The notes beneath the pieces are model-generated. The model did no database searches, was not told the DNA's origin, and saw only the letters and a list, made by a program, of their open reading frames with translations. Below, piece by piece: positions 1 to 64,000 of a stretch of DNA of 64,000 nucleotides; the first letter of the stretch is position 1; the number at the start of each line of letters is the position of its first letter. The DNA is taken from NCBI GenBank assembly GCA_963662585.1, contig OY759729.1, forward strand, positions 1,316,947-1,380,946, in the 5' to 3' direction. The stretch is from Candidatus Cloacimonadales bacterium (lineage in GTDB: Bacteria; Cloacimonadota; Cloacimonadia; Cloacimonadales; JAFGVF01). The position numbers were made by a program, and so were the translations under genes.

Positions 1-2
1 AA

Positions 3-2225
3 TCCATATACACTGCTTCTGAACTTAATCTAGGGGTTTCTCAGATTAATAAAATAGCTTATCAATATAATGGTAACAGCTCTTGGACTGATGCTATCGT
101 TATTTACATGGGAAATACTACTAAAACTAGTTTTACTTCTACCTCTGACTGGGTCTCTTCTACTAACCTAACTCAAGTCTATAGTGGTTCTTTCACAGCT
201 CCAGCAACTGCTGGCTGGATTGAAATAGAATTAGATACTCCTTTTCTTTATGATGGAACAAGTAATTTGGTTACTGGCTTTGATGAGAATACCTCAGGAT
301 GGCATAATAGTAGTGACGAATTCTACTGTTATGCAGCAGGTTCAAATAGAAGTATCTATTATTATGATGATTCCACAAATCCTAATCCTGTTTATCCTGT
401 TTTAGGAACAGTATCAAGTAATAATCCGAATATGAGAATCTTTGCTTCAGCTTACTCTACTGCACCAACACTATCTCTAAATACAAACAATATTGATTTT
501 GGTGCAGTTGCTTTAGGTAATCCAGTTTTCGAGACTCTAATTATCACCAATCAAGGTGGAGAAACTCTAACTGGAACAATAAGAGCAAATAATAGTTTTT
601 CAATCCAAAGTTCTGATAATTTAAGATCAAAAAAACAAATTATTGAAAATATTGAATCCACAACATCTTTGAGAAATATTGACTTCTCTATCAACTCTCT
701 ACAATCTAAAAGCTACATTATAAGCCATTCAACAGCTGGTTTAGGAGTATTCAATGGTTCTCTTGCTATTACTTCTAATGATTCTAACAACCAAGATATT
801 GAAATTCCTATTCGTCTGGAAGTAATTAATCCCGCTTCTATCAGTGTTAATCCTCAAAACATTGAATTAACCTTGCAAGCTCAGCAAACAGCAAACAGAG
901 ATTTAACTATAAATAATACAGGTGATCTTGCTTTAACATGCTCGCTAACACTTCAAGCTAATGAAAACAGAGATGTAACTGAAATATTCTCTGCTAACTT
1001 TGATGATAATGATTTAGCAGACTGGAGCATTGATTATCTTTATTCTGCTGACCATACTTGGCATATTGCTGATAACTATAGTAGCTCAAGTATAGATGGA
1101 AGCTCTTTCTTATTTATAAATAGCGATGCTGCTGGTCAAAATACTGAATTAAATGACACAATCGAAACGCCATCATTTAATATCAGTGCTTATGAAGAAG
1201 TTACTATAGAATTTGATCATTATTTTAATAGATATAGTGAAGAAATTGCTGATGTTGACTTCTGGACTGGTTCTGAATGGATTAATATTGGTCAATGGAT
1301 AGGGGAAAGTATTGGATACTGGTCTGCACCAAGTCATTTCACCTATACTTTAACCAATGAAGGATATAGTGATGTGAAACTCAGATTCCACTACTATGAT
1401 GCCAATTGGGTCTGGTATTGGGCTATTGATAATTTACTTGTTTCTGGAGAAGGTACTCCTGCCCCACAATGGGTAAGTCTGGATTCTGAATTTAATAACT
1501 TCACAATTTCACCTAATTCTAATGAGCCTGTTACTCTTAATTTTAACACTTTTGAATTAGAAGTTGGTCAATATACTGCAACCTTAAATATTCAATCAAA
1601 CTCTGCTACTAATAGCAGTATTGACATCCCAATTACACTAACTATTAGTGAATTAGAGAATGAACCAACTTGGGAACCTGTTATCTATCCTAACAACAGT
1701 GTTACTATTTACGCTGAAGTTACCCATTTGAGTAATGAAATAGCTGAAGATGATATTGTTTCTGCTTGGGTTGGAGATGAATGCCGTGGAATTGGTTCAA
1801 TAGTTCTTTTTGATAGAAGTCAAGCTTTCACGACTATTATAGTGCAGTCTAATGGAACAACTGAAAATGTTTACTTCAAACTTTATGACAGAAGCCAAGA
1901 TATAGTTATTGAAGAATCTAATTCTACTACTATTGCTAGTGGTCAAGTTGTTGGTTCTGAAGAAACTCCATTTCCTATTAATATAGGAATCATTGAGCTT
2001 ATTGTTCCTAATAACTTAGATGTAGAAATTTCTAACAGTATAGCAACCATAAACTGGCTTGCTGTACCTAATGCTGATTTCTATAAAGTATTCTACTCTT
2101 CAGATTTAGAGAACTGGACAGAATTAAGTCAGGTAAGTGGTACATCTTATGAACATACCCAACCGCGTAGTGAGGTTCACCTCTATAAAGTTAAAGCATT
2201 TAGGAATGAAAGAAGAAGAAATTAA
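3..2225 (+). CDS. Secreted multidomain surface/adhesin-like protein, 5' end cut by window edge
   Basis: The frame of listed ORF 108..2225 stays open back to nt 3 (SIYTASELNLGVSQINKIAYQYNGNSSWTDAIVIYMGNTT...), so the Met at 108 is internal. The sequence is Ser/Thr/Asn-rich and beta-type. It has a MAM/choice-of-anchor-like block (FDDNDLADWSIDY...WHIADNY...WYWAIDNLLVSG) and an FN3-like C-terminus (VPNADFYKVFYSSDLENWTEL). Confidence 0.6.
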   Translation, partial: SIYTASELNLGVSQINKIAYQYNGNSSWTDAIVIYMGNTTKTSFTSTSDWVSSTNLTQVYSGSFTAPATAGWIEIELDTPFLYDGTSNLVTGFDENTSGWHNSSDEFYCYAAGSNRSIYYYDDSTNPNPVYPVLGTVSSNNPNMRIFASAYSTAPTLSLNTNNIDFGAVALGNPVFETLIITNQGGETLTGTIRANNSFSIQSSDNLRSKKQIIENIESTTSLRNIDFSINSLQSKSYIISHSTAGLGVFNGSLAITSNDSNNQDIEIPIRLEVINPASISVNPQNIELTLQAQQTANRDLTINNTGDLALTCSLTLQANENRDVTEIFSANFDDNDLADWSIDYLYSADHTWHIADNYSSSSIDGSSFLFINSDAAGQNTELNDTIETPSFNISAYEEVTIEFDHYFNRYSEEIADVDFWTGSEWINIGQWIGESIGYWSAPSHFTYTLTNEGYSDVKLRFHYYDANWVWYWAIDNLLVSGEGTPAPQWVSLDSEFNNFTISPNSNEPVTLNFNTFELEVGQYTATLNIQSNSATNSSIDIPITLTISELENEPTWEPVIYPNNSVTIYAEVTHLSNEIAEDDIVSAWVGDECRGIGSIVLFDRSQAFTTIIVQSNGTTENVYFKLYDRSQDIVIEESNSTTIASGQVVGSEETPFPINIGIIELIVPNNLDVEISNSIATINWLAVPNADFYKVFYSSDLENWTELSQVSGTSYEHTQPRSEVHLYKVKAFRNERRRN

Positions 2226-2240
2226 TCAAACAGATAGAAT

Positions 2241-2275
2241 AAAAACCCTGCTGTAAACAGCAGGGTTTTCTATAT
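2241..2275. terminator. Bidirectional hairpin terminator between convergent genes
   Basis: AAAACCCTGCTG-taaa-CAGCAGGGTTTT is a perfect 12-bp stem flanked by an A-run and a T-run. Confidence 0.75.
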
Positions 2276-2303
2276 TCTATATTATGCCTATTAAGGCAAT
2301 AAA

Positions 2304-3968
2304 CTATAATCTACCTAAGACATCTTTTTCAACTGTAAGAGCTAACTGATTAGTATTTTCCCATAATTCTTTAGCTTTAGCTGATATTTCTTTCTTGAAG
2401 TCTTCATCATTAATTCCTGCCATATTAATCATCACATTAAGGTAGGCAGCTTTTGCTCCTGCGTTAGCAGTAATAGCTGCAACACCAGCATCAGAAAGCG
2501 CATTTGTGTTTCCGATAACTGCAACTTTTTCAGCTAATTGCACAGCATCCCAGCAGATTTCTAAAGTCTTGAGAGGAATTAGAATAGCATCTTTAGTTGC
2601 TTCTTCCATTGCCTGATCTCTCAGTTCTTTCTCTTCATCACTCTTTTTAGGAAGTTTCATAGCATCCATCATAATATAGAAAGCTTGAGTATCCTCATCT
2701 ATAGCAGAAAGAGATCTCTCTTTAATAGCTTGACCTTCTTCCCCAAATTTTCTTGCTTCAGCTTGAACTTTATCATAACCTTTCTTATCAACAGTGAGGT
2801 TAGAGACCATAGCAGAGAGAGCACCTGACATTGCTACACAAACAGCAGCAACTGATCCACCACCTGGTGCAGGAGAATCGGAGGCTAACTCATCGTTGAA
2901 TTGAGTAATAGTCATATTGACTAAGTCATTAGGATTTGCGATAGCATATTCAATAACTTTTTTATCTAAATCAAAATCAGCTAAGTCATCTAATCCCATA
3001 GATTTTACAGCTGTTTCCATAATTTTTCTTTCTGAAATACCTGCAGTTTCACCCATTTTCTTAAGATAGTATTTACCTGCACTTATAAGAGCTTCTTTAG
3101 GGGTAAGTCCTACTAACTCGGAACCAGTAACAAAAATACCTTTTGCTAAAGCTAATTCTCTTACTTTATCTAACACTTCATGCACAGGAGTGATTTTATA
3201 ATTAGTTAAATTGATAGAAATCTGAGCTCTATCATATTCATCAATAAACCAACCTACAGCTTTGCATTCTTTAAAGATACCTGCTTGCATAACTTTGTTA
3301 CCATCTGCATCTTTGATTAATTTGCCTTTTGCATCACGAGCTGGACGGCCTTTTTCTCTAATATCAAGAGCGATATCATGAGCTTTGGCTTTATCGCGAG
3401 TATTTAAATTTATATTATAAGCAATTAAGAATTCTCTTACACCAATAGCAGTTGCACCTGATTTTGCATTAAATACTTGAGGACCAAAGTCTGGTTTCCA
3501 AGCTGGATCCTGCATTTTTTTAGGAAGGGCTTCATATTCACCTTTTCTGATATTGGCAAGATTTTTCCATTCAGGTTTAGAAGCAGAATATTCATAAAGA
3601 TAAATAGGAATACCTAATTCTTCCCCAACTCTTTTTCCTAATTTTTTAGAGTATTCAATACACTCTTCCATTGAAACATCAGAAATAGGAATAAGAGGGC
3701 AAACATCAGTAGCACCCATTCTTGAGTGAGTTCCATGATGTTTACTCATATCAATAAGTTCGCCTGCTTTTTTAATTGCTTGAAAAGCAGCTTCTATCAC
3801 TGCATCAGGAGTTCCAACGAAAGTAAATACTGTTCGATTAGTTTCTGCTCCTGGATCTACATCTAAGAGAGTAACATTATTAACAGAACATATTGAAGCA
3901 GAAATTGCATCTAATATCTTCTTATCACAACCTTCACTAAAATTAGGAACGCATTCGATAAGTTTCAT
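2304..3968 (-). CDS. ftcD: Bifunctional glutamate formimidoyltransferase / formimidoyltetrahydrofolate cyclodeaminase
   Basis: The N-terminus MKLIECVPNFSEG is typical of formimidoyltransferases. The C-terminal helical domain carries PAPGGGSVAA, typical of the cyclodeaminase domain. A GGAGGA RBS lies upstream. Confidence 0.85.
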   Translation of the reverse strand: MKLIECVPNFSEGCDKKILDAISASICSVNNVTLLDVDPGAETNRTVFTFVGTPDAVIEAAFQAIKKAGELIDMSKHHGTHSRMGATDVCPLIPISDVSMEECIEYSKKLGKRVGEELGIPIYLYEYSASKPEWKNLANIRKGEYEALPKKMQDPAWKPDFGPQVFNAKSGATAIGVREFLIAYNINLNTRDKAKAHDIALDIREKGRPARDAKGKLIKDADGNKVMQAGIFKECKAVGWFIDEYDRAQISINLTNYKITPVHEVLDKVRELALAKGIFVTGSELVGLTPKEALISAGKYYLKKMGETAGISERKIMETAVKSMGLDDLADFDLDKKVIEYAIANPNDLVNMTITQFNDELASDSPAPGGGSVAAVCVAMSGALSAMVSNLTVDKKGYDKVQAEARKFGEEGQAIKERSLSAIDEDTQAFYIMMDAMKLPKKSDEEKELRDQAMEEATKDAILIPLKTLEICWDAVQLAEKVAVIGNTNALSDAGVAAITANAGAKAAYLNVMINMAGINDEDFKKEISAKAKELWENTNQLALTVEKDVLGRL

Positions 3969-3998
3969 AAATTCCTCCGAATTATTTTGATTTTATAG

Positions 3999-5237
3999 TT
4001 ATTTTTTTAATTTCTTTAATTTAATTTTTTCTATTTTTCTTTCTGTTGCTTGAATAATCTGAATCCTAAATCCTTCGATATTAATATATTGACCTAGTTT
4101 AGGAATTCTCTCAATAGTATCAATTATTAGTCCTGCTAGAGTTTTGTAGTTTCCTTCAGGTAAATCAAGATCATATTCATCGTTAAGATCATCGACTTCA
4201 CAATCAGCATTAATGATATAAGTATCTTCACTTATTTTAACGACATCTGAAGAATCATCTTCGTGGTCATATTCATCTTCTATATCACCCACAATCTCTT
4301 CCATAATATCTTCAAAAGTAACTATTCCCGAAGTTCCTCCATAAGAGTCCACTACAATAGTCATACTCTTTTTCTGCTTTTGCATCTCTTGCATTAAGAA
4401 ATTTAAGCTAATATTCTCAGGAGAAAAATAGGGGTCTCTGATTAAGTCTTTTGCCACGGCATCTGGCTTTAAATCTCTCTTTAAGATATCATAGATAATT
4501 AGGATTCCAGTAATGTTATCAATTGTTTCAGAATAGACTGGATAGCGGGTAAAACCTTCTTCTCTTACGACTTCGATGATCTCGGCAATAGGAGTACTCT
4601 CTTCAAAACCAATAATATCTCTTCTAGGTACCATAATATCTTCGGCAGTAAGAGTATTAAATTCTAACATTTCTTCCAGCATCTCTTTTTGAGGATGAGT
4701 AATATTTTTATCCTCTTTAGTATTGGAGAGAAAGAGCGCTAAGTCGTCTTTTGTTAAATAAGAAAGGGAGTGAGGTCCGCTAATATTGAATCTTTTATAG
4801 AGCCAATCATTTAGCCAAGTAACTACTGCCACAAATGGTTTGAGGAGAAAGTAAGCTACCTTTAGAAAAGAGAAAGTTCTTGGTACTAATAAGTTTGAAT
4901 AATCTCTGAAAACTATCTTAGGTACTATCTCTCCAATCAGAAAGACTAATCCACCAATAAGCAATGAGACATATTCTTGTTTAAAGAAATTACTATTATG
5001 AGCAATAACTGTCGCTACTGCTGCTAAAAGTATGTTAACTATATTATTACCTATCAGAATAGTTCCAAAGAACTTATCAGGTTTAGAAACAAAATTCAAG
5101 AGTTCCCTCTTCCCTTTATGAGTTTTGGCATCTTTTTCTAAGCGAAGCATATCCAAAGAGACTATTCCTGTCTCTAAGCCTGAGAATAAAAATGAGAGCA
5201 GAAACAATACAATAAGTACTACAATATTCAGTAACAT
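3999..5237 (-). CDS. CNNM/CorC-family transporter (DUF21 - CBS pair - CorC_HlyC)
   Basis: There is an N-terminal multi-TM region, a central CBS-pair-like region (TAEDIMVPRRDIIGFE...) and a C-terminal transporter-associated domain (FRIQIIQATERKIEKIKL). Confidence 0.8.
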   Translation of the reverse strand: MLLNIVVLIVLFLLSFLFSGLETGIVSLDMLRLEKDAKTHKGKRELLNFVSKPDKFFGTILIGNNIVNILLAAVATVIAHNSNFFKQEYVSLLIGGLVFLIGEIVPKIVFRDYSNLLVPRTFSFLKVAYFLLKPFVAVVTWLNDWLYKRFNISGPHSLSYLTKDDLALFLSNTKEDKNITHPQKEMLEEMLEFNTLTAEDIMVPRRDIIGFEESTPIAEIIEVVREEGFTRYPVYSETIDNITGILIIYDILKRDLKPDAVAKDLIRDPYFSPENISLNFLMQEMQKQKKSMTIVVDSYGGTSGIVTFEDIMEEIVGDIEDEYDHEDDSSDVVKISEDTYIINADCEVDDLNDEYDLDLPEGNYKTLAGLIIDTIERIPKLGQYINIEGFRIQIIQATERKIEKIKLKKLKK

Positions 5238-5261
5238 TTTCCTACTTCTTAATTATTATTG

Positions 5262-6329
5262 TTAGCTATTAATTTGTTCATTTTTGTAAGCAATTTTAAG
5301 TGCTTCAATGAACTCGTTAATATCTCCTGCCATTATTTGATCGAACTTATATGATGTCAAATTAATTCTGTGATCTGTCACTCTAGATTGAGGAAAATTA
5401 TAGGTTCTAATCTTGGCACTTCTATCACCGGTACCAACTTGAGACTTTCTAGTTGCAGAAATTTCAGCTTCTTGCTTAGCAATTTCCATATCAAGTAATC
5501 TTGATCTAAGTACTTTCATTGCTTTATCTTTATTTTTAATCTGAGATTTCTCATCTTGACAGGTAATGACTAAGCCTGTAGGTAAATGAGTAATTCTCAC
5601 AGCTGAATCTGTAGTGTTAACACTCTGACCACCATTTCCTGATGATCTATAAACATCTATTTTCAAATCATTTTGATTAACTTCTACATCCACATCATCA
5701 GCTTCTGGGAGAACTGCCACTGAGATTGCTGAAGTGTGAATTCTGCCACTTGCTTCTGTCTCTGGAACTCTCTGAACACGGTGAACACCAGACTCAAATC
5801 TCATTGTCCCAAAAACATTCTCACCTCTCAACATAAAGGTTACTTCTTTATAACCACCTTTATCAGTCATGTTAGAAGTTAATACTTCCTGCTTCCAACC
5901 CTGATTTCCAGCAAAATAACTATACATTCTAAAGAGGTCTGCTGCAAAAAGAGCAGCTTCATCTCCACCTGTTCCTGCTCGGATTTCAACGATAACATCC
6001 TTGTCATCATTAGGGTCTCTAGGAGCTAGCATCTCTTTAAGAGTCTCTGATAATTCTTCTAATTTTTCTTCCGACTCCTCAATATCCATCTTGGCTAACT
6101 CTTGCATCTCTTTATCTTTTTCGTGAGCTAATAGTCCTTTGGAATCTTTAATATTCTGTTCGACTTCTAAATACTCTCTATTAACTGCTAAAATCTCTTC
6201 TAGTTCTTTAAATCTCTTAGAAATTTTTCCATAGATTCTTCTATCTGACATGATTTTTTGGTCATATACTTGTTCTCTTAATTGGCTATGTTCTTCTATG
6301 AGAGCTTCCAATTTATCTTGCGGTATCAT
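5262..6329 (-). CDS. prfA: Peptide chain release factor 1
   Basis: GGQ motif ([23 protein letters not shown]) and RF1-type PxT region ([17 protein letters not shown]). Confidence 0.9.
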
Positions 6330-6343
6330 TCAATACTCCTAAA

Positions 6344-7291
6344 TTATTTATCTAAGATTGTTAAATTTTCGTAATCTGTTACATCTATATCTAAGGCTGA
6401 TTTCATAGCCACAACTGCACATTCAATCATTTCATCACTAGGTGCTTGGGTAGTTATCCTCTGCAAAGCTAATCCAGGGAAAGTAAATAATTTAACCAAA
6501 GGGTTGTTAATATTTTTTCCTGAGAATTTTAATACTTCATAAGATATACCTGACACTAAAGGAATTAGTGGAAAATGTATAAGTAATCTCTGCCACCACA
6601 TTATTTTCTCAATCCAGTACATTTGAACTAATGTATCAACTATGGAAAACAGCAAAATAGCAATTAACATTACTAAGAAGATAAAGCTTGTTCCACAGCG
6701 AGGATGAAGAGTAGTGAACTTTTGGACACTTGCAGAATCTAAATCAGACTGCTTCTCCCAGGCATGAACACTCTTATGTTCTGCCCCATGGTATTGAAAC
6801 ACCCGTTTTACATCTTTTAATTTACTAATAGCCCACACATATCCGATAAAAAATGTTATTCTAATCGAACCTGCTAAAAGATTAAATAGAGCATTATTAT
6901 CCATTTTCTGACTTAAGAAATAAGGTACTACCCCAAAGAGAAGAATTGCAAATCCAAAGGCAAAAACATAAGAAAAAAACTCTTCACTCTTCTTTCTGAA
7001 ATCAGACTTGGCTGCTTCTTTCTCATCAACAAAATCTAATTCATATCTTGAAGCAGAAAAAGTTAAAGTCTTTACTCCGATTATCATCATCTCTATCAAA
7101 GATGCGAATCCACGAATTAAGGGGATCCCTAATATTTTAACTCTTTTAGTTATACTATCAAATTTCTCTTTCTTTAATTCTAAAGAACCATCTTTCCTTC
7201 TTACACAGGTTGCTATATGCTCAGGACCTCGCATCATTACGCCTTCTATGACAGCTTGACCACCAATGGCAATCTCTTTCACTTTACCCAT
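6344..7291 (-). CDS. DUF1385-family membrane protein
   Basis: N-terminal GGQAVIEGVMMRG and HGAEHK motifs, multiple TM helices, and the typical neighbourhood between rpmE and prfA. Confidence 0.75.
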   Translation of the reverse strand: MGKVKEIAIGGQAVIEGVMMRGPEHIATCVRRKDGSLELKKEKFDSITKRVKILGIPLIRGFASLIEMMIIGVKTLTFSASRYELDFVDEKEAAKSDFRKKSEEFFSYVFAFGFAILLFGVVPYFLSQKMDNNALFNLLAGSIRITFFIGYVWAISKLKDVKRVFQYHGAEHKSVHAWEKQSDLDSASVQKFTTLHPRCGTSFIFLVMLIAILLFSIVDTLVQMYWIEKIMWWQRLLIHFPLIPLVSGISYEVLKFSGKNINNPLVKLFTFPGLALQRITTQAPSDEMIECAVVAMKSALDIDVTDYENLTILDK

Positions 7292-7364
7292 TTTTCAATC
7301 CTTTTGCTATTATAAAAAAAACACCACAGGCGTAACGCTACTGTGGTGCAAAATTGTAAAAAAT

Positions 7365-7571
7365 CTACTTTTTGTCTTTGCTATATTTTTGTTTGAACTT
7401 CTCTACACGACCTGCGGTATCAAGAAGTTTTTCTTTTCCGGTATAGAATGGATGGCATTCATTACAGATTGATACATTGATATCACCTGTTGTAGATTTA
7501 GTTTCAAAAATGTTTCCACACATACATGTAACTTTAACTTTTTTATAGTTAGGATGGATTCCTTCTTTCAT
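7365..7571 (-). CDS. rpmE: 50S ribosomal protein L31
   Basis: [20 protein letters not shown]...CHPFYTGK. The second ATG (7571) has better spacing to the AGGAG RBS than the listed 7574. Confidence 0.9.
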
Positions 7572-7905
7572 CATTTACTCCTATTTATTATCATTAATTA
7601 TTATTCTATTGCTTCTTACAATTTCGTAGTTAACATAAAATTCTTTCCCCATGAATATGTCAATATTTTTTATTAAGTTTTTATGGATTTACTTATTTTC
7701 CCTTAAGTTTCCGCACTCAAAATTTCTTAAATCCTAGACTTGTTACGAGTTTAAGTGGAGTATGTTCTTTTTCTTTAATCTCATTTCACTTAGCCCTTCA
7801 CAACAATTATTCACTAAGTTAGCTACTACAAATTACCCAGTTGGGTATATTGAAAGAAAACATAGATTTAAAGTTCCAAAGTCAGTAGATGCAGGATGTT
7901 TCAAT

Positions 7906-8151
7906 CTAACTAATTCTTTTTATTTTAACAATCGTTATAGTAATAATTATAACAGCTAAAAAAGCTCCTATACTAGTTCCCAGTTTATTTTCAGGACTTC
8001 CTTTTAGTAGAACTATTGTTAAAACTATGAGTGAACTAACTGAAGTTAATACAATTTCTTTGATAGATGCTTTATTATTAATATATAATCTATAGTTGAT
8101 TAGTGAAACTACTATAAAGGCAATCGGGATAATTAATATTCTGTACCACAT
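7906..8151 (-). CDS. Small hydrophobic membrane protein (2-3 TM), unknown function
   Basis: 81-aa ORF, almost entirely hydrophobic helices, only 3 nt downstream of the preceding small gene. Confidence 0.4.
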   Translation of the reverse strand: MWYRILIIPIAFIVVSLINYRLYINNKASIKEIVLTSVSSLIVLTIVLLKGSPENKLGTSIGAFLAVIIITITIVKIKRIS

Positions 8152-8154
8152 AAC

Positions 8155-8430
8155 TTAATCTTCTATCAGTGCATATCCTGCAACAGCCATTTCTACGGCA
8201 AATTGTACTTTCCAGTGACAAGAGCCAGTAACCCCTCCTACAACGACACCAATTACAGCCCCAACAGGTCCTGCAATTGCGGTTCCTGTAAGACCTCCAA
8301 TAATTGCACCTCTCAAATCATTCATCCACGAAATTCGTAAATTATTATAATCATACGGATTAACAACTCCAATGTAGATATCGTCTATTAAAACATCCCA
8401 TTTAGACGAATTTATCTTCCAATATAACAT
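8155..8430 (-). CDS. Small glycine-zipper protein, unknown function
   Basis: 91-aa ORF with an extended GxxxG-type glycine-zipper segment (RGAIIGGLTGTAIAGPVGAVIGVVVGGVTGS). Confidence 0.4.
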   Translation of the reverse strand: MLYWKINSSKWDVLIDDIYIGVVNPYDYNNLRISWMNDLRGAIIGGLTGTAIAGPVGAVIGVVVGGVTGSCHWKVQFAVEMAVAGYALIED

Positions 8431-8452
8431 AGATGAGTGAGCAAGATCAAGA

Positions 8453-8644
8453 TTATTGAAATAAATCTGAATAATCTCTCTTTAGAGAATTATATATCTC
8501 ATCTAAACACTGCTTATACTGTTCGCCAGCCGACAGTTTCGAACTGCTAGTTGGTGTTATCTGAATTTTAGAAATTGCAGATTGGTTATCACATGACATG
8601 CATATAGTTAAAGCGACTGTAACAACAATTAACATAATAATCAT
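8453..8644 (-). CDS. Small putative lipoprotein/secreted peptide
   Basis: 63-aa ORF with a signal-like N-terminus ending in a lipobox-like ...ALTICMSC. Confidence 0.35.
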   Translation of the reverse strand: MIIMLIVVTVALTICMSCDNQSAISKIQITPTSSSKLSAGEQYKQCLDEIYNSLKRDYSDLFQ

Positions 8645-8864
8645 CTTTTTTATAAGATTTCCTTTATTTCATATTCCGAAATACTAGAGATAATGTCTAG
8701 TAATATTTTATTCATATGAGCTCCAAAACACAATTTTATTTTTTCTTGTCAAAAACTAATTTGCTTTTTTTTATAAACATGATTTAGTGTGCTGGGAAAT
8801 ATTTTCGGGAACTAAAGAAATTAACATTATTGTCTTCGTTAAGACCAAGAACTTGAGTATTAGA

Positions 8865-8896
8865 GATGGAGTGACAAAGAGATGGAATGACAAAGA
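8865..8896. repeat. Two tandem 16-bp repeats
   Basis: GATGGAGTGACAAAGA followed directly by GATGGAATGACAAAGA. Confidence 0.8.
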
Positions 8897-9204
8897 TAAG
8901 GGTATTTTCACACCAATAAACGCGAACTAAAAGAAGAGAAGAGTAAAGACTTCTTCTGTCGGACGGTGGAGATTCTCTCCGCCTCATTGCAAGGCAATGA
9001 CAATCTTAATTCTTCTCTTCTGTCGGACGGTGAACATCTTGTCCGTCTTATATTGTTGACTAACTTATAAATAGATTAGAAACTGAGTATATCTTCTTAT
9101 ATACCTTTTCAAGAGGGGAACTTAGTTGGGTGTTTCTTCTAAGATGGCGAATAATGATTAGCCCCTATAATTCGCAATAGAATAGAAGGCTATGAAGGAA
9201 GAAT

Positions 9205-9330
9205 TAAGATTCACGGACTAAAGGTCCGTAACCCCAGAAAAGAAGATTCACGGACTAAAGGTCCGTAACCCCAGAAAAGAAGATTCACGGACTAAAAGTC
9301 CGTAAACCCAGATAAGAAGATTCATAGACC
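9205..9330. repeat. 37-bp tandem repeat, about 3.3 copies, each with a small hairpin
   Basis: The TCACGGAC motif recurs at 9211, 9248 and 9285, with a degenerate copy at 9322 (period 37). The unit ATTCACGGACTAAAGGTCCGTAACCCCAGAAAAGAAG contains the inverted repeat ACGGAC-taaag-GTCCGT. Confidence 0.85.
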
Positions 9331-9568
9331 CTCTTTTTTTCTAAAGAAAATTATAACTTATCCTTATACTCTAACTTATCAGGTGTAATATTCTTAAGCT
9401 TTGTTTCATGAATTAGGTGTTTAATTACTCCTCCAAGCCTATATTAAATGAACTTCAGGTATGGGCCTACTGCATCATCTGTATTAAACAAAAAAAATAT
9501 TGCCTAATTATGACATTTAAATTAATTTGATTTAAAATATAATTTTACACTCAAAAGAGGAAAAAGCA

Positions 9569-9847
9569 ATGTATAAATTAGATGACAAACATTTAGAAAT
9601 GGCAAAGGAAATAGTCCTATCAGCACGCAAGAAAAAGAATTGCAAAGTGTGTTATGATAGGGGATATATTGGCGTAAATCAGCAAAATATGGTAGTAATT
9701 TGCCATAAATGTGTTGATGCAGATAAGGCGACAGAAGAGTGGAAAAAATATGTTCAAGCAAATGAAGATTTGATGGAACATTATGAAGAGTTCTTCGAGG
9801 AAGAAGCAGATAATCAAGAAGAAGAAGCTTCAGTAGAAGAGAAGTAA
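9569..9847 (+). CDS. Small zinc-ribbon-like protein with acidic tail, unknown function
   Basis: Two CxxC pairs (CKVC...CHKC), a C-terminal Glu-rich tail, and an AGAGGAAAAAGCA-ATG RBS. Confidence 0.45.
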   Translation: MYKLDDKHLEMAKEIVLSARKKKNCKVCYDRGYIGVNQQNMVVICHKCVDADKATEEWKKYVQANEDLMEHYEEFFEEEADNQEEEASVEEK

Positions 9848-9886
9848 TTATTAAAAAATAGTTTTATTTAGATAAAAGGAAAACAG

Positions 9887-12800
9887 ATGTATAAAAGTAT
9901 AGATTTAAAAGAGTCACCTGCTCTTCTTGAAGAGAGAGTCAGGAATTATTGGCAGGAAAAAAATACCCATAAGAAAAGTATAGATAATAGAGAAGGGGCA
10001 GAGCAATTTGTTTTCTTCGAAGGACCTCCTACAGCTAATGGAAAACCAGGAATCCACCATGTAATGGCCAGAACCTTGAAAGATTCAGTATGTCGTTACA
10101 AGACAATGCAAGGGTTTCAGGTAAAGCGTAAAGCTGGTTGGGATACTCATGGTTTACCAGTAGAAATTGAAGTTGAAAAAAGTCTTGGTTTAGATGGAAA
10201 ACCTGAAATAGAAAAATATGGTATCGAAGCATTTAATAAAAAATGTAAAGAATCTGTCTTTACTTACGAAGGTTTATGGCGTAAAATGACAGAACAAATG
10301 GGGTATTGGGTCGATTTAGACAATCCTTATATCACACTTGATAATAATTATATCGAGACAGTTTGGTGGATTCTTAATGACTTCTTTAAAAGAGATTTAC
10401 TCTATAAGGGACACAAGATTGTTCCTTATTGCCCAAAATGTGGCACTCCCCTCTCTTCCCACGAGGTTGCTCAAGGTTATAAAGATGTAAATGATCCTTC
10501 TGTCTTTGTTAAATTCAAAGCTAAAGAAATGGAAAACACCTACTTCTTAGCTTGGACAACAACTCCTTGGACACTTCTCTCAAATGTAGCTTTGGTAGTA
10601 AATCCTAAAGAAACTTATGTTAAAATCAAATTAACAGAAACTCAAGAAAACTTAATTTTAGCTAAAGCCAGACTTTCAGTAGTCGCAGAAGATTATGAGA
10701 TAGTAGAAGAGTATCTTGGTCAAGATTTAGAGCATAAGAGATATGAAAGACTCTATGATTTCTTAGGTGTAGAAGAAGATGGTTGGTTTATCGGAATCGC
10801 TGATTATGTGACTATGGATGATGGTACCGGTGTAGTTCATACAGCTCCTGCTTTTGGTGCTGATGACTATAATATTGGAATGAAATATAAATTACCATTC
10901 ATTAATTTAGTGGATGGAGAAGGTAAATTTATTGAGGCAGTAGAGCCTTGGCAAGGTATCTTTGTAAAAGATGCTGATAAGGGCATCATCAAAGATATGA
11001 AAGAGAGAGAAGTTCTTTATAGAAGAGAACAGATCAACCACAGTTACCCTCACTGCTGGCGTTGTTCATCTCCTCTTATCTATTACGGTAGAGAGTCTTG
11101 GTTTATCAGAACTTCTCAATTTAGAGAAGAGTTAATGAAAAATAACGACACTGTGAATTGGTATCCTGGCTTTGTTGGTGAGAAGAGATTTGGAGAGTGG
11201 CTTAAGAATAATATCGACTGGGCTCTATCCCGCGATAGATTCTGGGGAACTCCTCTAAATGTCTGGGTGTGCGATGATTGTGGAAAATTAGATTCTGTAG
11301 GTTCTATCGAAGAACTTAGAGAAAGAGGATATTATAAAGATGGCTCAAAAGTAGCTGAAGATATAGAATTACACAGACCTTATGTTGATGATATTCATCT
11401 AAAATGTTCTTGTGGTCATGATATGCTCAGAACTCCAGAAGTTATAGATTGCTGGTTTGATTCAGGCGCTATGCCTTTTGCTCAATGGCACTATCCTTTT
11501 GAAAATAAAGATAAATTTGATGGTGAATTATTCCCAGCAGACTTTATCTCTGAAGGTATAGATCAGACTCGTGGCTGGTTCTACTCTCTGCTCGCTATTT
11601 CCACTATTCTTAAAGGAAAAGCTCCTTACAAGAATGTTCTAGTGAATGATTTGATTCTTGACGCTAATGGTATCAAAATGAGTAAATCAAAAGGAAACAC
11701 AGCTGACCCATTCGAATTAATGAAGCAATATGGTGCTGATGTGATTCGTTGGTACTTGCTTTATGTAAGTCCACCTTGGGTTCCTACCAAATTCAATGAA
11801 AAAGGTGTTGCTGAGATTCTAGGTAAGTTCATGGGAACTCTTAAGAATGTCTATTCCTTCTATACTACTTATGCCAACATTGATAAATTCAATGCAAGCG
11901 ACTATGATTTCGATCAGAAAAAAACTGCAGAAATTGATAGATGGATTATCTCTAGAACAAACACCTTAATCAAAGATGTTACTGCTTTTAATGATAGTTA
12001 TGACTTTACTAAGAGTGTAAGAGCTATTCAAGAATTTGTGCTTGATGAAGTTTCAAACTGGTTTGTTAGAAGATCAAGAAGAAGGTTCTGGTCTTTTGAA
12101 CTCAATGATGATAAAAAAGATGCTTACGCCACTCTCAACTTTGTCTTAGAGACTATTGCTAAGCTGATAGCTCCTTTCGCTCCTTACATGGCTGAGGATA
12201 TCTATACTAACTTAACAGGTAAAGAATCTGTTCATTTAGAGAAATACCCTCTTTGTAATGAAGCTGTTATCGATGAGAAATTAGAAGCTGAAATGCAGAC
12301 TATTATTACTCTCGTGGGCTTAGGTCGTTCAGCTCGTAATACCTGTCAAATTAAAGTTAGACAGACATTGCAGACAATCTTTGTTCCTGCTTCCACTCAA
12401 GATGTAGTTGAAAGAATGACAGACCTGCTTGTTGAAGAAATAAATATTAAAGAGATAAAATATATCTCCCGTGATGATGATTTTGTTCATTATGATATGA
12501 AACCAAACTTCAAAGTTATGGGTCCTAAATTCGGTAAAAGTATGAAGCTAATTGCTCAAGCTCTTCCTAAAGAAGATGCTTCTGAAATCATCTCTGCTTT
12601 CAACAAAGGTGAGAGTTATAACTTAGTAATCAATGGTGAAACTTTCCCTATCACTGAAGAGGATGTGGCAATCTCTATTCAACAGAGAGAAGGCTATACT
12701 TTTGAATCTCACAAAGATATGTGGGTAGCTTTAGATACAAGCCTCACTCCTGAGTTAATCAAAGAAGGTTATGCTCGTGAAATCAATAATAAGATTCAAT

Positions 12801-13012
12801 TTACTCGAAAAGAAAATAACTTTGATATCATGGATCGCATAGATGTATTCTATTATGCTGATGAAGAACTTGCTGAAGTATTTACTACTTTTGCAGACTT
12901 CATTGCTTCTGATACTCTTACCGATAACTTCCTAAGAGAAGATAGTAATTCTCAAATGGAAGAGTATGATATTAATGGTAAAAGTCTCTTTATGAGATTA
13001 GTACAAAAATAA
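9887..13012 (+). CDS. ileS: Isoleucine--tRNA ligase (type 2)
   Basis: 1041 aa with a HIGH-region variant (PGIHHVMAR), an exact KMSKS motif and a CP1 editing insertion. Confidence 0.95.
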   Translation: MYKSIDLKESPALLEERVRNYWQEKNTHKKSIDNREGAEQFVFFEGPPTANGKPGIHHVMARTLKDSVCRYKTMQGFQVKRKAGWDTHGLPVEIEVEKSLGLDGKPEIEKYGIEAFNKKCKESVFTYEGLWRKMTEQMGYWVDLDNPYITLDNNYIETVWWILNDFFKRDLLYKGHKIVPYCPKCGTPLSSHEVAQGYKDVNDPSVFVKFKAKEMENTYFLAWTTTPWTLLSNVALVVNPKETYVKIKLTETQENLILAKARLSVVAEDYEIVEEYLGQDLEHKRYERLYDFLGVEEDGWFIGIADYVTMDDGTGVVHTAPAFGADDYNIGMKYKLPFINLVDGEGKFIEAVEPWQGIFVKDADKGIIKDMKEREVLYRREQINHSYPHCWRCSSPLIYYGRESWFIRTSQFREELMKNNDTVNWYPGFVGEKRFGEWLKNNIDWALSRDRFWGTPLNVWVCDDCGKLDSVGSIEELRERGYYKDGSKVAEDIELHRPYVDDIHLKCSCGHDMLRTPEVIDCWFDSGAMPFAQWHYPFENKDKFDGELFPADFISEGIDQTRGWFYSLLAISTILKGKAPYKNVLVNDLILDANGIKMSKSKGNTADPFELMKQYGADVIRWYLLYVSPPWVPTKFNEKGVAEILGKFMGTLKNVYSFYTTYANIDKFNASDYDFDQKKTAEIDRWIISRTNTLIKDVTAFNDSYDFTKSVRAIQEFVLDEVSNWFVRRSRRRFWSFELNDDKKDAYATLNFVLETIAKLIAPFAPYMAEDIYTNLTGKESVHLEKYPLCNEAVIDEKLEAEMQTIITLVGLGRSARNTCQIKVRQTLQTIFVPASTQDVVERMTDLLVEEINIKEIKYISRDDDFVHYDMKPNFKVMGPKFGKSMKLIAQALPKEDASEIISAFNKGESYNLVINGETFPITEEDVAISIQQREGYTFESHKDMWVALDTSLTPELIKEGYAREINNKIQFTRKENNFDIMDRIDVFYYADEELAEVFTTFADFIASDTLTDNFLREDSNSQMEEYDINGKSLFMRLVQK

Positions 13013-13030
13013 AAGATAGTAATATAAATT

Positions 13031-13062
13031 AAAGGGACTGAATAATCAGTCCCTTTTGTTTA
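13031..13062. terminator. Hairpin terminator after ileS (between convergent genes)
   Basis: AAAGGGACTGA-ataa-TCAGTCCCTTT followed by TGTTTATT. Confidence 0.75.
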
Positions 13063-13098
13063 TTATCAGAAAAGATGTTTTTTGTTAAACTTATCTTC

Positions 13099-16000
13099 TT
13101 ACTTCTTGACTTCGCTAGTTACTAAAGTAGCTATTAAATCATTAACTTTTTTTATACCACTTTCGTAATTACATTTAGTAAATACAGCTAGGGCTTCATT
13201 AAGTTTTGTTTTAGCCTCTGCAATTCTTTTTAATTCCAAATCACAGGTAGCCCAATTAAATAAAGCAATTCCTTCACTATGCTTGCTACCTAAGCTATTT
13301 AGTATTTTGAATTCATCAGCAAAGTTTTGCGCTGCATCAGAGTATTTTTTCTGTTCTTTATTCAATATTCCAAGTAATCCATAAGAGTTAGCAACACCCT
13401 CTAAGTCATCAATACTATTTTGATGAGAAATATTCTCCTTAATTAAGTCGTAAGCTAAAAGATATTTTCCGCTTTTTATGTAGATTTGAGCAATAATATT
13501 ATTAACAAAACTCTGAGTTCTTAAATTATTCATTAAGACACCAATATCCCGACACTCTAAAGCATAGTTGAGAGCCTTTTCATTTTCATTTTTAGAGATA
13601 TGGATTAGTGCTAAATTATAAAGAATACGAGATACCTGATTAGTATTCAAACTAAGTCGAGCTATTTCTAAAGCTTCAAGAAGAAGTGATAAGGATTCGG
13701 AGACATTCTTCTCATTATACTCTAACATAGCTAAATCAGACATAATCCTACATTTGGTAATTCTGTTACCGGTCTCTTCTGAGTATTTTAATGCTTTAAG
13801 ATAATAACTTTTTGCTTGATATTTATCTCCCAGATGATAGGTCATAACACCAATATTGTGAGCTCCACTTGCCATAAGATCAGAAGTATTCAAACTTTCA
13901 ATTAGGTTTAAATTCAACTTAAAATAGTGAAGAGCATCATAATATTTTGATTTCTCCATAAAATAAACACCTAACAAATTCGCTATTCTACTAATATAGA
14001 GGTCATTATCAGAATCTAGATACTTATCTAATAACTCTATGGATATCTTTTCAAACTCTTCTCCTCGGTTAAGATATCTGAGTGAATCTAAGTAATAGAT
14101 AGTCAAATGAATTTTGTATTCCGAACCTTCATAAAGCTCAATAATTTCTTGAGTGAAAGCTACTAATTCCTTATACTTCTCTTGCACAAAAAGTGCTTTC
14201 GCTTTTAGATAATTTAGTTTAAACCAGTGAACAGTATTAGGTTTAATAATTGCCTCTAATTCTTCAATACCCTGATTGGATATATCTAACCTACTCTCCT
14301 CTAGATTGACCTCAACTATTTTCAATTTTGTATCAATCATTATTTCCTCATCATTTATGTTATTTGCTTTTATATATTCAAGAAGTTGCAGACAGTATTT
14401 TAGTGCTGCACCATATTTATGATATTTAATAGAATCATCAATTGCTAATCTCAAATAGTGAATTGATTTTTCTAATAGCTCTCCATTTATGGAGTTGTAA
14501 ATCAATTCTTCAAAGTGGTTATGAATATTATCTTGATAAATTTTTTCCATTGATATTACAGCTTTCTTATGAATATTTACACTTTGACTTACTAATAGCA
14601 ACTTATAAATGCAATCACGATATATAGTATTTCTAAAAACATAATTAAATTCTAGAGCAGGATACCAGAGGTTTTCAATCTCGCCCTCGGCAAGAAATCG
14701 AGAAATATCATTCCCACCCATCATCTCTTGCAAAATTCTCTTATCAAACTTGTTTCCTAGAACAGTAGCAACCTTTACTACTTTTTTCAAGATATCGTCT
14801 AACTTATCTATCCTCTCAATAATCATTGCTTCTATAGTATCAGGAATTGAGAATGTATCTTCTAAAAGATATTTATCTTCATTAAGTAATTTTCCCCGCT
14901 TGATATAACTTACAATTTGCTCTATATAAAAAGGATTACCTTTAGATTGTTCTATTATTCTAGTTAGAAGTTTATCTGTGATTTTAATGTTATCTTCTAA
15001 GTCATCATAAAGAAATGATTTAACCATCTTTATTGAATCATTTTGATTCAGATTAGATAATTCAAAGCACTTATTTTCTTGTGAAATCCCTAAATCATCA
15101 AATAAATTAATTTGTTGGTTTCGACTTAAGATAATTATCGTTATAGGATAATCCTTGATGAGTGGATAGAAATAGCGCAGGAAGTTATAACTTTCAGGAT
15201 CGATAGAATCGAAATTATCTATAATCATGACTGTCGGAAGATTTAAAGAAAGAAGTCTAAAAATGTTTGTCACTGCATATAGAGTATTTTCATACCTATT
15301 TTTAATTATTTCGCTATCTACATTATCTGCGAGAAATTCCTTAATCCCCAATAAATTCTCAAACAAACTTATGCCACTATTCAACTCATGAATCAAAGTC
15401 TTATTACTTACATTCTGAGCTAAGGAATCAATTATTTTGACAATTTTATTTCTATTAACTTGATAATCATCAGAATCAATTATCTTAAAATAGTATTTAA
15501 AAAAGGATAATAAAGGATTGTAATTTTGCCTTAGAACCGAATCACATTCCATATAAACCCAGGAGTAATTCGTTTTTCCTAACAGATTCACTAACTCTGC
15601 AACAATTCTTGTTTTACCTATTCCTTCATCTCCGTATATATTTAGGATTTTTGAGACTACTTTAGATGTAGAGTCATTTATTTTATTACTTATGGAGACA
15701 AGTTGCTCTTCCCTACCTACAAATTTGTTATTGAAAGAGAGAAACTCACTTATATATTTTGGTGCGGTTAGTACATAAGTTGGGACTTTTGCCTGGAATC
15801 CTTTATAATTCCTATAACCTTTCATTATAATTTTAAAGTTCTTACGAGCTTTATTATAAATATATTTATCTACCAATATTTCATTATTGCTTGCCTGTAT
15901 AGCCATCTGAGCAGAAAGATTAACAGACATCCCCAATACTGTGTATTCTCCCCGAGTATTGCTACCCACAAAACCTGCATAAGCTTCTCCATAACTAATG

Positions 16001-16887
16001 CCTATTCTAGAGACATTGGCATGATAATTTCTTACTTCCAGGGCAAAATTACAAGCTCTAATTGAGGCGTTATGAAAAGCCTTAGGAGCGCCAAAAATTA
16101 CTAAAATAACCATTCCTTTATCAGAGTAATCTACTTTATTGAAGTAACCTCCATAGCGCAGAGATAAATCCATAACCCTTATTATAAATCTATCCTTATC
16201 TTCTGAATCTTCAAAAGCAATAAAGCAACTAACTACTTTTCTAAACTCACCTATTTTATCATGATTTCTTAAAATTGGAGGTAAAAACAAATCATAATTT
16301 TTATAAATAACATCCTTATACTCAATGCTCTTCTGATCTGTTTCATGCCCCTTATTACTTACAGGAAAAGAGTAGTTTACTTCCCCTCTACTAGCTTTCA
16401 TTATAGCTTGAATAGCTGAATCAACACCACAACCTGAGAAAAGATAGGTTGAATAATAATCAGACTTAAAAATATCAAGACAGACCTCTCCAAAGCCAAC
16501 CCCGACTTTGATAGAGATAAGAAAAGAAAGTTCAAAATTGTTCTCAGAATTATAGTCATCTACTGAAGTGATTATTTGAGAAGTTAGTTTGGGAAAATCA
16601 ATATGAGCAATTTCATTATCCGGGAAAATTGCTATAAAAGAATCACCTGCGAATGATGAAATAAATCCGTGATGTTCTTCAATAATTGTGATTAGAGGTT
16701 CAAAGAGTTTTCTAATTATCTTAGCAAGTTCTTCTGCCCCTGCAGAGCCCCTATCCATTAAGAGTTGGGTTAATTCAGTAAATCCTGAAATATCAATAAT
16801 CAAGATATGGGCGAATAACTCTTTTCTATACTTACCCTTTATAAATTCATTTAATACAAAATCTGGAACAAAACTTTTATATTTCAT
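13099..16887 (-). CDS. Signal-transduction STAND protein: tandem class III cyclase-homology domains - AAA/NACHT-like ATPase - TPR array
   Basis: The first cyclase-homology domain (CHD) has ILIIDISGFTELTQ...AGDSFIAIF...VGVGFGEV. The second, degenerate CHD has VILVIFGAPKAF...GISYGEAYAGFVGSNTRGEYTVLGMSVNLSAQMA. Walker A is YGDEGIGKTRI. The C-terminal ~450 aa are TPR-like repeats. Confidence 0.7.
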   Translation of the reverse strand: MKYKSFVPDFVLNEFIKGKYRKELFAHILIIDISGFTELTQLLMDRGSAGAEELAKIIRKLFEPLITIIEEHHGFISSFAGDSFIAIFPDNEIAHIDFPKLTSQIITSVDDYNSENNFELSFLISIKVGVGFGEVCLDIFKSDYYSTYLFSGCGVDSAIQAIMKASRGEVNYSFPVSNKGHETDQKSIEYKDVIYKNYDLFLPPILRNHDKIGEFRKVVSCFIAFEDSEDKDRFIIRVMDLSLRYGGYFNKVDYSDKGMVILVIFGAPKAFHNASIRACNFALEVRNYHANVSRIGISYGEAYAGFVGSNTRGEYTVLGMSVNLSAQMAIQASNNEILVDKYIYNKARKNFKIIMKGYRNYKGFQAKVPTYVLTAPKYISEFLSFNNKFVGREEQLVSISNKINDSTSKVVSKILNIYGDEGIGKTRIVAELVNLLGKTNYSWVYMECDSVLRQNYNPLLSFFKYYFKIIDSDDYQVNRNKIVKIIDSLAQNVSNKTLIHELNSGISLFENLLGIKEFLADNVDSEIIKNRYENTLYAVTNIFRLLSLNLPTVMIIDNFDSIDPESYNFLRYFYPLIKDYPITIIILSRNQQINLFDDLGISQENKCFELSNLNQNDSIKMVKSFLYDDLEDNIKITDKLLTRIIEQSKGNPFYIEQIVSYIKRGKLLNEDKYLLEDTFSIPDTIEAMIIERIDKLDDILKKVVKVATVLGNKFDKRILQEMMGGNDISRFLAEGEIENLWYPALEFNYVFRNTIYRDCIYKLLLVSQSVNIHKKAVISMEKIYQDNIHNHFEELIYNSINGELLEKSIHYLRLAIDDSIKYHKYGAALKYCLQLLEYIKANNINDEEIMIDTKLKIVEVNLEESRLDISNQGIEELEAIIKPNTVHWFKLNYLKAKALFVQEKYKELVAFTQEIIELYEGSEYKIHLTIYYLDSLRYLNRGEEFEKISIELLDKYLDSDNDLYISRIANLLGVYFMEKSKYYDALHYFKLNLNLIESLNTSDLMASGAHNIGVMTYHLGDKYQAKSYYLKALKYSEETGNRITKCRIMSDLAMLEYNEKNVSESLSLLLEALEIARLSLNTNQVSRILYNLALIHISKNENEKALNYALECRDIGVLMNNLRTQSFVNNIIAQIYIKSGKYLLAYDLIKENISHQNSIDDLEGVANSYGLLGILNKEQKKYSDAAQNFADEFKILNSLGSKHSEGIALFNWATCDLELKRIAEAKTKLNEALAVFTKCNYESGIKKVNDLIATLVTSEVKK

Positions 16888-16921
16888 CTATCTCCCAAGT
16901 ATTTAGTCTTTCATTAATCTT

Positions 16922-16953
16922 GTGTAAAATACAACCCTCGGCTGAGGGTTGTT
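16922..16953 (-). terminator. Hairpin terminator after the T9SS repeat protein
   Basis: ACAACCCTC-ggct-GAGGGTTGT. On the minus strand it is followed by ATTTTAC. Confidence 0.6.
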
Positions 16954-16987
16954 TATTACACATATATGCTTTATTATGGAGAGAAGA

Positions 16988-19969
16988 TTATTTAGTCAAT
17001 ATAATTTTTCTTGTAATATGAATATTCTTTTGTTCCAATCTAACAAAATAGATACCTGAAGCAACTCTAGAGCCTCTATTGTTATCTCCATTCCAGATAA
17101 CACTATGACTTCCTATAGCTCTCTTTTCATTAAGTAAAGATTTAACAACTTGTCCTTTTAAGTTATATATTTTAACATTAACAATACCTTCTTCTGCAAC
17201 ATTGAAAAGAATATTAGTTGTAGGATTGAAAGGATTAGGATAGTTACTCAAGCAAACTTCAGAATTTACTGCAGGAGTATAATCTTTATTTCCAACAAAT
17301 TCAAATACCCCAAGATCTGGTATTGTACCATCACTATCTGGTGTTTCTACAGGATCACCTGCATCAATACAAGGAGATGAAGGATTTAATTGATACTCAG
17401 CAAATTTATCTATAAAATCGCTCTTATCGGCATCATCATCAATATTACCTACAAAGTCTGGAACTTCGTTTATGTTAGCAATACCAGGATATATCTCGCC
17501 ATCAGGTAATGAAATATTGTTATAACGAGCATCAATATAATCGTAATTTTGGACAATGTTATTACCAGGATTTTCTTTCCAAATAATGTTATTAACCAAT
17601 TCTGATGGTGTATAACGGGAAGATAAACCTTTATCGTAATTAACTATAGTATTATGCTTCATAATATTGTTATCAATATTAGTAACATCAACACCTTTAG
17701 AGTTATTCTTGTGATAAGTGATGAATACTAGATTTCTGTTAATTGTACTTACAGAATTTGTACCACTAACTGCTATCGCAGGATCACATGATTTTACAAC
17801 ATTATTATTAATGATAGCATCAATTTTACCTGTAAAATCAATACCTTTATAATTACCTCTTCTTGCTTCTGTTTGATAGATTTCAGTATGTTCAACTTTT
17901 GCTTCAACTGAGGTATTATAGTTATTTTTCAAGTAGATTGATTTATCAAAATCTGTGATGTGCCCATTATCTACAAAGAGATTAACTGCTCCTTTAAAGT
18001 AGAGAGCTTTTGAATTTGCTCTTTCATTATTATTATCATTACTTATAACTGCGTTTAAAATATTTGCATTAACAGGTGTTGATCCTGAAACGAAATATAT
18101 AGCATTATCGTAATTTTGGATATTTATAGTATCAATATTTATAGAGTTATCACCTTTTGATTTAATTCCATAATTATTTCTAGCAGATACATTGTTAGGT
18201 AATAAGATATCAGTTAAAGTTTGTTCACCTTCAGATTTGAATTCAAATCCTATATCATAGTTTTCAACTTCAATGTTATTAGCAGTAAGGCTAATTTTAC
18301 CATCTATGGTGATACCATTAGTATTACCTCTTACATTGTTTTTCCAGCTATCTGGTGAGTAATAAATTCTTATTACATCCATAGTTGGAGTTGTTGGTTC
18401 GTGTCCGTCGTCCTCATCACCATCACCATCTGCATCTGCTTTGATTGTTATACCTTCATCATAGTTTTCAATTTCAACATCTGTAAAGGCAGGATTAATT
18501 TTACCATCTACAACAATAGCTTTTGTAGTAACACTTCTATTACTTTTCCAGCTATCTGGTGAGTAATAAATTCTTATAACATCCATAGTAGGGGTAGTTG
18601 GTTCGTGCCCGTCGTCCTCATCGCCATCACCATCTGCATCAACTTTGATTGTGATACCTTCATCATAGTTTTCTATTTCAACATCTGTAAAGGCAGGATT
18701 AATTTTACCATCTACAACAATAGCTTTTGTAGTAACACTTCTATTACTTTTCCAGCTATCTGGTGAGTAATAAATTCTTATAACATCCATAGTAGGGGTA
18801 GTTGGTTCGTGTCCGTCGTCCTCATCACCATCACCATCTGCATCAACTTTGATTGTGATACCTTCATCATAGTTTTCTATTTCAACATCTGTAAAGGCAG
18901 GATTTACTTCACCTTCAACATAGATTCCTTTAGTAGTAACTGTTCGGTCACTTTTCCAGCTATCTGGTGAGTAATAAATTCTTATAACATCCATTGTAGG
19001 AGTAGTTGGTTCGTGTCCGTCGTCCTCATCACCATCACCATCTGTATCAGCTTTAATAGTGATACCTTCATCATAGTTTTCTATTTCAATATTAGTAAAT
19101 ACAGGATTTACTTCACCTTCAACATAGATTCCTTTAGTAGTAACTGTTCGGTCATCTTTCCAGCTATCTGGTGAGTAATAAATTCTTATAACATCCATAG
19201 TTGGTGTAGTTGGTTCGTGTCCGTCGTCCTCATCCCCGTCACCATCTGTATCAGCTTTAATAGTGATACCTTCATCATAGTTTTCTATTTCAATATTAGT
19301 AAGAGTTGGCTCAACCTTAGTATCCATATAGATACCTTTTGTAGTAACAGTTCTATTATTCTTCCAACTATCTGGTGAATAATATATTCTTATAACATCC
19401 ATAGTAGGGGTAGTAGGTTCATGTCCGTCATCTTCATCACCATCACCACCTGTATCAGCTTTAATGGTAACACCAGTCATATATCCATAGATATCTACAT
19501 GATTAATTTCAGATTGATTTCCATCACCAATATAGAGTCCTTCTTCAAAATCATTTGTTCCATAACCAATAATATTAGTATAATCAACATAATTTGTTTT
19601 GTAAAGGGATAATCCTTTACCAGCACCGATGATATTTGTAAAAGTGAAATTACTACCTTCAGAGTGGACTTCAATTCCTTGCCAAATTGTTGTTTCAGAG
19701 AGACCTTGAATATAGACAAGATTATCTTCAACACCATTAACACTTAAAATTCCGTAAGCAGTAATACTTGCATCTTCAATAACTAATACTGTGACTCCAG
19801 GATCAATTGTTAATGTTTCTCCTTGAGGAATTTCAATATCAGTAGTGATAATGTAAGGACTGCCCTCTTCATTCCAATTACCATAATTAGAATTTTCTTC
19901 AATTAAAGTTTCGGAGAAGAGCCCTAAAGTTAAAAGTAAAAGACTAAATAATAATAAAAACTTTTTCAT
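16988..19969 (-). CDS. Secreted beta-helix-like surface protein with six 68-aa acidic repeats and a T9SS-type C-terminal sorting domain
   Basis: Signal peptide (MKKFLLLFSLLLLTLGLFSE). Six copies of ...ITIKADTDGDGDEDDGHEPTTPTMDVIRIYYSPDSWK.... The C-terminal ~80 aa (YPNPFNPTTNILFNV...IYNLKGQVV...SGIYFVRLE) are typical of Por/T9SS secretion tails. Confidence 0.8.
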   Translation of the reverse strand: MKKFLLLFSLLLLTLGLFSETLIEENSNYGNWNEEGSPYIITTDIEIPQGETLTIDPGVTVLVIEDASITAYGILSVNGVEDNLVYIQGLSETTIWQGIEVHSEGSNFTFTNIIGAGKGLSLYKTNYVDYTNIIGYGTNDFEEGLYIGDGNQSEINHVDIYGYMTGVTIKADTGGDGDEDDGHEPTTPTMDVIRIYYSPDSWKNNRTVTTKGIYMDTKVEPTLTNIEIENYDEGITIKADTDGDGDEDDGHEPTTPTMDVIRIYYSPDSWKDDRTVTTKGIYVEGEVNPVFTNIEIENYDEGITIKADTDGDGDEDDGHEPTTPTMDVIRIYYSPDSWKSDRTVTTKGIYVEGEVNPAFTDVEIENYDEGITIKVDADGDGDEDDGHEPTTPTMDVIRIYYSPDSWKSNRSVTTKAIVVDGKINPAFTDVEIENYDEGITIKVDADGDGDEDDGHEPTTPTMDVIRIYYSPDSWKSNRSVTTKAIVVDGKINPAFTDVEIENYDEGITIKADADGDGDEDDGHEPTTPTMDVIRIYYSPDSWKNNVRGNTNGITIDGKISLTANNIEVENYDIGFEFKSEGEQTLTDILLPNNVSARNNYGIKSKGDNSINIDTINIQNYDNAIYFVSGSTPVNANILNAVISNDNNNERANSKALYFKGAVNLFVDNGHITDFDKSIYLKNNYNTSVEAKVEHTEIYQTEARRGNYKGIDFTGKIDAIINNNVVKSCDPAIAVSGTNSVSTINRNLVFITYHKNNSKGVDVTNIDNNIMKHNTIVNYDKGLSSRYTPSELVNNIIWKENPGNNIVQNYDYIDARYNNISLPDGEIYPGIANINEVPDFVGNIDDDADKSDFIDKFAEYQLNPSSPCIDAGDPVETPDSDGTIPDLGVFEFVGNKDYTPAVNSEVCLSNYPNPFNPTTNILFNVAEEGIVNVKIYNLKGQVVKSLLNEKRAIGSHSVIWNGDNNRGSRVASGIYFVRLEQKNIHITRKIILTK
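18254..19477 (-). repeat. 204-bp in-frame tandem repeat, 6 copies
   Basis: GGTTCGTG(T/C)CCGTCGTCCTCATC recurs at 18397, 18601, 18805, 19009 and 19213, with a diverged copy at 19417. This is an exact 204-bp period. Copies 4 and 5 encode identical 68-aa units. Confidence 0.9.
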
Positions 19970-20026
19970 AATATCCTCATTTATAGGTTTATTTTTTTAA
20001 TTTTTCGATTTCATAGTTTATTATAA

Positions 20027-20042
20027 TGCAAGATAGCTTCCA
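20027..20042 (-). promoter_or_regulatory. Candidate sigma-54 (-24/-12) promoter for the T9SS repeat protein
   Basis: The minus strand reads TGGAAG-ctatc-TTGCA, with the canonical GG-N10-GC spacing. It lies about 58 nt upstream of the ATG at 19969 and immediately downstream of an NtrC-type activator gene. Confidence 0.45.
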
Positions 20043-20178
20043 TAAGTTTTTCTAATAACATATATTTTTTAAATTAATATATTCTAGAAACTTACAGTAT
20101 TTTTTTATGAAATTAACAGTCTAAATTTTCTTCTCAAAACATAATAATGAGGCAATTTTGAGAAGTTTCACACATTTG

Positions 20179-21537
20179 TCACAGTTCGACAATATTCAAC
20201 TCAGACATCTTACGATAGAGTGTCTTTCTATTTATTTTTAGTTCTTTAGCAGTTTCACTTTTGTTATGGTTACACTTATCTAAAGTTTCTAAAATCAATC
20301 TTTTTTCAGTTTCTTTTAGGACCTCGTACAATCCGGCATCATCACTTAAAAGAGTATTTTTTCTTTGGTAATAATTCTTTATGGAAAGATGTTCGGGGAG
20401 AATAGTTGTTCCTGGACAGTATAAAACAGCAGTAAATATGATATGATTAAATTCTCTAATATTTCCTTTCCAATAATAAGAATTAAGCACTTCCACAGCT
20501 ACTGGTGAGATAGCTGATACATTTTTATTGAGTTCTTTATTTGCCTTATTAATAAAATACAAGGAAAGTTTTTCAAAATCTTCATTTCTATCATTTAGTT
20601 CAGGAATTTCTAGTAGTACTTCATTCAATCGATAGTAAAGGTCTTCTCTAAATAAGCCTTTTTTAATTAAGGGTTCAACCTGTTCATTAGTAGTAGCTAT
20701 GATTCTAAAATCAGCATGAACCTCTTTATTACTACCTATTGGATAGAATTTCTTCTCTTGGATAGCTCTGAGCAATTTAGCTTGACTACTAAGGGGAAGA
20801 TTTGTTATTTCATCTAAAAGAATAGTTCCTTGATCAGCTAATTCGAATTTGCCTTTATGTCCATTTGCTCCAGTAAAAGCACCTTTAGCACTACCAAAGA
20901 GTTCATTTTCAATCAAGTTTTCTGGGATAGCACCACAATCTACAGCAACAAAGGGCTTATCAGCTCTTTTACTATGCTGGAAGAGCATTTTAGAAAAAAC
21001 TTCTTTTCCTGTACCACTTTTCCCAGTAATAAAGACATTAAGATTGGTAGGAGCAAGCACTTTTATCCTTCTTACTAATTCATTAATAATAGTACTTTCT
21101 CCTATGTAGATATCATCTGCATCATCTGTGAGTAAATAGTTGTTCTTACTACCGATTAATTTATCTATCAGTTGTAAAAGCTTATTTTTTTTGACTGGCT
21201 TTAATAAAAAGTCAGCTATTCCATATCTCATCACTTTAATAACATCAGTTATCCTAGAAGTTCCTGATATAACAACAATCTCTGTATTAAGCGAAATCTC
21301 CCTACACACAGGTATTAAATCAATCCCTGAGTCTTGTCCCATATATATATCTAACAACATGACATCGATCTCTTCACTCTCGAGAAAAGATCTCGCCTCA
21401 TAGTTGTTAGAAGCACAAAATATAGAGAAATTACTATTGGAGAGAAAGTCCGTGAAGAGTTTTAGAATAACTACTTCATCATCTACTATTAATATATTTG
21501 CTCTACTATTCTCTTTAATGTTTTTATTCATATTCAT
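20179..21537 (-). CDS. Sigma-54-dependent response regulator (NtrC family)
   Basis: Receiver domain (ILIVDDE...DVMLLDIYM), AAA+ sigma-54 activator core (GKSGTGKEVFSK, GAFTGA loop, ILLDEI, REDLYYRLN) and a C-terminal Fis-type HTH (ETAKELKINRKTLYRKM). Confidence 0.85.
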   Translation of the reverse strand: MNMNKNIKENSRANILIVDDEVVILKLFTDFLSNSNFSIFCASNNYEARSFLESEEIDVMLLDIYMGQDSGIDLIPVCREISLNTEIVVISGTSRITDVIKVMRYGIADFLLKPVKKNKLLQLIDKLIGSKNNYLLTDDADDIYIGESTIINELVRRIKVLAPTNLNVFITGKSGTGKEVFSKMLFQHSKRADKPFVAVDCGAIPENLIENELFGSAKGAFTGANGHKGKFELADQGTILLDEITNLPLSSQAKLLRAIQEKKFYPIGSNKEVHADFRIIATTNEQVEPLIKKGLFREDLYYRLNEVLLEIPELNDRNEDFEKLSLYFINKANKELNKNVSAISPVAVEVLNSYYWKGNIREFNHIIFTAVLYCPGTTILPEHLSIKNYYQRKNTLLSDDAGLYEVLKETEKRLILETLDKCNHNKSETAKELKINRKTLYRKMSELNIVEL

Positions 21538-21635
21538 ATTTTCCGATTATAAGTTTTTATTGTCAAGATAATATTTTACCCAATGTAATTTTAGTAAATA
21601 TTTTACTCATTAAATAATTACGATTTAGCAAGTTA

Positions 21636-24230
21636 TTAAATCATTTTAATTAAGTTTTTTGCTACTTTAATTGCTTCAGGAATCTTTGCAAGATCTTTAC
21701 CACCTGCCATTGCTGAGTCTGCTCTTCCTCCACCTTTTCCACCCAGAATAGCAGCTAATTGCCCAACAATTTTACCAGCATGATAGCTCTTGGTTAAATT
21801 AGGAGTAACTACTGTAAGCAGAGATACTTTATCTTCAAATCTAGCAATTAGCACACCAATACCAGATTTCAGTTTATCTTTTAATTGATCCCCAAGAGTT
21901 CTTAAATCATTAGGGTTATCTACTTTAACTTCGCTAACAACAAGTGTTATATCATCAATTATTTCAGCTTTTGCAATTAGATCGTTGATTATAGACGAAC
22001 CCTCTTTTGCTTTTAATTCTTCAATTTCTCTTTTTAATTCTCGACTCTCATCTAAGAGCTTTTCTATTTTTTCTTCTATATTTTTATCATTTGCATTAAC
22101 AAGTGCTTTTATAGTGTCTAGTTTTCCTTCTTGATTGCGTAGATATTCCATAACTTTATCACCTGTTATGGCTTCAATTCTTCTAATACCTGCAGCAGAA
22201 GAAGATTCAGTCAGTATTTTGAAAGAAGCAATTTCACCTGTTGATTTAACATGAGTTCCCCCACAAAGTTCCATGGAGAAATCTGCAACTGAAACAACTC
22301 TCACTTCATCACCATATTTTTCTCCAAAGAGAGCCATTGCTCCTGATTCTTTTGCTTCTTCAATCGACTTAACTTCAACTGAGACTTTGTTATTGCTTCT
22401 AATTTGAGCATTAACAATATCTTCTACTTGAGTTATCTCTTGAGGGGTTAAACCATTAAAATGAGTAAAATCAAATCTTAAGCCTTTGTTATCAACTAAA
22501 GAACCTTTTTGTTGCACATGAGAGCCCAAAACGCTTCTAAGAGCTGAATGAAGTAGATGAGTTGCAGTATGGTTAGAGGCAATATCTCTGCGAAGGCTTT
22601 GAGTAACACTTGCTTGAACTTTCCCTCCAATTATCATCCCAGAAATAAGTTTTCCGATATGAATCCAAGCTCCTGAGACTTTCTTAACATCGAATACTTT
22701 TACCAAGAAGTCCTTGTTCTTAATTTCGCCTTTATCACCAGTTTGTCCGCCTGATTCAGCATAGAATGGAGTTTTATCCAGCACTATTTTAACTATCTTC
22801 TTTTCATCAATAGCGTAGCGTAAGATGGTGCTTTCAGAGGTTAATGATTCATAGCCGATAAAATCAGTTTGTTGATTTTTTTCCACAAACACCCATTCAG
22901 TGTCATCAACATCCATAGAAAATTTAGAGTTTTGTCTAGCTCTTTCTTTCTGTTCTTCCATTGCCAGATTAAAGCCTTGCATATCAACAAATAGTCCTCT
23001 CTCCTCAGCTAAAATAGTTGTTAAATCTACTGGAAAGCCAAAAGTATCATATAAGGTAAAAGCTTCTTTACCTGGAATTATCTTATTTTCTAAGTTATTA
23101 GCAATGTCTTCAAATCTCTCTAACCCCTTATCTAAAGTCTGATTAAATCTCTCTTCTTCAGCCTTGATAATCATTATTATATAGTCTCTCTTATCGTTAA
23201 GTTCACTAAAATGATCACCCATAACATCGATAACAGAATCAACTAATTTATATAAGAAAGGTTCTTTAAGACCAATTTTTCTACCATATCGGGCAGCTCT
23301 TCTGAGAATTCTTCTGAGAACATAACCTCTTCCCTCATTAGAAGGCATTCCACCATCTCCCAAGGCAAAAGTTAAACATCTGATATGATCTGCTATAACC
23401 CTATGTGGAATTGAGGTTTCAGGATCGTAAGCAACCTTAGAAATCCTACTAATCTCATTAATAATTGGCATAAAGAGATCAGTATGATAATTTGAATCTT
23501 TGCCTTGAAGAATCTGACAAATTCTCTCGAAACCTGAACCAGTATCAACATGAGTCTTCTTTAGAGGTGTTAAACTACCATCAAGCTCACGATAATATTG
23601 CATAAAGACGAGATTCCAAATTTCCATATAGCGATGGCAATCACCATTTACATCGCACTTATGTTCACCTTCAACACCACAGAAATCTGTGCCACGATCA
23701 TAATGAATTTCTGAACATGGTCCGCAAGGTCCTGTTTCACCCATCTCCCAAAAGTTGTCTTTATCGCCATGATAAGAAATATGAGAAGGGTCAATATCTG
23801 TTAACTCTTTCCAGAGGTCATAAGCTTCTTGGTCAGAATCATGAACAGAAGCATAAAGTCTTGATTTATCTAATTTCCAAACATCGGTTATTAGTTCCCA
23901 GGCCCAAGTAATAGCCTCTTTTTTGTAATAATCACCAAAAGACCAATTTCCTAACATTTCAAAGAAAGTATGATGATATCCATCTTTTCCCACTTCATCC
24001 AAGTCGTTATGTTTTCCACCTGCTCTAATACACTTTTGAGAATTAACAGCCCGCAAATATTTTGCTTCTACTTTATCTAAAAATATATCTTTAAATTGAT
24101 TCATCCCTGCATTAATAAATAGAAGGGTTGGATCATCTTGAGGAATCACCGGTGATGATGGAACAAAGGTATGACCCTTGGACTTAAAAAAATCTATAAA
24201 TTGAGCTCTGATTTCGCTACTCTTTTTCAT
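21636..24230 (-). CDS. alaS: Alanine--tRNA ligase
   Basis: 864 aa with a typical N-terminus (IRAQFIDFFKSKGHTFVPSS), an editing-domain HxxxH (HTATHLLH) and CGGTH motifs, and a C-terminal DHHA1-like domain. Confidence 0.95.
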   Translation of the reverse strand: MKKSSEIRAQFIDFFKSKGHTFVPSSPVIPQDDPTLLFINAGMNQFKDIFLDKVEAKYLRAVNSQKCIRAGGKHNDLDEVGKDGYHHTFFEMLGNWSFGDYYKKEAITWAWELITDVWKLDKSRLYASVHDSDQEAYDLWKELTDIDPSHISYHGDKDNFWEMGETGPCGPCSEIHYDRGTDFCGVEGEHKCDVNGDCHRYMEIWNLVFMQYYRELDGSLTPLKKTHVDTGSGFERICQILQGKDSNYHTDLFMPIINEISRISKVAYDPETSIPHRVIADHIRCLTFALGDGGMPSNEGRGYVLRRILRRAARYGRKIGLKEPFLYKLVDSVIDVMGDHFSELNDKRDYIIMIIKAEEERFNQTLDKGLERFEDIANNLENKIIPGKEAFTLYDTFGFPVDLTTILAEERGLFVDMQGFNLAMEEQKERARQNSKFSMDVDDTEWVFVEKNQQTDFIGYESLTSESTILRYAIDEKKIVKIVLDKTPFYAESGGQTGDKGEIKNKDFLVKVFDVKKVSGAWIHIGKLISGMIIGGKVQASVTQSLRRDIASNHTATHLLHSALRSVLGSHVQQKGSLVDNKGLRFDFTHFNGLTPQEITQVEDIVNAQIRSNNKVSVEVKSIEEAKESGAMALFGEKYGDEVRVVSVADFSMELCGGTHVKSTGEIASFKILTESSSAAGIRRIEAITGDKVMEYLRNQEGKLDTIKALVNANDKNIEEKIEKLLDESRELKREIEELKAKEGSSIINDLIAKAEIIDDITLVVSEVKVDNPNDLRTLGDQLKDKLKSGIGVLIARFEDKVSLLTVVTPNLTKSYHAGKIVGQLAAILGGKGGGRADSAMAGGKDLAKIPEAIKVAKNLIKMI

Positions 24231-24817
24231 AATTTAGTCTCCGTAAAGTTATTAATATTAATCTATTGTAACAAGGAAGAAAAAGCCCTAATTGTGTCAA
24301 GGAAAAAGGAGATTTACATCTCGATTATGCTTCTTAACTTCCATCAAATTCAATCATAATCTAGAGGAATTACCAAAACTAACATTCTGACATATCCAAG
24401 TTTGTTAAATCAAAAAAACTTTTCATGTTACTTTATAGACTAGTTATTTTTCTAATTAAAACCATAGAGAATTGTGATTCAGTAAATTGTTAAAATGCTT
24501 CCGTAGTAGTTATAAATCCATTGCATATGGAGAATGATACTAATCTAGAAAATAAAATAAAATAAAAAAAATAAAATAGAAGAGATAGTATTTATATTAA
24601 GATCATGTATATAATTCAAAAAATAATATCCTAACACTATTATTATTATTATGTTAGAGAAACATAGAAGTGCATTATTTAATCAATGTTTCCATTTATA
24701 ATACTCAGCAGAAACTAGGAACAAGACGCACACTTACGTTTTTTTGAGCTGGTATTAACTCCCCGCAACTCTTGTTTTCTATCATAATGCAGTAAGATTT
24801 CTTAACATTACTAATGA

Positions 24818-25447
24818 TTAGTTATTAGAAAATATATTCTCAATGACTTTAGGTAACTTAGGGATAATTCTTACTTCTATCCTTCTGTCATTTTGGCTAT
24901 AATAGCTTTCACTATCTTTATTTGAGTCTTTTTTAGGTTTTTCCGATCCGTATGAAGCTTGAACAATATCTACATTCTTTTTTAACTGATCATCTAAATT
25001 AAGTTTTATCTGTTTAACGAAAGATCTTGCCCTATTTAAACCCAATTTGTAATTATCATAACCAAATTCATCTCCAGACCTATCGGTATGCCCTTCAACA
25101 ATTATACAATACTTTTTATATCTATCATTATTTATAAGAAAATCATTCAATGCTTTGGAGAACTTTACCGCAAATGCTATCCCTTCATCATTCAACTCAG
25201 ATTTAGATATACTGAATAAAATAGATTCATTAATAATAATCTTATTCTCCATTTTTACATATTCAATGTTAGGTATATTTTCCAATAAATAACTAATATC
25301 ATTAAACTCTTTTAACTCTTCGTCTTCAAATTGTTTTATTGTAAAAAAAAATATATAAAATAGAACTAAGAAAATAAAAAACAATGAAAGAAAAATATCA
25401 ACAAAAGAAGCCCAATAATTGATATCATTTTCAGATTCGTACATCAT
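24818..25447 (-). CDS. MotB/ZorB-like protein: single TM with conserved Asp plus OmpA-like peptidoglycan-binding domain
   Basis: The TM helix WASFVDIFLSLFFIFLVLF has an embedded Asp as in MotB/ZorB. The OmpA-family motif is IIVEGHTDRSGDEFGYDNYKLGLNRARSFV. The start overlaps the upstream stop (ATGA). Confidence 0.75.
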   Translation of the reverse strand: MMYESENDINYWASFVDIFLSLFFIFLVLFYIFFFTIKQFEDEELKEFNDISYLLENIPNIEYVKMENKIIINESILFSISKSELNDEGIAFAVKFSKALNDFLINNDRYKKYCIIVEGHTDRSGDEFGYDNYKLGLNRARSFVKQIKLNLDDQLKKNVDIVQASYGSEKPKKDSNKDSESYYSQNDRRIEVRIIPKLPKVIENIFSNN

Positions 25448-27018
25448 AATCTCTTTCCGAATAAATGGCCCATAATACCCTTATTTTTGGTTGTATCAGG
25501 ACTACTTACCTTATCTTCTGATGTATGTTTATTGGATACGACATCTCTAATATTCTCTTCTAATTTCACTAATTGGTTAGAAATCTTTTTGTTAAGATTT
25601 TCATAATTTTCTATTAGATGGTTATCATCCCTAGATAATTTTAATAATTTCGTTATTTCGTCAGTATTAACTATATTAACAGATACATTTTCTTGACTTT
25701 TTATAAAACCAAAAAGATCATAAATATTTTTCTCAAATTTCTCTAGGTTCTGAGTTAATTCACTACTGAACTGAATGCTATGGTTACTGTAATCTTCCAT
25801 AATTTTGGTAGTAATTCTTGTAATATCATCAAATGCTATTTTTGCATCAATAGTTCGAATACTTACATCAGATATTTCGTTAAAATATTTCCCTAAATTT
25901 CCAACAAGTTTATCAATATTTTCAACATAATTGGGGATATCCACCATGTTTTCTAAAGATTTTGCTGATTTCACAAATGACTCAAGAGTATTATCTAATT
26001 TTAACATAGAATTTAGTGTTTGATCTGTCCTAGAATGAAATAAATTAGAAGACTGTAAAATATTCTCTATTTCTGGTAAAAGGGAATCTATGGCTGTCAA
26101 GTTGTTATTGCTTACAATATTATTTTTCAGAGCTAAAGAAGAATTTTCATCCATCCCTTGGTTTAACTTATTAAGATCACCAAAAATGGTTGTAAATTCT
26201 TGTTTTTGATTGATTAATATATCTTCATACTTCCTTAAATGCTTATCATTAATTTCAGTAAATGATTTAGTAAAATTTATAATTGTATTATTGATCAATG
26301 ACATTATACTTTCAATTCTATCAATACTCATTGCAGTTGTTTCATATTTACTTTCAATAAACGCTTTATTTTCTTCTCGATAATCTAACAAAAAATTTCC
26401 TAAAGCTACTTCTAAATTTTCGACAGAAGAGATTAATCTATTATCGAATTTAGATATGTAAGTTTTGGGCAAAAACATGGTTGAAAAGATTGTTTCAACA
26501 TCATGGATTCTACGAACAATTTCAGATTTTACTAAGGACCAAATTATACGAATAATTATTGTTGTAAATAGAGCAATAAGCGAAGTTATAAATCCAAACT
26601 TAGCTGAATCAATTAATGATAACATGATTTTCTGAGTTTCATAATCACTACCAAATGAAGAGATTCCAATTATTATTCCCAAAAATGTTCCCAATAAACC
26701 AACAATTGGTAAAATATTGGTTATTAGATTTATTTTCCTATCTGTTTTATTCAAATCATAATATATGAAATTTTTAAATATCTCAATTTTAATCTCACTT
26801 TTATTTTTGATAGAATTATACACATATAATAAATGTGGCTCTTGTCTAATAAAATCTAAATTTAACTTCATAAAGTCAGTAATACTGGAATTACTAAATA
26901 ACTCATTATTACTTTCGATGTCTTCTATTCTTTCCAATTGATGATATATAGATAGTAGCAAAACTGTTAACCCAACGATAACAATTAGAGCTGACACGAT
27001 CATTGCTCCAATAAACAT
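25444..27018 (-). CDS. MotA/ExbB/ZorA-like proton-channel protein with ~350-aa helical C-terminal tail
   Basis: Three TM helices with a MotA_ExbB-type signature (NILPIVGLLGTFLGIIIGI...FGFITSLIALFTTIIIRI). The remaining ~350 aa are low-complexity alpha-helical/coiled-coil sequence. An AAGAGG RBS lies upstream. Confidence 0.7.
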   Translation of the reverse strand: MFIGAMIVSALIVIVGLTVLLLSIYHQLERIEDIESNNELFSNSSITDFMKLNLDFIRQEPHLLYVYNSIKNKSEIKIEIFKNFIYYDLNKTDRKINLITNILPIVGLLGTFLGIIIGISSFGSDYETQKIMLSLIDSAKFGFITSLIALFTTIIIRIIWSLVKSEIVRRIHDVETIFSTMFLPKTYISKFDNRLISSVENLEVALGNFLLDYREENKAFIESKYETTAMSIDRIESIMSLINNTIINFTKSFTEINDKHLRKYEDILINQKQEFTTIFGDLNKLNQGMDENSSLALKNNIVSNNNLTAIDSLLPEIENILQSSNLFHSRTDQTLNSMLKLDNTLESFVKSAKSLENMVDIPNYVENIDKLVGNLGKYFNEISDVSIRTIDAKIAFDDITRITTKIMEDYSNHSIQFSSELTQNLEKFEKNIYDLFGFIKSQENVSVNIVNTDEITKLLKLSRDDNHLIENYENLNKKISNQLVKLEENIRDVVSNKHTSEDKVSSPDTTKNKGIMGHLFGKRL

Positions 27019-27029
27019 ATTTAACCTCT

Positions 27030-27935
27030 TTATTCTAAAATAATTTTACCTTTCTGCTGAATTATGAATGTCCCTTGAGAACTCTTAGTGTATGTAGGGT
27101 TTGAAACAATTTTAAAGTCTTTCTTTTGCACTGTTTCATTATTAATAACTGGATATTCAAAGGCATCACTATACCTTGAAAAAAAACTGTTATAATTATT
27201 GATATTAATTTTCATTTGAATTGTTAGTACATATTCATTGTCTTCAAGTTCTTCTAAAAACATATTTGAGTCAGCAGAATCAGTTTCTAATTCCTTAGAA
27301 AATGTTTTAAAAGTTACCCATATCTTTTCTTTTACAATCTCCGGTATATCATCTTTAGTAACTTCTGGTTTCTTATTACTTTCGGTAGCAGAATATTGAA
27401 CTAGATTATTGTTAGAAAGTTCTTTAGATGAATGATTACTTACACCATCTTTTTTTTTTTGGTTTTCTCCTTGGTTTGTCTCTCTGTTATTAATTCTATT
27501 ATTAATGATTAATTCTTTAGGTCTTTGAGGAACTTCTTTCTCTTTCTCCTCTTCTACATTTGTTTTTATATCATTAGTTTTTAGTTTTACTCTTTCTTCT
27601 AGTAAAGAGATGTCCCTTTTTAGTGTATTTAATTTATAATTTAAGTCATCTTTTTTTGTTTCAAGATGTTCAAATAATGAACGATAATCTCTACGATAAT
27701 CTCTAAATGATAAATTATATTTTATGTCTATAGTATAAATTATAACATCTATCAATACTAATAAAGAAGCAATAATGAATACAAAGATATAAGCATAATA
27801 TTTCTTGAAGCTTATTAAATTCAACTGGTTTAAGGGTTTAAAAAACATAAGAAGAATAGTTACAATAAAAATCACTGTTATTATATAAAAGGTAATTCTC
27901 AATGTTATTATTCTATTAGAATATTTACTTTTCAT
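27030..27935 (-). CDS. Two-TM coiled-coil protein, unknown function
   Basis: Two N-terminal TM helices, a coiled-coil segment (LNYKLNTLKRDISLLEERVKLK), a polar low-complexity linker and a ~100-aa C-terminal domain. The gene is tightly packed in the operon. Confidence 0.6.
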   Translation of the reverse strand: MKSKYSNRIITLRITFYIITVIFIVTILLMFFKPLNQLNLISFKKYYAYIFVFIIASLLVLIDVIIYTIDIKYNLSFRDYRRDYRSLFEHLETKKDDLNYKLNTLKRDISLLEERVKLKTNDIKTNVEEEKEKEVPQRPKELIINNRINNRETNQGENQKKKDGVSNHSSKELSNNNLVQYSATESNKKPEVTKDDIPEIVKEKIWVTFKTFSKELETDSADSNMFLEELEDNEYVLTIQMKININNYNSFFSRYSDAFEYPVINNETVQKKDFKIVSNPTYTKSSQGTFIIQQKGKIILE

Positions 27936-27939
27936 TAGA

Positions 27940-30900
27940 CTACTCCATTAGTAAATGATTTAGTTTTTTGATTAAATCCTGCATTCCGATAATAAAGATA
28001 GAACTAGACAAAGTTTGATATTTTTGATAATTATCAGTCATTGAAGTTCTAATTTTTCCCTCAATTTTCCCCCAATCATCAAATAAATCAAATAATAATT
28101 GATCCATATTCTTTAATTTTTCATCTTTGCTAAATATGTCTTTATACAGCTTACTTTCCTTGACAACATTAAAGAAATAAACATTAAATTTATATAAGTT
28201 TGTCTCTTCTTTGATTAAATTTAACTCAGATAATTTATTATCTTTTTCATTAAATATCTCATCAAATTCTGATATTTCTACAGAACATTCCTTAACGTTT
28301 CCATTAACATAAAGATTTTCATTAATCACAGGTGTATAAACTGAGTTCATGTCAGAGAATTTTTTATCCATATTGCACAATCCATATACAACTTCAGATT
28401 TATTTGAACTTGAAACTATGAAGTCAATATCCTTATCAACTTTTTCATCTGAATGTCTTAGACTGAAATTAATGATAGTTTTGTAAATTTCCAATTCATC
28501 CTCTAGAATTTTATTCTCTACTGGACTTGTCCAAGTAATTGATCTTATTCCATTTCCTGCTAAACAGACATCAATTTTGGTGTAATCATTAACATAATTT
28601 TTCATTTGTGAGCCAATTTCAAAAAATAGAGCACTATAAAAATATAACAATATTAAGCGAGGTCTATTAAATTTATCTTGAGTTGTCATTTTTTTCATAG
28701 ACTGAGTACTGATCTTTGAAACCATGATATTATAAATTGTTTTGAAATCTCCAGAATATGAATTCAATTCATTCTCGTTAACTTTATTGTCATATAGATA
28801 TCTTTCTTTAATTATATCATATAAAGGAGAAATTATTTTCATATTGCTATCTTTATAACCAATAACATTGTTACCTGCCCATAAATGACTAAATAGCATC
28901 AAAATTCCACCATTTTTCCAAATTGAAATATCTGATGATCCCCCTCCAACATCTATTACAATTGAGAGATTTGATGAGTTTTTTTCAATTTTACCAATAT
29001 GATTAAAGTACATTAAGCTTGCTTTACTTTCATCATAAGATTCAATATTCGGGTTGTTTAATATGTTACTCCACATGATATTATAATTTCTAATCTGTTC
29101 ACTAGAGAAGGCTTTCGGATAAGCCCATCTAAATAAAGTACTTTCGAGATTAACACGTTTTTTAATAAGCTCTGCATAAACTAAAAAGAATATAGTTTTG
29201 AGAAATGCTTCAGACCTTACTTGATTTTCATTATTAATATGCCATTTTAAGTTATAATATTCTTCTAGATTTATTCTCAAAATATTTAAATTTTTCACAT
29301 AGGAAATTACAGAGTCACGTATTGGTATCGGATGTTCATTTCTTTTATCTATATAAATCCTAGTATTAAATGGCATATTTACAGAATAATCTTTACTATT
29401 ATCATTTAAAAAAACGTTAGGTAAAAACCAATTAGTTATATTTTTCCAAAAATCTGTAATTATTGGATTTGCTTTTATTTCTTTATCTGTTGGAGATATA
29501 GATGATATAAATTCATGTTTGTTAATATTTATCTCATCAAATAAAGAATTATACTTCAACAATTCACAATTAGTATCATTTTGATGATCATCAATCAATA
29601 TTGCTACATTAGTGTGGGAAGTCCCAAAATCAAAACCAACAATTGCATTGTTTTTACAATTCTCAACATCAGTTAAATTGCTTAAATTCAGTATCAAATA
29701 ATTATAATTTTTGGATGTCTTTTCAATAAGCTTAATATATACTGGAAGTTTTTTTAAAGCCGCTACTTCAATTTGAGTTACATCTTGCTCCCCTGTTTTT
29801 CGAGAAGGATCATAAATTATAGGTGTAAATTTTGAATCATAAAATTCAACATTTAAATCAAATTTATCATTCAAACTCTTAGATACTAGCAAATAATATG
29901 GAAGTCGCCATTGTTTAGAATTTATTTTAGGCCATATAAGTACATTGGGTACAGGAGTTTCTTCATTAACAAATTTCAACAATATATTTTCTTCATTACT
30001 ATTAACACCTTGATGATAATATTTATTAATATTGATAATTCCATTCTTAGTAGGTATATCTAAACTAACTTTAATACCTTTACTACCTGCATCTGAGATA
30101 GACAGATATTTTTCAACATCAGCATAGTCAAAGTAGGTGAAATACAAATCAGTCAGTGGTATTGTATATTTTGATAGAGAGCTTTCTTCCCCTAGAACAA
30201 AATTATTTTTATTGAAATCTACATTGTTTTGAATAATAAACGGAGTAAAAAAATCGTGGAAAGGACTTATCCAAGGATATTTTACTTGTTCACCTGGAAG
30301 AACAAATCTATTCTTATTTTTTAATTCCGATAGTTTATAATTTTTATACCATTTATAACTATCATAAATAACACTATTTACCATATTATGGTCAGGATTT
30401 ATTATCAATGGTAGTATCCTTTGGTCACTTTTACTAGGATTAATTATTAAACCAGAGCTTAAAATACCACCTTTATAGATTCTTAATTTATCAAGCATTC
30501 CTTCTTCATTATTGAAAAGAGGGTCATTTTCATCTGGCAATTTAGAAAAACTAATATTACAATTTTCACAAATACCTTTGTCTTCCAGAAGAGCATTATA
30601 AAGTACCTTATAATCTGGGTTACTCTTTAGTTCAGGCAACAGATAATACATAATATATATTTGAAACCGCTCAGGTCTGTCTTTTAATAAAACAGGTTTT
30701 CTAAAGTACCTCTTTAAGTATCGATTCTCTGTTATTTCCTGTGAAATGAAAAATAAGGAATTGGGACATGTGCCTCCTAAAACAATCTCTCGATTACTTA
30801 GTGTTTTAATTGTTAAAATATTGATTTTCTTTATTTCTGGGCCAAAAGGAAACAGCTCAAAAATCTCTCTAATAATACTATCTTTATTATTTTCAAAAGT

Positions 30901-31200
30901 TACTTCATGTCTAATGATTTCAAATTCAAATCTATCACGGAAAAATAACATTTCTAATAAATCAAGTAAATAGGACATATAAACTATATGTAATGGGTTT
31001 TTATGATCTTCAATAATATTTATAAAATGAATCATTCTTTCCCAGGGAGATGGAACAGAATATCCTTGGCTGGAACTTTCACTACTATTTTGTTCAATCA
31101 TGTTATAAAAATTCTCAAAATCTTTGCTAAAGTCAATCCATTTACCAGGTGCTGGATTAGACATCTGGTTCTTATTCTTAGGTAGTAAGTGCCTTGGCAT
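27940..31200 (-). CDS. 1086-aa protein: unknown N-terminal half fused to an Hsp70/actin-fold (ASKHA) ATPase-like C-terminal half
   Basis: Phosphate-1-like VGFDFGTSHTNVA (aa 521-533), phosphate-2-like VIDVGGGSSDISIW (aa 748-761), adenosine-like DVCLAGNGIRS (aa 877-887) and KSEVVYGLC (aa 934-942) appear in the canonical order. There is no Walker A or DEAD/H box. A strong AAGGAGA RBS lies upstream. Confidence 0.65.
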   Translation of the reverse strand: MPRHLLPKNKNQMSNPAPGKWIDFSKDFENFYNMIEQNSSESSSQGYSVPSPWERMIHFINIIEDHKNPLHIVYMSYLLDLLEMLFFRDRFEFEIIRHEVTFENNKDSIIREIFELFPFGPEIKKINILTIKTLSNREIVLGGTCPNSLFFISQEITENRYLKRYFRKPVLLKDRPERFQIYIMYYLLPELKSNPDYKVLYNALLEDKGICENCNISFSKLPDENDPLFNNEEGMLDKLRIYKGGILSSGLIINPSKSDQRILPLIINPDHNMVNSVIYDSYKWYKNYKLSELKNKNRFVLPGEQVKYPWISPFHDFFTPFIIQNNVDFNKNNFVLGEESSLSKYTIPLTDLYFTYFDYADVEKYLSISDAGSKGIKVSLDIPTKNGIININKYYHQGVNSNEENILLKFVNEETPVPNVLIWPKINSKQWRLPYYLLVSKSLNDKFDLNVEFYDSKFTPIIYDPSRKTGEQDVTQIEVAALKKLPVYIKLIEKTSKNYNYLILNLSNLTDVENCKNNAIVGFDFGTSHTNVAILIDDHQNDTNCELLKYNSLFDEININKHEFISSISPTDKEIKANPIITDFWKNITNWFLPNVFLNDNSKDYSVNMPFNTRIYIDKRNEHPIPIRDSVISYVKNLNILRINLEEYYNLKWHINNENQVRSEAFLKTIFFLVYAELIKKRVNLESTLFRWAYPKAFSSEQIRNYNIMWSNILNNPNIESYDESKASLMYFNHIGKIEKNSSNLSIVIDVGGGSSDISIWKNGGILMLFSHLWAGNNVIGYKDSNMKIISPLYDIIKERYLYDNKVNENELNSYSGDFKTIYNIMVSKISTQSMKKMTTQDKFNRPRLILLYFYSALFFEIGSQMKNYVNDYTKIDVCLAGNGIRSITWTSPVENKILEDELEIYKTIINFSLRHSDEKVDKDIDFIVSSSNKSEVVYGLCNMDKKFSDMNSVYTPVINENLYVNGNVKECSVEISEFDEIFNEKDNKLSELNLIKEETNLYKFNVYFFNVVKESKLYKDIFSKDEKLKNMDQLLFDLFDDWGKIEGKIRTSMTDNYQKYQTLSSSIFIIGMQDLIKKLNHLLME

Positions 31201-31209
31201 CTTGTCTCC

Positions 31210-32580
31210 TTACAAAATATTGTTTAAGTTTTTTATGATTTTATCAATAAAGTCACCCGTAAGATCAATATCATCAAATAATATTTTATCAAAGTATGAA
31301 GAATCTTTCTTTCTGTATTTATCTTTGTTATTAAATAATAATGTAGATAAATTTAGCTCTGAATCAATGATCTTCAAAGCAGGCGCATTATTACTCATTT
31401 GCCAAATCCAGATTTTGAACAATTCCATAAATTCAATTAGTTTTTTAAACTCGTTAGAATTTTCTATAAATGTAGGATAAGTAATATCTAATTTTCTTAA
31501 CCAACCAATTCTATTTATTATTTTCTTGTTTTTGCTAATTAGTAATCCATTCAAATCAATCAAGTAATTGTATATTAATCCCATTTTTTCAAATGGCTCA
31601 TTCTTCTTTTTATGGGGTAGGTCTTCAGACATTAGCGAATAGTCATCAATATTTTCAGTGGGATTACTCGCACCAATTCTCATAAATGATGAATATTTTT
31701 TGTTTTCCCAAAAATTAATAGCTGAATATCCTGCAAGTAATTCTATAAAATGAGAATCATTGATCTGAGTTTTATTACCAATAGAATAATTATCAATTAT
31801 TTTTGTATTTGCAAAATCTTCTCCGATGATATAAACACTGTCAAAATTCTCATACTTCTCTTTATAGTACTGACAGGAAGAAATAGTATTACCAATGAAG
31901 TTAGCAGAATCTGGCAATATTTCATCTTTATCATTAGTATGTAAGTTTTTGTTAAGATGAAAATATGGAAGAATCAGAGATCCGCCAACAGAAGTTTTCG
32001 GCGATTGATTCTTTATCATTCGCGATATAACAGGAAAACCTGAAGCTCCTGTACCTCCAAATACTGAACTAAACAGAAACACTTTATCATCTTCATTTTT
32101 TTTAAGTTTCTGGATTATTAAATCCCATGGAAATAATTTACTATTATTTATAAAGTTTGACATTAACAACGAACCTATCGATGGCCTAGCCCTATAACCA
32201 AAAGTTAGATCTAAATTAAGTTCCTTTTTTGAATATAAAAGGTCTAATAATGCTTGTTCATCTTCGTTTAAACCGTTATAATTTACTATTTTTTTTAGAT
32301 TATTGTTTTCATTATTAATATTAACATGAGGATTTATCCTTTTAATTAAAGATATTGAAGTAAAAAATAATGAACCTTTGCTTGGTTCCTTTAAATGTTG
32401 ACGGATTTCCTGATAATGTTTAGCAAGATCTTCAGCCCTATTTGCATTACCATTCCCAGCATCTGGATCAATAATATATATATCTACTTCACTTGGACCT
32501 AATCCCATAGCACAGAGAAATATAAAAGATTCAAGACATCTTGTTCCTGTCCCACCAACTGCAAAAATATGATAAGTCAC
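31210..32580 (-). CDS. Tubulin/FtsZ-superfamily-like GTPase (Tubulin_2 / FtsZ-like type)
   Basis: An N-terminal Gly loop IFAVGGTGTR (aa 5-14) and a tubulin-signature-like FGGTGASGFPV (aa 174-184) follow a beta-strand (KVFLFSSVF). The GTG start overlaps the upstream TAG stop (TAGTG). Confidence 0.6.
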   Translation of the reverse strand: MTYHIFAVGGTGTRCLESFIFLCAMGLGPSEVDIYIIDPDAGNGNANRAEDLAKHYQEIRQHLKEPSKGSLFFTSISLIKRINPHVNINNENNNLKKIVNYNGLNEDEQALLDLLYSKKELNLDLTFGYRARPSIGSLLMSNFINNSKLFPWDLIIQKLKKNEDDKVFLFSSVFGGTGASGFPVISRMIKNQSPKTSVGGSLILPYFHLNKNLHTNDKDEILPDSANFIGNTISSCQYYKEKYENFDSVYIIGEDFANTKIIDNYSIGNKTQINDSHFIELLAGYSAINFWENKKYSSFMRIGASNPTENIDDYSLMSEDLPHKKKNEPFEKMGLIYNYLIDLNGLLISKNKKIINRIGWLRKLDITYPTFIENSNEFKKLIEFMELFKIWIWQMSNNAPALKIIDSELNLSTLLFNNKDKYRKKDSSYFDKILFDDIDLTGDFIDKIIKNLNNIL

Positions 32581-32999
32581 TAAAAGCTCCTTTTATCGAA
32601 GATTCTTGTTATATATATCTTTTCTTTAAAAACACCTATTTCATTTAAAATCGTTATAATAATAATATAAACTAAAGCATTAACAATAAAGTGATTAATC
32701 ACAAACATAAATATCATTGATGTTATATCTATTGTATCAAGAATAGCTAACTTTTTTATTGAAAGATAGATAGTATATATAGTATTCACACAAATATCAA
32801 TCACAAAAAACAACCAAAAATAATATCTACCTTTTATCCTACTATAAGGAATAAAATAGTAACCAATAATTAAAAAAATTATAGTTCCCAAACCAACTAA
32901 CATTGCCCGATCCATAGTAGTCATCCATGTATTGAGATTATCGGTTCCTAGTTTTGTAAGTTCTCCATATAATAAAAAATATACTATTTTATAAAGCAT
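32580..32999 (-). CDS. Small 4-TM membrane protein, unknown function
   Basis: 139 aa with about four hydrophobic helices. It starts 1 nt after the upstream stop and its own stop overlaps the next start. Confidence 0.55.
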   Translation of the reverse strand: MLYKIVYFLLYGELTKLGTDNLNTWMTTMDRAMLVGLGTIIFLIIGYYFIPYSRIKGRYYFWLFFVIDICVNTIYTIYLSIKKLAILDTIDITSMIFMFVINHFIVNALVYIIIITILNEIGVFKEKIYITRIFDKRSF

Positions 33000-33000
33000 T

Positions 33001-34281
33001 CTATTTCCTTTTATTAATTTTTAAGTAATACTCACTATTGCATAATTGCCCACTAACTAGCATTTTTTCATTAATTGCTTCAATTAATGAACTGATTTTA
33101 TATGTCTTTTCTTTATTTTCTAAAATACTATCATCTTCAGTGTTATTCAGATAAACCCATTTATATTTATCAATACTATCCCGAAAAGTTAATCTACATA
33201 AATACTCTCCAATCGAAGAATCCCCAAAAGGTAACAAAAAAGTTATCTTTTTTCCCTGATTACCAGAAATCACATTCTGAGAATTAAGATTAATCGACCC
33301 ACTATATTTGGAATTTACTGAAACTAATGAATCTGTTATGTTTATTATTTTATAATCAATAACATTTCCTATATCATAAGTAAAGTTTTTCAAAGTTATT
33401 CGTAAAGAATCAGCATTTTCATTCAAATTATACTCAGTCAATGGGATATTTTCAAATTGTTTATTCATATAAAAGGTAGGTGGAAAATTATAGCCATCAA
33501 TATTATCAGAATATTTTAGATTGTTTGTCATTTTCTCACTAAATCTAATTGAAAAATCGAAAATATTTTTTACTTTCTTATTAATGAGATATTCGCTATT
33601 ACTTCTACCTATGAATAACCCATAAATAGGTCTTTTTATTTGTAATACTTTAGGAAGATATTGCTTCTTTGCTTCTGAATAATAGTTTCCTAAAAAATCA
33701 ATTTTTTTCATATAAATATTTAAGAAACCTTTTTTTGCAACCAGATCCGAAAGTTTAGCTGGAAATAATTGAGAATCGATTTCTGAGTATTCAGTTGATA
33801 GGATAAGATCTGTTAAAATTAAGTAGACAGAGTTAAAGTCATCTTTTTCAATAAAATCTATAACTTTTAAAAAATTGGTATATTGGTCATCATATTTCAA
33901 ATGTTTCTCATTGTTTTTATCAGGCTTGATGTAATAAATTGATTCCGCAATATCACCTTCAATTTCTTTAATACTAGATCCAAAAGTATATAATTTAATA
34001 TCTTCATTGCTAAAATTGCTACATATTGAAGAAATTAATCCTACCATACTACTATTACCAGTTGTATATCCTTTCATTGTTGCACTTACATCAATGAAAA
34101 TCTTCATACTCTTTAATGAGTCAGAAGTTGAAGGTTGATAAACTCCGAAATATTCATTTAACACTGATAAATTTTCTTTTTTATCTTCAAATAAATTACT
34201 ATCGTTAATTCCAGTATACTTATTACAACTAATGAGCAATGCCAATAAACATAACATAAAAATGAATGATTTCACAGTCAT
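33001..34281 (-). CDS. vWA-like lipoprotein (start revised to internal ATG)
   Basis: The lipoprotein signal MTVKSFIFMLCLLALLISC starts at the ATG at 34281, preceded by a GGAGA RBS. A candidate promoter lies inside the longer listed ORF. vWA/MIDAS-like motifs occur in order: KIFIDVSATMKG (DxSxT), IKLYTFGSS, YTNFLKVIDFI, VYLILTDL. Confidence 0.55.
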   Translation of the reverse strand: MTVKSFIFMLCLLALLISCNKYTGINDSNLFEDKKENLSVLNEYFGVYQPSTSDSLKSMKIFIDVSATMKGYTTGNSSMVGLISSICSNFSNEDIKLYTFGSSIKEIEGDIAESIYYIKPDKNNEKHLKYDDQYTNFLKVIDFIEKDDFNSVYLILTDLILSTEYSEIDSQLFPAKLSDLVAKKGFLNIYMKKIDFLGNYYSEAKKQYLPKVLQIKRPIYGLFIGRSNSEYLINKKVKNIFDFSIRFSEKMTNNLKYSDNIDGYNFPPTFYMNKQFENIPLTEYNLNENADSLRITLKNFTYDIGNVIDYKIINITDSLVSVNSKYSGSINLNSQNVISGNQGKKITFLLPFGDSSIGEYLCRLTFRDSIDKYKWVYLNNTEDDSILENKEKTYKISSLIEAINEKMLVSGQLCNSEYYLKINKRK

Positions 34282-34309
34282 TATAATCTCCATTTTACTT
34301 AGTATACAA

Positions 34310-34338
34310 ATTAATAAAGGCATATCTTTTTTTGTCAA
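34310..34338 (-). promoter_or_regulatory. Candidate sigma-70 promoter of the seven-gene operon
   Basis: The minus strand reads TTGACA (34338-34333), 17 nt, then ATTAAT (34315-34310), about 25-30 nt upstream of the ATG at 34281. Confidence 0.4.
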
Positions 34339-34450
34339 GAGTTTATTTATTAGTAATAAAAATTTGGCATCATAATTGAATCATAACAATATAACTATCT
34401 ATATTAACAATGAAGATTTATTAACTAAGCTAACATTTAACACAAATCGA

Positions 34451-36556
34451 GTAGGGTGGTGCGTTAGCACCATCCCTCTCACAGAACCGTGCGTACGGGA
34501 CTCGTACACGGCTCCTGATAAACCTTGTAATTATTCATAATAATTAAATAAAACACTTGTAGGTTTCGATAGTAAGTCATATAGCCCTAATTGCTCAAAC
34601 CATTCATTAGGTAAAGCTCTATGAATATGATAACAACCAGAATTCCTCCAATGTGTCATAGATATTTTCGGAAAATCACTTTTATGCCCAACTCTTCTAA
34701 GTTGTTGGTGAAAAGCTTTCCAACTTTTCCATTCCCGCATTTTCTTCATTCTTAGTCGCCGCCTTATCCATGATAATAGAGACTGAAAGACTCCTTTGCA
34801 ATTTGCCACCCTAAAGTAATTCGACCAACCTCTCAATATCGGATTAAGTCTTTTAATCATTGTCTGGACATTAATTCCGCTATTCCGTGGAGTCAGTGAC
34901 CGAATCTTATCTTTGAACGCTTTTACTCTTTTATCCTCTATCTTTACATATGATTCATGTATTTCGAAGCCAAGATACTTGACTCCTTTAAATACACTCG
35001 CAATATGTGTCTTTTCTTCATTTACGATGAGATAAATTGAGTTTAGATATTCTACCGCAATTCGTTGATATTGTTCTGCTTTTTTCTTAGTCTTAGCAAA
35101 AAGTAAAATGTCATCAGCATAGCGTACTATCTCGATTCCTCGACTTTTCATTTCTTGGTCAAAACTATCAAGATATATGTTCATAAGAAGTGGAGAGATT
35201 ACCCCTCCTTGTGGACTTCCTACTTCAGTTTCGCTATACTTCCCTTCTTGCATAACACCAGACTTTAAGATTTTCTCTATCAACTTTAATAATGTTCCGT
35301 CACTTATTTTCCTATTTAATGATTGCATTATGAATTTATGATTTAATGTATCAAAACATTTTGATAAATCCATATCCACTACAAAAGGAAGCTCTTCCTG
35401 AACCATTAATATATGTGCTTTAGCCACTGCCTTTTGACAACTTTTGTTGGGACGGTAGCCATAGCTTTGTGGATGAAAATCAGGTTCAAAAATTGGTTGG
35501 ATGATGTTATTTATTGCCTGCTGTACGATTCTATCTTTTACAGTAGGTATTCCTAATGGCCTCATCTTACCATTTCCTTTAGGTATCTCTACCCGTTTCA
35601 CAGGTGATGGGATATACTTCCCACTTTTCAATTCTAAATGAATCTGCTCTAAGTTCTCTTGTAGAGTCTCACCAAACTTAGATATAGTAATATTATCTAT
35701 ACCTTCTGCACCTCTATTTTTCTTTACCTTTAGGAAAGATTCATAGAGATTACCTTTTGAGTAAACTTTATCAATTAAACTGTACCACTTTTTCATTTAG
35801 TTTCTCCTTTTTCACAATAAACAATGTTTAAATTATACTTTCAAATGACAGTTAATTCAATGAAGACCTTCGAAGTTTTTAGCATAAAGCAATCTATCAA
35901 AGATTTTATAGGTTTTGACTATTATCCTTTTTTTAACTTCATCTACTCAGTCTCGTAAGGTCATGATAGAAAGAAGGTACTCACCACCGTCTATCCGAGC
36001 CTTGAATCTTTCGATTCTCTTCGTTTCCTACTTTTAAGAAAATATCTCTTTAATTATGTTTATTCTTTGGTTTATCTTCATCCCTTCACATGAGATATTT
36101 CCTTTTGAAAAATATCCCCCAATATTACTAAGAATATTGTCCCCTCTGTTTTATCCTCCAGTCTGTCACCAGCTTTCATAGGCAAAGGGTTAGTCACTAC
36201 TACGGAATCATCTGCCACCTGCTTATGCTTAATACAACTCTTGCCTTTCAGCTTGTAGTCATAGTTACTCTATTAGAGACATTAACAGGCTTCCCCAGTT
36301 AAGCTATCCTGCCTGAATGTAAATCCATCTGTTGTAATCCATGTAATCGACTGACTTTTGGGCGTTCTCACTTTTCGAAGAGTTACCCACTACATGAACC
36401 AAAATCAGTTTACTTTCGCTATGTTCCACATTCTTCCTGCGTCTTACTTCAGACCCTGCCGTTGCCAGCAACGCCCTTGACCTCAGATTGACTTCCTGTC
36501 AGTTGGGTGTCAGGACTTCTTTCAGTCCATCGGCTCAGATAACATTCTGGGCAAAC
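34451..36556 (-). mobile_element. Group II intron (full length, ORF in domain IV)
   Basis: On the minus strand, domain V GAGCCGUGUACGAGUCCCGUACGCACGGUUC (AGC triad) and a domain VI-like hairpin ending ...CACCACCCUAC at about 34451 directly follow the RT ORF. The GC-richer structured 5' part runs to about 36556 (GUUUGCCCAGA..., resembling the GUGCGCCCAGA-type 5' end). The 5' boundary is uncertain by about 10 nt. Confidence 0.8.
34531..35796 (-). CDS. Group II intron reverse transcriptase/maturase (no endonuclease domain)
   Basis: RT motifs including YADD (VRYADDILLF), RPLGIPTVKDRIVQQA and a maturase X motif (RGWSNYFR). At 421 aa there is no C-terminal HNH domain. Confidence 0.9.
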   Translation of the reverse strand: MKKWYSLIDKVYSKGNLYESFLKVKKNRGAEGIDNITISKFGETLQENLEQIHLELKSGKYIPSPVKRVEIPKGNGKMRPLGIPTVKDRIVQQAINNIIQPIFEPDFHPQSYGYRPNKSCQKAVAKAHILMVQEELPFVVDMDLSKCFDTLNHKFIMQSLNRKISDGTLLKLIEKILKSGVMQEGKYSETEVGSPQGGVISPLLMNIYLDSFDQEMKSRGIEIVRYADDILLFAKTKKKAEQYQRIAVEYLNSIYLIVNEEKTHIASVFKGVKYLGFEIHESYVKIEDKRVKAFKDKIRSLTPRNSGINVQTMIKRLNPILRGWSNYFRVANCKGVFQSLLSWIRRRLRMKKMREWKSWKAFHQQLRRVGHKSDFPKISMTHWRNSGCYHIHRALPNEWFEQLGLYDLLSKPTSVLFNYYE

Positions 36557-36583
36557 AACAAAGGCACGATTTCTCGTGCCTTT
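36557..36583 (-). terminator. Rho-independent terminator of buk; group II intron insertion site
   Basis: The minus strand reads AAAGGCACGA-gaaa-TCGTGCCTTTGTTGTTT. The intron 5' end begins in or just after the T-tract. Confidence 0.75.
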
Positions 36584-36610
36584 ATCATTCTATCTAATTT
36601 TTAATAAATA

Positions 36611-37690
36611 TTACTTTCCGTAGATTTTAGCTTCTTCTAAACCTTTAAGAACTCTAATTCCACCTTGACATAAAGCTTCCATCTCTTTTTCACCAGGGAA
36701 AAGCTCGATTGGAGCAATGAATTTAACTCTATCAGAAATAGTTTCTACAATCATATCATTATATACTAAGCCACCGGACATAAAGATAAGATCAACTTTT
36801 CCCTTAAGAACAGTAGCACAAGAACCAACTTCTTTAGCTACTTGATAGCACATTGCATCCTGAATTAATTTAGCTTTTTTATCGCCATTTTTAATCATTT
36901 CTGCAACATCTCTACCATCATCGGTACCTAAATAAGCAAGATATCCAGCTTTTTTAGATAAGTAGCCTAGTAATTCTTTCTTTGTATATTCACCAGAATA
37001 ACACATTTCAATAAGATCACCTATTGGTAAAGCACCTGCTCTCTGAGGAGAGAAAGGTCCCATTCCGAGAAGAGCATTATTAACATCCACAACTCTACCA
37101 TCTTTGATAGCAGCAACAGAAACACCACCACCCATGTGAATACCAATCATATTGCATTCAGAAAGAGGCTTGCCTAATTTTTCAGCTAATAAACGAGCTA
37201 TATATCTAATATTTAAAGCGTGAAAAAGTGATTGTCTTTTAATTTCAGGAATACCAGAAACTCGAGCAATTTCATCAAATTCATCAACCACAACAGGGTC
37301 AACGATATAAGCAGGAATACCATAATCGTTAGCTATTGATTCAGAGATAAAAGCTCCTAGATTAGAAGCGTGAATTCTTCCCCATAAAGCAGGGTCACTA
37401 AGATCTTTCTTCATCTCTTCATTAACAGTATAAGTTCCACCAGCTATAGCCTTCATTAGACCACCTCGGCCTACTACAGCAACTAAGCTTTTTGGATCTA
37501 CGCTGTTCTCTGCCATTGCTTCTAAAACTAACTTCTTTCTGTAATCATACTGCTCAATTATGCCACCAAAATTGTCTAATACTTCAGCATCATGTCTTAA
37601 TGTTTTAGTAAAAACTTCTTTGTGATCATCATAAACTGCGATTTTTGTTGATGTTGAACCAGGATTAATTGCTAATACGCGATTTTCCAT
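36611..37690 (-). CDS. buk: Butyrate kinase
   Basis: MENRVLAINPGSTSTKIAVYDD... and the overall acetate/butyrate kinase pattern. The start is revised to the ATG at 37690 with a GGAGGA RBS. The listed 56-aa extension is low-complexity read-through of the upstream region. Confidence 0.85.
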   Translation of the reverse strand: MENRVLAINPGSTSTKIAVYDDHKEVFTKTLRHDAEVLDNFGGIIEQYDYRKKLVLEAMAENSVDPKSLVAVVGRGGLMKAIAGGTYTVNEEMKKDLSDPALWGRIHASNLGAFISESIANDYGIPAYIVDPVVVDEFDEIARVSGIPEIKRQSLFHALNIRYIARLLAEKLGKPLSECNMIGIHMGGGVSVAAIKDGRVVDVNNALLGMGPFSPQRAGALPIGDLIEMCYSGEYTKKELLGYLSKKAGYLAYLGTDDGRDVAEMIKNGDKKAKLIQDAMCYQVAKEVGSCATVLKGKVDLIFMSGGLVYNDMIVETISDRVKFIAPIELFPGEKEMEALCQGGIRVLKGLEEAKIYGK

Positions 37691-37786
37691 AATTCCTCCA
37701 TTATTTAATTTTATCTTTTCCCAAAAAAATAGATACAGGGAAATATGGTCAAGAAGTAATTGAATAAAATTTTTATCTTGATGTAA

Positions 37787-37821
37787 GAGAATTGAGAATT
37801 TAGAATTGAGAATTGAGAATT
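37787..37821. repeat. Five tandem heptamers GAGAATT (one TAGAATT)
   Basis: Read directly: GAGAATT GAGAATT TAGAATT GAGAATT GAGAATT, located 97-131 nt upstream of the buk ATG. Confidence 0.85.
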
Positions 37822-37859
37822 CACACGAATTATCGCTTATTAAAACAAATTTCACCAAT

Positions 37860-38170
37860 CTTGGGGCTTATTGCTTTACACCCTTCTGGGAAACCACCCC
37901 GTCAGAGAAATACACTGCCACACTTCCAAAGAGGGGAATTAAAAACCCATAAAACCGCCAGGGATAAGCTACACCAACCCAGGCGACTGAAGAAAATCTC
38001 CCGAAGCGATTTAGACAGTACAACACAATCACCTAGTGTACATGTACCAGCCTTCAAGCTTTATCTTTCTTTGGTCATCAACTCCTCCTTCACACTCATC
38101 TTAAATAATATTCGGATTCTAATTAGGAGGAGTGAGAAGGAGCACCCAAAGAGCTTAAAGAGATGACCTT
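37860..38170. other. GC-enriched, hairpin-rich noncoding island; candidate structured RNA of unknown class
   Basis: The composition is clearly less AT-rich than the surrounding intergenic DNA. Several stems are visible: CGCCUGGG...CCCUGGCG (minus sense), CTCCTTCACACTC/GAGTGAGAAGGAG (38085-38142) and AAATC-GCTTCGGGA-GATTT. The only ORF (37813..38166) has no protein-like features. Confidence 0.35.
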
Positions 38171-38393
38171 TGATAGATTCAAGAAGATAGTATCCTAACA
38201 AAATTTAAGGGCAAAAGAGGTTTTTCCCTACTTTAAGGTCTTTTCTTCATTCGTGTAATTCGTGTATAGATTTTTCTTTATTAACTCTGTTATCTCTAGC
38301 TCCTGCCTTCTATTCTTCTCCAAAAGCAAAAAAATGCTAGCATTAAGCAGTTTATTACTTATATTAATAAAAAAAAATCGAATAGGAAGCCAC

Positions 38394-39764
38394 ATGAGGA
38401 TAGAAGAAGATTTAATTGGTGATTATGAGATAGAAAAAGATAGATTGTATGGAATAAATACTGCGAGGGCATTGGATAATTTCAGGATATCGAATTTAAG
38501 AATGCCAGCAATATTTATTAAAGCATTAGCTCAGGTAAAGTTAGCTTCAGCAAGAACTAATTTCCAGCTAGCTTATCTTGATGATGAGAAATATGAAGCT
38601 ATGTTCTCCGCTTTGGATGAAATTATTTCAGGTAAGCATGATGGTGAGTTTGTTACCGATGCTCTACAAGGTGGTGCGGGTACTTCCACAAATATGAATA
38701 TGAATGAAGTTGTTGCTAATTTGGCTAACAAATATTTAGGTCATGAAATTGGCAGTTATCAGGAAGTAAAGCCTCTTGCCGATGTAAATATGCATCAATC
38801 AACTAATGATGTATATCCTAGTGCAGTAAGAATTGCCATTCTCTATCTTCTTAAAGATTTAGAGAAAGATCTAGCAGATTTACAAGAAGCCTTTCAAGCA
38901 AAAGAACAAGAATTTCATGATATTGTCAAGATTGGTAGAACTCAACTTCAAGAGGCTGTCCCAATGACTTTAGGTATGGAATTCTCAGCTTATGCAGAGG
39001 CTATTTCCCGGGATAGATGGAGAATCTTTAAATGTCGTGAAAGAATAAAAGTTTTAAATCTAGGTGGAACAGCTATTGGAACTGGTGTTGGTGCTCCTCA
39101 AAAGTATATTTTCAAAGTAGTGGAGAATCTGAAAGAAATTACTGGATTAGTGATTGCTCGCTCTGAGAACTTAGTGGAAACAACCCAAAATCTTGATCCT
39201 TTCGTAGAGATTTCTGGGATGATCAAGACTGTAGCTGTAAATCTTTTTAAGATTAGTAATGATTTAAGGCTTCTTTCAAGTGATATGGGCGAGATTAATC
39301 TTCCTGCCTTGCAAAGTGGTTCTACAATAATGCCGACAAAGATAAATCCCGTAATGCCTGAAGCTGTTTCCCAGGTTGCCTTAAAGGTTATTGCCAATGA
39401 CTCAATTGTGACCAATGCTGCAGCTCTTGGAAACTTAGAGTTGAATCAATTCATGCCTCTCATAGCTTATAGTATGCTGGAATCTTTAGAGATTTTACAT
39501 AGTGTAATACCACTTTTCCAAGACAAGTGTATTAAGGGAATAACAGCTAATCCTCAAGTGTGCAAAGATAAGCTTTTTAGAAGTAGAACTATCGCAACTA
39601 TTTTCGTGCCAATCCTAGGATATTCAAAAGTTGAAGAGTTAATCAAAGAATCTCTTGCCAAAAAAGTTAATATAAAAGATTTGATTATTGCAGAGAAGCT
39701 TCTTAATGAAGCAGAAATAGATGAATTATTGAGTCCTAATAGAATGTATAAATTAGGATTTTAG
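38394..39764 (+). CDS. Aspartate ammonia-lyase/fumarase-family lyase (Hyd-cluster associated)
   Basis: Class II fumarase/aspartase signature region SGSTIMPTKINPVMPE and the N-terminal MRIEEDLIGDYEIEKDRLYGINTARA. The start is revised to the ATG at 38394. The listed extension is hydrophobic junk. Confidence 0.75.
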   Translation: MRIEEDLIGDYEIEKDRLYGINTARALDNFRISNLRMPAIFIKALAQVKLASARTNFQLAYLDDEKYEAMFSALDEIISGKHDGEFVTDALQGGAGTSTNMNMNEVVANLANKYLGHEIGSYQEVKPLADVNMHQSTNDVYPSAVRIAILYLLKDLEKDLADLQEAFQAKEQEFHDIVKIGRTQLQEAVPMTLGMEFSAYAEAISRDRWRIFKCRERIKVLNLGGTAIGTGVGAPQKYIFKVVENLKEITGLVIARSENLVETTQNLDPFVEISGMIKTVAVNLFKISNDLRLLSSDMGEINLPALQSGSTIMPTKINPVMPEAVSQVALKVIANDSIVTNAAALGNLELNQFMPLIAYSMLESLEILHSVIPLFQDKCIKGITANPQVCKDKLFRSRTIATIFVPILGYSKVEELIKESLAKKVNIKDLIIAEKLLNEAEIDELLSPNRMYKLGF

Positions 39765-39772
39765 GAGAAATA

Positions 39773-40843
39773 ATGAAAACTTATAATTGGGATAATTTAT
39801 CCAAAAATGATATGATAGAATTAATATCCACTAATGATAAGCTTTTACTTCAAAAGATGTATGACGAAGCTTACAAAGTGAAATTAAGATATGTAGGAAA
39901 TACTGTTTATTTCCGTGGTTTAGTAGAGTTTAGTAATATCTGTACCAAAGATTGCCTTTACTGTGGAATTAGAAAAGGTAATGATAGAGTTGATAGATAC
40001 TGTCTTTCCAAAGAAGATATTTTACAGTCTGCAAAATGGGCTCATGACCATAACTATGCCTCCTTTGTTTTGCAATCTGGTGAAAGAACAGATGAAGAAT
40101 TTGTTTCTTTTGTAGAAGAGGTATTATACGAAATTAAAGATAAATATGGATTAGGTGTAACTCTTTCTCTAGGGGAAGAGAGTCGAGAGACTTACCGTAG
40201 ATGGAGAAAAGCAGGGGCAAGTAGATATCTACTTAGAATTGAAAGCTCTAATCCTGAAATTTACAAACTAATTCATCCAGAAGAGTGTGATTTCCAGGCC
40301 AGACTTCAAGCAATAGAAGATTTGAGAGCTGAAGATTATCAGGTTGGAACTGGAGTTATGATAGGCCTACCAACTCAGACTGCTGAAGATTTAGTCAATG
40401 ATATTCTCTTTTTCAAAGAACATGACATTGATATGATAGGTATGGGACCTTATATTGTACATCATGATACCCCAATGGCTGCCATGATGAAAGATTATGA
40501 TCCTGCTCATCAATTGGAATTAGGACTTAAAATGATAGCTTTAACTAGACTTTATCTCAAGGATGTTAATATTGCTTCTACAACAGCTTTACAAACTTTA
40601 GATTCCCTTGGTAGAGAACGAGGTATCTTGGCTGGAGCTAATATTTGTATGCCAGTTGTTTATGAATCTGTCAATAGAAAGAACTATCTGCTTTATGATA
40701 ATAAACCTGCTCTTACAGAAACCAGTGAAGAAAATATGAAAGCTTTTGAGAAATCTATTCATCGCATTGGGGAAAATATCGGTTACGGGGTAATGGGTAA
40801 TTCTCCTCACTATAAAAAGAGAAAGGAAGCGAATAATGGCTAA
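39773..40843 (+). CDS. hydE: [FeFe]-hydrogenase maturase HydE (radical SAM)
   Basis: EFSNICTKDCLYCGIRKGN (CX3CX2C), VTLSLGE, RYLLRIESSNPEIY and FFKEHDIDMIGMGPYI match the HydE pattern. Confidence 0.85.
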   Translation: MKTYNWDNLSKNDMIELISTNDKLLLQKMYDEAYKVKLRYVGNTVYFRGLVEFSNICTKDCLYCGIRKGNDRVDRYCLSKEDILQSAKWAHDHNYASFVLQSGERTDEEFVSFVEEVLYEIKDKYGLGVTLSLGEESRETYRRWRKAGASRYLLRIESSNPEIYKLIHPEECDFQARLQAIEDLRAEDYQVGTGVMIGLPTQTAEDLVNDILFFKEHDIDMIGMGPYIVHHDTPMAAMMKDYDPAHQLELGLKMIALTRLYLKDVNIASTTALQTLDSLGRERGILAGANICMPVVYESVNRKNYLLYDNKPALTETSEENMKAFEKSIHRIGENIGYGVMGNSPHYKKRKEANNG

Positions 40844-42044
40844 AGTTCCACGCGGTGAAAGGTTAGTTCTTACTCTAATAGGTAAAAGAAATGCTGGTAA
40901 ATCGTCCCTGATTAACGCCATGACTGGTCAAGAAATCTCCATTGTTTCAGATACTCCAGGAACCACAACAGATCCAGTTGCAAAAGCTTATGAATTGCTT
41001 CCTCTTGGTGCTGTTACTATCTATGATACAGCAGGTATCGATGATGTGGGAGATTTAGGTGAGCAAAGAGTCAAGAAAACCCGTAAGATTCTCTTCAGAA
41101 CAGATGTGGCAATTGTTGTTACTGATAGCACAGAAGTTGATAATGATTTACAGAAGATTATTGTTGATCTCCAAGTAATGAAAGTTCCTTTTATTGTTGC
41201 CTTTAACAAGAATGACCTTAACCCTCTTCCTAAAACAACCAGAGAATTTTGTAAAAGTAATAATATTCCCTTTACTTCTGTTTCCGGAACTAGCGGAGAT
41301 GGGGTGAAAATGCTGAAGGAGAAACTTGTTACTTTAGTACCGTCTTCTCTCACTCATGAAAATAACTTAGTTTCAGATTTACTTCGTCCTGGCCAACTTG
41401 TAGTCTTGGTTGTTCCTATAGATTTGGCAGCTCCTAAAGGGAGATTAATTCTTCCTCAAGTGCAAGTACTTAGAGAAGTTTTAGACTCTGATGCGGTAGG
41501 TATTATCGTTAAGGAGAGAGAATTAGAGAAAGCTTTGGCAGGATTAAGTAGAAAACCTGACCTAGTAATAACCGATTCTCAAGTAGTTCTAAAAGTAGTG
41601 GGAGATATTCCTCCTGATGTAAGATTCACTACTTTTTCCACTCTTTTTGCTCGTTATAAAGGTGATTTTGAAACACTTATCAATGGTGCCAAGGCTATCG
41701 ACAAACTCAAAGATGGTTCTAAGATTCTTATTGCCGAAGCATGTTCTCATCATACTCAAGCTGATGATATTGGGACTGTAAAAATTCCCCGTTGGATGAG
41801 ACAGTTTACCGGCAAAGAACTTATCTTTGAAAAGAGTGCTGGAAATGACTTTCCTGAGAATTTGGAAGAATATGACTTAGTCCTTCATTGTGGTTCATGT
41901 ATGCTTAATCAGATTGAGATGAAACGCAGGATTATGGAGTGCGAACGCAGAGGTGTGCCAATCTCTAACTATGGAATAACAATCTCTAAGCTTCACGGAG
42001 TCTTAGATAGAGTCATCGAACCTTTCTTTATGAGAAGCAAATAA
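40836..42044 (+). CDS. hydF: [FeFe]-hydrogenase maturation GTPase HydF
   Basis: G1 GKRNAGKSSLINA, G3 DTAG, G4 NKND, and C-terminal cluster-binding Cys motifs (EACSHH...HCGSCMLN). It overlaps the hydE stop by 8 nt. Confidence 0.85.
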   Translation: MAKVPRGERLVLTLIGKRNAGKSSLINAMTGQEISIVSDTPGTTTDPVAKAYELLPLGAVTIYDTAGIDDVGDLGEQRVKKTRKILFRTDVAIVVTDSTEVDNDLQKIIVDLQVMKVPFIVAFNKNDLNPLPKTTREFCKSNNIPFTSVSGTSGDGVKMLKEKLVTLVPSSLTHENNLVSDLLRPGQLVVLVVPIDLAAPKGRLILPQVQVLREVLDSDAVGIIVKERELEKALAGLSRKPDLVITDSQVVLKVVGDIPPDVRFTTFSTLFARYKGDFETLINGAKAIDKLKDGSKILIAEACSHHTQADDIGTVKIPRWMRQFTGKELIFEKSAGNDFPENLEEYDLVLHCGSCMLNQIEMKRRIMECERRGVPISNYGITISKLHGVLDRVIEPFFMRSK

Positions 42045-42075
42045 TTCCTAGGTTAAGCAAATAATTGAAGGGCTA

Positions 42076-42345
42076 ATGGGGAATATTGCGTTTTGGATTC
42101 TAATTCTACAGATATCTTTATTATCTGCTGTTCAGGATAATCAATCTAAGTTAAATATAAATAACATTACAAAAGATTACTTAGAAAATACTCAAGAAGA
42201 TCATGGCTCAAGTAATAAGAAAATATCTTTCTTTAATAATAACAAAGTTGATAGTTACTTTGCTGTCACCTTTGGTTTAAATAAATCTTTTCTTTATTCA
42301 TCAACGAATGATAAAGAGCTTATTCTTGAAATTATAGCACCATAA
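42076..42345 (+). CDS. Small hypothetical secreted protein
   Basis: 89-aa ORF with a hydrophobic N-terminus, immediately upstream of the MORN-repeat gene. Confidence 0.3.
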   Translation: MGNIAFWILILQISLLSAVQDNQSKLNINNITKDYLENTQEDHGSSNKKISFFNNNKVDSYFAVTFGLNKSFLYSSTNDKELILEIIAP

Positions 42346-42355
42346 GGAGATAATT

Positions 42356-44239
42356 ATGGATACTAAAATGTTTCTAACACTGCTTCTCGTCTTGCTGACT
42401 GCAAGTTGCTTAGCTAGTGAAAATTTAGACTATCATGACTTAGGAAAGATACACACTATTACTCAATACAAAAATAATAAACTTCATGGCCAACAAAAAC
42501 TTTATTATGTAAATGGTGATATAAAAGTAATCTCAAATTATAAGAATGGCAAAAAACATGGTGAGCATATGGAGTATCTCAGCAATGAGTACTTATACAG
42601 AAAAGGTCATTTCAAGAATGGTAAAAAGCATGGCGAGTTTCTTGAATATTTCGAAAACTATAAAAGTATGTATTCTTCAAGCACTATTCTTCATGTTGGT
42701 CTGAAATCTAAACGCTATTATAAAGATGATAAATTGCAAGGACCGCAAATAGATTACTCTGGAAATGATATAGCATACTCTAAAAGAGATCATGTTGATG
42801 GTATCGAGGATCGGGAAAGTATAGTGTACTATCAGAATGGAAATATAAGGTCAAAAATCCAATATAAAGATGGAAAGAAAAATGGCCAGACTATAGAATA
42901 TAATGAAGATGGCAACATAGACTATATAGCCCATTTTAAAGATAATATTCTAGATGGGGAGTATACAAAATATTCCTCAAGCGGAAATAAAATCTATACT
43001 TCTAACTATAAAGATGGTAATTTAGAAGGAAAGACTATCATCTACTTAGAAAATGGAGAAATAGACACTCGCAAAAATATTGAACTTATTGAATACCATA
43101 AGAATGGGAATATCGCTTCGAAAGTAAATTATGTAGATGGAATAGAAAATGGTGAATTCAGTGAATACGATAAAGATGGTAATATTAAAACAAAAGGTTA
43201 CCTAAAGAATCGAGCAAGACATGGAGAGTTTACAACATACAATAGAGAAGGAAAAATACTCTCCATAATAAGTTTCCTTAACGGGGTGGGAAACGGTCTC
43301 TGTACCTACTACTATCCTGATGGATCAGTAGCGAGTAAAGCTAATTATATAGGCTGTAAAAAGGATGGAGAGTATCTTGAATATGCTTATAATGGTAAGC
43401 TAACAGTTAAAGCGAATTATAAGAATGGAGAGAGACATGGCTTAAGCCAAGAGTATCATGATAATGGAGAAAAAAAGTATATATTTAATTATAAAGATGG
43501 GAAAAGGCATGGAGAATGTATAATATATAGCGAAAATGGTACTCTTATCAGTAAAACAAATTTCGTTGAAGATAAAATAGTTGGCAAATACAGATCATAC
43601 CATGACAATGGTAATAGAAATATGGAAGGACAATATATTGATGGTAAAGCGCATGGATTGTTTATAAATTACAGTTATTTTAGGGATAACAAAGTCTCTG
43701 AAACTAATTATATCGAGGGCAAAAAGCAAGGTATTCAGACAGAATACGATTATAATAATGGTAACAAAACAACTGAAGTTAATTATAAAAATGATAAAAA
43801 AGATGGTTGGATTATTGAGTTTGGAGAAAAGGGAAATATCAAGGAGAAAATTAATTATAAAGACGATCTTAAAAATGGAGAGAACATTCTCTATTATGAC
43901 TCTGGGGAGATCAAGTCAGTAAGCAATTATATCGATGATGAAAAGTGTGGTAAATATATAAAGTACTATAAAAATGGGAATAAGATGCTTGAATATAATT
44001 ATCAAAATGGAGCTTTAGAAGGTAAAATAATTTGCTATTTAGAAAATGGAGAAATAGACACAAGAAAAAAGATTGAATTTATTGAGTATTATGAAAATGG
44101 TCAAGTGATGCGAATTACCCATTTGGTCAATGGTAAAAGAGAAGGTGAATGTATTACTTTCTATGATAACGAAAAGAGAATTAGCATGAATTTTAGAAAC
44201 TTTGAACCAGTTTTTGAATCATCTCCTTTTTCATATTGA
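42356..44239 (+). CDS. MORN-variant (YwqK-like) repeat protein with signal/lipoprotein leader
   Basis: Leader FLTLLLVLLTASC, followed by more than 20 copies of the ~23-aa unit Y-x-NGxxxxxxxYKNGKKHGExxxY. Confidence 0.75.
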   Translation: MDTKMFLTLLLVLLTASCLASENLDYHDLGKIHTITQYKNNKLHGQQKLYYVNGDIKVISNYKNGKKHGEHMEYLSNEYLYRKGHFKNGKKHGEFLEYFENYKSMYSSSTILHVGLKSKRYYKDDKLQGPQIDYSGNDIAYSKRDHVDGIEDRESIVYYQNGNIRSKIQYKDGKKNGQTIEYNEDGNIDYIAHFKDNILDGEYTKYSSSGNKIYTSNYKDGNLEGKTIIYLENGEIDTRKNIELIEYHKNGNIASKVNYVDGIENGEFSEYDKDGNIKTKGYLKNRARHGEFTTYNREGKILSIISFLNGVGNGLCTYYYPDGSVASKANYIGCKKDGEYLEYAYNGKLTVKANYKNGERHGLSQEYHDNGEKKYIFNYKDGKRHGECIIYSENGTLISKTNFVEDKIVGKYRSYHDNGNRNMEGQYIDGKAHGLFINYSYFRDNKVSETNYIEGKKQGIQTEYDYNNGNKTTEVNYKNDKKDGWIIEFGEKGNIKEKINYKDDLKNGENILYYDSGEIKSVSNYIDDEKCGKYIKYYKNGNKMLEYNYQNGALEGKIICYLENGEIDTRKKIEFIEYYENGQVMRITHLVNGKREGECITFYDNEKRISMNFRNFEPVFESSPFSY

Positions 44240-44282
44240 TATTGCAGGAGCACTTCCACTTAGCCTTGATTATTATTTTGAT

Positions 44283-44306
44283 AAAAAAAAGCTCCCACAA
44301 GGGAGC
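44283..44306 (-). terminator. Rho-independent terminator (minus-strand sense)
   Basis: The minus strand reads GCTCCC-ttgt-GGGAGC followed by T8. Confidence 0.65.
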
Positions 44307-44557
44307 CTAACTCTTAAGAAATTCAATACTTGATTTAGTAATTTATATTATAAATCACTAAATTGGGAAAACACATTATCATATTTCTAAATCACACATG
44401 AATATAATATTCTATATTAAAAATTAGTCAAACTCTTTCAAGCTGAAAAGCTCTCCTATATATCCTAAATGCAATAGAATAGAATGAATTACTCTAGTGC
44501 AGTAATAATTGCTTTAAAGCAAGACTTTACTTATTGATTTCTTTCGGAAAAGAATCT

Positions 44558-45106
44558 CTAATCCTCAGGAACCCTATTTTTTCTTTGTCTATTAACTCTT
44601 AGTTTTCTTTCACTCCAGCCAGGTCTCATTTCTTCATTGCCTTCAGGAGGTCGCATTTCATTCATACCATCAGAATGTCTCATTCTTTTTTCCATCATTT
44701 GAATATGGTTATCAAAAAACTCTTTAGCTTGTTCAGGAGTTAGAGTTTTCCTCATTTCAATCATTTCCTTATAGAAATTCAAGCTAATCTCCTGAATAGT
44801 CTTATTGATTTGATCGTTTAACTTAGCTAAAGAATCGTAGTTAGGTTCGGCTTTAATTAGTTCTTCCATAAACTGGATTCTTAAATCTCTATTTTTTTCA
44901 TTTAAATTTCTGATATTTTTCCTATACTTAAGATGGATATCAGGTCTATGTTCTTTTAATCCTTGGAAACTTTCTCTAGTTTCTGGTAAAGCTTCTTCTC
45001 TCTCAAATCTCTCATGAATAACAAAATGATAAATACAAGATCCTACAACAGCAATATTAAAAGCTAAGGATATGAAGAGCAAAGCAAAGAGTAATTTTCT
45101 GTTCAT
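44558..45106 (-). CDS. Periplasmic LTXXQ-motif (Spy/CpxP-like) protein
   Basis: N-terminal TM/signal, a helical body and the LTPEQAKEF motif. It is the last gene of the ECF sigma operon. Confidence 0.55.
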   Translation of the reverse strand: MNRKLLFALLFISLAFNIAVVGSCIYHFVIHERFEREEALPETRESFQGLKEHRPDIHLKYRKNIRNLNEKNRDLRIQFMEELIKAEPNYDSLAKLNDQINKTIQEISLNFYKEMIEMRKTLTPEQAKEFFDNHIQMMEKRMRHSDGMNEMRPPEGNEEMRPGWSERKLRVNRQRKNRVPED

Positions 45107-45115
45107 TTCGTCCTC

Positions 45116-45523
45116 TTAATTATCGTAATAGTAGTTTATTACATCTTCAATTTCTAAAGTTGAGTATAAATCTGTGCTATATGTATTTTGGTTAGCTAAA
45201 TTATCATCTTGAGTCGTGAAAACAGAAGTAGTAAAGAATATTCCTAAAGCGAAACTCATTAAACTACCCACTAGGGCAGGAGCGTATCTAATAAAGAATG
45301 GTCTTGGCTTAGTCTGATATTTAACAGAATTAAGAACTCTTCTAGTTATGTCCTCAGGAACAAGGTTATTTTCGACTTTCTGAAGTAATTTTTCTACTTC
45401 TTCAAATCTATTAAATAAAGAAGCAAATTCTTGATCCTTAGCCAATCTCTCTTCTACTTCTTTTCTCTCTTGAGGATTTGCTTCTCCGTCAAGGTAGCGA
45501 TTAATCAATCTTTCAACTTTCAT
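45116..45523 (-). CDS. Anti-sigma factor (single-pass membrane)
   Basis: MKVERLINRYLDGEANPQERKEVEERLAKDQEF is a typical anti-sigma N-terminal domain, and there is one TM. The start is revised to the ATG at 45523 behind AGGAGGAAGT. Confidence 0.6.
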   Translation of the reverse strand: MKVERLINRYLDGEANPQERKEVEERLAKDQEFASLFNRFEEVEKLLQKVENNLVPEDITRRVLNSVKYQTKPRPFFIRYAPALVGSLMSFALGIFFTTSVFTTQDDNLANQNTYSTDLYSTLEIEDVINYYYDN

Positions 45524-45548
45524 ACTTCCTCCTAAGTTAAGAAGTAAT

Positions 45549-46058
45549 TTATAAAATGATTCCCAGATCATCTTTAACTCTTTTTTCTATTATCTTTCTA
45601 AGTTTTTTTTTGGCTCTTACTAACTGACTTTCAATTGCTTTGATAGAATATCCAGTCTCTTCTGAAATCTCTTTATAGCTCTTCTTTTGATAGATTTTTA
45701 GTTCAATTAAAAGAGACATCTTAGCTGGTAATTCAGCCATAGCATATTTAATTATGTCTTTGTATATATCTTCTTTTTCTTCACTACCTAAATCAGCTAT
45801 ATTACTGAAATCAAGATTGGGGAAGCTGATCTCTCTTTTTCTTTTCTTTAAATAATCCAAAGAATTATTATGACAAGCCCGATAGAGATAGGGAGACACT
45901 TTATCAGTATCAACTCCTTCCATTTTGTCATAAAAAGCTATGAAAACACTTTGTAAAACATCTTCAGCATCTTCCCTTTGTCCTACAAATTTCAGAATAT
46001 AGTTATATAATTTTGGAGTGAAGTCTTTTACTACTCTTTCGAAATTATCTCTTTTCAT
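45549..46058 (-). CDS. ECF-type RNA polymerase sigma factor
   Basis: Region 2 (DAEDVLQSVFIAFY...YLYRACHNNSLDYLKK) and region 4 HTH (KSYKEISEETGYSIKAIESQLVRAKKKL). Confidence 0.8.
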   Translation of the reverse strand: MKRDNFERVVKDFTPKLYNYILKFVGQREDAEDVLQSVFIAFYDKMEGVDTDKVSPYLYRACHNNSLDYLKKRKREISFPNLDFSNIADLGSEEKEDIYKDIIKYAMAELPAKMSLLIELKIYQKKSYKEISEETGYSIKAIESQLVRAKKKLRKIIEKRVKDDLGIIL

Positions 46059-46149
46059 CCACTCTCCTATCTCTTAAGACTATTTCAACAATGTTTTCCT
46101 GCAAAAAAAATAAATTTACTTTCATTTAAAGTTATCTAAGCACTCTGAT

Positions 46150-46183
46150 TAAATAAATATAGGGCGTACTTTATACGCCCTAT
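46150..46183 (-). terminator. Hairpin terminator after the response-regulator gene
   Basis: ATAGGGCGTA-cttta-TACGCCCTAT, T-rich on the minus-strand 3' side. Confidence 0.6.
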
Positions 46184-46285
46184 TCTTAAAACTCTATGAA
46201 TAGCCTCTTAAATTAAGAGTAAATTTGTAATAATGACCTCTTAATTAGTGTGTTAGAATTCAACACAGATTTCTAGATCCTTAAT

Positions 46286-46903
46286 CTATTCGTCTTCCTT
46301 TTCCAATTCAGGTTTAACTATTTTTTCATAACAACTAGGGCAGATACTATGACTAAACTGAGTATCTGAGTGGTCACTGATATATAGTTCTAAATCCTGC
46401 CAGACCTTATTATCTACTCTGACTTTTTTGCAATAGGAACAGATGGAAATCATTTTCTCTAAGTTTCTAATTCTATCTAAGCTTTCTTCTAATTGCTGTC
46501 TTTGGTATTCCATTTTCAGAGCAGATTTTACTCTAAGCATTAACTCAATATGATTAAAAGGCTTGCTAATATAGTCCATAGCTCCCAAATTAAAACTCTT
46601 CTTTAAGGGTTTCATTTCATCAGCAAGGGGAAGAGCTGTAATTACGATAACAGGAATATGTTTCCAAGCATTTCTTTGCTTAAGAATCTCTAAAATATCA
46701 TAACCACTTAACTCAGGCATCATAATGTCTAACAAAAGGATATCAGGTTTATTCTTTTCCATACCGGCAAGTAATTCATTACCATTATTGAGTAGGGTCA
46801 AATTATAGAATCCGTTTTGGTTCAAAATAGCCTTTATTAATCTAAGGTTAATCGGGTCATCATCAACGACATAGATCAACATATTTTCTAACTGTTTATC
46901 CAT
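46286..46903 (-). CDS. Response regulator: receiver domain plus C-terminal Cys-rich (zinc-ribbon-like) domain
   Basis: Receiver (YVVDDDPINL...DILLLDIMMPELSG...KPF), then ICSYCKKVRVDNKVWQDLELYISDHSDTQFSHSICPSCYEK. Confidence 0.8.
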   Translation of the reverse strand: MDKQLENMLIYVVDDDPINLRLIKAILNQNGFYNLTLLNNGNELLAGMEKNKPDILLLDIMMPELSGYDILEILKQRNAWKHIPVIVITALPLADEMKPLKKSFNLGAMDYISKPFNHIELMLRVKSALKMEYQRQQLEESLDRIRNLEKMISICSYCKKVRVDNKVWQDLELYISDHSDTQFSHSICPSCYEKIVKPELEKEDE

Positions 46904-46911
46904 AAAATCCT

Positions 46912-48672
46912 CTAACTTTTTTGAATGTTACTATGTTCAAACATCTCTTCTAAGGTTTGGTACTTATCAAAGAGGGATTTAGCTTCTTGAAGCTGGTTAT
47001 CCATTTGGATTCTAACCTTATATCCTTCCTGACTGCCAAATTTTTTCTCTATTATTTCTCCTGTCAATGTAAGTTTTATATAATCTTCAGATTGTTTAAG
47101 ATCTTCAGGAGAAGGATTAGTTAAATCAATTGGATTTGTAAATGTTGTTTTAGCTTTTGAATCATCTTCAGACTCTTCTGCTTTAGCATCTTTTTCAGTT
47201 TTTATCACATACTTTATAAAGTCGTTAAATACTTTGTCATTTACTTGGAAATCTAAATCAACATCATCGGAGTTCTTTAACATATATTTAACTGCATAGT
47301 CGAAGAAAAGATTTTTTCTGCGTAATTCTAATTCAAATCTTGATAAAGTGTCTGCTTCAACAACAATATCTGGAGTCACACCACCACCACCATAAACAGT
47401 TCTTCCTGAAGCTGTTTTATAGATATGTTCATGATTGAATTTATCGATATCTTCTTTTTCTTCTTCAGTAACTTTCTTACCTGTTAATAACTTATCATTG
47501 ATGATTTTATGAATACATCTTCCTGAATTGATATAGTAGTGAGAAGTTGTAATTTTAATTCCGCTACCATCTCTTAATGGGAATAGTTGTTGGACTGAAC
47601 CTTTACCAAAAGAAGTTTTACCCATAACTAATCCTCTGTCATAATCTTGCAATGAACCAGCGAATATCTCGGAAGCACTTGCAGAAGCTTCATTAATTAA
47701 GACAACGATAGGATAGTTTGGACGCATAATATCTTTAGTAGTGAAGTAGTCTTCATTAGCATATTCAATTCTGCCTTTAGTATAAACTACTCTTTTACCT
47801 TTTCCCACAAATTCATTAACTGTATTGATAGCTTCTGAGAGAAGTCCACCAGGATTAAATCTTAAATCAATAATTAAGCCTTTAATACCTTCAGCTTCTA
47901 AAGCATCTAAAGATTCACTTAGTTCTGTCGATGTGTTAGCATTGAACTGAGACATTCTTACATAACCAACACCATTATCAAGTTTGAAACTATAAGGAAT
48001 ACTATTAATTTTGATTATATCACGCTCGATAGTAAAATCTAAAGGTTGTTTAACACCAGGTCGAATTACAGTAATCACAACTTTTGAACCAACTTCTCCA
48101 CGCATCTTCTTAATTGAATTTTCTGTACTAATGCCTGTGATGTCTTCACCATCTACTTTCCAAATCATATCTCCAGCCATAATACCCATGCGGTAAGCAG
48201 GAGTTCCTTGAATAGGACTCACAACAGTTATATAATCACCTTTTTTATCAATTTGAATACCTAAACCACCAAATTCACCTTTTGTACTACTAGTGAAATT
48301 CTTAAATTCATCAGGTGAAAAATAACTAGTATGAGGATCTAATCCTTTTAACATTCCATTGATAGCATCTTCCATTAATTTTCCATAATCAACTTCATCA
48401 ACATAGATGGCATCTAATCTTTGAATAATCGTTACTATTTTTTCAATTAATTCTGTCATGGTAGGAGCTTTATCAGGTTCACTTGCTTCTCTTTTTTGAG
48501 AAAGTTGTTGAGCAATAAGATCTGTTTCTTCCATTGCAATAACATCATCTATAAATTCATCGCTATTTTCACTAATAGCTTGATTGTAAGCAATAAGACT
48601 TGATATTACCCAGAGAATACCGAAGATTAATATAATTATCTTATTAGAATTATTCAGTTTCATTTTTACCAT
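46912..48672 (-). CDS. ctpA: Carboxy-terminal processing protease (S41) with PDZ domain
   Basis: PDZ region (GGLGIQIDKKGDYITVVSPIQGTPAYRMGIMAGD) and S41 catalytic region (NEASASASEIFAGSLQD...GKTSFGKGSVQ). Confidence 0.85.
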   Translation of the reverse strand: MVKMKLNNSNKIIILIFGILWVISSLIAYNQAISENSDEFIDDVIAMEETDLIAQQLSQKREASEPDKAPTMTELIEKIVTIIQRLDAIYVDEVDYGKLMEDAINGMLKGLDPHTSYFSPDEFKNFTSSTKGEFGGLGIQIDKKGDYITVVSPIQGTPAYRMGIMAGDMIWKVDGEDITGISTENSIKKMRGEVGSKVVITVIRPGVKQPLDFTIERDIIKINSIPYSFKLDNGVGYVRMSQFNANTSTELSESLDALEAEGIKGLIIDLRFNPGGLLSEAINTVNEFVGKGKRVVYTKGRIEYANEDYFTTKDIMRPNYPIVVLINEASASASEIFAGSLQDYDRGLVMGKTSFGKGSVQQLFPLRDGSGIKITTSHYYINSGRCIHKIINDKLLTGKKVTEEEKEDIDKFNHEHIYKTASGRTVYGGGGVTPDIVVEADTLSRFELELRRKNLFFDYAVKYMLKNSDDVDLDFQVNDKVFNDFIKYVIKTEKDAKAEESEDDSKAKTTFTNPIDLTNPSPEDLKQSEDYIKLTLTGEIIEKKFGSQEGYKVRIQMDNQLQEAKSLFDKYQTLEEMFEHSNIQKS

Positions 48673-49288
48673 CCAATTTTTGTTTTATTTCATACTTGAT
48701 TTTTTCTGTAATTATTTCAGGACTTTGAGTACCATCAATGACAATATATCTATTATTATATTTTTTTGCAAGATTTAAAAATTCATTTCTAACTTTTTGA
48801 TGAAATTCTTTTGATTCTTGCTCCATTCTATCTTTTCCTCGATGACATATTCTTTGTTCACTCTCTTCAACAGTAATATCTAAAAGGAATGTAATATCTG
48901 GTGAAGTAGAATAAGTTGCAAAATCTATTAACAAGTCTATAAACTCAGTATCTAAAGAACGGGCAGCACCTTGATAAGCAAGGGTGGAATCGTAATATCT
49001 ATCACATATCACATGTTTCCCTTGATTTAAGGCTGGTATGATTTTTGTACCAGTATGTTGACTTCTACTTGCCATATAAAGGAGAAGTTCAGTTTCAGGG
49101 TTCATTTCATAGTTTGCATTATCTAAGAGGATTTCTCTTATCTTTTCAGATATAAACGAGCCACCTGGTTCTCTGGTTACTAAAAAAGAAAAATTATTTT
49201 CTTCAAAGTAATCAGCAAGTGCTTTTGTCTGGGTACTTTTACCACAACCTTCTATTCCTTCAAAGGTTATAAACAAGCCTTTTTTCAT
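48650..49288 (-). CDS. tmk: Thymidylate kinase
   Basis: FITFEGIEGCGKSTQ P-loop and a DRYYDST motif. Confidence 0.9.
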   Translation of the reverse strand: MKKGLFITFEGIEGCGKSTQTKALADYFEENNFSFLVTREPGGSFISEKIREILLDNANYEMNPETELLLYMASRSQHTGTKIIPALNQGKHVICDRYYDSTLAYQGAARSLDTEFIDLLIDFATYSTSPDITFLLDITVEESEQRICHRGKDRMEQESKEFHQKVRNEFLNLAKKYNNRYIVIDGTQSPEIITEKIKYEIKQKLDGKNETE

Positions 49289-49411
49289 ATATTTTGTCCT
49301 ATTTCTTTCTTTTAATTATAGAGTCTCTGTCCAATCCTAAATAATTTGAACAATTGTCTAGGTATTATCTCCACCCTTTTCTCTATCTCATTCTCCATTT
49401 TAAATGATCAA

Positions 49412-51010
49412 TTAGATTATTGTATCTTTCTTAAATTTAATATCATCTCTTTCAGGATAATCAATTACGAAGTGAGCTCCACGACTTTCTTTACGCATCA
49501 GAGCTGAAACAACAATAGTTTGAGCAATAATAGCTATATTTCTAGTTTCGATTACTTCTTTTCTAACAGAGTTATGTTGGTAGAAATTATTTATCTCTTT
49601 ATAGATATTTTCTAATCTGGATAGAGCATATTTTAAAAGCCTTCTAGATCTTATAATACCTACATATCCTTGCATAATGGTACCAATAATTTCTCGATTA
49701 TTAGCAATAATTACCCATTCATTCTCATTAAATTCTCCTAAATCATGCCATTCACTAAATTCAGGGAAATTTACATCATCCTTGATATCACGGCAGTTGG
49801 CAGCTCTATAAGCAATAACTAAACTTTCTAAGAGAGAATTTGATGCTAACCTGTTTGCACCGTGAAGTCCTGTACAAGCAACTTCTCCAGCAGCGTAGAG
49901 TCCTTTAATATCTGTTTGTCCATCAATAGAAGTTAATATTCCACCACAGAAATAGTGAGCAGCAGGAGCAATTGGAATTGCTTCTTTAGTAAAGTCTATT
50001 CCATATTTTAGGCATTTTTTGTTAATATAAGGGAAATGACTTTTGAGTTTTTCTGAATCTATTCCAGTGGCATCAAGAAGTAAATATTTATCTCCTGATA
50101 GTTTTAATTCTCTTTCTATAGCACGGGAAACAATATCTCTAGGAGCTAAGCAACCCATGGGATGGTATTTCTTCATAAAGGTTTCGCCATTAGGAAGTTT
50201 TAGGACTGCTCCTTCTCCGCGTAAGGCTTCACTTACTAAGAAGGTTTTACCAGAAGGAGAATAAAAAGCGGTAGGATGAAATTGAATAAATTCCATATTT
50301 GCTAATCTTGCACCAGCTAATTTAGCCATGGCCATTCCGTCTCCAGTTGTTACAGAGGGGTTTGTATTATGTTTATATACTTGACCTGCGCCACCTGTTG
50401 CAAGCATGGTCTTTTTTGCTCTAAAAATCTCTATTTTATTAGTTTTGGTGTCCATTACATAAGCACCCCAGCAGGTTATTTCAGCAATGAATTCATCTAA
50501 TTGAGGTATATGATGTTGGGTAATTAAATCAACAGCTAAGTGGTGCTCATAGAGGTCAATACTGTCATTTTGAATACAGTTTTCGATTAGGGCTTCCATG
50601 ATTAAATGTCCGGTAGAGTCTTTAGCATAAGCAACTCTTGGACGCGAATGACCACCTTCCCGAGTAAGTGATAAATTTTCTAAACTACTTGAGTGGTAAA
50701 TATCTTTAGAAGTGAATTTAGTTCCTATATCTATCAAATATTGGATTAATTTAGGACCATCCTCAACAATTGTTCTAATAATTTTCTTTTTACCTAGCTC
50801 TGCTCCAGCCTGGAAAGTATCATTAATGTGATCGTCAAAAGAATCTTGTTCATTTAAGACAGCTGCAATTCCACCTTGAGCATAGTCAGTATTGCAATCT
50901 CTAAGTTGTTTCTTAGTTATTACCGCGACTCTACCATATTTTGATGCTTCTAAAGCAAACACTAATCCGGCAATGCCACTACCAATAACTAAATAATCAT
51001 AATCTTTCAT
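49412..51010 (-). CDS. nadB: L-aspartate oxidase
   Basis: FAD dinucleotide fold (DYLVIGSGIAGL), AQGGIAA, HPTA and RGEGA motifs, and ~530 aa with a C-terminal helical domain. Confidence 0.85.
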   Translation of the reverse strand: MKDYDYLVIGSGIAGLVFALEASKYGRVAVITKKQLRDCNTDYAQGGIAAVLNEQDSFDDHINDTFQAGAELGKKKIIRTIVEDGPKLIQYLIDIGTKFTSKDIYHSSSLENLSLTREGGHSRPRVAYAKDSTGHLIMEALIENCIQNDSIDLYEHHLAVDLITQHHIPQLDEFIAEITCWGAYVMDTKTNKIEIFRAKKTMLATGGAGQVYKHNTNPSVTTGDGMAMAKLAGARLANMEFIQFHPTAFYSPSGKTFLVSEALRGEGAVLKLPNGETFMKKYHPMGCLAPRDIVSRAIERELKLSGDKYLLLDATGIDSEKLKSHFPYINKKCLKYGIDFTKEAIPIAPAAHYFCGGILTSIDGQTDIKGLYAAGEVACTGLHGANRLASNSLLESLVIAYRAANCRDIKDDVNFPEFSEWHDLGEFNENEWVIIANNREIIGTIMQGYVGIIRSRRLLKYALSRLENIYKEINNFYQHNSVRKEVIETRNIAIIAQTIVVSALMRKESRGAHFVIDYPERDDIKFKKDTII

Positions 51011-51061
51011 TTATGCCTTCTTATATTTAACTATGGATAAAATAATCTATAGCTACTTTTT

Positions 51062-51607
51062 TTACATCTTCAAAATTGATGTTAATAACTTATCCATCAT
51101 TGTTTCGTGATCTACTAGGTCTAATTTCATCACGATACCATCTTCCTCAGGATTCTGATAATATTTTTTTCTAAGTCCTATTCTTTCAAAGTTGAACTTT
51201 TCGTAAAGCTTTATAGCAGGAAGATTAGAAATTCGTACCTCTAAATAGATGGTAAAGCATTCTAATTCAATAGATTTTTCTATTAGACTATGCATAAGAT
51301 AAGAGGCAAATCCCAGCTTTTGGTATTTCTTTCTTACCCCAATATTCATAATTGAATACTCATCATAAATAGCCCAGCCTAGAAAGAAACCTACAATTTC
51401 TCCACAATATTCAAGCAGATAATTGTGCTTGCAATTAATATTTTCACCTTTAATTTGTTTAAAAAATGCTCCGACTTGCTCCAGTTCTTCATAGAATATA
51501 TCTGGAGACCACGGATCTGAAAATAACTCTTGCTCTATCTCTACTATAGTAGCTATATCAGCCTTAGTTATCTCTCTTAAACATAGATCCTCTTCTCTTA
51601 TATCCAT
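51062..51607 (-). CDS. GNAT acetyltransferase (RimI-like)
   Basis: GNAT motif A (IGVRKKYQKLGFASYLM). The listed start at 51628 is a TTG, so the ATG at 51607 (MDIREED...) is preferred. Confidence 0.6.
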   Translation of the reverse strand: MDIREEDLCLREITKADIATIVEIEQELFSDPWSPDIFYEELEQVGAFFKQIKGENINCKHNYLLEYCGEIVGFFLGWAIYDEYSIMNIGVRKKYQKLGFASYLMHSLIEKSIELECFTIYLEVRISNLPAIKLYEKFNFERIGLRKKYYQNPEEDGIVMKLDLVDHETMMDKLLTSILKM

Positions 51608-51750
51608 AGTTAATTTCCCAATTATCAATTTTAAATCAAATAATATAATTTTTCTATTCTGTCAATGGGAATAATTTTTTTGCAGTTAAAAGAATATTGG
51701 AAATGAAGAGGGGGTGATGATGAATATAACTAACTCATAACTTAATAATT

Positions 51751-51826
51751 CTCTCCTTATTCTTCTCACTCATTTCAATCAAACTATGATTAATTTTCAA
51801 AATGAGTGAGAAAGAGTAAGGGAGGA
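51751..51826. other. Long imperfect hairpin downstream of the B12-regulated operon
   Basis: CTCTCCTTATTCTTCTCACTCATTT...AAATGAGTGAGAAAGAGTAAGGGAG forms a ~22-bp stem with a ~28-nt AT-rich loop. Confidence 0.6.
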
Positions 51827-51857
51827 CTAATGATAGACTATTAAAAATCCTGTAATA

Positions 51858-53105
51858 TTATCTTAAAATAACAAACTTTCCACTAACACTTCTATGATTA
51901 TTAATGATTTTATAGAAGTAAATACCATTAGCAAATTTGTGGTTATTATTTGCTTGTCCATTCCATCTAAATTCTTGATTGTTAGAAGTGAAGCGTTCAA
52001 CTAATTGTCCTTTTAGATTATAAATCATCACCTGGTTTTCCCCTCTTGTATTACCTTCAATTGAGAAGTTAAGTCCTTTAGAAGTAGGATTTGGATAGGC
52101 ATTAACAGTGAAAGGAGCAAGTGGAGTATTATTATCGGAATTAGCAACAATTTGAGTGCTGAATATTACATCAGAAGGGGCAAGAGCAACTTCAAAGCTT
52201 TGACCATTTTCTAAGTTATTATCAGTAATCCAAAGAGTTCCGTTGGATCCCCAAGAAGCATTGACGAAGGCTAACTGATTACCATTACTTGCAATAGTTG
52301 AACCACCAGGAGTAAGAGGATTAGTGCTATCATGAACTACGGTCTCAGTTTCTGTATCAATAACATAAATACCAGCATTCATTGCGTCAGTAATATAACC
52401 ACGATTATTTACGAAAGCAGCTTTCCCTATATTTCCACCCACATTAAGAGTATTTGTAATTGTATCTGTTTCAGGGTCGATAACATTAATTTCTCCCATA
52501 ACATCACTCCAGTTTCCTGTACACATGACGAAGAGTTTGCCATTATAATGATGAATATATTGAGGATTGAGAGAAGTATCAATAGTTGTAAGAACTTCAA
52601 GATTATCTTCAGAAAGAACAGTTACTTTACTGCCCTCGTAATTATTAACATAGCCACCTGTGCAAGTAACGAAGATTTTGTCTTGATAGAATTCAATACC
52701 TTCAGGTGCTTCGCCGACTAGGGTTTGAGCAACAATCTCTTCTGTTGTTAAATCAATTTTGTAAAGTTTGTTAGTAAAAAATCCTGTAACAAAGAGATAT
52801 TCGCCCTTAACTTTAGCATACCAAGGATTTGCAGAATCTTCTACATAAATATTACTAATAGTGTTTCCTGTATTGAGGTCAATCTTTTGGATTGAATTAT
52901 CTCCTGAATTAACAACGAAAGCATAATTATCTACAATATCAATTAAATTAGGTGTAGTACCTAACTCTACAAAAGTGTTATTTACTAATCCTGTCTCTGT
53001 GTCAATTTTGGATAGGGTTCCACTTACTGAGTTAACTACGAAAACTGCTTCTCCAAACAAAGCAATTGTTGCGACCATAAAAATTAAGAATAAAAGCTTC
53101 TTCAT
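51858..53105 (-). CDS. Secreted YVTN/YncE-like beta-propeller protein with T9SS-type C-terminal domain
   Basis: Signal peptide and repeated blade motifs (VFVVNSVSGTLSKID, AFVVNSGDNSIQKID, LFVTGFFTNKLYKID, GYITDAMNAGIYVID). The C-terminal tail YPNPTSKGLNFSI...IYNLKGQLV...NGIYFYKI is T9SS-type. Confidence 0.65.
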   Translation of the reverse strand: MKKLLFLIFMVATIALFGEAVFVVNSVSGTLSKIDTETGLVNNTFVELGTTPNLIDIVDNYAFVVNSGDNSIQKIDLNTGNTISNIYVEDSANPWYAKVKGEYLFVTGFFTNKLYKIDLTTEEIVAQTLVGEAPEGIEFYQDKIFVTCTGGYVNNYEGSKVTVLSEDNLEVLTTIDTSLNPQYIHHYNGKLFVMCTGNWSDVMGEINVIDPETDTITNTLNVGGNIGKAAFVNNRGYITDAMNAGIYVIDTETETVVHDSTNPLTPGGSTIASNGNQLAFVNASWGSNGTLWITDNNLENGQSFEVALAPSDVIFSTQIVANSDNNTPLAPFTVNAYPNPTSKGLNFSIEGNTRGENQVMIYNLKGQLVERFTSNNQEFRWNGQANNNHKFANGIYFYKIINNHRSVSGKFVILR

Positions 53106-53124
53106 CTTATTTTCTCCTATATTA

Positions 53125-55281
53125 TTATATTTTATATTTTATTGCGTAACCTAGACTCCAATTAAAAGGAGCTTGGGGATTATATATCACTATATCATAG
53201 TAGTTATTAAGCAGATTGTTTAAAGATAAGTTGAAGTTGTGTTCAAATTTACCCAAAGAGAATGACCTCGAGATACTTGCATTGAGTAATTCATAGTCAG
53301 CAAGAGGTTTTCTAAGATTATCTTGTGTCGTCCACTGCTCTCCAGTATGGGTATATTCTAGCTTTACTTTATTATTGTAAAAAGTATAGTCGGCCCCCAT
53401 GTTAAAGATATATTCAGGGATATAAACTAATTCTTTACCGTAATAGCTTGAGGGAGATCCATCCTCTTTACGAGTCTTATTTTTGGTTTCAGAAAGCACC
53501 GTTTTTGAGAAGAGGGTAAGTTTAGGTAAAATCTCCCAATTGGCTTCAAATTCATAATTAGCTATATTACTGCTTCCAATGTTGACTGGTTTCCAGATTC
53601 CACCCTGCATTTGTACTTCAATCCACTGTATTAAATTATCAATTTCATTATAAGAATGGTTAAGCTTGAAAGAGAAGTTAGAATACTCTAATTTTACTCC
53701 GACTTGGTAACCTTTAGATTCTTCAGGGAAAAGATCAGGATTGCCAACAGCATGAGAATCGCCCTTCCAGTAGAGACTGTAAAAAGAGGGAACTGTAAAT
53801 CCTGTGCCATAACTAAACAAGAAGGTAGGTTTGATAAGATAATCATAACTCACATCCCCACTCAAACGATAGGTATAAAAATTGTTAAATCTGTTGTGTT
53901 TATCATAGCGCAATGAGGCAATAATATTATAGTTCATGAGTTCGAAGTTGTTTTTATACTGACTCACGATATTTGAGGCATAAGAATATTGGTAAGTCTT
54001 GGCTATATCACTACTTACTAGAAGCTTATTATTAAAAGAATAAGATTCTTCTAAGCTACTGTTTATGAGACTGATTTGAAGTTTATCATAAGCCAGAATA
54101 TTACTTAATTTAAGGCCTAACCTTCTATTATTAGAGCTGTTTTTAGCTCGATTCATTGTTATTGTGGGGCTTAAATTAGAATATTCTGACTCTTTATCAA
54201 TTAGATATAGCTCTAGAGAATTATTAACTTTAGCAAACTTCTTTTTAATTTTAAGATCATTGTAAAAATCATATCCTTCAATCTTTGCTCCATTATAGAG
54301 ATTTAGGAAATTTGTAGGACCTGGCAATTGATTCTCGTAATGAGTTAAGTTACCACTATAATAGATGTCAAACCATTTCAGTTTTGAGGATAGATTAAGC
54401 ATAGCGTTGTTACTTTGCTTAGAATTATTATCTCTAACTTGAGTTTTCCAATCATTCCCTTTTTTAATTTTATATTTAAAATCATTATCTGAGTATTGAT
54501 TAGAGAAAACAGCATAAAAGCTGGTATTGCCAAGATTAAAACCAGTCGAGAGAGTAACTTTTCTGAAATTATAACTACCGTAATTAGCACTCAGAGAAAA
54601 ATCTCTATTACTACTACTACTCTTCTTAGTCTTAATGTTTATAACACCAGCGATTCCACCTCCACCGGCTAAAGAACTGACATTATTCTTATAAATCTCT
54701 ACTTCATCCACCAACTCAACAGGGATTGAGGCTAAATCAAAATCTTCTCCATTGTTATTCAAAGGAACTCCATCTAACATAACTAGAGTATGCCTGCTAC
54801 TGTGTCCTAAGATAGACGCTGTCTGCCTTTCTCCTGGTAGTTTAGTCCCTTGTATTTTTATACTATTATCATTGGTTAAGACTTCAGCTAGATTAGTATT
54901 TTCACTTGCTTTATCTTTTAGAGAAATAGTTATTTTCTCCTCAGAACTGGGGAGCTGGTTATTACTCCTTTTGGCTGTGAAAGTTATAGCACTCAATTCC
55001 ATACTTAATGGCTTCATAGTAAAATACTTGGTTGAAGTGAAATCCCTACGATTAACTTTTATTATCTCATGAAAAGCATAATAGATAATTAAAGAATCTG
55101 CTTGAGATTCAGAGTTGAGTAAAAAATAACCATTCTCCTGAGAAAAAACAGAATTCTCTCCATGAATTATTAATACTTCTTCTAGGGGATTATCTTTTTC
55201 ATCAAGGACAAATCCACGGAAGGTCTCTGCTATTAATAAGACTGGAATTAGAATAATTAGGAAGGAAAGTATTTTCTTCAT
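53125..55281 (-). CDS. TonB-dependent outer-membrane receptor (BtuB-like by context)
   Basis: Signal peptide, plug-domain motifs (VMLDGVPLNN, VDEVEIYKN) and a long beta-barrel with aromatic-rich strands. It is downstream of a cobalamin riboswitch. Confidence 0.8.
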   Translation of the reverse strand: MKKILSFLIILIPVLLIAETFRGFVLDEKDNPLEEVLIIHGENSVFSQENGYFLLNSESQADSLIIYYAFHEIIKVNRRDFTSTKYFTMKPLSMELSAITFTAKRSNNQLPSSEEKITISLKDKASENTNLAEVLTNDNSIKIQGTKLPGERQTASILGHSSRHTLVMLDGVPLNNNGEDFDLASIPVELVDEVEIYKNNVSSLAGGGGIAGVINIKTKKSSSSNRDFSLSANYGSYNFRKVTLSTGFNLGNTSFYAVFSNQYSDNDFKYKIKKGNDWKTQVRDNNSKQSNNAMLNLSSKLKWFDIYYSGNLTHYENQLPGPTNFLNLYNGAKIEGYDFYNDLKIKKKFAKVNNSLELYLIDKESEYSNLSPTITMNRAKNSSNNRRLGLKLSNILAYDKLQISLINSSLEESYSFNNKLLVSSDIAKTYQYSYASNIVSQYKNNFELMNYNIIASLRYDKHNRFNNFYTYRLSGDVSYDYLIKPTFLFSYGTGFTVPSFYSLYWKGDSHAVGNPDLFPEESKGYQVGVKLEYSNFSFKLNHSYNEIDNLIQWIEVQMQGGIWKPVNIGSSNIANYEFEANWEILPKLTLFSKTVLSETKNKTRKEDGSPSSYYGKELVYIPEYIFNMGADYTFYNNKVKLEYTHTGEQWTTQDNLRKPLADYELLNASISRSFSLGKFEHNFNLSLNNLLNNYYDIVIYNPQAPFNWSLGYAIKYKI

Positions 55282-56045
55282 GGATAGATTATATTTGGTT
55301 TCAGAGTTAAGGGATTAGTTACTACACCTAGCTCAATATCAAAAAGCCGAGCTAGGTTCTTAGTTGTTATTACTTCTTCTGGATTTCCATCTGCGATTAA
55401 TTCACCACCCTTTAAAGCAATCATTCTCTGAGAATAGTTAGCTGATAAATTAATATTATGAGAGACCATTATGATAGATTTACCTTTTTCAGTATGCAGG
55501 GATTTCATAATGTTTAGTATCTCTACTTGATGATTTATATCTAAATGGGAAAATGTTTCATCTAAGAGAATATAGTCTGAATCCTGAGCAATAGCTCTGG
55601 CTATTAGAGTTCTTTGTTTTTCTCCACCACTTAATTGATTAATGTATTTGTGGCGAAGCTGCTGTAAATCTAAATCTTGGATTATCTTCTCTACAATTTC
55701 TCTATCTTTGGTGGAGTAGTTTTGCCAAAGGGAAATAAAAGGAAACCTACCCATGAGAATTATTTCTTCTACAGTGAAGTTATACTGAATAAAATTCTCT
55801 TGAGGGATGTAGGTAACAATCTTGGCTAACTCTTGTTGTGACCATTTATCCACTCTCTTTCCTGAAATGGTGATTTCTCCACTTTCAGCCTTCATAAAAC
55901 CGTTGATGAGCTTTAAAAGTGTAGATTTACCTGCTCCATTAGGCCCTAAAATAGACACAAATTCTGCTGGTGAGAAGTCTAAACTGAGATTTTTAAAGAT
56001 CTCTTTATCTGAGTATCCTGCTTTAAGATTCTTAATGTGTATCAT
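55278..56045 (-). CDS. ABC transporter ATP-binding protein (FepC/BtuD-like)
   Basis: Walker A GPNGAGKST, signature LSGGEKQR, Walker B ILLDE. The listed start at 56078 is a TTG, so the ATG at 56045 (MIHIKNLKAGY) behind AGAGG is preferred. Confidence 0.85.
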   Translation of the reverse strand: MIHIKNLKAGYSDKEIFKNLSLDFSPAEFVSILGPNGAGKSTLLKLINGFMKAESGEITISGKRVDKWSQQELAKIVTYIPQENFIQYNFTVEEIILMGRFPFISLWQNYSTKDREIVEKIIQDLDLQQLRHKYINQLSGGEKQRTLIARAIAQDSDYILLDETFSHLDINHQVEILNIMKSLHTEKGKSIIMVSHNINLSANYSQRMIALKGGELIADGNPEEVITTKNLARLFDIELGVVTNPLTLKPNIIYP

Positions 56046-56139
56046 TCTTCCTCTGATATTTTTACTTGTGTAACTCAAATAGTTTAGTTGTAGTTTTTCT
56101 TTATTCTTTTATTGAAGAATCTCCGTTATATTTGATCGT

Positions 56140-56325
56140 ACTTCGCAATCATTACGGACTCATTGGCAGGTTTCCTGACTTGTAGCGAGTAATATTTATA
56201 AGTGCCTTCCCGGGTAATTATCCAGTGACTCTTAATACTCATAATTGCTACTTACAGTGGCGAAGACCGTTCCCGATTCTAACGGGATTCCCTTTTACTC
56301 TTGCACCAGTGAGTTACACATTTTA
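56140..56325 (-). promoter_or_regulatory. Cobalamin (B12) riboswitch
   Basis: The minus strand reads ...GGTGCAAGAGTAAAAGGGAATCCCGTTAGAATCGGGAACGGTCTTCGCCACTGT...AGTCAGGAAACCTGCC. It contains the conserved core and B12-box of the cobalamin riboswitch family and lies in the 5' leader of the ABC/TonB operon. Confidence 0.85.
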
Positions 56326-56432
56326 CTACTAAGTTATTTTTTAGAGCTTTACTGTCAATAGAATTTGAAAAAAAAATTGTTAAATAGAACAATATAGTTA
56401 TTATTTATCTAACAAAGTAAGAGGTATTAATT

Positions 56433-57497
56433 ATGCAAAATGAATTCAATCAAGAGTTAAAGAGACTAATTGATGATATGAATAGCAGTTTAAGATCTGT
56501 GATTTTGGATAAACAGTTTGAGATTGCACCTTATACTAAAAGTGCAAATTCAGAAAAACGGCGTGAAGCAAGTTTGAAAGATATAGGCTATAATCTATCT
56601 TACCTAGCTCAGGCAATTGAATTAAATTCACCTGCACCATTTATCTCTTACTCCAAATGGTTGAAAGGCCTAATGCTAGATTTAGGATTTTCAATAACTT
56701 CTATTGTTGAAAATTTCGAAGCAATGAAGATTGTTCTTTTAGAAACTTTCCCAGTAGACTATCATCATATTATTGGAGAATATATAGATAAGGGACTTGA
56801 GGAGTTAATGAGAGAATATGTACCTGAATCAAGTTATATTGACCCTTCAAATCCTTATGGTAAATATGCTCTGGACTTTCTTTCTTTTGCATTAGCAGGC
56901 AAGAGACATGAAGCATCTAAATTGATTCTCTCCTTAGTGAAAAAGAGAATACCTATTAAGACTATATATTTAGATATTTTGCAAAAAGTTCAATATGAGG
57001 TCGGGCACTTGTGGCATACAAACAAAGTAAGTATAGCCCAAGAACATTATATTACCAGTTTAATTCAATTAGTTATTTCCCAATTATACCCTTATATTCT
57101 TAATCAAAACCCTAGCAATAAGACTTTAGTTGCAGCCTGTGTTAGTGGAGAATTACATGAAATAGGCATAAGAATGTTGGCTGATATCTTTGAAATTGAG
57201 GGCTGGAATACTTGGTATTTAGGCTCTAATTTACCAGACAAAGAAATTGTTAATATGATTAAAGAAAAAAAACCAGATGTTATCGCCCTATCTGTTACCA
57301 TAATGTTCCATTTAGATAAGCTAACAAAACTAATCAAGCAAATTAGAGATGCAGGTATCATGACACCTATTATGGTAGGTGGCTATCCTTTTAATCATGA
57401 CGAGAATTTGTGGAAAAAAGTTGGTGCTGATGGTTGGGCAATGGACCCTGAACATGCTCTCGAATATGCAGATCATTTAAAAACTTTAGTAGGATAA
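56433..57497 (+). CDS. Standalone cobalamin-binding-domain protein (B12-binding_2 + B12-binding), copy 1
   Basis: ExHxxG lower-ligand motif (SGELHEIG), followed by ALSVT and MVGGYPF in canonical spacing. The preceding helical bundle has LWHTNKVSIAQEHY. There is an extra ~130-aa N-terminal domain. Confidence 0.7.
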   Translation: MQNEFNQELKRLIDDMNSSLRSVILDKQFEIAPYTKSANSEKRREASLKDIGYNLSYLAQAIELNSPAPFISYSKWLKGLMLDLGFSITSIVENFEAMKIVLLETFPVDYHHIIGEYIDKGLEELMREYVPESSYIDPSNPYGKYALDFLSFALAGKRHEASKLILSLVKKRIPIKTIYLDILQKVQYEVGHLWHTNKVSIAQEHYITSLIQLVISQLYPYILNQNPSNKTLVAACVSGELHEIGIRMLADIFEIEGWNTWYLGSNLPDKEIVNMIKEKKPDVIALSVTIMFHLDKLTKLIKQIRDAGIMTPIMVGGYPFNHDENLWKKVGADGWAMDPEHALEYADHLKTLVG

Positions 57498-57507
57498 AAC
57501 AACTATA

Positions 57508-58596
57508 ATGAGAAAAGCAATATTTGCCCTAAAATGTACAACTTTAGGTGTTATAGATAAGATTATTTTTAACAATTCCAATAAGATAGATATTCATCCA
57601 GGACAGAAATTTGTTGAACTTTTCGATGAAGCAACTTATGAGAAAGCCCAAGCTTTCTTTCTACAGTCTAAAAAAACCGATGAATGCAGTTATTCTGAAT
57701 ATGAACTATTCGTTCCTACTAAGGAAGAATTTTGTTTGTTATATTTTAAAAGCCTGGCCGTTGATGACTACTACCTTATCATTGCTGAAGAAGAAGAGAA
57801 TGATTATTATCAACTATTTGGTAGTTTGACAAGTATTAATAATGAGTTAATTCTCACCCAAAAAGCACTGAATAAAAAGAATAAAGAGCTTTTAGAAGTT
57901 AATGAATTAAAGAACCGTTTAGTAGGTGTGGCAGCTCATGACTTGAGAAATCCCATCTCTGTAATTTATAGCTATAGTCAGTTACTGCTTGAAGATTGTA
58001 GAGATAAAGTAGAAGAAGATAATTATGAATTTATCGATAATATTAATTCTACAGCAAAATTCATGTTAAGTCTTGTAGAAGAATTATTGGATTTGACTTA
58101 TTTAGAATCTGGTAAGGTAAGTCTAAAAACTGAGAATGTTGATTTCTGTGATCTTTTCGATGAAAATATAAAATATGCAATTACTTTAAGTGCAAAAAAG
58201 AATATTAAGATTGAGGCAAAAAAGCCAGAGTATGAAATATCGGTAAAAATAGATAGAAATAAGATTCAGCAGGTAATTAGCAATTTTATCAGCAATGCAA
58301 TTAAATATTCTGATCAGAACTCAAAAATAGTCATTGCCTGTGAAATAGTTAATAATAATGTAATATTTTCATGTAAAGATGAAGGTTACGGCATTGATGA
58401 TAAAGAATTTGACCTAATCTTCGAACCTTTCAAAAAAGCTAATTCAAGTCAGTATATACAAGAGCAGTCAACAGGTTTAGGCCTAACAATATCCAAGCAA
58501 ATCATTAAAGCCCATAATGGGAGTATCTGGTTAGAGAGTCAAGTTAATAAAGGCTCTACTTTCTATTTTTCTTTGCCCTTGTTAATGATTCCCTAG
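57508..58596 (+). CDS. Soluble sensor histidine kinase, copy 1
   Basis: H-box VGVAAHDLRNPIS; HATPase_c N/G boxes (NFISNAIKYS, DEGYGI, GLGLTISKQII). There are no TM helices. Confidence 0.85.
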   Translation: MRKAIFALKCTTLGVIDKIIFNNSNKIDIHPGQKFVELFDEATYEKAQAFFLQSKKTDECSYSEYELFVPTKEEFCLLYFKSLAVDDYYLIIAEEEENDYYQLFGSLTSINNELILTQKALNKKNKELLEVNELKNRLVGVAAHDLRNPISVIYSYSQLLLEDCRDKVEEDNYEFIDNINSTAKFMLSLVEELLDLTYLESGKVSLKTENVDFCDLFDENIKYAITLSAKKNIKIEAKKPEYEISVKIDRNKIQQVISNFISNAIKYSDQNSKIVIACEIVNNNVIFSCKDEGYGIDDKEFDLIFEPFKKANSSQYIQEQSTGLGLTISKQIIKAHNGSIWLESQVNKGSTFYFSLPLLMIP

Positions 58597-58734
58597 GCTA
58601 TTTAAAAACATTTTACAATGAAATTACTTAAGAAGTGTATAATCAAAATTTACTTTCGGAGAACAAGAAAAATATTGACACAGAATTAGTTTAACTTATT
58701 ATTATATTAAAAGAAACATATTGGTGGAATAGAT

Positions 58735-59805
58735 ATGGATAAAGATTTATATCATGAATTAAAAGTATTATTAGATCTAAATAATTTTAAATTACGATCA
58801 CTTATCTTAAAAAAACATTTTGAAATGTCTCCGGAGCTAACAATAAAGTACTCCGAAAAGCAAAAAAATTATTATTTAAGAGATATTGGGTTTAACTTAT
58901 CTTATTTAGCCCAAGCAATTAATCTACAGTCACCTAATTTATTTAGTTCTTATTCTAAATGGTTGAAGAATTTAATGCAAAACTTGGGTGTTTCTCTTCC
59001 CACCTTAATTGCCAACTTTCAAGCAATGTCAGAAGTATTGAAAAATGAGTTTCCCTCCTGTTATCATGAAATAATTTCATCTTATATTGAAGAAGGGACT
59101 CAGATGTTAACTCAAGAGATTATGGAAAAATCCACTTTGATAGATCCAACTAACCATTATAGTAAGTATGCTGAAGAATTTCTCCTTTATGTGCTAAATG
59201 GTAGGAAGTCAAATGCTTCAGAGCTTATACTATCTTTAGTTAAGAATGGTGTATCTATCAAGAAAATATATATCGATATATTACAACAAGTTCAATATGA
59301 AATTGGTCATCTATGGCAAACAAATAAAATTAGTATTGCCCAAGAACATTATGCCACTAGTGTAACACAATTAGTAATTTCCCAAATGTACCCTTATCTT
59401 TTTACTGGGAAACATAAGAATAAAGTTCTTTTAACTTCTTGTGTTAGTGGAGAATTACATGAAATAGGATTAAGAATGCTTACAGATATTTTTGAGATCG
59501 AGGGCTGGGATACTTGGTATTTGGGGGCAAATCTACCTGATGAATCAATTATTGAAATGGTTAAAGAAAAGAAACCAGATATTATCGCCTTATCTGTTAC
59601 TGTAATGTTCTATTTAGAAAAGCTTAAGAGTTTGATTGAAGAAATCAGAAAAGCAGGAATTACTACTCCAATAATGGTAGGAGGATATCCATTTATCAAT
59701 GATAAGCATTTATGGAAAAAGATTGGAGCAGATGGCTGGGCAATAGATCCCGAAAGAGCACTTAATGTTGCAGATAAATTAATCAAAACTGCAGGAAGTG
59801 AATAA
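58735..59805 (+). CDS. Standalone cobalamin-binding-domain protein, copy 2 (paralog of 56433..57497)
   Basis: It is collinear with copy 1 (roughly 60 percent identity by eye) and has the same SGELHEIG, ALSVT and MVGGYPF motifs. Confidence 0.7.
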   Translation: MDKDLYHELKVLLDLNNFKLRSLILKKHFEMSPELTIKYSEKQKNYYLRDIGFNLSYLAQAINLQSPNLFSSYSKWLKNLMQNLGVSLPTLIANFQAMSEVLKNEFPSCYHEIISSYIEEGTQMLTQEIMEKSTLIDPTNHYSKYAEEFLLYVLNGRKSNASELILSLVKNGVSIKKIYIDILQQVQYEIGHLWQTNKISIAQEHYATSVTQLVISQMYPYLFTGKHKNKVLLTSCVSGELHEIGLRMLTDIFEIEGWDTWYLGANLPDESIIEMVKEKKPDIIALSVTVMFYLEKLKSLIEEIRKAGITTPIMVGGYPFINDKHLWKKIGADGWAIDPERALNVADKLIKTAGSE

Positions 59806-60997
59806 TATGAGAAAAATCTTACTAGCCTTAAATTGTGATCTCACAGGAGTAATAACAGAAGTAGTTATTAATAAAATATCAAATTATCAAATCAAGATAG
59901 GGACTACTTTTGTGGAATTGTTTGATAAAGCAAATTACGAAAAAGCTCAGATATTTTTTCTTCAATCAGTCAAGTTAGAGGATAGTTTATATGATGAACA
60001 AGAATTATTACTACCAACAAGAAATGATACTTTTTTATTATATTTTAAAGGACTCTTAATTGGTGAGCAGAATTTAATTATTGCTGAAAGTGAAGAGAAA
60101 GATTATTTAAATCTTTTTGGAACATTAACCAGCATAAATAATGAGTTAAACAATGTTCTAAGAAGTTTGTATAAAACTACTCTTGATAGTCAATCCAGTA
60201 GCTTGAAAAGCGATAAAATGCTCTCAGATTTTTCCAAATTAAACAATGAATTAATTGAAACTCAAAATATTCTAAAAGTTAAGAATCTTGAGTTATCTAA
60301 AATCAATGATTTAAAGAACAAGTTAGTTGGTGTAGCAGCACATGATTTGAGAAATCCCATTTCTTTAGTCTATAGCTATAGCCAGTTGCTTCTAGAAGAT
60401 TACCTTGATAAAGAAAATGAAGAAGCCCAAGAGTTTATAGGAATAATTAATTCAACATCAAAATTCATGTTATCTTTAGTTGAAGATCTGCTTGATTTAT
60501 CCTATTTAGAATCAGGTGAAGTTATTTTAAAACTAGAAGTTTGTGATTTTAAAGCCATTTTCTGTGAGAATATAAATTTTGCTAGTACTTTAGGAGCTAA
60601 AAAAGGAATTAGAATTGTCTCAGAAAATCCTATAGCAAGTATTTATGTGAACATCGACAAAAACAAGATTCAACAAGTAATAAATAATTTTGTTAGTAAT
60701 GCAATAAAATATTCACACCCTAATTCTACTATTTATATTTCTTGTTATCTAAAAAATGATGAGTTAATTTTCTGCTGTAGAGATGAAGGTTTTGGTATAA
60801 GCTCAAATGAGTTTGAAATAGTATTCGAACCTTTCAAAAAAGCAAAGTCGAGTCAATACATCAAAGAACAATCAACAGGTTTAGGTTTAGCAATTTCCAA
60901 ACAAATCATTAAAGCCCATAATGGTAAAATTTGGTTAGAGAGTCAAGTTGATAAAGGCTCTACTTTCTATTTTTCACTACCATTACATAAAGAATAA
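59798..60997 (+). CDS. Soluble sensor histidine kinase, copy 2 (paralog of 57508..58596)
   Basis: H-box VGVAAHDLRNPIS and HATPase_c motifs. It has a ~37-aa insertion before the H-box relative to copy 1 and overlaps the upstream gene by 8 nt. Confidence 0.85.
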   Translation: MNNMRKILLALNCDLTGVITEVVINKISNYQIKIGTTFVELFDKANYEKAQIFFLQSVKLEDSLYDEQELLLPTRNDTFLLYFKGLLIGEQNLIIAESEEKDYLNLFGTLTSINNELNNVLRSLYKTTLDSQSSSLKSDKMLSDFSKLNNELIETQNILKVKNLELSKINDLKNKLVGVAAHDLRNPISLVYSYSQLLLEDYLDKENEEAQEFIGIINSTSKFMLSLVEDLLDLSYLESGEVILKLEVCDFKAIFCENINFASTLGAKKGIRIVSENPIASIYVNIDKNKIQQVINNFVSNAIKYSHPNSTIYISCYLKNDELIFCCRDEGFGISSNEFEIVFEPFKKAKSSQYIKEQSTGLGLAISKQIIKAHNGKIWLESQVDKGSTFYFSLPLHKE

Positions 60998-61022
60998 CTT
61001 ATTTTTGAATTTTTGCAGAATG

Positions 61023-61060
61023 AAATCAAGCCCTACTCTTGCAGGGCTTGATTTATATTT
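61023..61060. terminator. Bidirectional hairpin terminator between convergent genes
   Basis: AAATCAAGCCCT-actcttgc-AGGGCTTGATTT followed by ATATTT. Confidence 0.7.
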
Positions 61061-61115
61061 ATTAGTAACTTATCTCTAAATACTTCATTTTTTTGCACTT
61101 TATTAAGGTAAAAGT

Positions 61116-62375
61116 TTATTCTCCTCCCATACCAAAACTAAAGGTGAGAATTGTCTGTTCATTAGTGAAGTTATAGGCTACTCCGAATCCCAAAGCAGGA
61201 ATAGCTACTTTATCAAAATATATTTTTAGTTCACTTCCAATCCCGTGATATTTCTCATTAAGTCCGTCATTATGATAATATCCTCCTTCATAGTAGTAGG
61301 AAAGAGTAGGATTTAGTTTATGTTGACTAATTAAAGTGTGTTCTACAATAAAAGCTCCATTGATCCAATCATCAGCCCAAATTTTCATATTAGGAAGAGA
61401 TTTTGTCCCATGATAGGTGCTTAAGACATCTTCAGCATTATCAGGTCTATCGAATAAGCCAATAGTGTTTTTGACTTTAAAATTAATCTTGGAATCGTAA
61501 GTTTGGGAATAAGATAATTTGGTGTAAGAACGGAAGAAATCATCATAATTATCATCTAAAGAAAAAACTCGAGAAGTTAGAGATTCGGCTTGAAATCCAT
61601 CTCTAAAGAGAAAGTTCTGGCTAGTATTATCATACTTTACTAATAAACCAGGGTAGAGTAAATTTGCGTCTTTTTCCAAATTACCCTCTTCATTATCCAT
61701 TTTGATTTTTTGCCACTCCATATCAGGCCCAATAGTAAGTTTCTTATCAAGGAATTTCTTCCCAATGCTTGCCCCAAAATTTATTGTTTTCTGCTTACTC
61801 TCATAATAGGCAGGGTTTTCAAAAATATCGCTCATTTCAATTTCATTAGTACGATAATTAATTATTAATTTACCTGAATATTCATTATTGAGCATTTCGT
61901 CTTGAGTTAGAAGGATGAAAGTTGTAATATCATTTTTACCAAAAGCTCCAACTCCAAGCAAGGTTGCCCCGTATCCCCAGAAATTACTATCTAAGGCAGC
62001 TCCACCATACATTTTATCTCCATCAACCGAATTAAAGAAAGGAACAGCAAAGAGGGAGAATTTTTCTGCTACAGTAATTATCATAACTGCTTCATTTTCA
62101 GTTGGGAAAAATTCAACTACCTTATCTAAGGCAAAAATCTTTTTATCATCAATTCTTTTATAGATATTTTGCACATCATATTCTGATATGAAATTATCAT
62201 TACTTATTCCTATCCATTTGATGAATGTTTTTTCTGTAGTTCTTCTAAGTCCATTTACTGTTATTTCAGTTACTTTCCTATCTCCATATTGTTCAATAAA
62301 TTGTTTTTGTTCAAGAGCAAAATTACTTATTGCAATTAAGGATAGCAGTAACATTAAAATTATCTTTTTTGACAT
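61116..62375 (-). CDS. Omp85/BamA-family-like outer-membrane beta-barrel protein with one POTRA-like domain
   Basis: Signal peptide, a POTRA-like segment (VTEITVNGLRRTTEKTFIKWIGI), and alternating aromatic beta-strands ending ...ILTFSFGMGGE. Confidence 0.5.
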   Translation of the reverse strand: MSKKIILMLLLSLIAISNFALEQKQFIEQYGDRKVTEITVNGLRRTTEKTFIKWIGISNDNFISEYDVQNIYKRIDDKKIFALDKVVEFFPTENEAVMIITVAEKFSLFAVPFFNSVDGDKMYGGAALDSNFWGYGATLLGVGAFGKNDITTFILLTQDEMLNNEYSGKLIINYRTNEIEMSDIFENPAYYESKQKTINFGASIGKKFLDKKLTIGPDMEWQKIKMDNEEGNLEKDANLLYPGLLVKYDNTSQNFLFRDGFQAESLTSRVFSLDDNYDDFFRSYTKLSYSQTYDSKINFKVKNTIGLFDRPDNAEDVLSTYHGTKSLPNMKIWADDWINGAFIVEHTLISQHKLNPTLSYYYEGGYYHNDGLNEKYHGIGSELKIYFDKVAIPALGFGVAYNFTNEQTILTFSFGMGGE

Positions 62376-62729
62376 TTAAACCTCTTTTATTAATAATTTC
62401 GTCATATTTTTTTGTTATTCATTACCGTCAAGATTTTGTTAAACCTACAATATAAAATAATAAAGCATTAGTATCAGTTTCCAAATTATTATTGATATAT
62501 TTTTTAATTGACATATTATACATCGATTTTAAATTTATAAAAAACATATTTTAACCTGAATGCTGCAGTAGAGCTTTACAGAAGAGTGCAGATTCTTTTA
62601 GATAAAGGTTTTACAGAATTTATCAGCCTATAATATATATACTCTGAGAAATTATGTAAAATGCTTTAGCAAATGAATATAGTGCTATTCTAAAAGATCT
62701 ACTGCATTATTTGGGTTTAAAGGGATATT

Positions 62730-64000
62730 ATGAAAAAAGTGCTGATTATTGATGATAACAGAGATATTCATACTGTTTTAGAAGGCTTATTAAGTTCTAA
62801 TAAGAACTTAAGTTTTTTTCATGCTTATAACGGTATGGAAGGATATCATAAATTACAGCAAATAGAACCTGACTTAGCAATTCTAGACAACCAGATGCCA
62901 GTAATGTCGGGCTTTGAACTATTAGAAAAATTGCAAAGGGAGAATAAGAAATTCCCTATTATAATGCTAACTGCCTTTGGTCAGATTTCTGATGCTGTTC
63001 AGGCAATTAAATTAGGAGCAATTGATTATCTTACTAAGCCTTTTAATGATGAACAATTTAATCTCATTATTAATAAAGCCCTTAAAATCGGTAGTCTTAA
63101 AATTAAATCAAAACAGGTTAATAACTATAATTCAGTCCAGCAAGCTAATCACACTAAATATAATATTATCGGTGAAAGTAGAGTCTTTAAAGAACTACTT
63201 AAGAATGCTCAACTAGTGGCTCCTACAGATATTACAGTTATTGTTAATGGAAGTAATGGTACAGGGAAAGAGGAGATAGCTAAGTATATTCACTATAATA
63301 GTGAGAGGAGTAATAGACCATTTATAGCAATAGATTGTGGAGCAATTCCTGAGAATCTGTTTGAAAGAGAGATGTTTGGCGCTGTTAAAGGTGCTTATAC
63401 AGGAGCAGACTCAGATTCTACGGGTTTCTTTGAAGCTGCTAATGGTGGAACAATCTTTATGGATGAAATTGGTAATCTGCCAACTTCGGCTCAATCTTCT
63501 TTGCTAAGAGTATTACAGAATAAAGTTTTTCGCCGAGTAGGTGGATTAGAAGAGCTTACTGCTGATGTTAGATTAATTTCAGCGACCAATGCTAAGCTCC
63601 TTGATGAAGTAAGTAAAGGACATTTTAGGGAAGATCTCTTTCACAGAATTAACGGTTTTGATTTAACTATTCCTGATTTAAAAGATAGAAAAGAAGATAT
63701 CCCCCTTTTGGTAAATTATTTTATTACTAAATTCAATGCAGAATTAAAACGCAATGTTCAGCAAATTTCCCCTGAAGCTAGTGAGATATTAAAGAATCAT
63801 GCTTGGACTGGTAATATCAGAGAGCTTATTAATACTATTCAAAAAGCTGTATTACTTTGCTCTAATTCAACCCTTAAACCAAAACATCTTAATATTACTC
63901 CTTCAGAAGAAATAAAAGATTTTAAAAAAGAGAGCGATTTTATCAATGATATCATCAATAAACCTATCTCCATTGCAAAGAAGATAGAAATCTTTGAGAA
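62730..64000 (+). CDS. Sigma-54-dependent response regulator (NtrC family), 3' end cut by window edge; absent from the ORF track
   Basis: I translated from the ATG at 62730 by hand and found no stop to nt 64000. Receiver (MKKVLIIDDNRDIH...LDNQMPVMSG...TKPF), AAA+ core (GSNGTGKEEIAK, GAYTGA, IFMDEIG, REDLFHRIN). Confidence 0.8.
   Translation, partial: MKKVLIIDDNRDIHTVLEGLLSSNKNLSFFHAYNGMEGYHKLQQIEPDLAILDNQMPVMSGFELLEKLQRENKKFPIIMLTAFGQISDAVQAIKLGAIDYLTKPFNDEQFNLIINKALKIGSLKIKSKQVNNYNSVQQANHTKYNIIGESRVFKELLKNAQLVAPTDITVIVNGSNGTGKEEIAKYIHYNSERSNRPFIAIDCGAIPENLFEREMFGAVKGAYTGADSDSTGFFEAANGGTIFMDEIGNLPTSAQSSLLRVLQNKVFRRVGGLEELTADVRLISATNAKLLDEVSKGHFREDLFHRINGFDLTIPDLKDRKEDIPLLVNYFITKFNAELKRNVQQISPEASEILKNHAWTGNIRELINTIQKAVLLCSNSTLKPKHLNITPSEEIKDFKKESDFINDIINKPISIAKKIEIFE

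Follow-up and report, generated by a model that had tools for sequence, protein, structure and literature searches.

Gene organisation of the locus

Seven close-set genes occupy positions 24818-34338 on the minus strand of the window, which is the whole 64,000-nucleotide stretch of Candidatus Cloacimonadales DNA that was analysed. An earlier note, made from the letters alone, had described seven co-directional and tightly packed genes here, and all of the open reading frames and their junctions were found as it described:

34310-34338, minus strand: candidate sigma-70-type promoter, TTGACA-N17-ATTAAT, read directly (weak evidence)
33001-34338 (ORF lister) or 33001-34281 (from the likely ATG), minus strand: gene 1, putative lipoprotein, about 426 aa
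32580-32999, minus strand: gene 2, small polytopic membrane protein, 139 aa
31210-32580, minus strand: gene 3, predicted tubulin/FtsZ-superfamily GTPase, 456 aa, GTG start
27940-31200, minus strand: gene 4, giant predicted ASKHA protein, 1086 aa
27030-27935, minus strand: gene 5, putative 2-TM coiled-coil/low-complexity adaptor, 301 aa
25444-27018, minus strand: gene 6, ZorA-like MotA/ExbB-type channel, 524 aa
24818-25447, minus strand: gene 7, ZorB-like subunit, 209 aa

Neighbouring genes either overlap, by 4 nt (ATGA) or 1 nt (TAGTG), or are separated by gaps of 11, 4, 9 and 1 nt, and a Shine-Dalgarno-like motif (AGGA, AGGAG, GGAG or GAGG) precedes all seven starts, as had been claimed, that of the last gene being weak. 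Gene 1 is likely to start at the ATG at 34281, which has GGAG ahead of it and gives the N-terminus MTVKSFIFMLCLLALLISC, lipobox Cys included; the TTG at 34338 chosen by the ORF lister begins at the first base of the TTGACA box (34338-34333) of the promoter candidate, whose ATTAAT box lies at 34315-34310. The promoter letters proposed earlier are present, but matches of this type numbered 84 in the region against 83.8 expected, and because they occur at the chance rate in AT-rich DNA the candidate is weak evidence for a promoter.

The G+C content of the operon is about 26%, as against 32-35%, and its proteins are indeed rich in Asn, Ile and Lys (30%, compared with 20-21% in alaS and buk). GC3 in the operon was 0.18-0.22, with values of 0.22 for alaS and 0.19 for buk, so the low G+C reflects the composition of the proteins and not codon third positions. 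The flanks carry genes for IleRS, a sigma-54 regulator and hydrogenase maturases, together with alaS and buk. Since GC3 matches these flanks, and the flanks are housekeeping in character, the suggestion that the block is an acquired island failed. One protein encoded near the operon carries a T9SS sorting tail.

A ZorAB-like stator pair

Hydropathy analysis agreed with the topologies that had been proposed, giving one TM segment in the gene 7 protein, three in that of gene 6, two in that of gene 5 and about four in that of gene 2; none was detected in the products of genes 3 and 4. Profile and residue comparisons make the assignment of genes 6 and 7 as a ZorA/ZorB-like pair, which the earlier note had proposed, well supported. 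The gene 6 protein, whose TM segments lead into a cytoplasmic tail, helical and about 350 aa long, matched PADLOC ZorA2 (3e-9) and Pfam MotA_ExbB (9.5e-5). Against the PDB, the gene 6 family profile matched 8vvn_C (2e-13) and E. coli ZorA (4e-10 to 2e-8); among the best 60 of 388 matches ZorA complexes were at the top, the remainder were coiled-coil proteins, and none was MotA, ExbB or TolQ. The ion-filter residues of EcZorA, Thr147 and Ser184, correspond in the alignment to Thr111 and Ser146, which are invariant in the gene 6 family. The gene 7 protein carries Asp17 in its single N-terminal TM helix, followed by an OmpA-type peptidoglycan-binding domain (above the Pfam OmpA cut-off), and matched both PADLOC ZorB1 (1.8e-19) and 8vvn_B over its full length, in the latter case with the TM Asp aligned. 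Asp17, Trp12 and Arg139 were invariant in 33/33 family members. A PADLOC profile search of the operon found no ZorC, ZorD or ZorE, bearing out the reported lack of these effectors.

The predicted NTPases and their membrane partners

The product of gene 3 is predicted to be a tubulin/FtsZ-superfamily GTPase, one of the shorter proteins in the Tubulin_2 (FtsZl1) clade, as sequence motifs and a structural model both indicate. The GGTG (T1) and SxFGGTGAS (T4) motifs are invariant in its family, and the family consensus matched PF13809 (Tubulin_2), which corresponds to the FtsZ-like group (PMC9871819), at 7e-15. The AF2 model was confident (pLDDT 86, pTM 0.92), and the best 50 PDB matches listed by Foldseek were tubulin, FtsZ or CetZ throughout (E ~1e-5, probability 1.0); phage tubulins were the best of the viral matches. 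The tubulin-like assignment of the earlier note was therefore upheld.

The giant protein falls into two parts, a conserved N-terminal region (residues ~1-500) and a C-terminal region (~510-1086) predicted to be an ASKHA (actin/Hsp70-fold) ATPase. The complete motif set that had been claimed for the latter is borne out by invariant phosphate-1, phosphate-2 and adenosine motifs (D524/G526 in DFGTS, D750/G752/D757 in DVGGGSSD and G882 in GNG) and by profile matches to actin, MreB and FtsA (8.6e-7 to 1e-4), as well as to MamK and DnaK at the phosphate-1 motif. Among 28 family members, 10 matched Pfam FtsA and 8 matched MreB; neither Pfam nor NCBIfam has a model for this family of ~1100 aa.

The gene 5 protein combines coiled-coil/low-complexity sequence with a small C-terminal domain. 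At this position most loci encode a protein of 210-510 aa that has 1-2 TM segments, and these counterparts form two linked families, to which the window protein is weakly related (hhalign E 0.0026); in Pedobacter the giant protein carries their C-terminal domain at its own C-terminus as a fusion (8e-17). The product of gene 1, which has an N-terminal signal by hydropathy, is plausibly an extracytoplasmic lipoprotein whose N-terminal half is MIDAS/vWA-like. The lipobox Cys is kept in more than 90% of 28 homologues, and the family consensus YxDxSxSMxGY ... TDL is represented in the window by IDVSATMKGY and LILTDL. Of the earlier vWA lipoprotein claim, the lipobox and the DxSxS...TDL pattern are conserved, whereas VWA_2 itself matched weakly and below threshold, in 1/28 members (6e-4) and for the family consensus (0.039); a PDB sequence search with the gene 1 protein gave no match. 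In nearly every locus the lipoprotein and tubulin-like genes are separated by one for a protein of 130-190 aa with 3-4 TM segments, and the homology of gene 2 to these counterparts is marginal (HMM E 0.0025-0.027, hhalign probability 24-34%).

Distribution and gene order

The tubulin-like gene is patchily distributed: at least 568 species from many phyla carry it, with numerous homologues in Bacteroidota, while Cyanobacteria, Bacillota, Acidobacteriota and Pelagibacteraceae are further groups that have the system. Wherever there was sufficient sequence (68/68 loci) the giant gene followed the tubulin-like gene, and fusions of the two proteins exist. The lipoprotein gene was found in 63/71 loci with sufficient upstream sequence, ZorA in 32/63 and ZorB in 29/63 of those with sufficient downstream sequence. 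A Cloacimonadota MAG has the identical order, lipoprotein, TM protein, tubulin-like, giant, (coiled-coil), ZorA, ZorB, at identities of 40% (tubulin-like), 34% (giant), 34% (ZorB) and 29% (lipoprotein), and the same order is present in Bacteroidota, Acidobacteriota, Poribacteria and Bacillota. Conserved co-occurrence, on which the earlier note had staked its single-system reading, was thus found, and because the order recurs, the giant gene always follows the tubulin-like gene and fusions occur, these are components of one system and not mere neighbours. The seven-gene operon is a real, widely conserved bacterial system.

The third module varies by locus: it may be ZorAB, Hsp70 (in loci L005 and L006 a canonical HSP70 directly follows the giant gene, 1e-77 to 1e-82) or a DO-GTPase (locus L087, 5.7e-9). 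The presence of ZorAB follows the tubulin-like tree in three blocks. Genes trailing ZorB encode Exo_endo_phos (6 loci), SNase (3), transglutaminase-core (3), trypsin-like (2) and Asp protease (2) domains. One core-only copy is carried by a mobilizable plasmid, and some loci lie amid Hachiman/HEPN, TIR/SLATT, AbiE, Shedu or CARF genes; several others have housekeeping flanks. In a PADLOC scan of 145 flanking ORFs each model was matched by at most 3 ORFs, a raw count and not a measure of enrichment.

Possible functions

These comparisons make a role in defence likely. Several observations hint at conflict: the closest solved relatives of the stator are Zorya complexes; spread is patchy, with a plasmid-borne core; nuclease- and protease-type genes vary after ZorB; some loci adjoin defence genes; and the third module is exchanged, with DO-GTPase/tubulin/HSP70/vWA relatives that are predicted conflict systems (PMC7159879). 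Counting against it are the window copy itself, with no nuclease or protease, housekeeping flanks and host-like GC3, and the cytoskeletal-type NTPases, which would suit membrane remodelling equally well.

The specific reading that we favour, to which we would give an even chance, is an envelope-spanning, two-module system for envelope-triggered defence in which a stator prompts NTPase assembly. The core module comprises the MIDAS/vWA-like lipoprotein, which faces outward from the cytoplasmic membrane, the 4-TM protein, the cytoplasmic Tubulin_2 GTPase and the giant predicted ASKHA ATPase. In this lineage the coiled-coil protein, anchored in the membrane, would link this core to a Zorya-type, ZorA5B2-like stator. 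By analogy with the Zorya mechanism (Hu et al. 2024, PMC11946911), protons would pass by way of the ZorB-like Asp17 and the ZorA-like Thr111/Ser146, the OmpA-type domain would tether the stator to peptidoglycan, and the helical tail, extending ~350 aa into the cytoplasm, would hand a signal to the tubulin-like/ASKHA pair. Their NTP-dependent assembly at the membrane may then constitute a threshold, scaffold or effector step, and the lipoprotein may serve as a second sensor or as an anchor. The sensor driven by proton-motive force and signalling to polymerising NTPases that the earlier note proposed is a reasonable hypothesis. In relatives the trailing nucleases and proteases would carry out the response; no such enzyme is encoded in the window operon, so here either the assembly of the NTPases or a factor from another locus would provide the output.

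A conditional housekeeping machine is a possible though doubtful alternative: the two NTPases would shape or repair membrane while the stator powered a periplasmic process in Tol-Pal-like fashion. FtsZl1 operons with vWA and MotA/OmpA genes were read in this way by Makarova and Koonin in 2010 (PMC2875224), and the Deinococcus FtsZl1 operon uses the same stator lineage. The housekeeping flanks, host-like GC3 and lack of an effector enzyme in the window operon would fit, as would components that cover the whole envelope by hydropathy. Against this, the distribution is patchy with one copy on a plasmid, relatives have nuclease or protease genes appended, the third module is swapped among lineages, some loci sit within defence islands, and the stator resembles ZorAB specifically and not TolQR or ExbBD.

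vWA domains are frequent in adhesins, and a MotAB-family motor driving an outward-facing vWA adhesin, as in GldLM/T9SS or Agl-Glt gliding, would suit surface motility, secretion or adhesion in the FCB group, where Bacteroidota hold many homologues and the host encodes a T9SS sorting-tail protein nearby. This is improbable given the occurrence of the system well beyond that group, PDB matches (best 60) led by ZorA complexes with coiled-coil proteins making up the rest, a stator missing from about half of the loci, and flanking window ORFs of which 0/10 scanned belong to gliding or T9SS machinery. Chance adjacency of an orphan ZorAB pair and an unrelated tubulin-like operon, for which one could cite the roughly half of core loci without ZorAB and the cores with other modules, is disfavoured by the locus survey and seems very remote, since at least five phyla show the same gene order with reading frames that overlap or nearly abut, ZorAB follows the tubulin-like tree and long FtsZl1 proteins are accompanied by the same stator lineage.

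Comparison with known systems

No named system for this gene set was found in PADLOC 2023, NCBIfam or Pfam, nor did the searchable literature yield one, and none of the core proteins is represented in PADLOC 2023. The combination, which the earlier note did not recognise as a named system, is less new than that note implied and has precedents in FtsZl1 operons and DO-GTPase conflict systems.

The Zorya anti-phage systems, types I-III (Hu et al. 2024, PMC11946911; Mariano et al. 2025, PMC11890865), resemble the window operon in both stator subunits: a ZorA-like channel of 3 TM segments whose helical tail is long, and a ZorB-like protein that combines a TM Asp with a domain for binding peptidoglycan; the Thr/Ser filter and Asp are conserved, and ZorAB complexes are the closest solved structures. 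However, the window operon lacks ZorC/ZorD, ZorE and ZorF/ZorG, scores far under the NCBIfam ZorA and ZorB cut-offs, and has other partners for its stator, namely the tubulin-like GTPase, the ASKHA giant, the lipoprotein and the two further membrane proteins. Its ZorA-like tail is also shorter, ~350 aa against ~500 aa for EcZorA, a protein of 729 aa (an estimate based on the alignment, with TM3 ending near residue 200).

FtsZl1 operons share with the window a divergent Tubulin_2-clade GTPase, an upstream vWA-type gene and membrane proteins. In the supplementary tables of Makarova and Koonin 2010 (PMC2875224), which read these operons as serving membrane or envelope remodelling, vWA - FtsZl1 - MotA/OmpA arrangements already appear: some, as in Deinococcus, include a MotA/TolQ/ExbB plus OmpA/MotB pair, and a cyanobacterial one runs vWA - FtsZl1 - B7 - COG1360. 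Our ZorA-like and ZorB-like family HMMs matched the D. deserti pair (1.4e-23 and 8.8e-15), which places the Deinococcus stator, by profile, in the same ZorAB-like lineage; the 2010 paper does not draw the link to Zorya, which was then unknown. The GTPases differ: FtsZl1 proteins are 763-1208 aa long and have a coiled coil as well as a helical domain at the C-terminus, against 456 aa in the window, and our tubulin-like HMM barely detected D. deserti FtsZl1 (E 0.056). The window-type GTPase is always followed by a separate giant ASKHA protein (~1100 aa), which the D. deserti operon lacks, as does, to judge by length and annotation, the part of the 2010 neighbourhood table covered here (PMC2875224).

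The DO-GTPase/GAP1 systems (Kaur, Burroughs, Iyer, Aravind 2020, PMC7159879), predicted to be NTP-dependent conflict systems, likewise combine tubulin, Hsp70-superfamily, vWA and TM components. The window lacks DO-GTPase, GAP1 and FNIII, with a ZorAB-like stator in that place (MotA is absent from the text of that paper), and its ASKHA protein belongs to a distinct 1100-aa family. The closest precedents are the FtsZl1 operons of the 2010 paper and, from Kaur et al. 2020, the conflict systems that unite tubulin, HSP70 and vWA components, and the operon is a variant of systems so far only computationally predicted.

Gene organisation of the operon

Seven co-directional ORFs were found on the minus strand at 24818-34338, as the earlier note had proposed, in the order Lipo (a predicted lipoprotein), a 139-aa protein with four predicted transmembrane (TM) segments, Tub (a 456-aa tubulin-like protein), Giant (1086 aa), CC (a 301-aa coiled-coil protein with two TM segments), and a ZorA-like (524 aa) and a ZorB-like (209 aa) protein. 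From the ZorB-like gene back to Lipo, neighbouring ORFs overlap by 4 nt, are then separated by 11, 4 and 9 nt, overlap by 1 nt and finally lie 1 nt apart, and the Shine-Dalgarno sequence described for every gene was matched by an SD-like motif 5' of each start. Hydropathy analysis reproduced the membrane topology previously read from the seven proteins, with one TM segment in the ZorB-like protein, three in the ZorA-like protein (together with a tail of ~350 aa), two in CC and about four in the 139-aa protein; Tub and Giant had none, and the product of the first gene carried an N-terminal signal.

The mechanical ORF call places the start of this first gene at TTG 34338, where TTGACA, the -35 hexamer of a candidate promoter, begins. 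It is likely that the gene starts at ATG 34281 rather than at this TTG, with GGAG six bases upstream; translation from the ATG gives a lipoprotein signal ending in LLISC. The promoter candidate itself (TTGACA-N17-ATTAAT) is present in the sequence as had been described, but it carries little weight because matches of this type occur at the rate seen in shuffled sequence (84 found versus 83.8 expected). Between the last gene of the operon and alaS lies an ORF-free, very AT-rich spacer of 590 bp (24231-24817) with short T/A-rich repeats, in which no terminator-like hairpin was detected.

The ZorAB-like stator pair

The identification of the last two genes as a ZorA/ZorB-like pair was supported by PADLOC, by profile matches to solved structures and by conserved residues in both proteins. 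The ZorB-like protein matched the PADLOC ZorB1 model over its full length (1.8e-19), and the OmpA domain previously assigned to it scored 28.1 bits against Pfam OmpA, above the cut-off of 27.2. Its best solved relative was 8vvn_B, to which the TM Asp aligned. This residue (Asp17), together with Trp12 and Arg139, was invariant in the family (33/33), Arg139 forming part of an NxxLxxxRA motif in the OmpA-type domain whose Ala was kept in 29 of 33 members. The ZorA-like protein matched PADLOC ZorA2 (3e-9) and Pfam MotA_ExbB. When a profile of 23 members of its family was compared with PDB sequences, 8vvn_C came top (2e-13), E. coli ZorA (8qyk, 8qyd, 8qyy, 8qyh) scored 4e-10 to 2e-8, and the ZorA-type chain 8vvi_F was also among the best-scoring matches; chains of MotA, ExbB, TolQ and PomA were absent from the best 60 of the 388 matches. 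Thr111 and Ser146, invariant in 23/23 members, align to Thr147 and Ser184 of E. coli ZorA, which are the ion-selectivity filter contacting Asp26 of E. coli ZorB, an essential TM Asp (PMC11946911). Scores against the NCBIfam Zorya models were far below their cut-offs (ZorA_2, 22.7 bits against 100; ZorB1, 16.2 bits against 400). The predicted stator pair represents a ZorAB-like lineage and is not orthologous to Zorya types I-III.

Tub is a divergent tubulin-like GTPase

The proposal that the third gene encodes a tubulin/FtsZ-like GTPase was strengthened by a confident AF2 model (pLDDT 86, pTM 0.92), to which the listed top 50 Foldseek matches in the PDB were tubulin, FtsZ or CetZ throughout (E ~1e-5, probability 1.0). 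The TM-scores of these matches were low (0.23-0.43), as expected because Tub is a very divergent member. In an alignment of 35 homologues the GGTG (T1) and SxFGGTGAS (T4) loops were invariant, and the best viral matches were phage tubulins. The family consensus scored 55.5 bits against Pfam Tubulin_2 (PF13809, cut-off 27), a family for which many Tub homologues carry a precomputed hit; Tub of the window itself matched PF00091 alone, at 23.6 bits and below the cut-off of 33. The Tubulin_2 family corresponds to the FtsZ-like proteins of Makarova and Koonin, according to Santana-Molina et al. (2023; PMC9871819).

Giant carries the motifs of an ASKHA ATPase

The phosphate and adenosine motifs of the ASKHA (Hsp70/actin) fold that had been claimed for the 1086-aa protein proved invariant across 28 homologues: D524 and G526 (DFGTS), D750, G752 and D757 (DxGGGxxD) and G882 (GxNG). 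The Giant profile matched actin, MreB and FtsA at phosphate-2 (8.6e-7 to 1e-4) and MamK and DnaK at phosphate-1, with the phosphate-1, phosphate-2 and adenosine motifs in canonical order, and Pfam detected FtsA in 10 and MreB in 8 of the 28 family members. The predicted ASKHA fold rests on these motifs and profiles since the AF2 model of Giant was unusable (pLDDT 31), the 5-sequence alignment behind it being too shallow. Word-indexed searches for homologues returned 2 and 5 proteins and no more, probably on account of the Asn/Ile/Lys-rich composition of Giant; HMMER, run across all 1.84 billion cluster representatives, retrieved 3021 relatives, of which 1293 had an E-value no higher than 1e-30. 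The N-terminal ~500 residues are conserved, with the motif SIPxPWARP...HPL, and gave no matches to anything. At the domain boundary Giant is split in Formosa and Pedobacter, into parts of 386-429 and 698-709 aa. Two further assignments were rejected: a PADLOC PDC-M61B match (1e-6, residues 472-568) was found in 1 of 20 family members and so is not evidence of membership, and a Pfam SrfB hit was absent both for Giant and for the family consensus.

The lipoprotein and the small membrane proteins

The description of Lipo as a vWA/MIDAS-like lipoprotein stood in part. The lipobox Cys is kept in more than 90% of homologues, and the family consensus YxDxSxSMxGY ... TDL resembles a MIDAS, of which the window copy has DVSAT and TDL. 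However, matches to Pfam VWA_2 were sub-threshold (6e-4 in one of 28 members, 0.039 for the family consensus), and the Lipo profile gave neither a vWA match nor a solved structure when run against PDB sequences. A vWA domain in Lipo is plausible on these motifs.

Almost every locus has, at the positions of the 4-TM and 2-TM genes, counterparts that resemble them in size and topology; phmmer, HMM and hhalign gave weak evidence that these are homologous to the window proteins, and the counterparts of the 2-TM gene comprised two linked families. In Pedobacter yonginense (L002, 12930-15026) the C-terminal domain (~95 aa) of these counterparts of the 2-TM gene is fused to the C-terminus of Giant (8e-17) and there is no separate coiled-coil gene. 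This fusion ties the gene family of the counterparts to Giant.

Conservation, fusions and modularity

The system is large. Relatives of Tub turned up in at least 568 species when one genome per species was scanned, and the Giant family comprises ~3000 clusters at 50% identity. The survey of neighbourhoods that the earlier note had called for was based on 82 fetched loci, in which ORFs were called and iterated HMMs built from the window proteins, and it revealed conserved co-occurrence. Among loci with enough flanking sequence, Giant followed Tub in 68/68, Lipo lay upstream in 63/71, and the ZorA-like and ZorB-like genes were present in 32/63 and 29/63, respectively. The nearest relative, a Cloacimonadota MAG, has an identical seven-gene order (identity 40% for Tub, 34% for Giant, 34% for ZorB and 29% for Lipo), and the full arrangement recurs in Bacteroidota, Acidobacteriota, Poribacteria and Bacillota. 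In a neighbour-joining tree of Tub proteins the ZorAB-bearing loci formed three blocks.

Tub and Giant were also found as single polypeptides, in a 1529-aa protein (P0187; Tub 1-495, Giant 504-1524) and in two others of 1689 aa (P0115) and 1681 aa (P0191), likewise with Tub N-terminal. These natural fusions are Rosetta-stone evidence that Tub and Giant would act as one unit. Of the loci lacking ZorAB, two (L005 and L006) have a canonical HSP70 after Giant (1e-77 to 1e-82) and one (L087) a DO-GTPase (5.7e-9). In relatives the enzymes encoded 3' of ZorB vary, with six cases of Exo_endo_phos nucleases, three each of SNase and transglutaminase-core, and two each of trypsin-like and aspartyl proteases. 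No such trailing enzyme follows the ZorB-like gene in the window copy, where the AT-rich spacer leads directly to alaS. In public annotation the operon genes are "hypothetical" except for Tub, which has the generic label "tubulin-like domain-containing protein"; RefSeq likewise lists the neighbours as "hypothetical".

Genomic context

The flanks of the operon in the window are housekeeping in character (IleRS, a sigma-54 response regulator, alaS, buk, a fumarase-type lyase, HydE/HydF). GC3 is 0.18-0.22 in the seven operon genes, equal to that in alaS and buk. What lowers the G+C of the operon is the Asn/Ile/Lys-rich composition of its proteins, not foreign codon usage, and the suggestion of an acquired island is accordingly not supported for the window copy. 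The adjacent mobile group II intron was found where expected:

34446-36471, minus strand: group II intron, between buk and the operon (Rfam D1-D4 at 36304-36471, D5/D6 at 34446-34516)
34531-35796, minus strand: intron-encoded reverse transcriptase ORF, between Rfam D1-D4 and D5/D6

The intron ends ~100 nt upstream of the promoter candidate of the operon and is multi-copy, since at least four near-identical RT proteins are encoded on the same 3.3-Mb contig. Other features of the window were a cobalamin riboswitch (56148-56325, minus strand, 86.6 bits) 5' of a minus-strand ORF at 55278-56078, a 993-aa protein with a T9SS C-terminal sorting domain (16988-19969, minus strand), HydE/G-like and HydF [FeFe]-hydrogenase maturases (39773-42044, plus strand), and a 1262-aa protein combining an adenylate/guanylate cyclase, an AAA_16 (STAND-type) ATPase and TPR repeats (13099-16887, minus strand). 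Signalling proteins of this last architecture are seen in conflict systems too. Taken with the use of Shine-Dalgarno sequences and the nearest homologue of the system, the T9SS sorting domain and the hydrogenase maturases point to an anaerobic host of the FCB group, probably in Cloacimonadota.

Among the relatives, the Pedobacter locus lies with Hachiman-type HamA/DEAD, HSDR_N and HEPN genes and one further locus with TIR/SLATT genes; others have a housekeeping context. PADLOC, run without a matched background on 145 flanking ORFs, gave scattered AbiE, Shedu, CARF and RT-protease hits. A core-only copy (Lipo, 4-TM, Tub and Giant) is carried by a 47.5-kb mobilizable Gloeothece plasmid, and no copies were found in phage records.

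Possible functions of the operon

What can be regarded as established is the parts list with its predicted topology, the conservation of the proton-path residues, the obligate pairing of Tub with Giant and the modular third position. It is unusual for one operon to bring together relatives of a flagellar-stator-type motor, of tubulin and of actin/Hsp70, all three of them classic machines. We put at about even the chance that this is a defence system acting through stator-triggered assembly of Tub and Giant. By analogy with Zorya, a peptidoglycan-anchored, ZorA5B2-like motor would be freed by envelope perturbation and the tail of the ZorA-like protein would relay the signal to the Tub/ASKHA pair, whose NTP-driven assembly might serve as threshold, scaffold or effector; the appended nucleases and proteases could be the executioners in some lineages. 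A more specific version, to which we would give only tentative credence, is a fourth Zorya-like form of immunity in which the proton-driven, ZorAB-like rotary sensor would trigger assembly of Tub and Giant at an envelope breach and recruit no nuclease, with the polymerising NTPases as effector or scaffold and the outward-facing, vWA-like lipoprotein as co-sensor.

FtsZl1 (763-1208 aa), with its vWA, OmpA and GTPase neighbours, was presented by Makarova and Koonin (2010; PMC2875224) as a predicted membrane-remodelling system, and a non-immune role of the present operon in envelope remodelling is conceivable, if on the unlikely side; it would amount to a new PMF-coupled bacterial cytoskeletal system. 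Motility or secretion, or chance adjacency of the genes, jointly account for the small rest of the probability. If the operon does act in defence, the ZorAB sensor-motor would be a portable input module, wired to non-nuclease outputs and exchangeable with DO-GTPase or Hsp70 modules, and the operon would offer a tractable entry to the FtsZl1/Tubulin_2 systems, known only from computation since 2010.

Comparison with known systems

Three types of Zorya are recognised, distinguished by their soluble partners: ZorC/D, ZorE or ZorF/G (PMC11946911, PMC11890865). The window operon shares with them a 3-TM ZorA-type channel with a long helical tail, the Asp/Thr/Ser ion path and an OmpA-like ZorB domain, but it lacks ZorC and ZorD (type I), ZorE (type II) and ZorF and ZorG (type III). 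Apart from the weak PDC-M61B match, PADLOC detected only ZorA/ZorB models among the seven proteins and Pfam found no helicase or nuclease in them, in agreement with the earlier view that no Zorya-type effector is visible.

The long architecture of FtsZl1 (~1000 aa) combines an FtsZ-like domain, a coiled coil and a helical C-terminal domain (PMC2875224), whereas Tub has 456 aa and its family 463-549 aa. The supplementary table of the same 2010 paper includes a cyanobacterial vWA - FtsZl1 - B7 - COG1360 arrangement and, from Deinococcus, a 421-478-aa protein, a 108-aa protein, FtsZl1, MotA/TolQ/ExbB and OmpA (PMC2875224). In the FtsZl1 operon of Deinococcus deserti plasmid 2 (109351-118592) we found a stator pair of the same lineage as that of the window, matching the ZorAB-like HMMs at 1.4e-23 and 8.8e-15 and followed by 859-aa and beta-helix repeat proteins; unlike the window, this operon has no Giant homologue, and its FtsZl1 was barely detected by the Tub HMM. 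This suggests that ZorAB-like stators connected to Tubulin_2 proteins may form an entire class. Kaur et al. (2020; PMC7159879) predicted GTPase-centric conflict systems that link DO-GTPase/GAP1 with tubulin, HSP70 and vWA proteins, and make no mention of MotA; in contrast, DO-GTPase and GAP1 are absent from the seven window proteins, a DO-GTPase occurring only in the related locus L087.

PADLOC 2023 holds no models for the Tub, Giant or Lipo families, and full-text literature searches found no paper describing a ZorAB-like, tubulin-like and vWA/Hsp70-type arrangement, so that the combination still matches no named system, as the earlier note had held. The finding is real, conserved and partly foreshadowed in the literature, and the earlier annotation is largely correct. 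From these comparisons with the systems of Makarova and Koonin and of Kaur et al., with Zorya and with the databases, the window system is, as judged from its predicted proteins, a novel version of a computationally predicted kind that belongs to no named Zorya type.

What the first reader, a model, noticed from the sequence alone, without database searches (positions are those of the whole stretch)
24818..27018. ZorA/ZorB-like stator pair without recognisable Zorya effectors
The 524-aa protein has a 3-TM MotA_ExbB core (LPIVGLLGTFLGIIIGI) and then about 350 aa of uninterrupted helical, Asn/Glu/Lys-rich sequence. This is the long-tail architecture known from ZorA. The partner has the MotB-type TM Asp (FVDIF) and an OmpA peptidoglycan-binding motif (GHTDRSG...NYKLGLNRARSFV). 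Its start overlaps the upstream stop, implying fixed stoichiometry. The genome context is not flagellar and not Tol/Exb (no ExbD, TonB, TolR or fli/flg genes nearby).
Basis: partly seen in the sequence, partly recalled or inferred. Interest (0 to 1): 0.7.

Follow-up and report, generated by a model that had tools for sequence, protein, structure and literature searches.

The report
Zorya-type motor wired to cytoskeletal proteins
The two genes are a real ZorA/ZorB-type proton-driven membrane motor. They are the last two genes of a conserved, unnamed seven-gene operon that pairs this motor with a tubulin-like GTPase, a giant actin/Hsp70-like ATPase and an exported vWA-like lipoprotein, instead of the usual Zorya nucleases.

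Summary
ORFs 25444..27018(-) (524 aa) and 24818..25447(-) (209 aa) are a ZorA/ZorB-like pair with a 4-nt ATGA overlap. The ion-path residues are conserved: ZorB D17, ZorA T111 and S146. ZorB carries an OmpA-type peptidoglycan-binding domain. ZorA carries a ~350-aa all-helical tail with a 3.5-residue periodicity.

The closest relatives among 1.84 billion representative proteins are almost all ZorA, not TolQ, ExbB or MotA. No ZorC/D/E/F/G is present.

The order is: vWA-like lipoprotein, small 4-TM protein, FtsZl1/Tubulin_2-like GTPase, 1086-aa Hsp70/actin-fold ATPase, membrane-anchored coiled-coil protein, ZorA, ZorB.

The same cassette, in the same order, recurs in more than 20 unrelated metagenomic and MAG loci and on IMG/VR contigs. 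A variable exported hydrolase (trypsin-like protease, SNase, Endonuclease_NS or Asp protease) often follows ZorB there. The first four genes also occur without ZorAB.

Best reading: a new Zorya-like, envelope-spanning system, probably for conflict or defence. Its function is inferred, not shown. None of the papers I found links ZorAB to these partners. Verdict: new variant of a known kind.

The parts
33001..34338 (-). Gene 1: exported vWA-like lipoprotein (ORF as listed is 445 aa; the likely true start is the ATG at 34281, giving MTVKSFIFMLCLLALLISC...)
   Evidence: All six aligned orthologues have a signal peptide followed by a lipobox Cys. They also share a MIDAS-like D/E-x-S-x-S/T motif, a downstream T and a TD motif. 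A profile search against PDB gives the TRAP vWA domain 4hql as best hit at E 0.055, aligned over the MIDAS motifs. Pfam VWA_2 and DUF2201 hits are only faint. The vWA assignment is therefore inferred and weak. Orthologues were found in about 60 loci.
32580..32999 (-). Gene 2: small polytopic membrane protein (139 aa, about 4 TM)
   Evidence: Hydropathy scan. It overlaps gene 3 by 1 nt. An HMM built from six orthologues finds it between the vWA-like and tubulin-like genes in 33 loci.
31210..32580 (-). Gene 3: FtsZl1/Tubulin_2-type tubulin-like GTPase (456 aa)
   Evidence: Invariant T1-like GGTGxR (residues 9-14) and T4 signature SvFGGTGASGfP (172-183). Pfam Tubulin hits 5 of 6 orthologues and Tubulin_2 hits 4 of 6. 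The profile against PDB gives the Tubulin/FtsZ GTPase 3zid at E 7e-4. NCBI annotates the Gloeothece relative as 'tubulin-like doman-containing protein'.
27940..31200 (-). Gene 4: giant (1086 aa) Hsp70/actin-fold (ASKHA) ATPase-like protein with an uncharacterised ~520-aa N-terminal region
   Evidence: Conserved DFGTS(H/N)T (524-530), D(V/I)GGG(S/T)(S/T)D (750-757) and AGNG(S)R (881-886) motifs. hhalign of a 51-sequence profile gives 89.8% probability (E 1.8e-6) against E. coli DnaK residues 136-210 and 91% (E 1.1e-6) against FtsA. Weak PDB hits to MreB, BiP, DnaK, FtsA and EutJ fall on the two phosphate-binding motifs. There is a weak PADLOC PDC-M61B hit. The AF2 model failed (pLDDT 30).
27030..27935 (-). 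Gene 5: membrane-anchored protein (301 aa; 2 N-terminal TM, low-complexity/coiled-coil linker, small conserved C-terminal domain)
   Evidence: Hydropathy scan. BLAST of the C-terminal part against the L002 counterpart gives E 1e-5. Alignment of six counterparts shows the same architecture but fast divergence, and the HMM finds only close relatives. A gene of 200-300 aa occupies this slot in most cassettes. It is absent in L106-L108.
25444..27018 (-). Gene 6: ZorA-like stator A subunit (524 aa; 3 TM core plus a ~350-aa helical cytoplasmic tail)
   Evidence: PADLOC ZorA2 3.2e-9. NCBIfam ZorA_2. PDB hits are ZorA only, and the alignment puts T111 on EcZorA T147 and S146 on S184. G107, G110, T111, G114 and S146 are invariant in the orthologues. 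AF2 core pLDDT is 80-92 and the tail is helical. Periodicity is 3.45-3.6 residues in all orthologues.
24818..25447 (-). Gene 7: ZorB-like stator B subunit (209 aa; N-terminal TM with D17, OmpA-type peptidoglycan-binding domain)
   Evidence: PADLOC ZorB1 1.8e-19 over residues 3-205. Pfam OmpA 2.7e-6. The best PDB hit is 8vvn_B, the ZorB of the Shewanella type I ZorAB, at E 2.6e-6; EcZorB 8qyd_F scores E 0.013. W12, S14 and D17 are invariant in the orthologues, and the N..L(S/G)..RA motif is kept. The cassette ZorB profile scores E. coli MotB at 20.1 bits against 2.4 for ExbD and 0.3 for TolR.

Best explanation
The pair is a genuine ZorAB-type ion-driven stator. By homology it is probably a ZorA5:ZorB2 complex, with the ZorB Asp17 and ZorA Thr111/Ser146 proton path, an OmpA-type domain that anchors it to peptidoglycan, and a ~50-nm helical ZorA tail reaching into the cytoplasm.

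It is the power and signalling module of a conserved seven-gene, envelope-spanning cassette that replaces the Zorya nucleases with a different partner set:
- Periplasm: a vWA-like lipoprotein and, in many relatives, one or two exported hydrolases (protease or nuclease).
- Inner membrane: a small 4-TM protein and a TM-anchored coiled-coil protein.
- Cytoplasm: an FtsZl1 tubulin-like GTPase and a giant Hsp70/actin-fold ATPase.

The most likely working model, all of it inferred, is a Zorya-like conflict or defence system.
1. An envelope perturbation or a ligand is caught by the vWA lipoprotein or the ZorB peptidoglycan-binding domain.
2. This engages the stator, and proton flow rotates ZorA and its tail.
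3. The tail recruits or activates the membrane-proximal tubulin-like and actin-like NTPases, through assembly or remodelling at the site.
4. The exported hydrolases, where present, supply a periplasmic or extracellular output.

Shown here: gene identities, motifs, conserved synteny and co-divergence. Inferred: 5:2 stoichiometry, direction of signalling, any polymerisation, and the defence role.
For: Identity of the pair.

One operon: intergenic gaps run from -4 to +11 nt across all seven genes. The island's GC is 0.25-0.28 against 0.31-0.37 in the flanks.

Conserved cassette: the same seven genes, in the same order and with similar sizes, are present in L003-5, L006, L008 (an Ignavibacteriaceae MAG) and L009/10, and partially in L002. 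The cassette also occurs in about 17 more metagenome loci and in 8 of 12 IMG/VR loci.

Frequency: of the loci with enough downstream sequence, 27 carry ZorAB and 17 do not. Three of those 17 keep a ZorA tail remnant.

Co-inheritance: pairwise divergences of the Tub, Hsp-like, ZorA, ZorB and vWA proteins across 19 loci correlate with Spearman 0.79-0.93.

Variable slot: the position after ZorB holds lipoprotein hydrolases of several kinds, namely Trypsin_2, SNase, Endonuclease_NS and a retropepsin-like protease. A constant core with a variable effector is the pattern typical of conflict systems (Kaur et al. 2020, PMC7159879).

Mobile and defence-type neighbours in some loci: integrases, a relaxase, Type ISP/Eco57I restriction-modification, PD-(D/E)XK and a DEAD/ResIII helicase. 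The core also sits on a mobilizable Gloeothece plasmid.

The role of the tail and the Asp in signalling from ZorAB to cytosolic partners is established for E. coli Zorya I (PMC11946911).
Against: There is no experimental evidence, and no known defence model hits genes 1-5 except a weak PDC-M61B match.

The window cassette has no nuclease or protease gene. Its immediate neighbours are housekeeping genes (alaS, a sigma-54 regulator, butyrate kinase).

The flanks of related loci are a mixture that includes ordinary genes such as antiporter subunits, a P-type ATPase and AraC regulators. I could not compute an enrichment statistic.

The hydrolases are exported lipoproteins. That points to action in the periplasm or outside the cell, unlike the cytosolic Zorya nucleases.

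ZorA and ZorB scores are far below the NCBIfam curated cut-offs. Foldseek ranks TolQ and ZorA equally, with no match reaching E 0.001. The relation of the cassette ZorAs to Zorya types I-III is unresolved, with 35% bootstrap.

Distance correlations are partly expected from shared organismal phylogeny.
Confidence: 0.55

Rival explanations
1. The cassette is a non-immune envelope machine. The ZorAB-like motor transduces proton-motive force, as Tol-Pal or ExbBD-TonB do. Together with tubulin-like and actin-like cytoskeletal NTPases it remodels the membrane, forms vesicles, or displays or releases lipoproteins (the vWA adhesin, proteases, nucleases) at the cell surface, for feeding, adhesion, gliding or biofilm functions.
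For: Makarova & Koonin (PMC2875224) proposed membrane remodelling or vesicle biogenesis for FtsZl1-vWA-OmpA operons. All variable hydrolases and the vWA-like protein carry lipoprotein signal peptides, so the visible outputs are extracytoplasmic. Housekeeping neighbours occur in the window and in many other loci. From my own knowledge, not tested here: the Myxococcus Agl-Glt gliding machinery combines a TolQR-type motor, actin-like MreB, a small GTPase and the vWA lipoprotein adhesin CglB.
Against: The stator groups with ZorA, whose only known role is phage defence. The distribution is patchy, the window island has atypical GC, and the cassette occurs on IMG/VR contigs and a mobilizable plasmid. 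Several loci show stator loss or decay and IS insertion, which fits a dispensable accessory system. The last slot is variable in the way effector slots are.
Confidence: 0.3
2. The pair is a remnant or orphan Zorya stator that lost its effectors, and its adjacency to the five upstream genes is coincidental.
For: No ZorC/D/E/F/G is detected. The scores against ZorA/ZorB models are weak.
Against: The same seven-gene order is conserved in more than 20 divergent loci with 20-40% protein identity, and the genes co-diverge. The gaps run from -4 to +11 nt. All ORFs are intact, and the catalytic and ion-path residues are invariant.
Confidence: 0.03
3. The pair is an ExbB/TolQ-type or flagellar MotAB-type stator serving Ton/Tol transport or motility.
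For: The A subunit has the 3-TM ExbB/TolQ topology. Foldseek ranks TolQ structures alongside ZorA. There is a weak exbB2 hit at E 0.006. For the more distant cassette clade, mean core distances to TolQ and to ZorA are similar.
Against: The partner has an OmpA domain and matches ZorB/MotB, not ExbD/TolR. No TonB, TolA, ExbD or flagellar gene is found in the window. The ~350-aa coiled-coil tail is a ZorA hallmark. The cassette profile scores E. coli TolQ at 16.6, ExbB at 5.2 and MotA at 2.1 bits, against 22-203 bits for the ZorA hits. TolQ, ExbB and MotA split off in 80% of bootstraps.
Confidence: 0.03

Closest known systems
Zorya anti-phage systems, types I-III (ZorAB plus ZorCD, ZorE or ZorFG)
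   Same: A ZorA-type 3-TM subunit with the Thr/Ser ion filter and a long helical cytoplasmic tail. A ZorB-type subunit with a TM Asp and an OmpA-like peptidoglycan-binding domain. The A and B genes are adjacent and overlapping, at one end of a multi-gene operon.
   Different: None of the subtype-defining soluble effectors is present. The partners are a tubulin-like GTPase, an ASKHA ATPase, a vWA-like lipoprotein and two membrane proteins. ZorAB sits at the 3' end, after its partners. The hydrolases, where present, are exported lipoproteins rather than cytosolic nucleases. The tail is shorter, with a median of ~350 aa, against roughly 500 aa in E. coli ZorA (residues ~223-729; PMC11946911). Sequence scores are far below the curated family cut-offs.
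FtsZl1 (Pfam Tubulin_2) - vWA operons of Makarova & Koonin 2010 (PMC2875224)
   Same: A divergent FtsZ/tubulin-like GTPase is encoded next to a vWA protein with an intact MIDAS motif and membrane proteins, with OmpA-family proteins in 'several genomes'. This cassette is evidently one branch of that assemblage.
   Different: The sections of that paper I read describe P-loop GTPases, protein kinases and OmpA 'porin-like' proteins. They do not mention a MotA/ZorA-type partner or an Hsp70/actin-fold ATPase. No cassette protein here has a Walker A motif. The tubulin-like protein here (456 aa) lacks the long coiled-coil and large C-terminal domain typical of FtsZl1.
DO-GTPase/GAP1-N2 conflict systems with tubulin, vWA or HSP70 components (Kaur et al. 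2020, PMC7159879)
   Same: Predicted conflict systems in which tubulin-domain proteins, vWA proteins (some extracytoplasmic) and HSP70-fold proteins are co-encoded and thought to form NTP-dependent assemblies. They also show a constant core plus variable effectors.
   Different: Those systems are defined by DO-GTPases, GAP1 and FNIII proteins and occur mainly in Firmicutes and Actinobacteria. None of these components is evident here (no P-loop). That paper never mentions MotA, MotB, ExbB or TolQ (0 occurrences).
TolQR-TolA-Pal and ExbBD-TonB energy transducers
   Same: An inner-membrane 5:2-type motor with a 3-TM A subunit, coupling proton-motive force to events at the wall or outer membrane. 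Lipoprotein partners are involved.
   Different: The B subunit here is OmpA-type, not TolR/ExbD. There is no TolA/TonB. The long cytoplasmic tail is absent from TolQ and ExbB.

Membership tests
Zorya (ZorAB core) | A subunit of the MotA/ExbB superfamily with the conserved ion-filter Thr (EcZorA T147) and Ser (S184) | tested here: met
   The phmmer alignment to 8qyd/8qyh ZorA puts T111 on T147 and S146 on S184 (residue roles from PMC11946911). Both are invariant in the six orthologues.
Zorya (ZorAB core) | Long alpha-helical (coiled-coil) cytoplasmic tail on ZorA | tested here: met
   AF2 predicts residues 128-495 as helices with four short breaks. Hydrophobic periodicity is 3.45-3.6 residues, with z 6-23 across 19 orthologues. 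Tail length is 276-556 aa, with Pro+Gly at 4-8%. Pentameric packing was not tested.
Zorya (ZorAB core) | B subunit with the essential TM Asp (EcZorB D26) and a C-terminal OmpA-like peptidoglycan-binding domain | tested here: met
   D17 is invariant. Pfam OmpA scores above its cut-off. PADLOC ZorB1 gives 1.8e-19 over the full length. The best PDB hit is the Shewanella type I ZorB 8vvn_B.
Zorya (ZorAB core) | Scores above the curated family cut-offs (NCBIfam ZorA/ZorB models) | tested here: not met
   ZorA_2 scores 22.7 bits against a cut-off of 100. ZorB1 scores 16.2 bits against 400.
Zorya (ZorAB core) | A-subunit core groups with ZorA rather than TolQ/ExbB/MotA | tested here: met
   43 of the 47 exhaustive-search hits are ZorA_2. 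NJ bootstrap support for the split is 80/100. The placement inside the ZorA group is unresolved, and Foldseek is inconclusive.
Zorya types I, II, III | Adjacent subtype-defining effectors (ZorC+ZorD, ZorE, or ZorF+ZorG) | tested here: not met
   A PADLOC scan of the five upstream proteins finds no Zor model. Nothing is encoded between ZorB and alaS.
Zorya | 5:2 ZorA:ZorB stoichiometry and PMF-dependent anti-phage activity | not testable with these tools
   No multimer prediction or experiment was available.
FtsZl1 / Tubulin_2 operons | FtsZ/tubulin-like GTPase domain with T1 and T4 (GGGTGSG-like) loops, lacking the FtsZ_C and Tubulin_C domains | tested here: met
   GGTGxR and FGGTGASG are invariant. 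Pfam Tubulin and Tubulin_2 hits. 3zid at E 7e-4.
FtsZl1 / Tubulin_2 operons | Neighbouring vWA-domain protein with a MIDAS motif | tested here: inconclusive
   The motifs are conserved. Statistical support is weak, however: TRAP vWA at E 0.055, and Pfam VWA_2 at 0.15 in one member.
FtsZl1 / Tubulin_2 operons | Typical FtsZl1 architecture (extended coiled coil plus alpha-helical C-terminal domain) and linked P-loop GTPase or protein kinase | tested here: not met
   The 456-aa protein has no long coiled-coil segment. No cassette protein has a Walker A motif.
ExbBD / TolQR | ExbD/TolR-type B subunit and a TonB/TolA partner | tested here: not met
   The cassette B profile scores ExbD at 2.4 and TolR at 0.3 bits, against 20.1 for MotB. 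No such genes are found in the window.
Flagellar MotAB/PomAB | 4-TM MotA with a large cytoplasmic torque-generating domain, in a flagellar gene context | tested here: not met
   The protein has 3 TM segments. The cassette A profile scores E. coli MotA at 2.1 bits. MotA is the most distant sequence in the core distances.
Hsp70/actin (ASKHA) ATPases (gene 4) | Phosphate-1 (DxGT), phosphate-2 (DxGGGT) and adenosine motifs in the right order | tested here: met
   The motifs are invariant in 51 sequences. hhalign gives 90% probability against DnaK and 91% against FtsA over the phosphate-2 block. The whole-fold test failed because the AF2 model had pLDDT 30.

The most novel reading that the evidence does not exclude
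A Zorya-type rotary stator whose rotating coiled-coil tail directly controls a dedicated tubulin-like GTPase and a giant actin/Hsp70-like ATPase. This would be a prokaryotic immune or envelope-surveillance machine that converts proton flow at a damaged envelope site into local cytoskeletal assembly. A periplasmic vWA lipoprotein would act as sensor and exported proteases or nucleases as output. It would be a fourth, mechanistically distinct Zorya class, and it would also give the first function to the FtsZl1 branch of the tubulin superfamily.
Probability: 0.3. Interest if true: 0.9.

Novelty: new variant of a known kind. Interest (0 to 1): 0.75.

Why it matters
Zorya is understood as a membrane motor that senses envelope damage and recruits nucleases through its tail. 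This cassette shows the same motor coupled to a completely different and conserved partner set built from homologues of tubulin and actin/Hsp70.

If it is a defence system, the ZorAB sensor is modular well beyond types I-III, and bacterial immunity would be linked to cytoskeleton-like NTPases. If it is not, it would be the first evidence that ZorA-type tailed motors work outside immunity.

Either way it gives a concrete, testable context for the FtsZl1/Tubulin_2 family, which has had no function since 2010. It also shows that the 'OmpA family' partners noted then include ZorB-type stator subunits.

The cassette is compact (about 9.5 kb) and widespread, with hundreds of metagenomic relatives of the tubulin-like gene. 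It is therefore experimentally tractable.

Tried and rejected
- The word-indexed homologue search was nearly blind for these AT-rich, divergent proteins. It returned only the query itself, P0003 and P0053 in three searches, and the profile search did not recover known orthologues.
- The exact look-up of the window ZorA on contigs failed.
- The single genome-contig scan was swamped by a generic Hsp70 pattern and returned one locus, L008.
- AF2 of the 1086-aa protein with a 3-sequence alignment gave pLDDT 30 and was unusable. No fold search was run on it.
- Foldseek of the ZorA model against PDB gave no match with E <= 0.001, and TolQ and ZorA ranked together, so it was inconclusive.
- Promoter and terminator scans were at the level of shuffled sequence and uninformative.
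- There was no match of the tubulin-like protein, or of two IMG/VR loci, in isolated phage genomes. The 'viral' label on the IMG/VR contigs is therefore unverified.
- Literature searches found nothing relevant for ZorA+tubulin, FtsZl1, PDC-M61, Tubulin_2, tubulin-like/vWA/anti-phage/MotA, or 'Zorya IV'/'Zorya-like'/'ZorAB-like'. A last search on vWA, tubulin, HSP70, MotA, OmpA and 'conflict systems' turned up only Kaur et al. 2020, whose tubulin/HSP70 systems never mention MotA or MotB.
- I considered that the upstream group II intron might belong to the system. I rejected this because it is absent from all the related loci I examined.
- I considered that the DO-GTPase/GAP1 systems might be the right family. 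I rejected this because no cassette protein has a P-loop.
It is a type I ZorAB from Shewanella.
Full report
**1. The observation**

The 524-aa protein is encoded at 25444..27018 and the 209-aa protein at 24818..25447. Their stop and start overlap in ATGA. All quoted motifs are present.

A hydropathy scan gives three TM segments in the large protein (1-29, 96-124, 138-165), followed by about 359 residues with no further TM. The small protein has one TM (9-41).

Pfam finds MotA_ExbB (E 9.5e-5, just under the gathering score) and OmpA (E 2.7e-6, above it). PADLOC models give ZorA2 at 3.2e-9 and ZorB1 at 1.8e-19 over the full length. NCBIfam ranks ZorA_2 (22.7 bits) and ZorA_3 (19.0 bits) above exbB2 (16.7 bits), all far below the curated cut-offs.

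**2. Is it ZorAB rather than Tol/Exb/Mot?**

*Sequence evidence for the A subunit.*
- Against all PDB sequences, the only hits for the A subunit are ZorA chains (8qyd and its variants; E 0.02-0.3).
- That alignment puts T111 on EcZorA T147 and S146 on S184. These two residues are described as the ion-selectivity filter that contacts ZorB D26 (PMC11946911).
- The exhaustive HMMER search of 1.84 billion representatives found only 47 proteins at E <= 1e-3. The protein is therefore very divergent.
- 31 of the 33 longer hits match PADLOC ZorA models. 43 of the 47 match NCBIfam ZorA_2, and no TolQ/ExbB/MotA family appears among the 25 listed.
- A profile of 23 cassette A subunits scores the ZorA hits at 22-203 bits, E. 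coli TolQ at 16.6, ExbB at 5.2 and MotA at 2.1.
- On 92 core columns, an NJ tree separates TolQ+ExbB+MotA from all ZorA-like sequences in 80 of 100 bootstraps. The position of the cassette clades relative to Zorya I-III is unresolved.

*Evidence for the B subunit.*
- Its best solved relative is the ZorB of the Shewanella type I ZorAB (8vvn_B, E 2.6e-6).
- The Asp in the TM segment (D17) is invariant in the orthologues, and the N..L(S/G)..RA peptidoglycan-binding motif is kept.
- The cassette B profile scores E. coli MotB at 20.1 bits, ExbD at 2.4 and TolR at 0.3.

*Structure and tail.*
- Foldseek of the AF2 model could not discriminate TolQ from ZorA, and no match reached E 0.001.
- The AF2 model has a confident core (pLDDT 80-92). 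The tail is helical from about residue 128 to 495, with four short breaks.
- Every orthologue's tail has a hydrophobic period of 3.45-3.6 residues (z 6-23 against shuffles) and low Pro+Gly content.

The pair is ZorAB-like.

**3.

The pair is the end of seven co-directional genes separated by -4 to +11 nt. They occupy 34338..24818, where GC drops to 0.25-0.28 from 0.31-0.37 in the flanks. In order:

| Gene | Size | What it looks like | Key evidence |
|---|---|---|---|
| 1 | 445 aa | Lipoprotein with a vWA-like MIDAS motif | Lipobox Cys and D/ExSxS conserved in six orthologues; TRAP vWA is the best PDB hit but only at E 0.055 |
| 2 | 139 aa | ~4-TM membrane protein | Hydropathy scan |
| 3 | 456 aa | Tubulin-like GTPase of the FtsZl1/Tubulin_2 kind | Invariant GGTGxR and SvFGGTGASG |
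| 4 | 1086 aa | C-terminal half has the Hsp70/actin phosphate-1, phosphate-2 and adenosine motifs | hhalign 90-91% probability against DnaK and FtsA; weak MreB, BiP and FtsA PDB hits |
| 5 | 301 aa | TM-anchored coiled-coil protein with a small C-terminal domain | |
| 6 | 524 aa | ZorA-like | Section 2 |
| 7 | 209 aa | ZorB-like | Section 2 |

No cassette protein has a P-loop. PADLOC finds no ZorC/D/E/F/G. It gives only a weak PDC-M61B match on gene 4.

**4. The cassette is conserved elsewhere**

The contigs encoding the best ZorA-like hits carry the same genes in the same order:
- L003-5: 408, 133, 481, 1083, 210, 491 and 203 aa.
- L006: 411, 127, 483, 1082, 220, 495 and 217 aa.
- L002: partial.
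- L008, an Ignavibacteriaceae MAG, and L009/10 carry a more distant version.

BLAST and PADLOC confirm homology gene by gene.

A metagenome scan with the tubulin-like alignment found at least 545 relatives, and 80 loci were fetched. HMMs of the cassette proteins show that vWA-like, small TM, tubulin-like and Hsp70-like genes are nearly always together.

Where enough downstream sequence exists, 27 loci have ZorA/ZorB and 17 do not. Three of those 17 keep only a fragment of the ZorA tail, which indicates a decayed stator. The rest, including L001, a Prevotella replicon and a mobilizable Gloeothece plasmid, carry other genes after the core.

Twelve IMG/VR contigs also carry the core, eight of them with ZorAB. 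I could not verify that these contigs are really viral.

Across 19 non-redundant full cassettes, the pairwise divergences of the five large proteins correlate strongly (Spearman 0.79-0.93). ZorAB has therefore been inherited with its partners rather than repeatedly parked next to them.

**5. A variable eighth gene**

In many relatives the gene directly after ZorB encodes a hydrolase with a lipoprotein signal peptide:
- Trypsin_2 protease: L008, L043, L072, L073, L079, L081, L086, L089.
- Endonuclease_NS: L009/10.
- SNase: L006, L043, and L027 (there behind an IS element).
- Retropepsin-like protease: L077.

The window has nothing in this position. The 587 bp between ZorB and alaS contain no ORF longer than 62 aa.

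A constant core with a swappable enzymatic end is the pattern of conflict systems (PMC7159879). Here, however, the enzymes are exported, unlike the cytosolic ZorD and ZorE.

**6. How it most likely works**

*Shown.* The ion path, the peptidoglycan-binding domain and the tail of a ZorAB-type motor are present. So are the nucleotide-binding motifs of a tubulin-like and an ASKHA protein, and an exported vWA-like lipoprotein. The genes are conserved and co-inherited as one operon.

*From established knowledge of E. coli Zorya I.* ZorA5B2 is a PMF-driven motor. ZorB D26 and the tail are needed to recruit cytosolic partners after infection (PMC11946911).

*Inferred.* The cassette is an envelope-spanning machine in which the stator links a periplasmic event to the cytoplasmic tubulin-like and actin-like NTPases through the rotating tail. 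The periplasmic event would be sensed by the ZorB peptidoglycan-binding domain, the vWA lipoprotein, or both. The TM/coiled-coil protein is the likely membrane adaptor. Exported hydrolases are an optional output.

I rate the defence or conflict reading at about 0.55. The support is the ZorA affinity, the atypical-GC island, the patchy and mobile distribution, the decay and IS insertion in some loci, the variable effector slot, and the restriction-modification, integrase and relaxase neighbours in some loci.

The main rival, at about 0.3, is a non-immune envelope, vesicle or surface-display machine, as first suggested for FtsZl1 operons (PMC2875224). It is supported by the extracytoplasmic location of every recognisable enzyme and by housekeeping neighbours.

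**7. Comparison with what is known**

The cassette works like Zorya at its motor end. It fails the membership test for types I-III because it has no ZorC/D/E/F/G, and its scores are below the curated cut-offs.

It belongs to the loose FtsZl1-vWA-OmpA assemblage noticed in 2010. The sections of that paper I read do not describe the MotA/ZorA-type subunit or the Hsp70-like ATPase.

It is not a DO-GTPase/GAP1 system.

Among the papers returned by ten full-text searches, none connects ZorAB with tubulin-like or Hsp70-like partners or names a further Zorya type.

**8. Verdict**

This is a real feature and it was correctly recognised. It is a widespread, unnamed Zorya-like cassette, which makes it a new variant of a known kind. 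Its function is not established.

Noticed in passing
window 34446-36471 (-): A complete group II intron sits about 110 bp upstream of the cassette's first gene, between it and a butyrate kinase gene. Rfam finds D1-D4 at 36304..36471 and domain V/VI at 34446..34516. The reverse transcriptase/maturase ORF is at 34531..35796. The intron is not present in the related loci.
   Followed up: partly
window 16988-19969 (-): A 993-aa secreted protein with six near-identical ~75-aa repeats (...ITIKADTDGDGDEDDGHEPTTPTMDVIRIYYSPDSWK...) and what looks, by eye, like a T9SS-type C-terminal sorting domain.
   Followed up: no
L006:10163-10582, L008:11967-12983, L009:14311-15189, L027:12472-13029, L043:18145-19473, L073:18482-19213, L077:8626-9168, L079:18052-18813: The gene(s) directly after the ZorB-like gene encode variable hydrolases, all with lipoprotein signal peptides: Trypsin_2, SNase, Endonuclease_NS and a retropepsin-like protease. 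The window cassette lacks this slot.
   Followed up: yes
L057:15415-15990, L058:15504-16043, L060:7303-7869: These cassettes keep only a 180-190-aa fragment matching the ZorA tail (profile positions ~303-490) and have no ZorB. They look like decayed stators.
   Followed up: partly
L079:18842-20098: A canonical FtsZ (Tubulin plus FtsZ_C domains) is encoded directly downstream of the cassette's protease gene. It may be coincidence or a functional link.
   Followed up: no
L100, L101, L103 (e.g. L100:17540-18949): IMG/VR loci with two tandem ZorB-like genes (217 and 250 aa) after one ZorA-like gene. In L106-L108 the ZorA-like gene follows the Hsp70-like gene directly, with no gene 5.
   Followed up: no
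L095 (Gloeothece verrucosa PCC 7822 plasmid NC_014503, 37627-47534) and L094 (Prevotella sp. oral taxon 299, NC_022111): The vWA-like, small TM, tubulin-like and Hsp70-like core occurs without ZorAB on a mobilizable cyanobacterial plasmid and in an oral Prevotella. It is annotated only as 'tubulin-like doman-containing protein' plus hypotheticals.
   Followed up: partly
L009:15167-16606 and L074:12319-12627: A DUF6804 protein recurs just downstream of two otherwise different cassettes.
   Followed up: no
window ZorA C-terminus (25444-25500) and orthologues: The ZorA-like tails end in a short aromatic/basic tip: GIMGHLFGKRL in the window, and ...WGFYTRKKDK...WGFFRRKKKE and ...WGIYRVKRGK in L002, L003 and L006. 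This could be a membrane-binding or partner-binding motif.
   Followed up: no

Follow-up and report, generated by a model that had tools for sequence, protein, structure and literature searches.

The textbook case of adjacent actin-fold and tubulin-fold genes is ftsA-ftsZ. Operons around the divergent FtsZ-like protein FtsZl1 (Pfam Tubulin_2), described by Makarova and Koonin in 2010, combine the FtsZ-like gene with vWA and OmpA-family genes, with a MotA/TolQ/ExbB protein too in Deinococcus and a DnaK-like giant of 1626 aa at one Magnetospirillum locus; most of the accompanying lineage-specific proteins were given no domains in that study, and a membrane-remodelling or vesicle-type role was hypothesized for the operons (PMC2875224). 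The DO-GTPase/GAP1 conflict systems (Kaur et al. 2020) are membrane-proximal, multi-gene systems with vWA, tubulin-superfamily and HSP70-superfamily proteins, for which NTP-dependent assemblies were proposed and a vWA-plus-chaperone logic was described, the tubulin and HSP70 themes falling in separate neighbourhoods (PMC7159879). Zorya, for which a mechanism is available (PMC11946911), encodes soluble partners alongside ZorAB, and the same is true of the cassette presented here.

The cassette is located on the minus strand of the window (the whole 64-kb stretch of DNA analyzed) and is tightly packed, running from a vWA-like lipoprotein through a 3-TM protein, a tubulin-like protein, a giant protein and a membrane protein to a ZorA-like and a ZorB-like protein. 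Unlike the DO-GTPase/GAP1 systems, it contains neither of the two proteins that define them. The vWA-like lipoprotein (33001..34338) has a lipobox (LLISC, aa 34-38) and a MIDAS-like motif (DVSATM, aa 83-88); its family is present in 76 loci, and the family profile has a weak match to the TRAP vWA domain (4hql, E 0.009) in which the DxSxS motif is aligned. The small membrane protein (139 aa, 32580..32999) has three TM segments by hydropathy and belongs to a family found at the same position in 55 loci. The FtsZ/tubulin-like GTPase (456 aa, 31210..32580; Pfam Tubulin E 7.3e-5) carries T1-like (GGTGTR, aa 9-14) and T4-like (SSVFGGTGASG, aa 171-181) sequences that are family invariants, and the family profile matches the FtsZ T4 loop. 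Unlike FtsZ and tubulin, this protein has no FtsZ_C or Tubulin_C domain. Its match to Pfam Tubulin_2 is below threshold, and the published FtsZl1 proteins measure about 1000-1190 aa, compared to about 490 aa for the tubulin-like protein here (PMC2875224).

A gap of 9 nt separates the tubulin-like gene from the giant gene downstream of it (median gap across loci 6 nt). Of 72 informative loci, 70 have a member of the tubulin-like family (~490 aa) as the gene directly before the giant, and the vWA-like gene is also found upstream in 70/72. The adjacency of giant and tubulin-like protein is near-obligatory and extends to fusions of the two (P0042, P0043 and P0046). Residues 16-310 of P0046 correspond to the tubulin-like protein of the window (E 7e-32) and residues 1102-1451 to the ASKHA (actin/Hsp70-fold) domain of the giant, which is an established member of the cassette. 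The first-pass annotation had called neighbouring actin-fold and tubulin-fold genes unusual, which overstated the case given the classic ftsA-ftsZ pair and the conservation of the pair seen here. The pair shares with FtsA-FtsZ the immediate adjacency of the genes for an ASKHA-fold protein and a tubulin/FtsZ-fold GTPase, but unlike ftsA-ftsZ the cassette is located outside of the dcw cluster.

The giant gene (27940..31200, minus strand) is a single ORF of 1086 codons plus the stop, which begins with ATG. Homologues align over residues ~1-1082, indicating that the start and length are correct and the ORF is real, and full-length alignments to homologues P0003-P0008 have 33-36% identity. Hydropathy identified no TM segment, signal peptide or hydrophobic segment. 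Based on an AlphaFold2 model (pLDDT 87.5, pTM 0.83), the giant is predicted to be a soluble, cytoplasmic protein with four parts, namely an alpha/beta domain, an Ig-like beta-rich region, an ASKHA ATPase domain and a helical bundle. The N-terminal alpha/beta domain (aa 1-205, nt 30586..31200) is confidently modelled without a fold assignment and has a family signature of invariant or near-invariant columns around P50/A54 (consensus SIPSPWAR) and S145/P146 (consensus TSPxTLFFT). Secondary structure in the models delimits a beta-rich middle region (aa 240-515, nt 29656..30483), the C-terminal part of which (~aa 366-504) is modelled as Ig-like beta-sandwiches; its best Foldseek matches are Ig-type sandwiches (E about 1e-2) and a weak profile match leads to the Piccolo C2A domain (E 0.025). 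In agreement with the first-pass annotation, which recognized nothing in the first ~515 aa, residues 1-515 had no significant match in Pfam, NCBIfam, PADLOC, PDB or BFVD; the AlphaFold2 model nevertheless folds them with confidence. The ASKHA nucleotide-binding domain (aa 517-972, nt 28285..29652), assigned by Foldseek and profiles, contains the large insertions that had been noted in its core. The C-terminal helical bundle (aa 976-1086, nt 27943..28275), defined by secondary structure, is modelled at pLDDT >90 and includes the near-invariant F1069.

An Hsp70/actin-fold ATPase had originally been proposed from four motifs within residues 518-945 (nt 28366-29649), and the present analysis confirms both the four motifs, at the positions given, and the fold. 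The phosphate-1 motif VGFDFGTSHTNVA (aa 521-533, nt 29602-29640; D524 and G526 invariant) forms the turn of a beta1-beta2 hairpin between modelled strands 519-525 and 529-536, and in the family profile pairs with MreB residues 6-35 and Hsp70 residues 4-31. The phosphate-2 motif VIDVGGGSSDISIW (aa 748-761, nt 28918-28959; D750, G752, G753 and D757 invariant) forms a hairpin between strands 745-751 and 756-762 and pairs with MreB IIDIGGGTTDLAI and Hsp70 DLGGGTFD. The adenosine motif DVCLAGNGIRS (aa 877-887, nt 28540-28572; G882 invariant) is positioned at the junction of strand 875-881 with helix 883-889, and the connect-2-like KSEVVYGLC (aa 934-942, nt 28375-28401; K934 and G940 invariant) corresponds to model helix 936-942. 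In the model, each motif therein occupies the canonical, homologous element of the ASKHA fold. A connect-1 motif, DESKASLMYF (aa 723-732, nt 29005-29034), was also found. When the family profile was aligned with the BiP NBD by HMMER, 'ipESvApyyyy' fell opposite 'INEPTAAAIAY'; by this alignment, the invariant E724 is equivalent to the glutamate in Hsp70 'INEPTAAA'. The tetrapeptide NLKW (aa 650-653, nt 29242-29253; K652 and W653 invariant in alignments A1, A2 and A8) may supply a catalytic lysine, a candidate that we infer from conservation. The nucleotide-binding and catalytic motifs of the domain are all intact, and D524, G526, E724, D750, G752, G753, D757, G882, K934 and G940 are invariant in 80 homologues at ~20% identity. 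When the whole window was translated in six frames, a relaxed phosphate-1 pattern and a relaxed phosphate-2 pattern were each encountered only once, which is more than a chance likeness would explain.

Structural and profile comparisons establish the ASKHA fold and set the giant among several ASKHA families. The domain model had 708 Foldseek matches in the PDB at E<=1e-3, of which the best were Ssb (5tky, 8.8e-9) and MreB (1jce, 1.7e-8), with actin (6i4i) at a TM-score of 0.60; TM-scores against MreB and actin range over 0.5-0.62. Family profiles matched MreB (7bvy) at 8e-8 and 1.6e-6 and BiP at 6.9e-6, and extended to FtsA, Ppx and the Hsp70 NBD. The Pfam models MreB_Mbl and FtsA (ASKHA clan) had sub-threshold matches in 16 of 44 relatives each, and no giant match to Pfam FtsA or MreB reached the gathering score. 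Judged by profile E-values and TM-scores, Hsp70 is no closer to the domain than MreB, FtsA and actin are, and the strongest profile matches, around phosphate-2, are to MreB/FtsA. The giant differs from FtsA in being about 2.5-3 times larger, with a 515-aa N-terminal region, insertions in the ASKHA core and the C-terminal helical bundle. With the Hsp70/DnaK NBD, it shares the fold and the catalytic motif set (D524 in phosphate-1, E724 for 'NEPTAAA' and DVGGGSSD for 'DLGGGTFD'), but it has no substrate-binding domain, J-protein or GrpE partner, and some relatives adjoin a separate, true Hsp70 gene.

The giant founds an uncurated, widespread and unnamed family with members of about 1050-1200 aa. 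A word-based homology search recovered one relative only, while an exhaustive search recovered 467 cluster representatives, all of which possess the N-terminal region. The cassette is common in Bacteroidota, including gut genera. PADLOC has no model for the giant, tubulin-like or vWA-like families. The PADLOC candidate PDC-M61B has a local match to giant residues 472-568, the phosphate-1 region (E 9.7e-7), which spans 98 of 588 profile positions only, and this model does not match the Parabacteroides and Janthinobacterium proteins that are typical of the family.

Downstream of the giant, a 301-aa membrane protein (27030..27935; two TM segments and a charged/coiled region by hydropathy) had no relatives detected among 81 related loci. 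This slot varies, and most loci instead encode another family of ~400-aa secreted, TM-anchored proteins (cluster 0). The ZorA-like MotA/ExbB-family channel subunit (524 aa, 25444..27018; PADLOC ZorA2 3.2e-9, Pfam MotA_ExbB 9.5e-5, NCBIfam ZorA_2 4.5e-5) has three TM segments, a helical tail of about 345 aa in the cytoplasm and conserved positions G107, T111, G114 and P184. The ZorB-like MotB/OmpA-family subunit (209 aa, 24818..25447; PADLOC ZorB1 1.8e-19, Pfam OmpA 2.7e-6), the gene for which overlaps the ZorA-like gene by 4 nt, has a peptidoglycan-binding domain and one TM segment with D17. This protonatable Asp is kept in 42/44 relatives, and the peptidoglycan-binding Arg, R139, in 44/44. 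Zorya models score best for these subunits (ZorB1 1.8e-19 compared to 0.014 for MotB PRK06667 and 0.006 for ExbB), at values below the NCBIfam ZorA and ZorB cut-offs. A ZorA-like gene occurs downstream of the giant in 47 of 66 loci, usually with a ZorB-like gene. The last two proteins of the cassette are built as in Zorya: the ZorA-like one has a long helical tail, and the ZorB-like one a TM Asp and a peptidoglycan-binding domain. In place of the type-specific soluble components of Zorya, the cassette has the tubulin-like GTPase and the giant, and it adds the vWA-like lipoprotein and extra membrane proteins. ZorAB is missing altogether from cyanobacterial versions of the cassette, and thus the core module of four genes does not require the motor.

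In the window, the cassette has a GC content of 26.4%, compared to 32-33.5% in the flanks, and adjoins a group II intron; related cassettes are found on cyanobacterial plasmids and eight IMG/VR contigs. Downstream modules differ between lineages. About 13 loci add a secreted SNase-like nuclease and about 13 a retropepsin-like lipoprotein, and five flanking genes encode trypsin-like peptidases. Because the appended nuclease and protease have signal peptides, they are not cytoplasmic. Known defence genes are scattered through the flanks. The low GC, group II intron, plasmids, IMG/VR contigs, nuclease/protease add-ons and nearby defence genes were counted as a conflict-type setting. The cassette of the window itself encodes no nuclease, protease or other obvious effector gene. 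In the Hymenobacteraceae, the cassette is held in conserved chromosomal synteny across at least eight species of several genera, which looks like a vertically inherited housekeeping function rather than defence-island turnover.

There is roughly an even chance that the giant is the ATPase partner of the tubulin-like GTPase, in the manner of FtsA and FtsZ, within a Zorya-related, peptidoglycan-anchored machine. Precedents are the FtsZl1 operons with vWA, OmpA and MotA genes (PMC2875224) and the tubulin and HSP70 themes of conflict systems (PMC7159879). Judging from gene order and the fusions, the giant would bind the tubulin-like GTPase directly. As FtsA does for FtsZ, it may anchor a GTP-dependent polymer to the membrane or control its assembly there, and the interaction would be gated by the binding and hydrolysis of ATP. 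In the cytoplasm, the pair would form one module of a trans-envelope machine. In the membrane, this machine would have a ZorAB-type 5:2 ion-driven stator with an anchor in the peptidoglycan, and gene order suggests that the long ZorA tail would reach the giant/tubulin-like module. By analogy to Zorya, the motor would be switched on when the envelope is perturbed, for instance by an attacking phage, and the signal would travel down the ZorA tail to the tubulin-like/giant pair, which would occupy the place of ZorC/ZorD in type I Zorya. The biological role is most likely conflict or envelope-stress defence, which is the weakest step of the proposal.

The same complex could have a housekeeping role as a membrane-remodelling, vesicle-forming or envelope-maintenance machine, in which a MotAB-like stator would deliver energy across the envelope as TolQR or ExbBD do. 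This is possible, if somewhat doubtful: the Hymenobacteraceae synteny, the wide occurrence in Bacteroidota, the envelope-spanning set of lipoprotein, TM and peptidoglycan-binding components, the effector-free cassette of the window, the signal peptides of add-ons elsewhere and the published hypothesis (PMC2875224) all favor it, but the stator subunits fit Zorya models better than MotB, Tol or Exb models, and the low-GC insertion beside a group II intron, the patchy distribution, which includes plasmids and IMG/VR contigs, and the lineage-variable downstream modules speak against it. For the mode of action, it seems unlikely that the giant is an Hsp70-type chaperone or clamp instead of an FtsA-like tether or filament. 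Its ATPase cycle would then open and close a client site of the N- and C-terminal domains, and the target of remodelling would be the tubulin-like polymer or a vWA partner, along the lines of the MoxR-vWA and HSP70 themes of NTP-dependent conflict systems. No substrate-binding beta-sandwich follows the nucleotide-binding domain in the model, neither the window protein nor any of 44 relatives matches Pfam HSP70 at E<=0.01, the cassette includes neither a J-domain protein nor GrpE, and MreB and actin, not Hsp70, provide the strongest profile matches and highest TM-scores. Such a chaperone would nonetheless be consistent with the best Foldseek E-value belonging to a full-length Hsp70 (Ssb, 517 aligned columns), the alignment of family 'ESxAP' and 'DxGGGTxD' to Hsp70 'NEPTAAA' and 'DLGGGTFD', the modelled helical bundle after the nucleotide-binding domain, the canonical Hsp70 gene that follows the giant in Janthinobacterium locus L050 (Pfam HSP70 8e-67) and the vWA-plus-chaperone logic (PMC7159879).

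Two further explanations are far less probable. Single-sequence database matches that are all sub-threshold (E about 0.02-0.2) and the lone word-based relative might raise the suspicion that the ASKHA motifs are there by chance, or that the protein is a lineage-specific orphan with a degenerate pseudo-ATPase; this is highly improbable and, as regards fold and conservation, is refuted by the 467 relatives, the motif residues held invariant at about 20% overall identity and the highly significant profile and structural matches. It is scarcely credible that the giant belongs to a known family of effectors or virulence factors, like ZorD or SrfB, and is merely masked by sequence divergence, as the similar size and the position beside ZorAB-like genes might hint. 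Motif scans found no DEAD/H box in the giant and no Walker A/P-loop in any cassette protein, PADLOC returned no giant match to ZorC, ZorD, ZorE, ZorF or ZorG, and the fold is ASKHA, neither helicase nor nuclease, in keeping with the first-pass view that it is not a ZorD analogue by sequence. The SrfB link suggested there fell away, as Pfam SrfB matched neither the window protein (E<=1) nor 44 relatives (E<=0.01), and at the level of these searches ZorD and SrfB are both ruled out, as is a canonical Hsp70. For the ATPase partner of a tubulin-like GTPase proposed here, the combination of giant, tubulin-like and Zorya-type motor genes points to an uncharacterised envelope machine.

The 1086-aa product of the ORF at 27940-31200 on the minus strand, the sole ORF at those coordinates and hereafter the giant, was described in the first-pass annotation as an unrecognised region of ~515 aa fused to a cryptic ATPase of the Hsp70/actin type. 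The four motifs behind that description were all recovered by motif search on the minus strand, at the positions given there: phosphate-1 (VGFDFGTSHTNVA, aa 521-533, nt 29602-29640), phosphate-2 (VIDVGGGSSDISIW, aa 748-761, nt 28918-28959), adenosine (DVCLAGNGIRS, aa 877-887, nt 28540-28572), and a connect-2-like motif (KSEVVYGLC, aa 934-942, nt 28375-28401). When all 64 kb of the window are translated in six frames, relaxed patterns for phosphate-1 and phosphate-2 occur only once apiece. Among aligned homologues, D524 and G526 are invariant in the core of phosphate-1 (VGFDFGTSHT, aa 521-530), as are IDVGGGSSD of phosphate-2 (aa 749-757) and G882 in the adenosine motif (AGNGIRS, aa 881-887). 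The alignments, which comprise 44-80 members sharing ~20% identity, extend this invariance to K652, W653, P695, E724, D750, G752, G753, and D757 and, toward the C-terminus, to S771, K934, and G940. Judged by these conserved catalytic residues, the domain is predicted to be catalytically intact. A motif and hydropathy scan of the protein found no Walker A motif, DEAD/H box, transmembrane (TM) segment, or signal peptide, in agreement with the earlier remark that helicase motifs are missing.

The giant belongs to a widespread family. A word-indexed protein search returned a single relative (P0002, 20% identity) that keeps the same motifs, and an exhaustive HMMER search returned 467 cluster representatives at E ≤ 1e-3, 122 of them below 1e-10, nearly all of 1000-1200 aa and with alignments beginning at the N-terminus. 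RefSeq labels the giant ‘hypothetical protein’, there is no model for the family in Pfam, NCBIfam, or PADLOC, and literature searches, including those for a Zorya/tubulin/actin-like system, found no description of the family or of the genes that surround it.

Assignment of the C-terminal domain to the actin/Hsp70/sugar-kinase (ASKHA) fold relies on profiles and predicted structure. Single-sequence searches of Pfam, NCBIfam, and PDB returned EutA, MreB, FtsA, EutJ, DnaK, and Ppx, all sub-threshold and centred on phosphate-2; such matches are insufficient alone and are superseded by the evidence that follows. The full-length family profile matched MreB in the PDB (7bvy, 8e-8), along with FtsA, exopolyphosphatase, a crenactin-type actin, EutJ, and Hsp70 nucleotide-binding domains (NBDs). 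In these alignments phosphate-1 and phosphate-2 each fall at homologous positions, phosphate-1 against MreB 6-35 and Hsp70 4-31 and phosphate-2 against MreB. A profile restricted to the ASKHA domain paired the family consensus ‘ipESvApyyyy ... DiGGGttD’ with ‘INEPTAAAIAY ... DLGGGTFD’ of BiP, and because the connect-1 ‘ES.A’ is thereby aligned with ‘NEPTAAA’, E724 is the counterpart of the Hsp70 catalytic-site glutamate. An AlphaFold2 model built from 80 homologues (pLDDT 87.5, pTM 0.83) places phosphate-1 at the turn of the first hairpin of subdomain IA (strands 519-525 and 529-536), phosphate-2 in its counterpart in subdomain IIA (strands 745-751 and 756-762), and the adenosine motif where strand 875-881 gives way to helix 883-889. 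Foldseek comparison of this model with the PDB gave 708 matches at E ≤ 1e-3 with a probability of 1.0; all of the matches listed are ASKHA proteins, among them Hsp70 Ssb (8.8e-9), MreB (1.7e-8), and actins with a target-normalised TM-score of 0.60-0.62. The ~470 columns aligned to actin, MreB, and the Hsp70 NBD indicate the duplicated, RNase-H-like two-lobe fold. Neither a missing ASKHA fold nor a placement of the motifs in non-homologous elements was seen, the motifs occupying the canonical hairpins and the strand-helix junction, and the ASKHA assignment therefore stands.

Measured by TM-scores and profile E-values, the modelled domain resembles MreB, FtsA, and actin no less than it does Hsp70, and none of the narrower families accommodates it. 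The giant scores 11-12.5 bits with the NCBIfam DnaK models against cut-offs of 648-1002, neither it nor any of 44 relatives matches Pfam HSP70, and its modelled C-terminus is a helical bundle only, in contrast to the C-terminal substrate-binding domain of Hsp70 proper. With MreB_Mbl and FtsA it reaches 11.4 and 12.4 bits against gathering scores of 27 and 31.8. Each of these two models matches 16 of the 44 relatives at E ≤ 0.01 (best E 6e-6 and 1.6e-4, respectively), where the stretches seen are local to phosphate-2 and the individually listed scores lie under the cut-offs. No Pfam gathering score is reached by the ASKHA domain, and the superfamily is the only family in which the protein can safely be filed. 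A local match to the PADLOC candidate PDC-M61B (giant aa 472-568, window about 29497-29787, E 9.7e-7, profile positions 76-173 of 588) was rejected as membership of that defence candidate; it is local to phosphate-1, is absent from typical family members, and probably reflects shared ASKHA phosphate-1 sequence. SrfB was also considered and rejected. While the first-pass observation is confirmed and its interpretation supported, two corrections are required: the suggested link to SrfB finds no Pfam match (PF07520) in the giant at E ≤ 1 or in the 44 relatives at E ≤ 0.01, and the adjacency of actin-fold and tubulin-fold genes, which had been called unusual, is not unusual per se.

The N-terminal half (aa 1-515) is conserved across the family, with signatures around P50/A54 (SIPSPWAR), S145/P146 (TSPxTLFFT), P348, and P424. 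Modelled alone, from the truncated window sequence aligned to full-length database proteins, it reached a pLDDT of 87.6. Residues 1-205 are predicted to form an alpha/beta domain, and residues 240-515 a beta-rich region with Ig-like sandwiches at its end. The region has no match in Pfam, NCBIfam, or PADLOC. Foldseek searches with the model found nothing significant in the PDB (best E ~1e-2, to Ig domains) or in BFVD (best E ~5e-3), nor did the N-terminal profile against the PDB (best match the Piccolo C2A domain, E 0.025).

In the window, the giant is the fourth of seven genes on the minus strand (24818-34338) with intergenic gaps of -4 to +11 nt, hereafter the cassette. The first gene encodes a von Willebrand factor A (vWA)-like lipoprotein with a lipobox (LLISC) and a MIDAS-like DVSATM, whose family profile weakly matches the vWA domain of TRAP (4hql, E 0.009), the two MIDAS motifs falling in register. 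The second encodes a small protein with three TM segments and the third a 456-aa FtsZ/tubulin-like protein with T1-like GGTG and T4-like GGTGA motifs that are invariant in its family; this protein matches Pfam Tubulin (PF00091, 7.3e-5) with 23.6 bits, short of the cut-off of 33. Directly after the giant lies a gene for a 301-aa protein with two TM segments (27030-27935), followed by genes for ZorA-like and ZorB-like subunits. The ZorA-like subunit, of the MotA/ExbB type, has three TM segments and a helical tail of ~345 aa, and matches PADLOC ZorA2 (3.2e-9) and NCBIfam ZorA_2 below the curated threshold (22.7 bits against 100). The ZorB-like subunit has a single TM segment bearing a protonatable Asp (D17) and an OmpA domain bearing the peptidoglycan-binding Arg (R139), residues kept in 42 and 44 of 44 relatives, respectively; it matches PADLOC ZorB1 over its full length (1.8e-19), passes the Pfam OmpA cut-off (28.1 bits against 27.2), and falls below that of NCBIfam ZorB1. 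No detectable relative of the 301-aa protein was found in 81 related loci, most of which fill the same slot with a different ~400-aa family of secreted, TM-anchored proteins to which no link was found, and the slot appears to be a hypervariable position of the cassette.

The cassette has a low GC content (26.4%, versus 32-33.5% in the flanks), with alaS (21636-24230) on one side and an acetate-kinase-like gene (36611-37858) on the other, which suggests a horizontally acquired island. A complete group II intron (34446-36471, minus strand) lies ~100 nt upstream of the first gene; Rfam recognises its D1-D4 (36304-36471) and domain V/VI (34446-34516), and an RT/maturase ORF occupies 34531-35796. 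Approximately 8 kb from the cassette, a 1262-aa protein (13099-16887, minus strand) combines an adenylate/guanylate cyclase with TPR repeats and a STAND-like NTPase (AAA_16/NB-ARC), and may act in signalling or defence. The stretches at 16988-19969 and 39773-44239 encode a protein that ends in a T9SS sorting domain (Por_Secre_tail), a radical-SAM protein beside the [FeFe]-hydrogenase maturase HydF, and a MORN-repeat protein, a set that points to an anaerobic host resembling the FCB group, with ~32% GC.

The wider distribution of the cassette was assessed by scanning GTDB species representatives, which yielded at least 157 loci; 80 were fetched, their ORFs called anew, and the proteins compared by iterated HMM searches. 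Most belong to the Bacteroidota (Hymenobacter, Prevotella, Bacteroides, Parabacteroides, Flavobacterium, and Sphingobacterium), with others in the Gemmatimonadota, Caldisericia, Acidobacteriota, Aminicenantes, and a few Proteobacteria. Genomic pairing of the giant with the tubulin-fold GTPase is near-obligate: of the 72 loci with enough upstream sequence, 70 have a vWA-like and a tubulin-like gene ahead of the giant, and the gap between the tubulin-like gene and the giant has a median of 6 nt. Occasionally the two are fused, with the tubulin-like part at the N-terminus of proteins of 1529-1642 aa (P0042, P0043, and P0046; also P0020 and P0097); residues 16-310 of P0046 match the tubulin-like protein of the window (E 7e-32). 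These fusions argue for a direct physical interaction, in the order tubulin-like C-terminus to N-terminal domain of the giant. Relatives of the tubulin-like protein match Tubulin_2 (PF13809) at 3.7e-4 and 1.4e-3, under the 27-bit cut-off. The giant is also co-operonic with envelope-spanning partners that include a Zorya-like stator; ZorA-like genes lie downstream in 47 of 66 loci and ZorB-like genes in 40 of 66. In a Prevotella group the ZorAB-like pair is replaced by proteins of ~190 and ~270 aa, and in a Janthinobacterium lividum MAG a canonical Hsp70 (L050:12493-14154, Pfam HSP70 8e-67) takes its place directly after the giant, followed by proteins of 694 and 368 aa. Genes after the ZorB-like subunit encode a lipoprotein of ~181 aa, a retropepsin-like aspartyl protease with an FDTGAS motif, in ~13 loci (e.g., L005, L011, L048, and L056) and a ~250-aa staphylococcal-nuclease-like (SNase) protein in ~13 loci (e.g., L017, L018, L023, L048, and L056). 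Both carry signal peptides and, with five trypsin-like peptidases also present in the flanks, could be periplasmic effectors; none of these protease, nuclease, or trypsin-like genes occurs in this window.

The giant and its cassette were compared with what has been described before. Nearest to them come the FtsA-FtsZ pair, the Hsp70 NBD, Zorya (the ZorAB anti-phage motor system), operons of the divergent FtsZ-like protein FtsZl1 (Tubulin_2), and the tubulin and HSP70 themes of DO-GTPase conflict systems (Kaur et al. 2020, PMC7159879). The DO-GTPase/GAP1 systems are defined by one or more TRAFAC-clade DO-GTPases with GAP1, neither of which the cassette contains, and membership was rejected on the lack of any P-loop or GTPase Pfam match or Walker A motif in the seven proteins. 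Likewise, the seven proteins have no PADLOC match to the Zorya-specific soluble components ZorC/ZorD, ZorE, or ZorF/ZorG, and with these type-specific components absent the cassette falls outside Zorya subtypes I-III. ZorD itself was rejected as an identity for the giant, which lacks a PADLOC ZorD match, a Walker A motif, and a DEAD box, in line with the first-pass view that it is no ZorD analogue by sequence. The adjacent vWA and OmpA proteins of FtsZl1 operons are shared with the cassette, the vWA match being weak, and the supplementary tables of Makarova and Koonin (2010) place MotA and OmpA beside the Deinococcus protein and a DnaK-like giant beside that of Magnetospirillum (PMC2875224). 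The giant and its cassette lie outside Hsp70 proper, MreB/FtsA, SrfB, the Zorya subtypes, and the DO-GTPase systems. New here is an ASKHA family, with a new N-terminal module, that constantly accompanies a tubulin-like GTPase of non-divisome type, and the cassette is a new variant of the Zorya/FtsZl1 type.

What the cassette does can be read in two ways. It may be a Zorya-related sensing and response machine, a proposal that we consider evenly poised between right and wrong, or a housekeeping membrane-remodelling machine (PMC2875224), which we think rather improbable. A role in defence is favoured by the affinity of the stator to Zorya, by the accessory nuclease and proteases with their variable occurrence, by the low-GC island in this window, and by carriage on plasmids and IMG/VR contigs. 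The giant and most of the cassette occur on eight predicted viral or prophage contigs (L083-L090) of the 2.9 million in IMG/VR, five with the full run from vWA-like to ZorA-like gene, inside a prophage or a co-assembled host flank; tblastn found no giant in sequenced phage genomes. Cyanobacterial plasmids carry a four-gene core whose every gene is a RefSeq ‘hypothetical protein’, for example the mobilizable plasmid of Picosynechococcus sp. PCC 7003 (NZ_CP016476.1, 227085-237611; L082), where vWA-like, small TM, tubulin-like, and giant genes are followed by lipoproteins and a TM2-domain protein. These plasmid versions are without ZorAB, which counts against a role in defence, as does the absence of an effector from the cassette of the window. 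Across several genera of Hymenobacteraceae (L035, L044, L047, L051, L058, L065, L071, and L073) the cassette keeps the same neighbours: upstream lie genes for an NTP-transferase and LemA, and downstream one for a protein of ~740 aa. This points to long-term vertical inheritance there, which runs counter to a defence island of purely mobile character. A defence-island test on 106 flanking genes gave scattered single matches only and is suggestive, not decisive, and literature searches found no experimental report of anti-phage protection by the cassette.

For a Zorya-related sensing and response machine, a mechanism can be proposed. FtsA tethers FtsZ or regulates its assembly, and the giant may similarly bind the tubulin-like protein and regulate or tether its GTP-dependent assembly, with ATP turnover in the ASKHA domain gating the contact between the two. 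The N-terminal and Ig-like regions would then act as an adaptor to the membrane complex, plausibly contacting the ZorA tail, which in Zorya passes the invasion signal to soluble effectors (PMC11946911). More tentatively, and as something we consider unlikely though worth stating, the cassette may represent a new class of trans-envelope machine, in which the long tail of a Zorya-type, ion-driven rotary stator, itself anchored on peptidoglycan, links the motor to a dedicated mini-cytoskeleton of tubulin-fold GTPase and giant actin-fold ATPase. Such an FtsZ/FtsA-like pair would serve a job other than division, converting envelope events, for example phage attack or damage, into a nucleotide-driven assembly at the inner membrane, with the N-terminal domain of the giant as the adaptor between motor and filament.

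To our knowledge, FtsZl1 and its relatives, the FtsZ-like proteins that act outside division, have been without an assigned function since 2010, and most of the proteins encoded beside them were not known to contain any recognised domain. The constant partner of one such FtsZ-like lineage can now be named as an actin/Hsp70-fold ATPase, predicted to be intact and sometimes fused to the tubulin-like protein, and its identity provides a concrete hypothesis, that bacteria possess a second, non-divisome pair of tubulin and actin folds. In Zorya, ZorC is a DNA-binding protein and ZorD a nuclease; the link to a ZorAB-like stator suggests that Zorya-type motors can couple to effectors unlike either and, should the cassette be an immune system, the Zorya concept would be broadened. 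The cassette is invisible to current annotation. It is common in the Bacteroidota, and its occurrence there, including in the human-gut Bacteroides, Parabacteroides, and Prevotella, makes it accessible to genetics.
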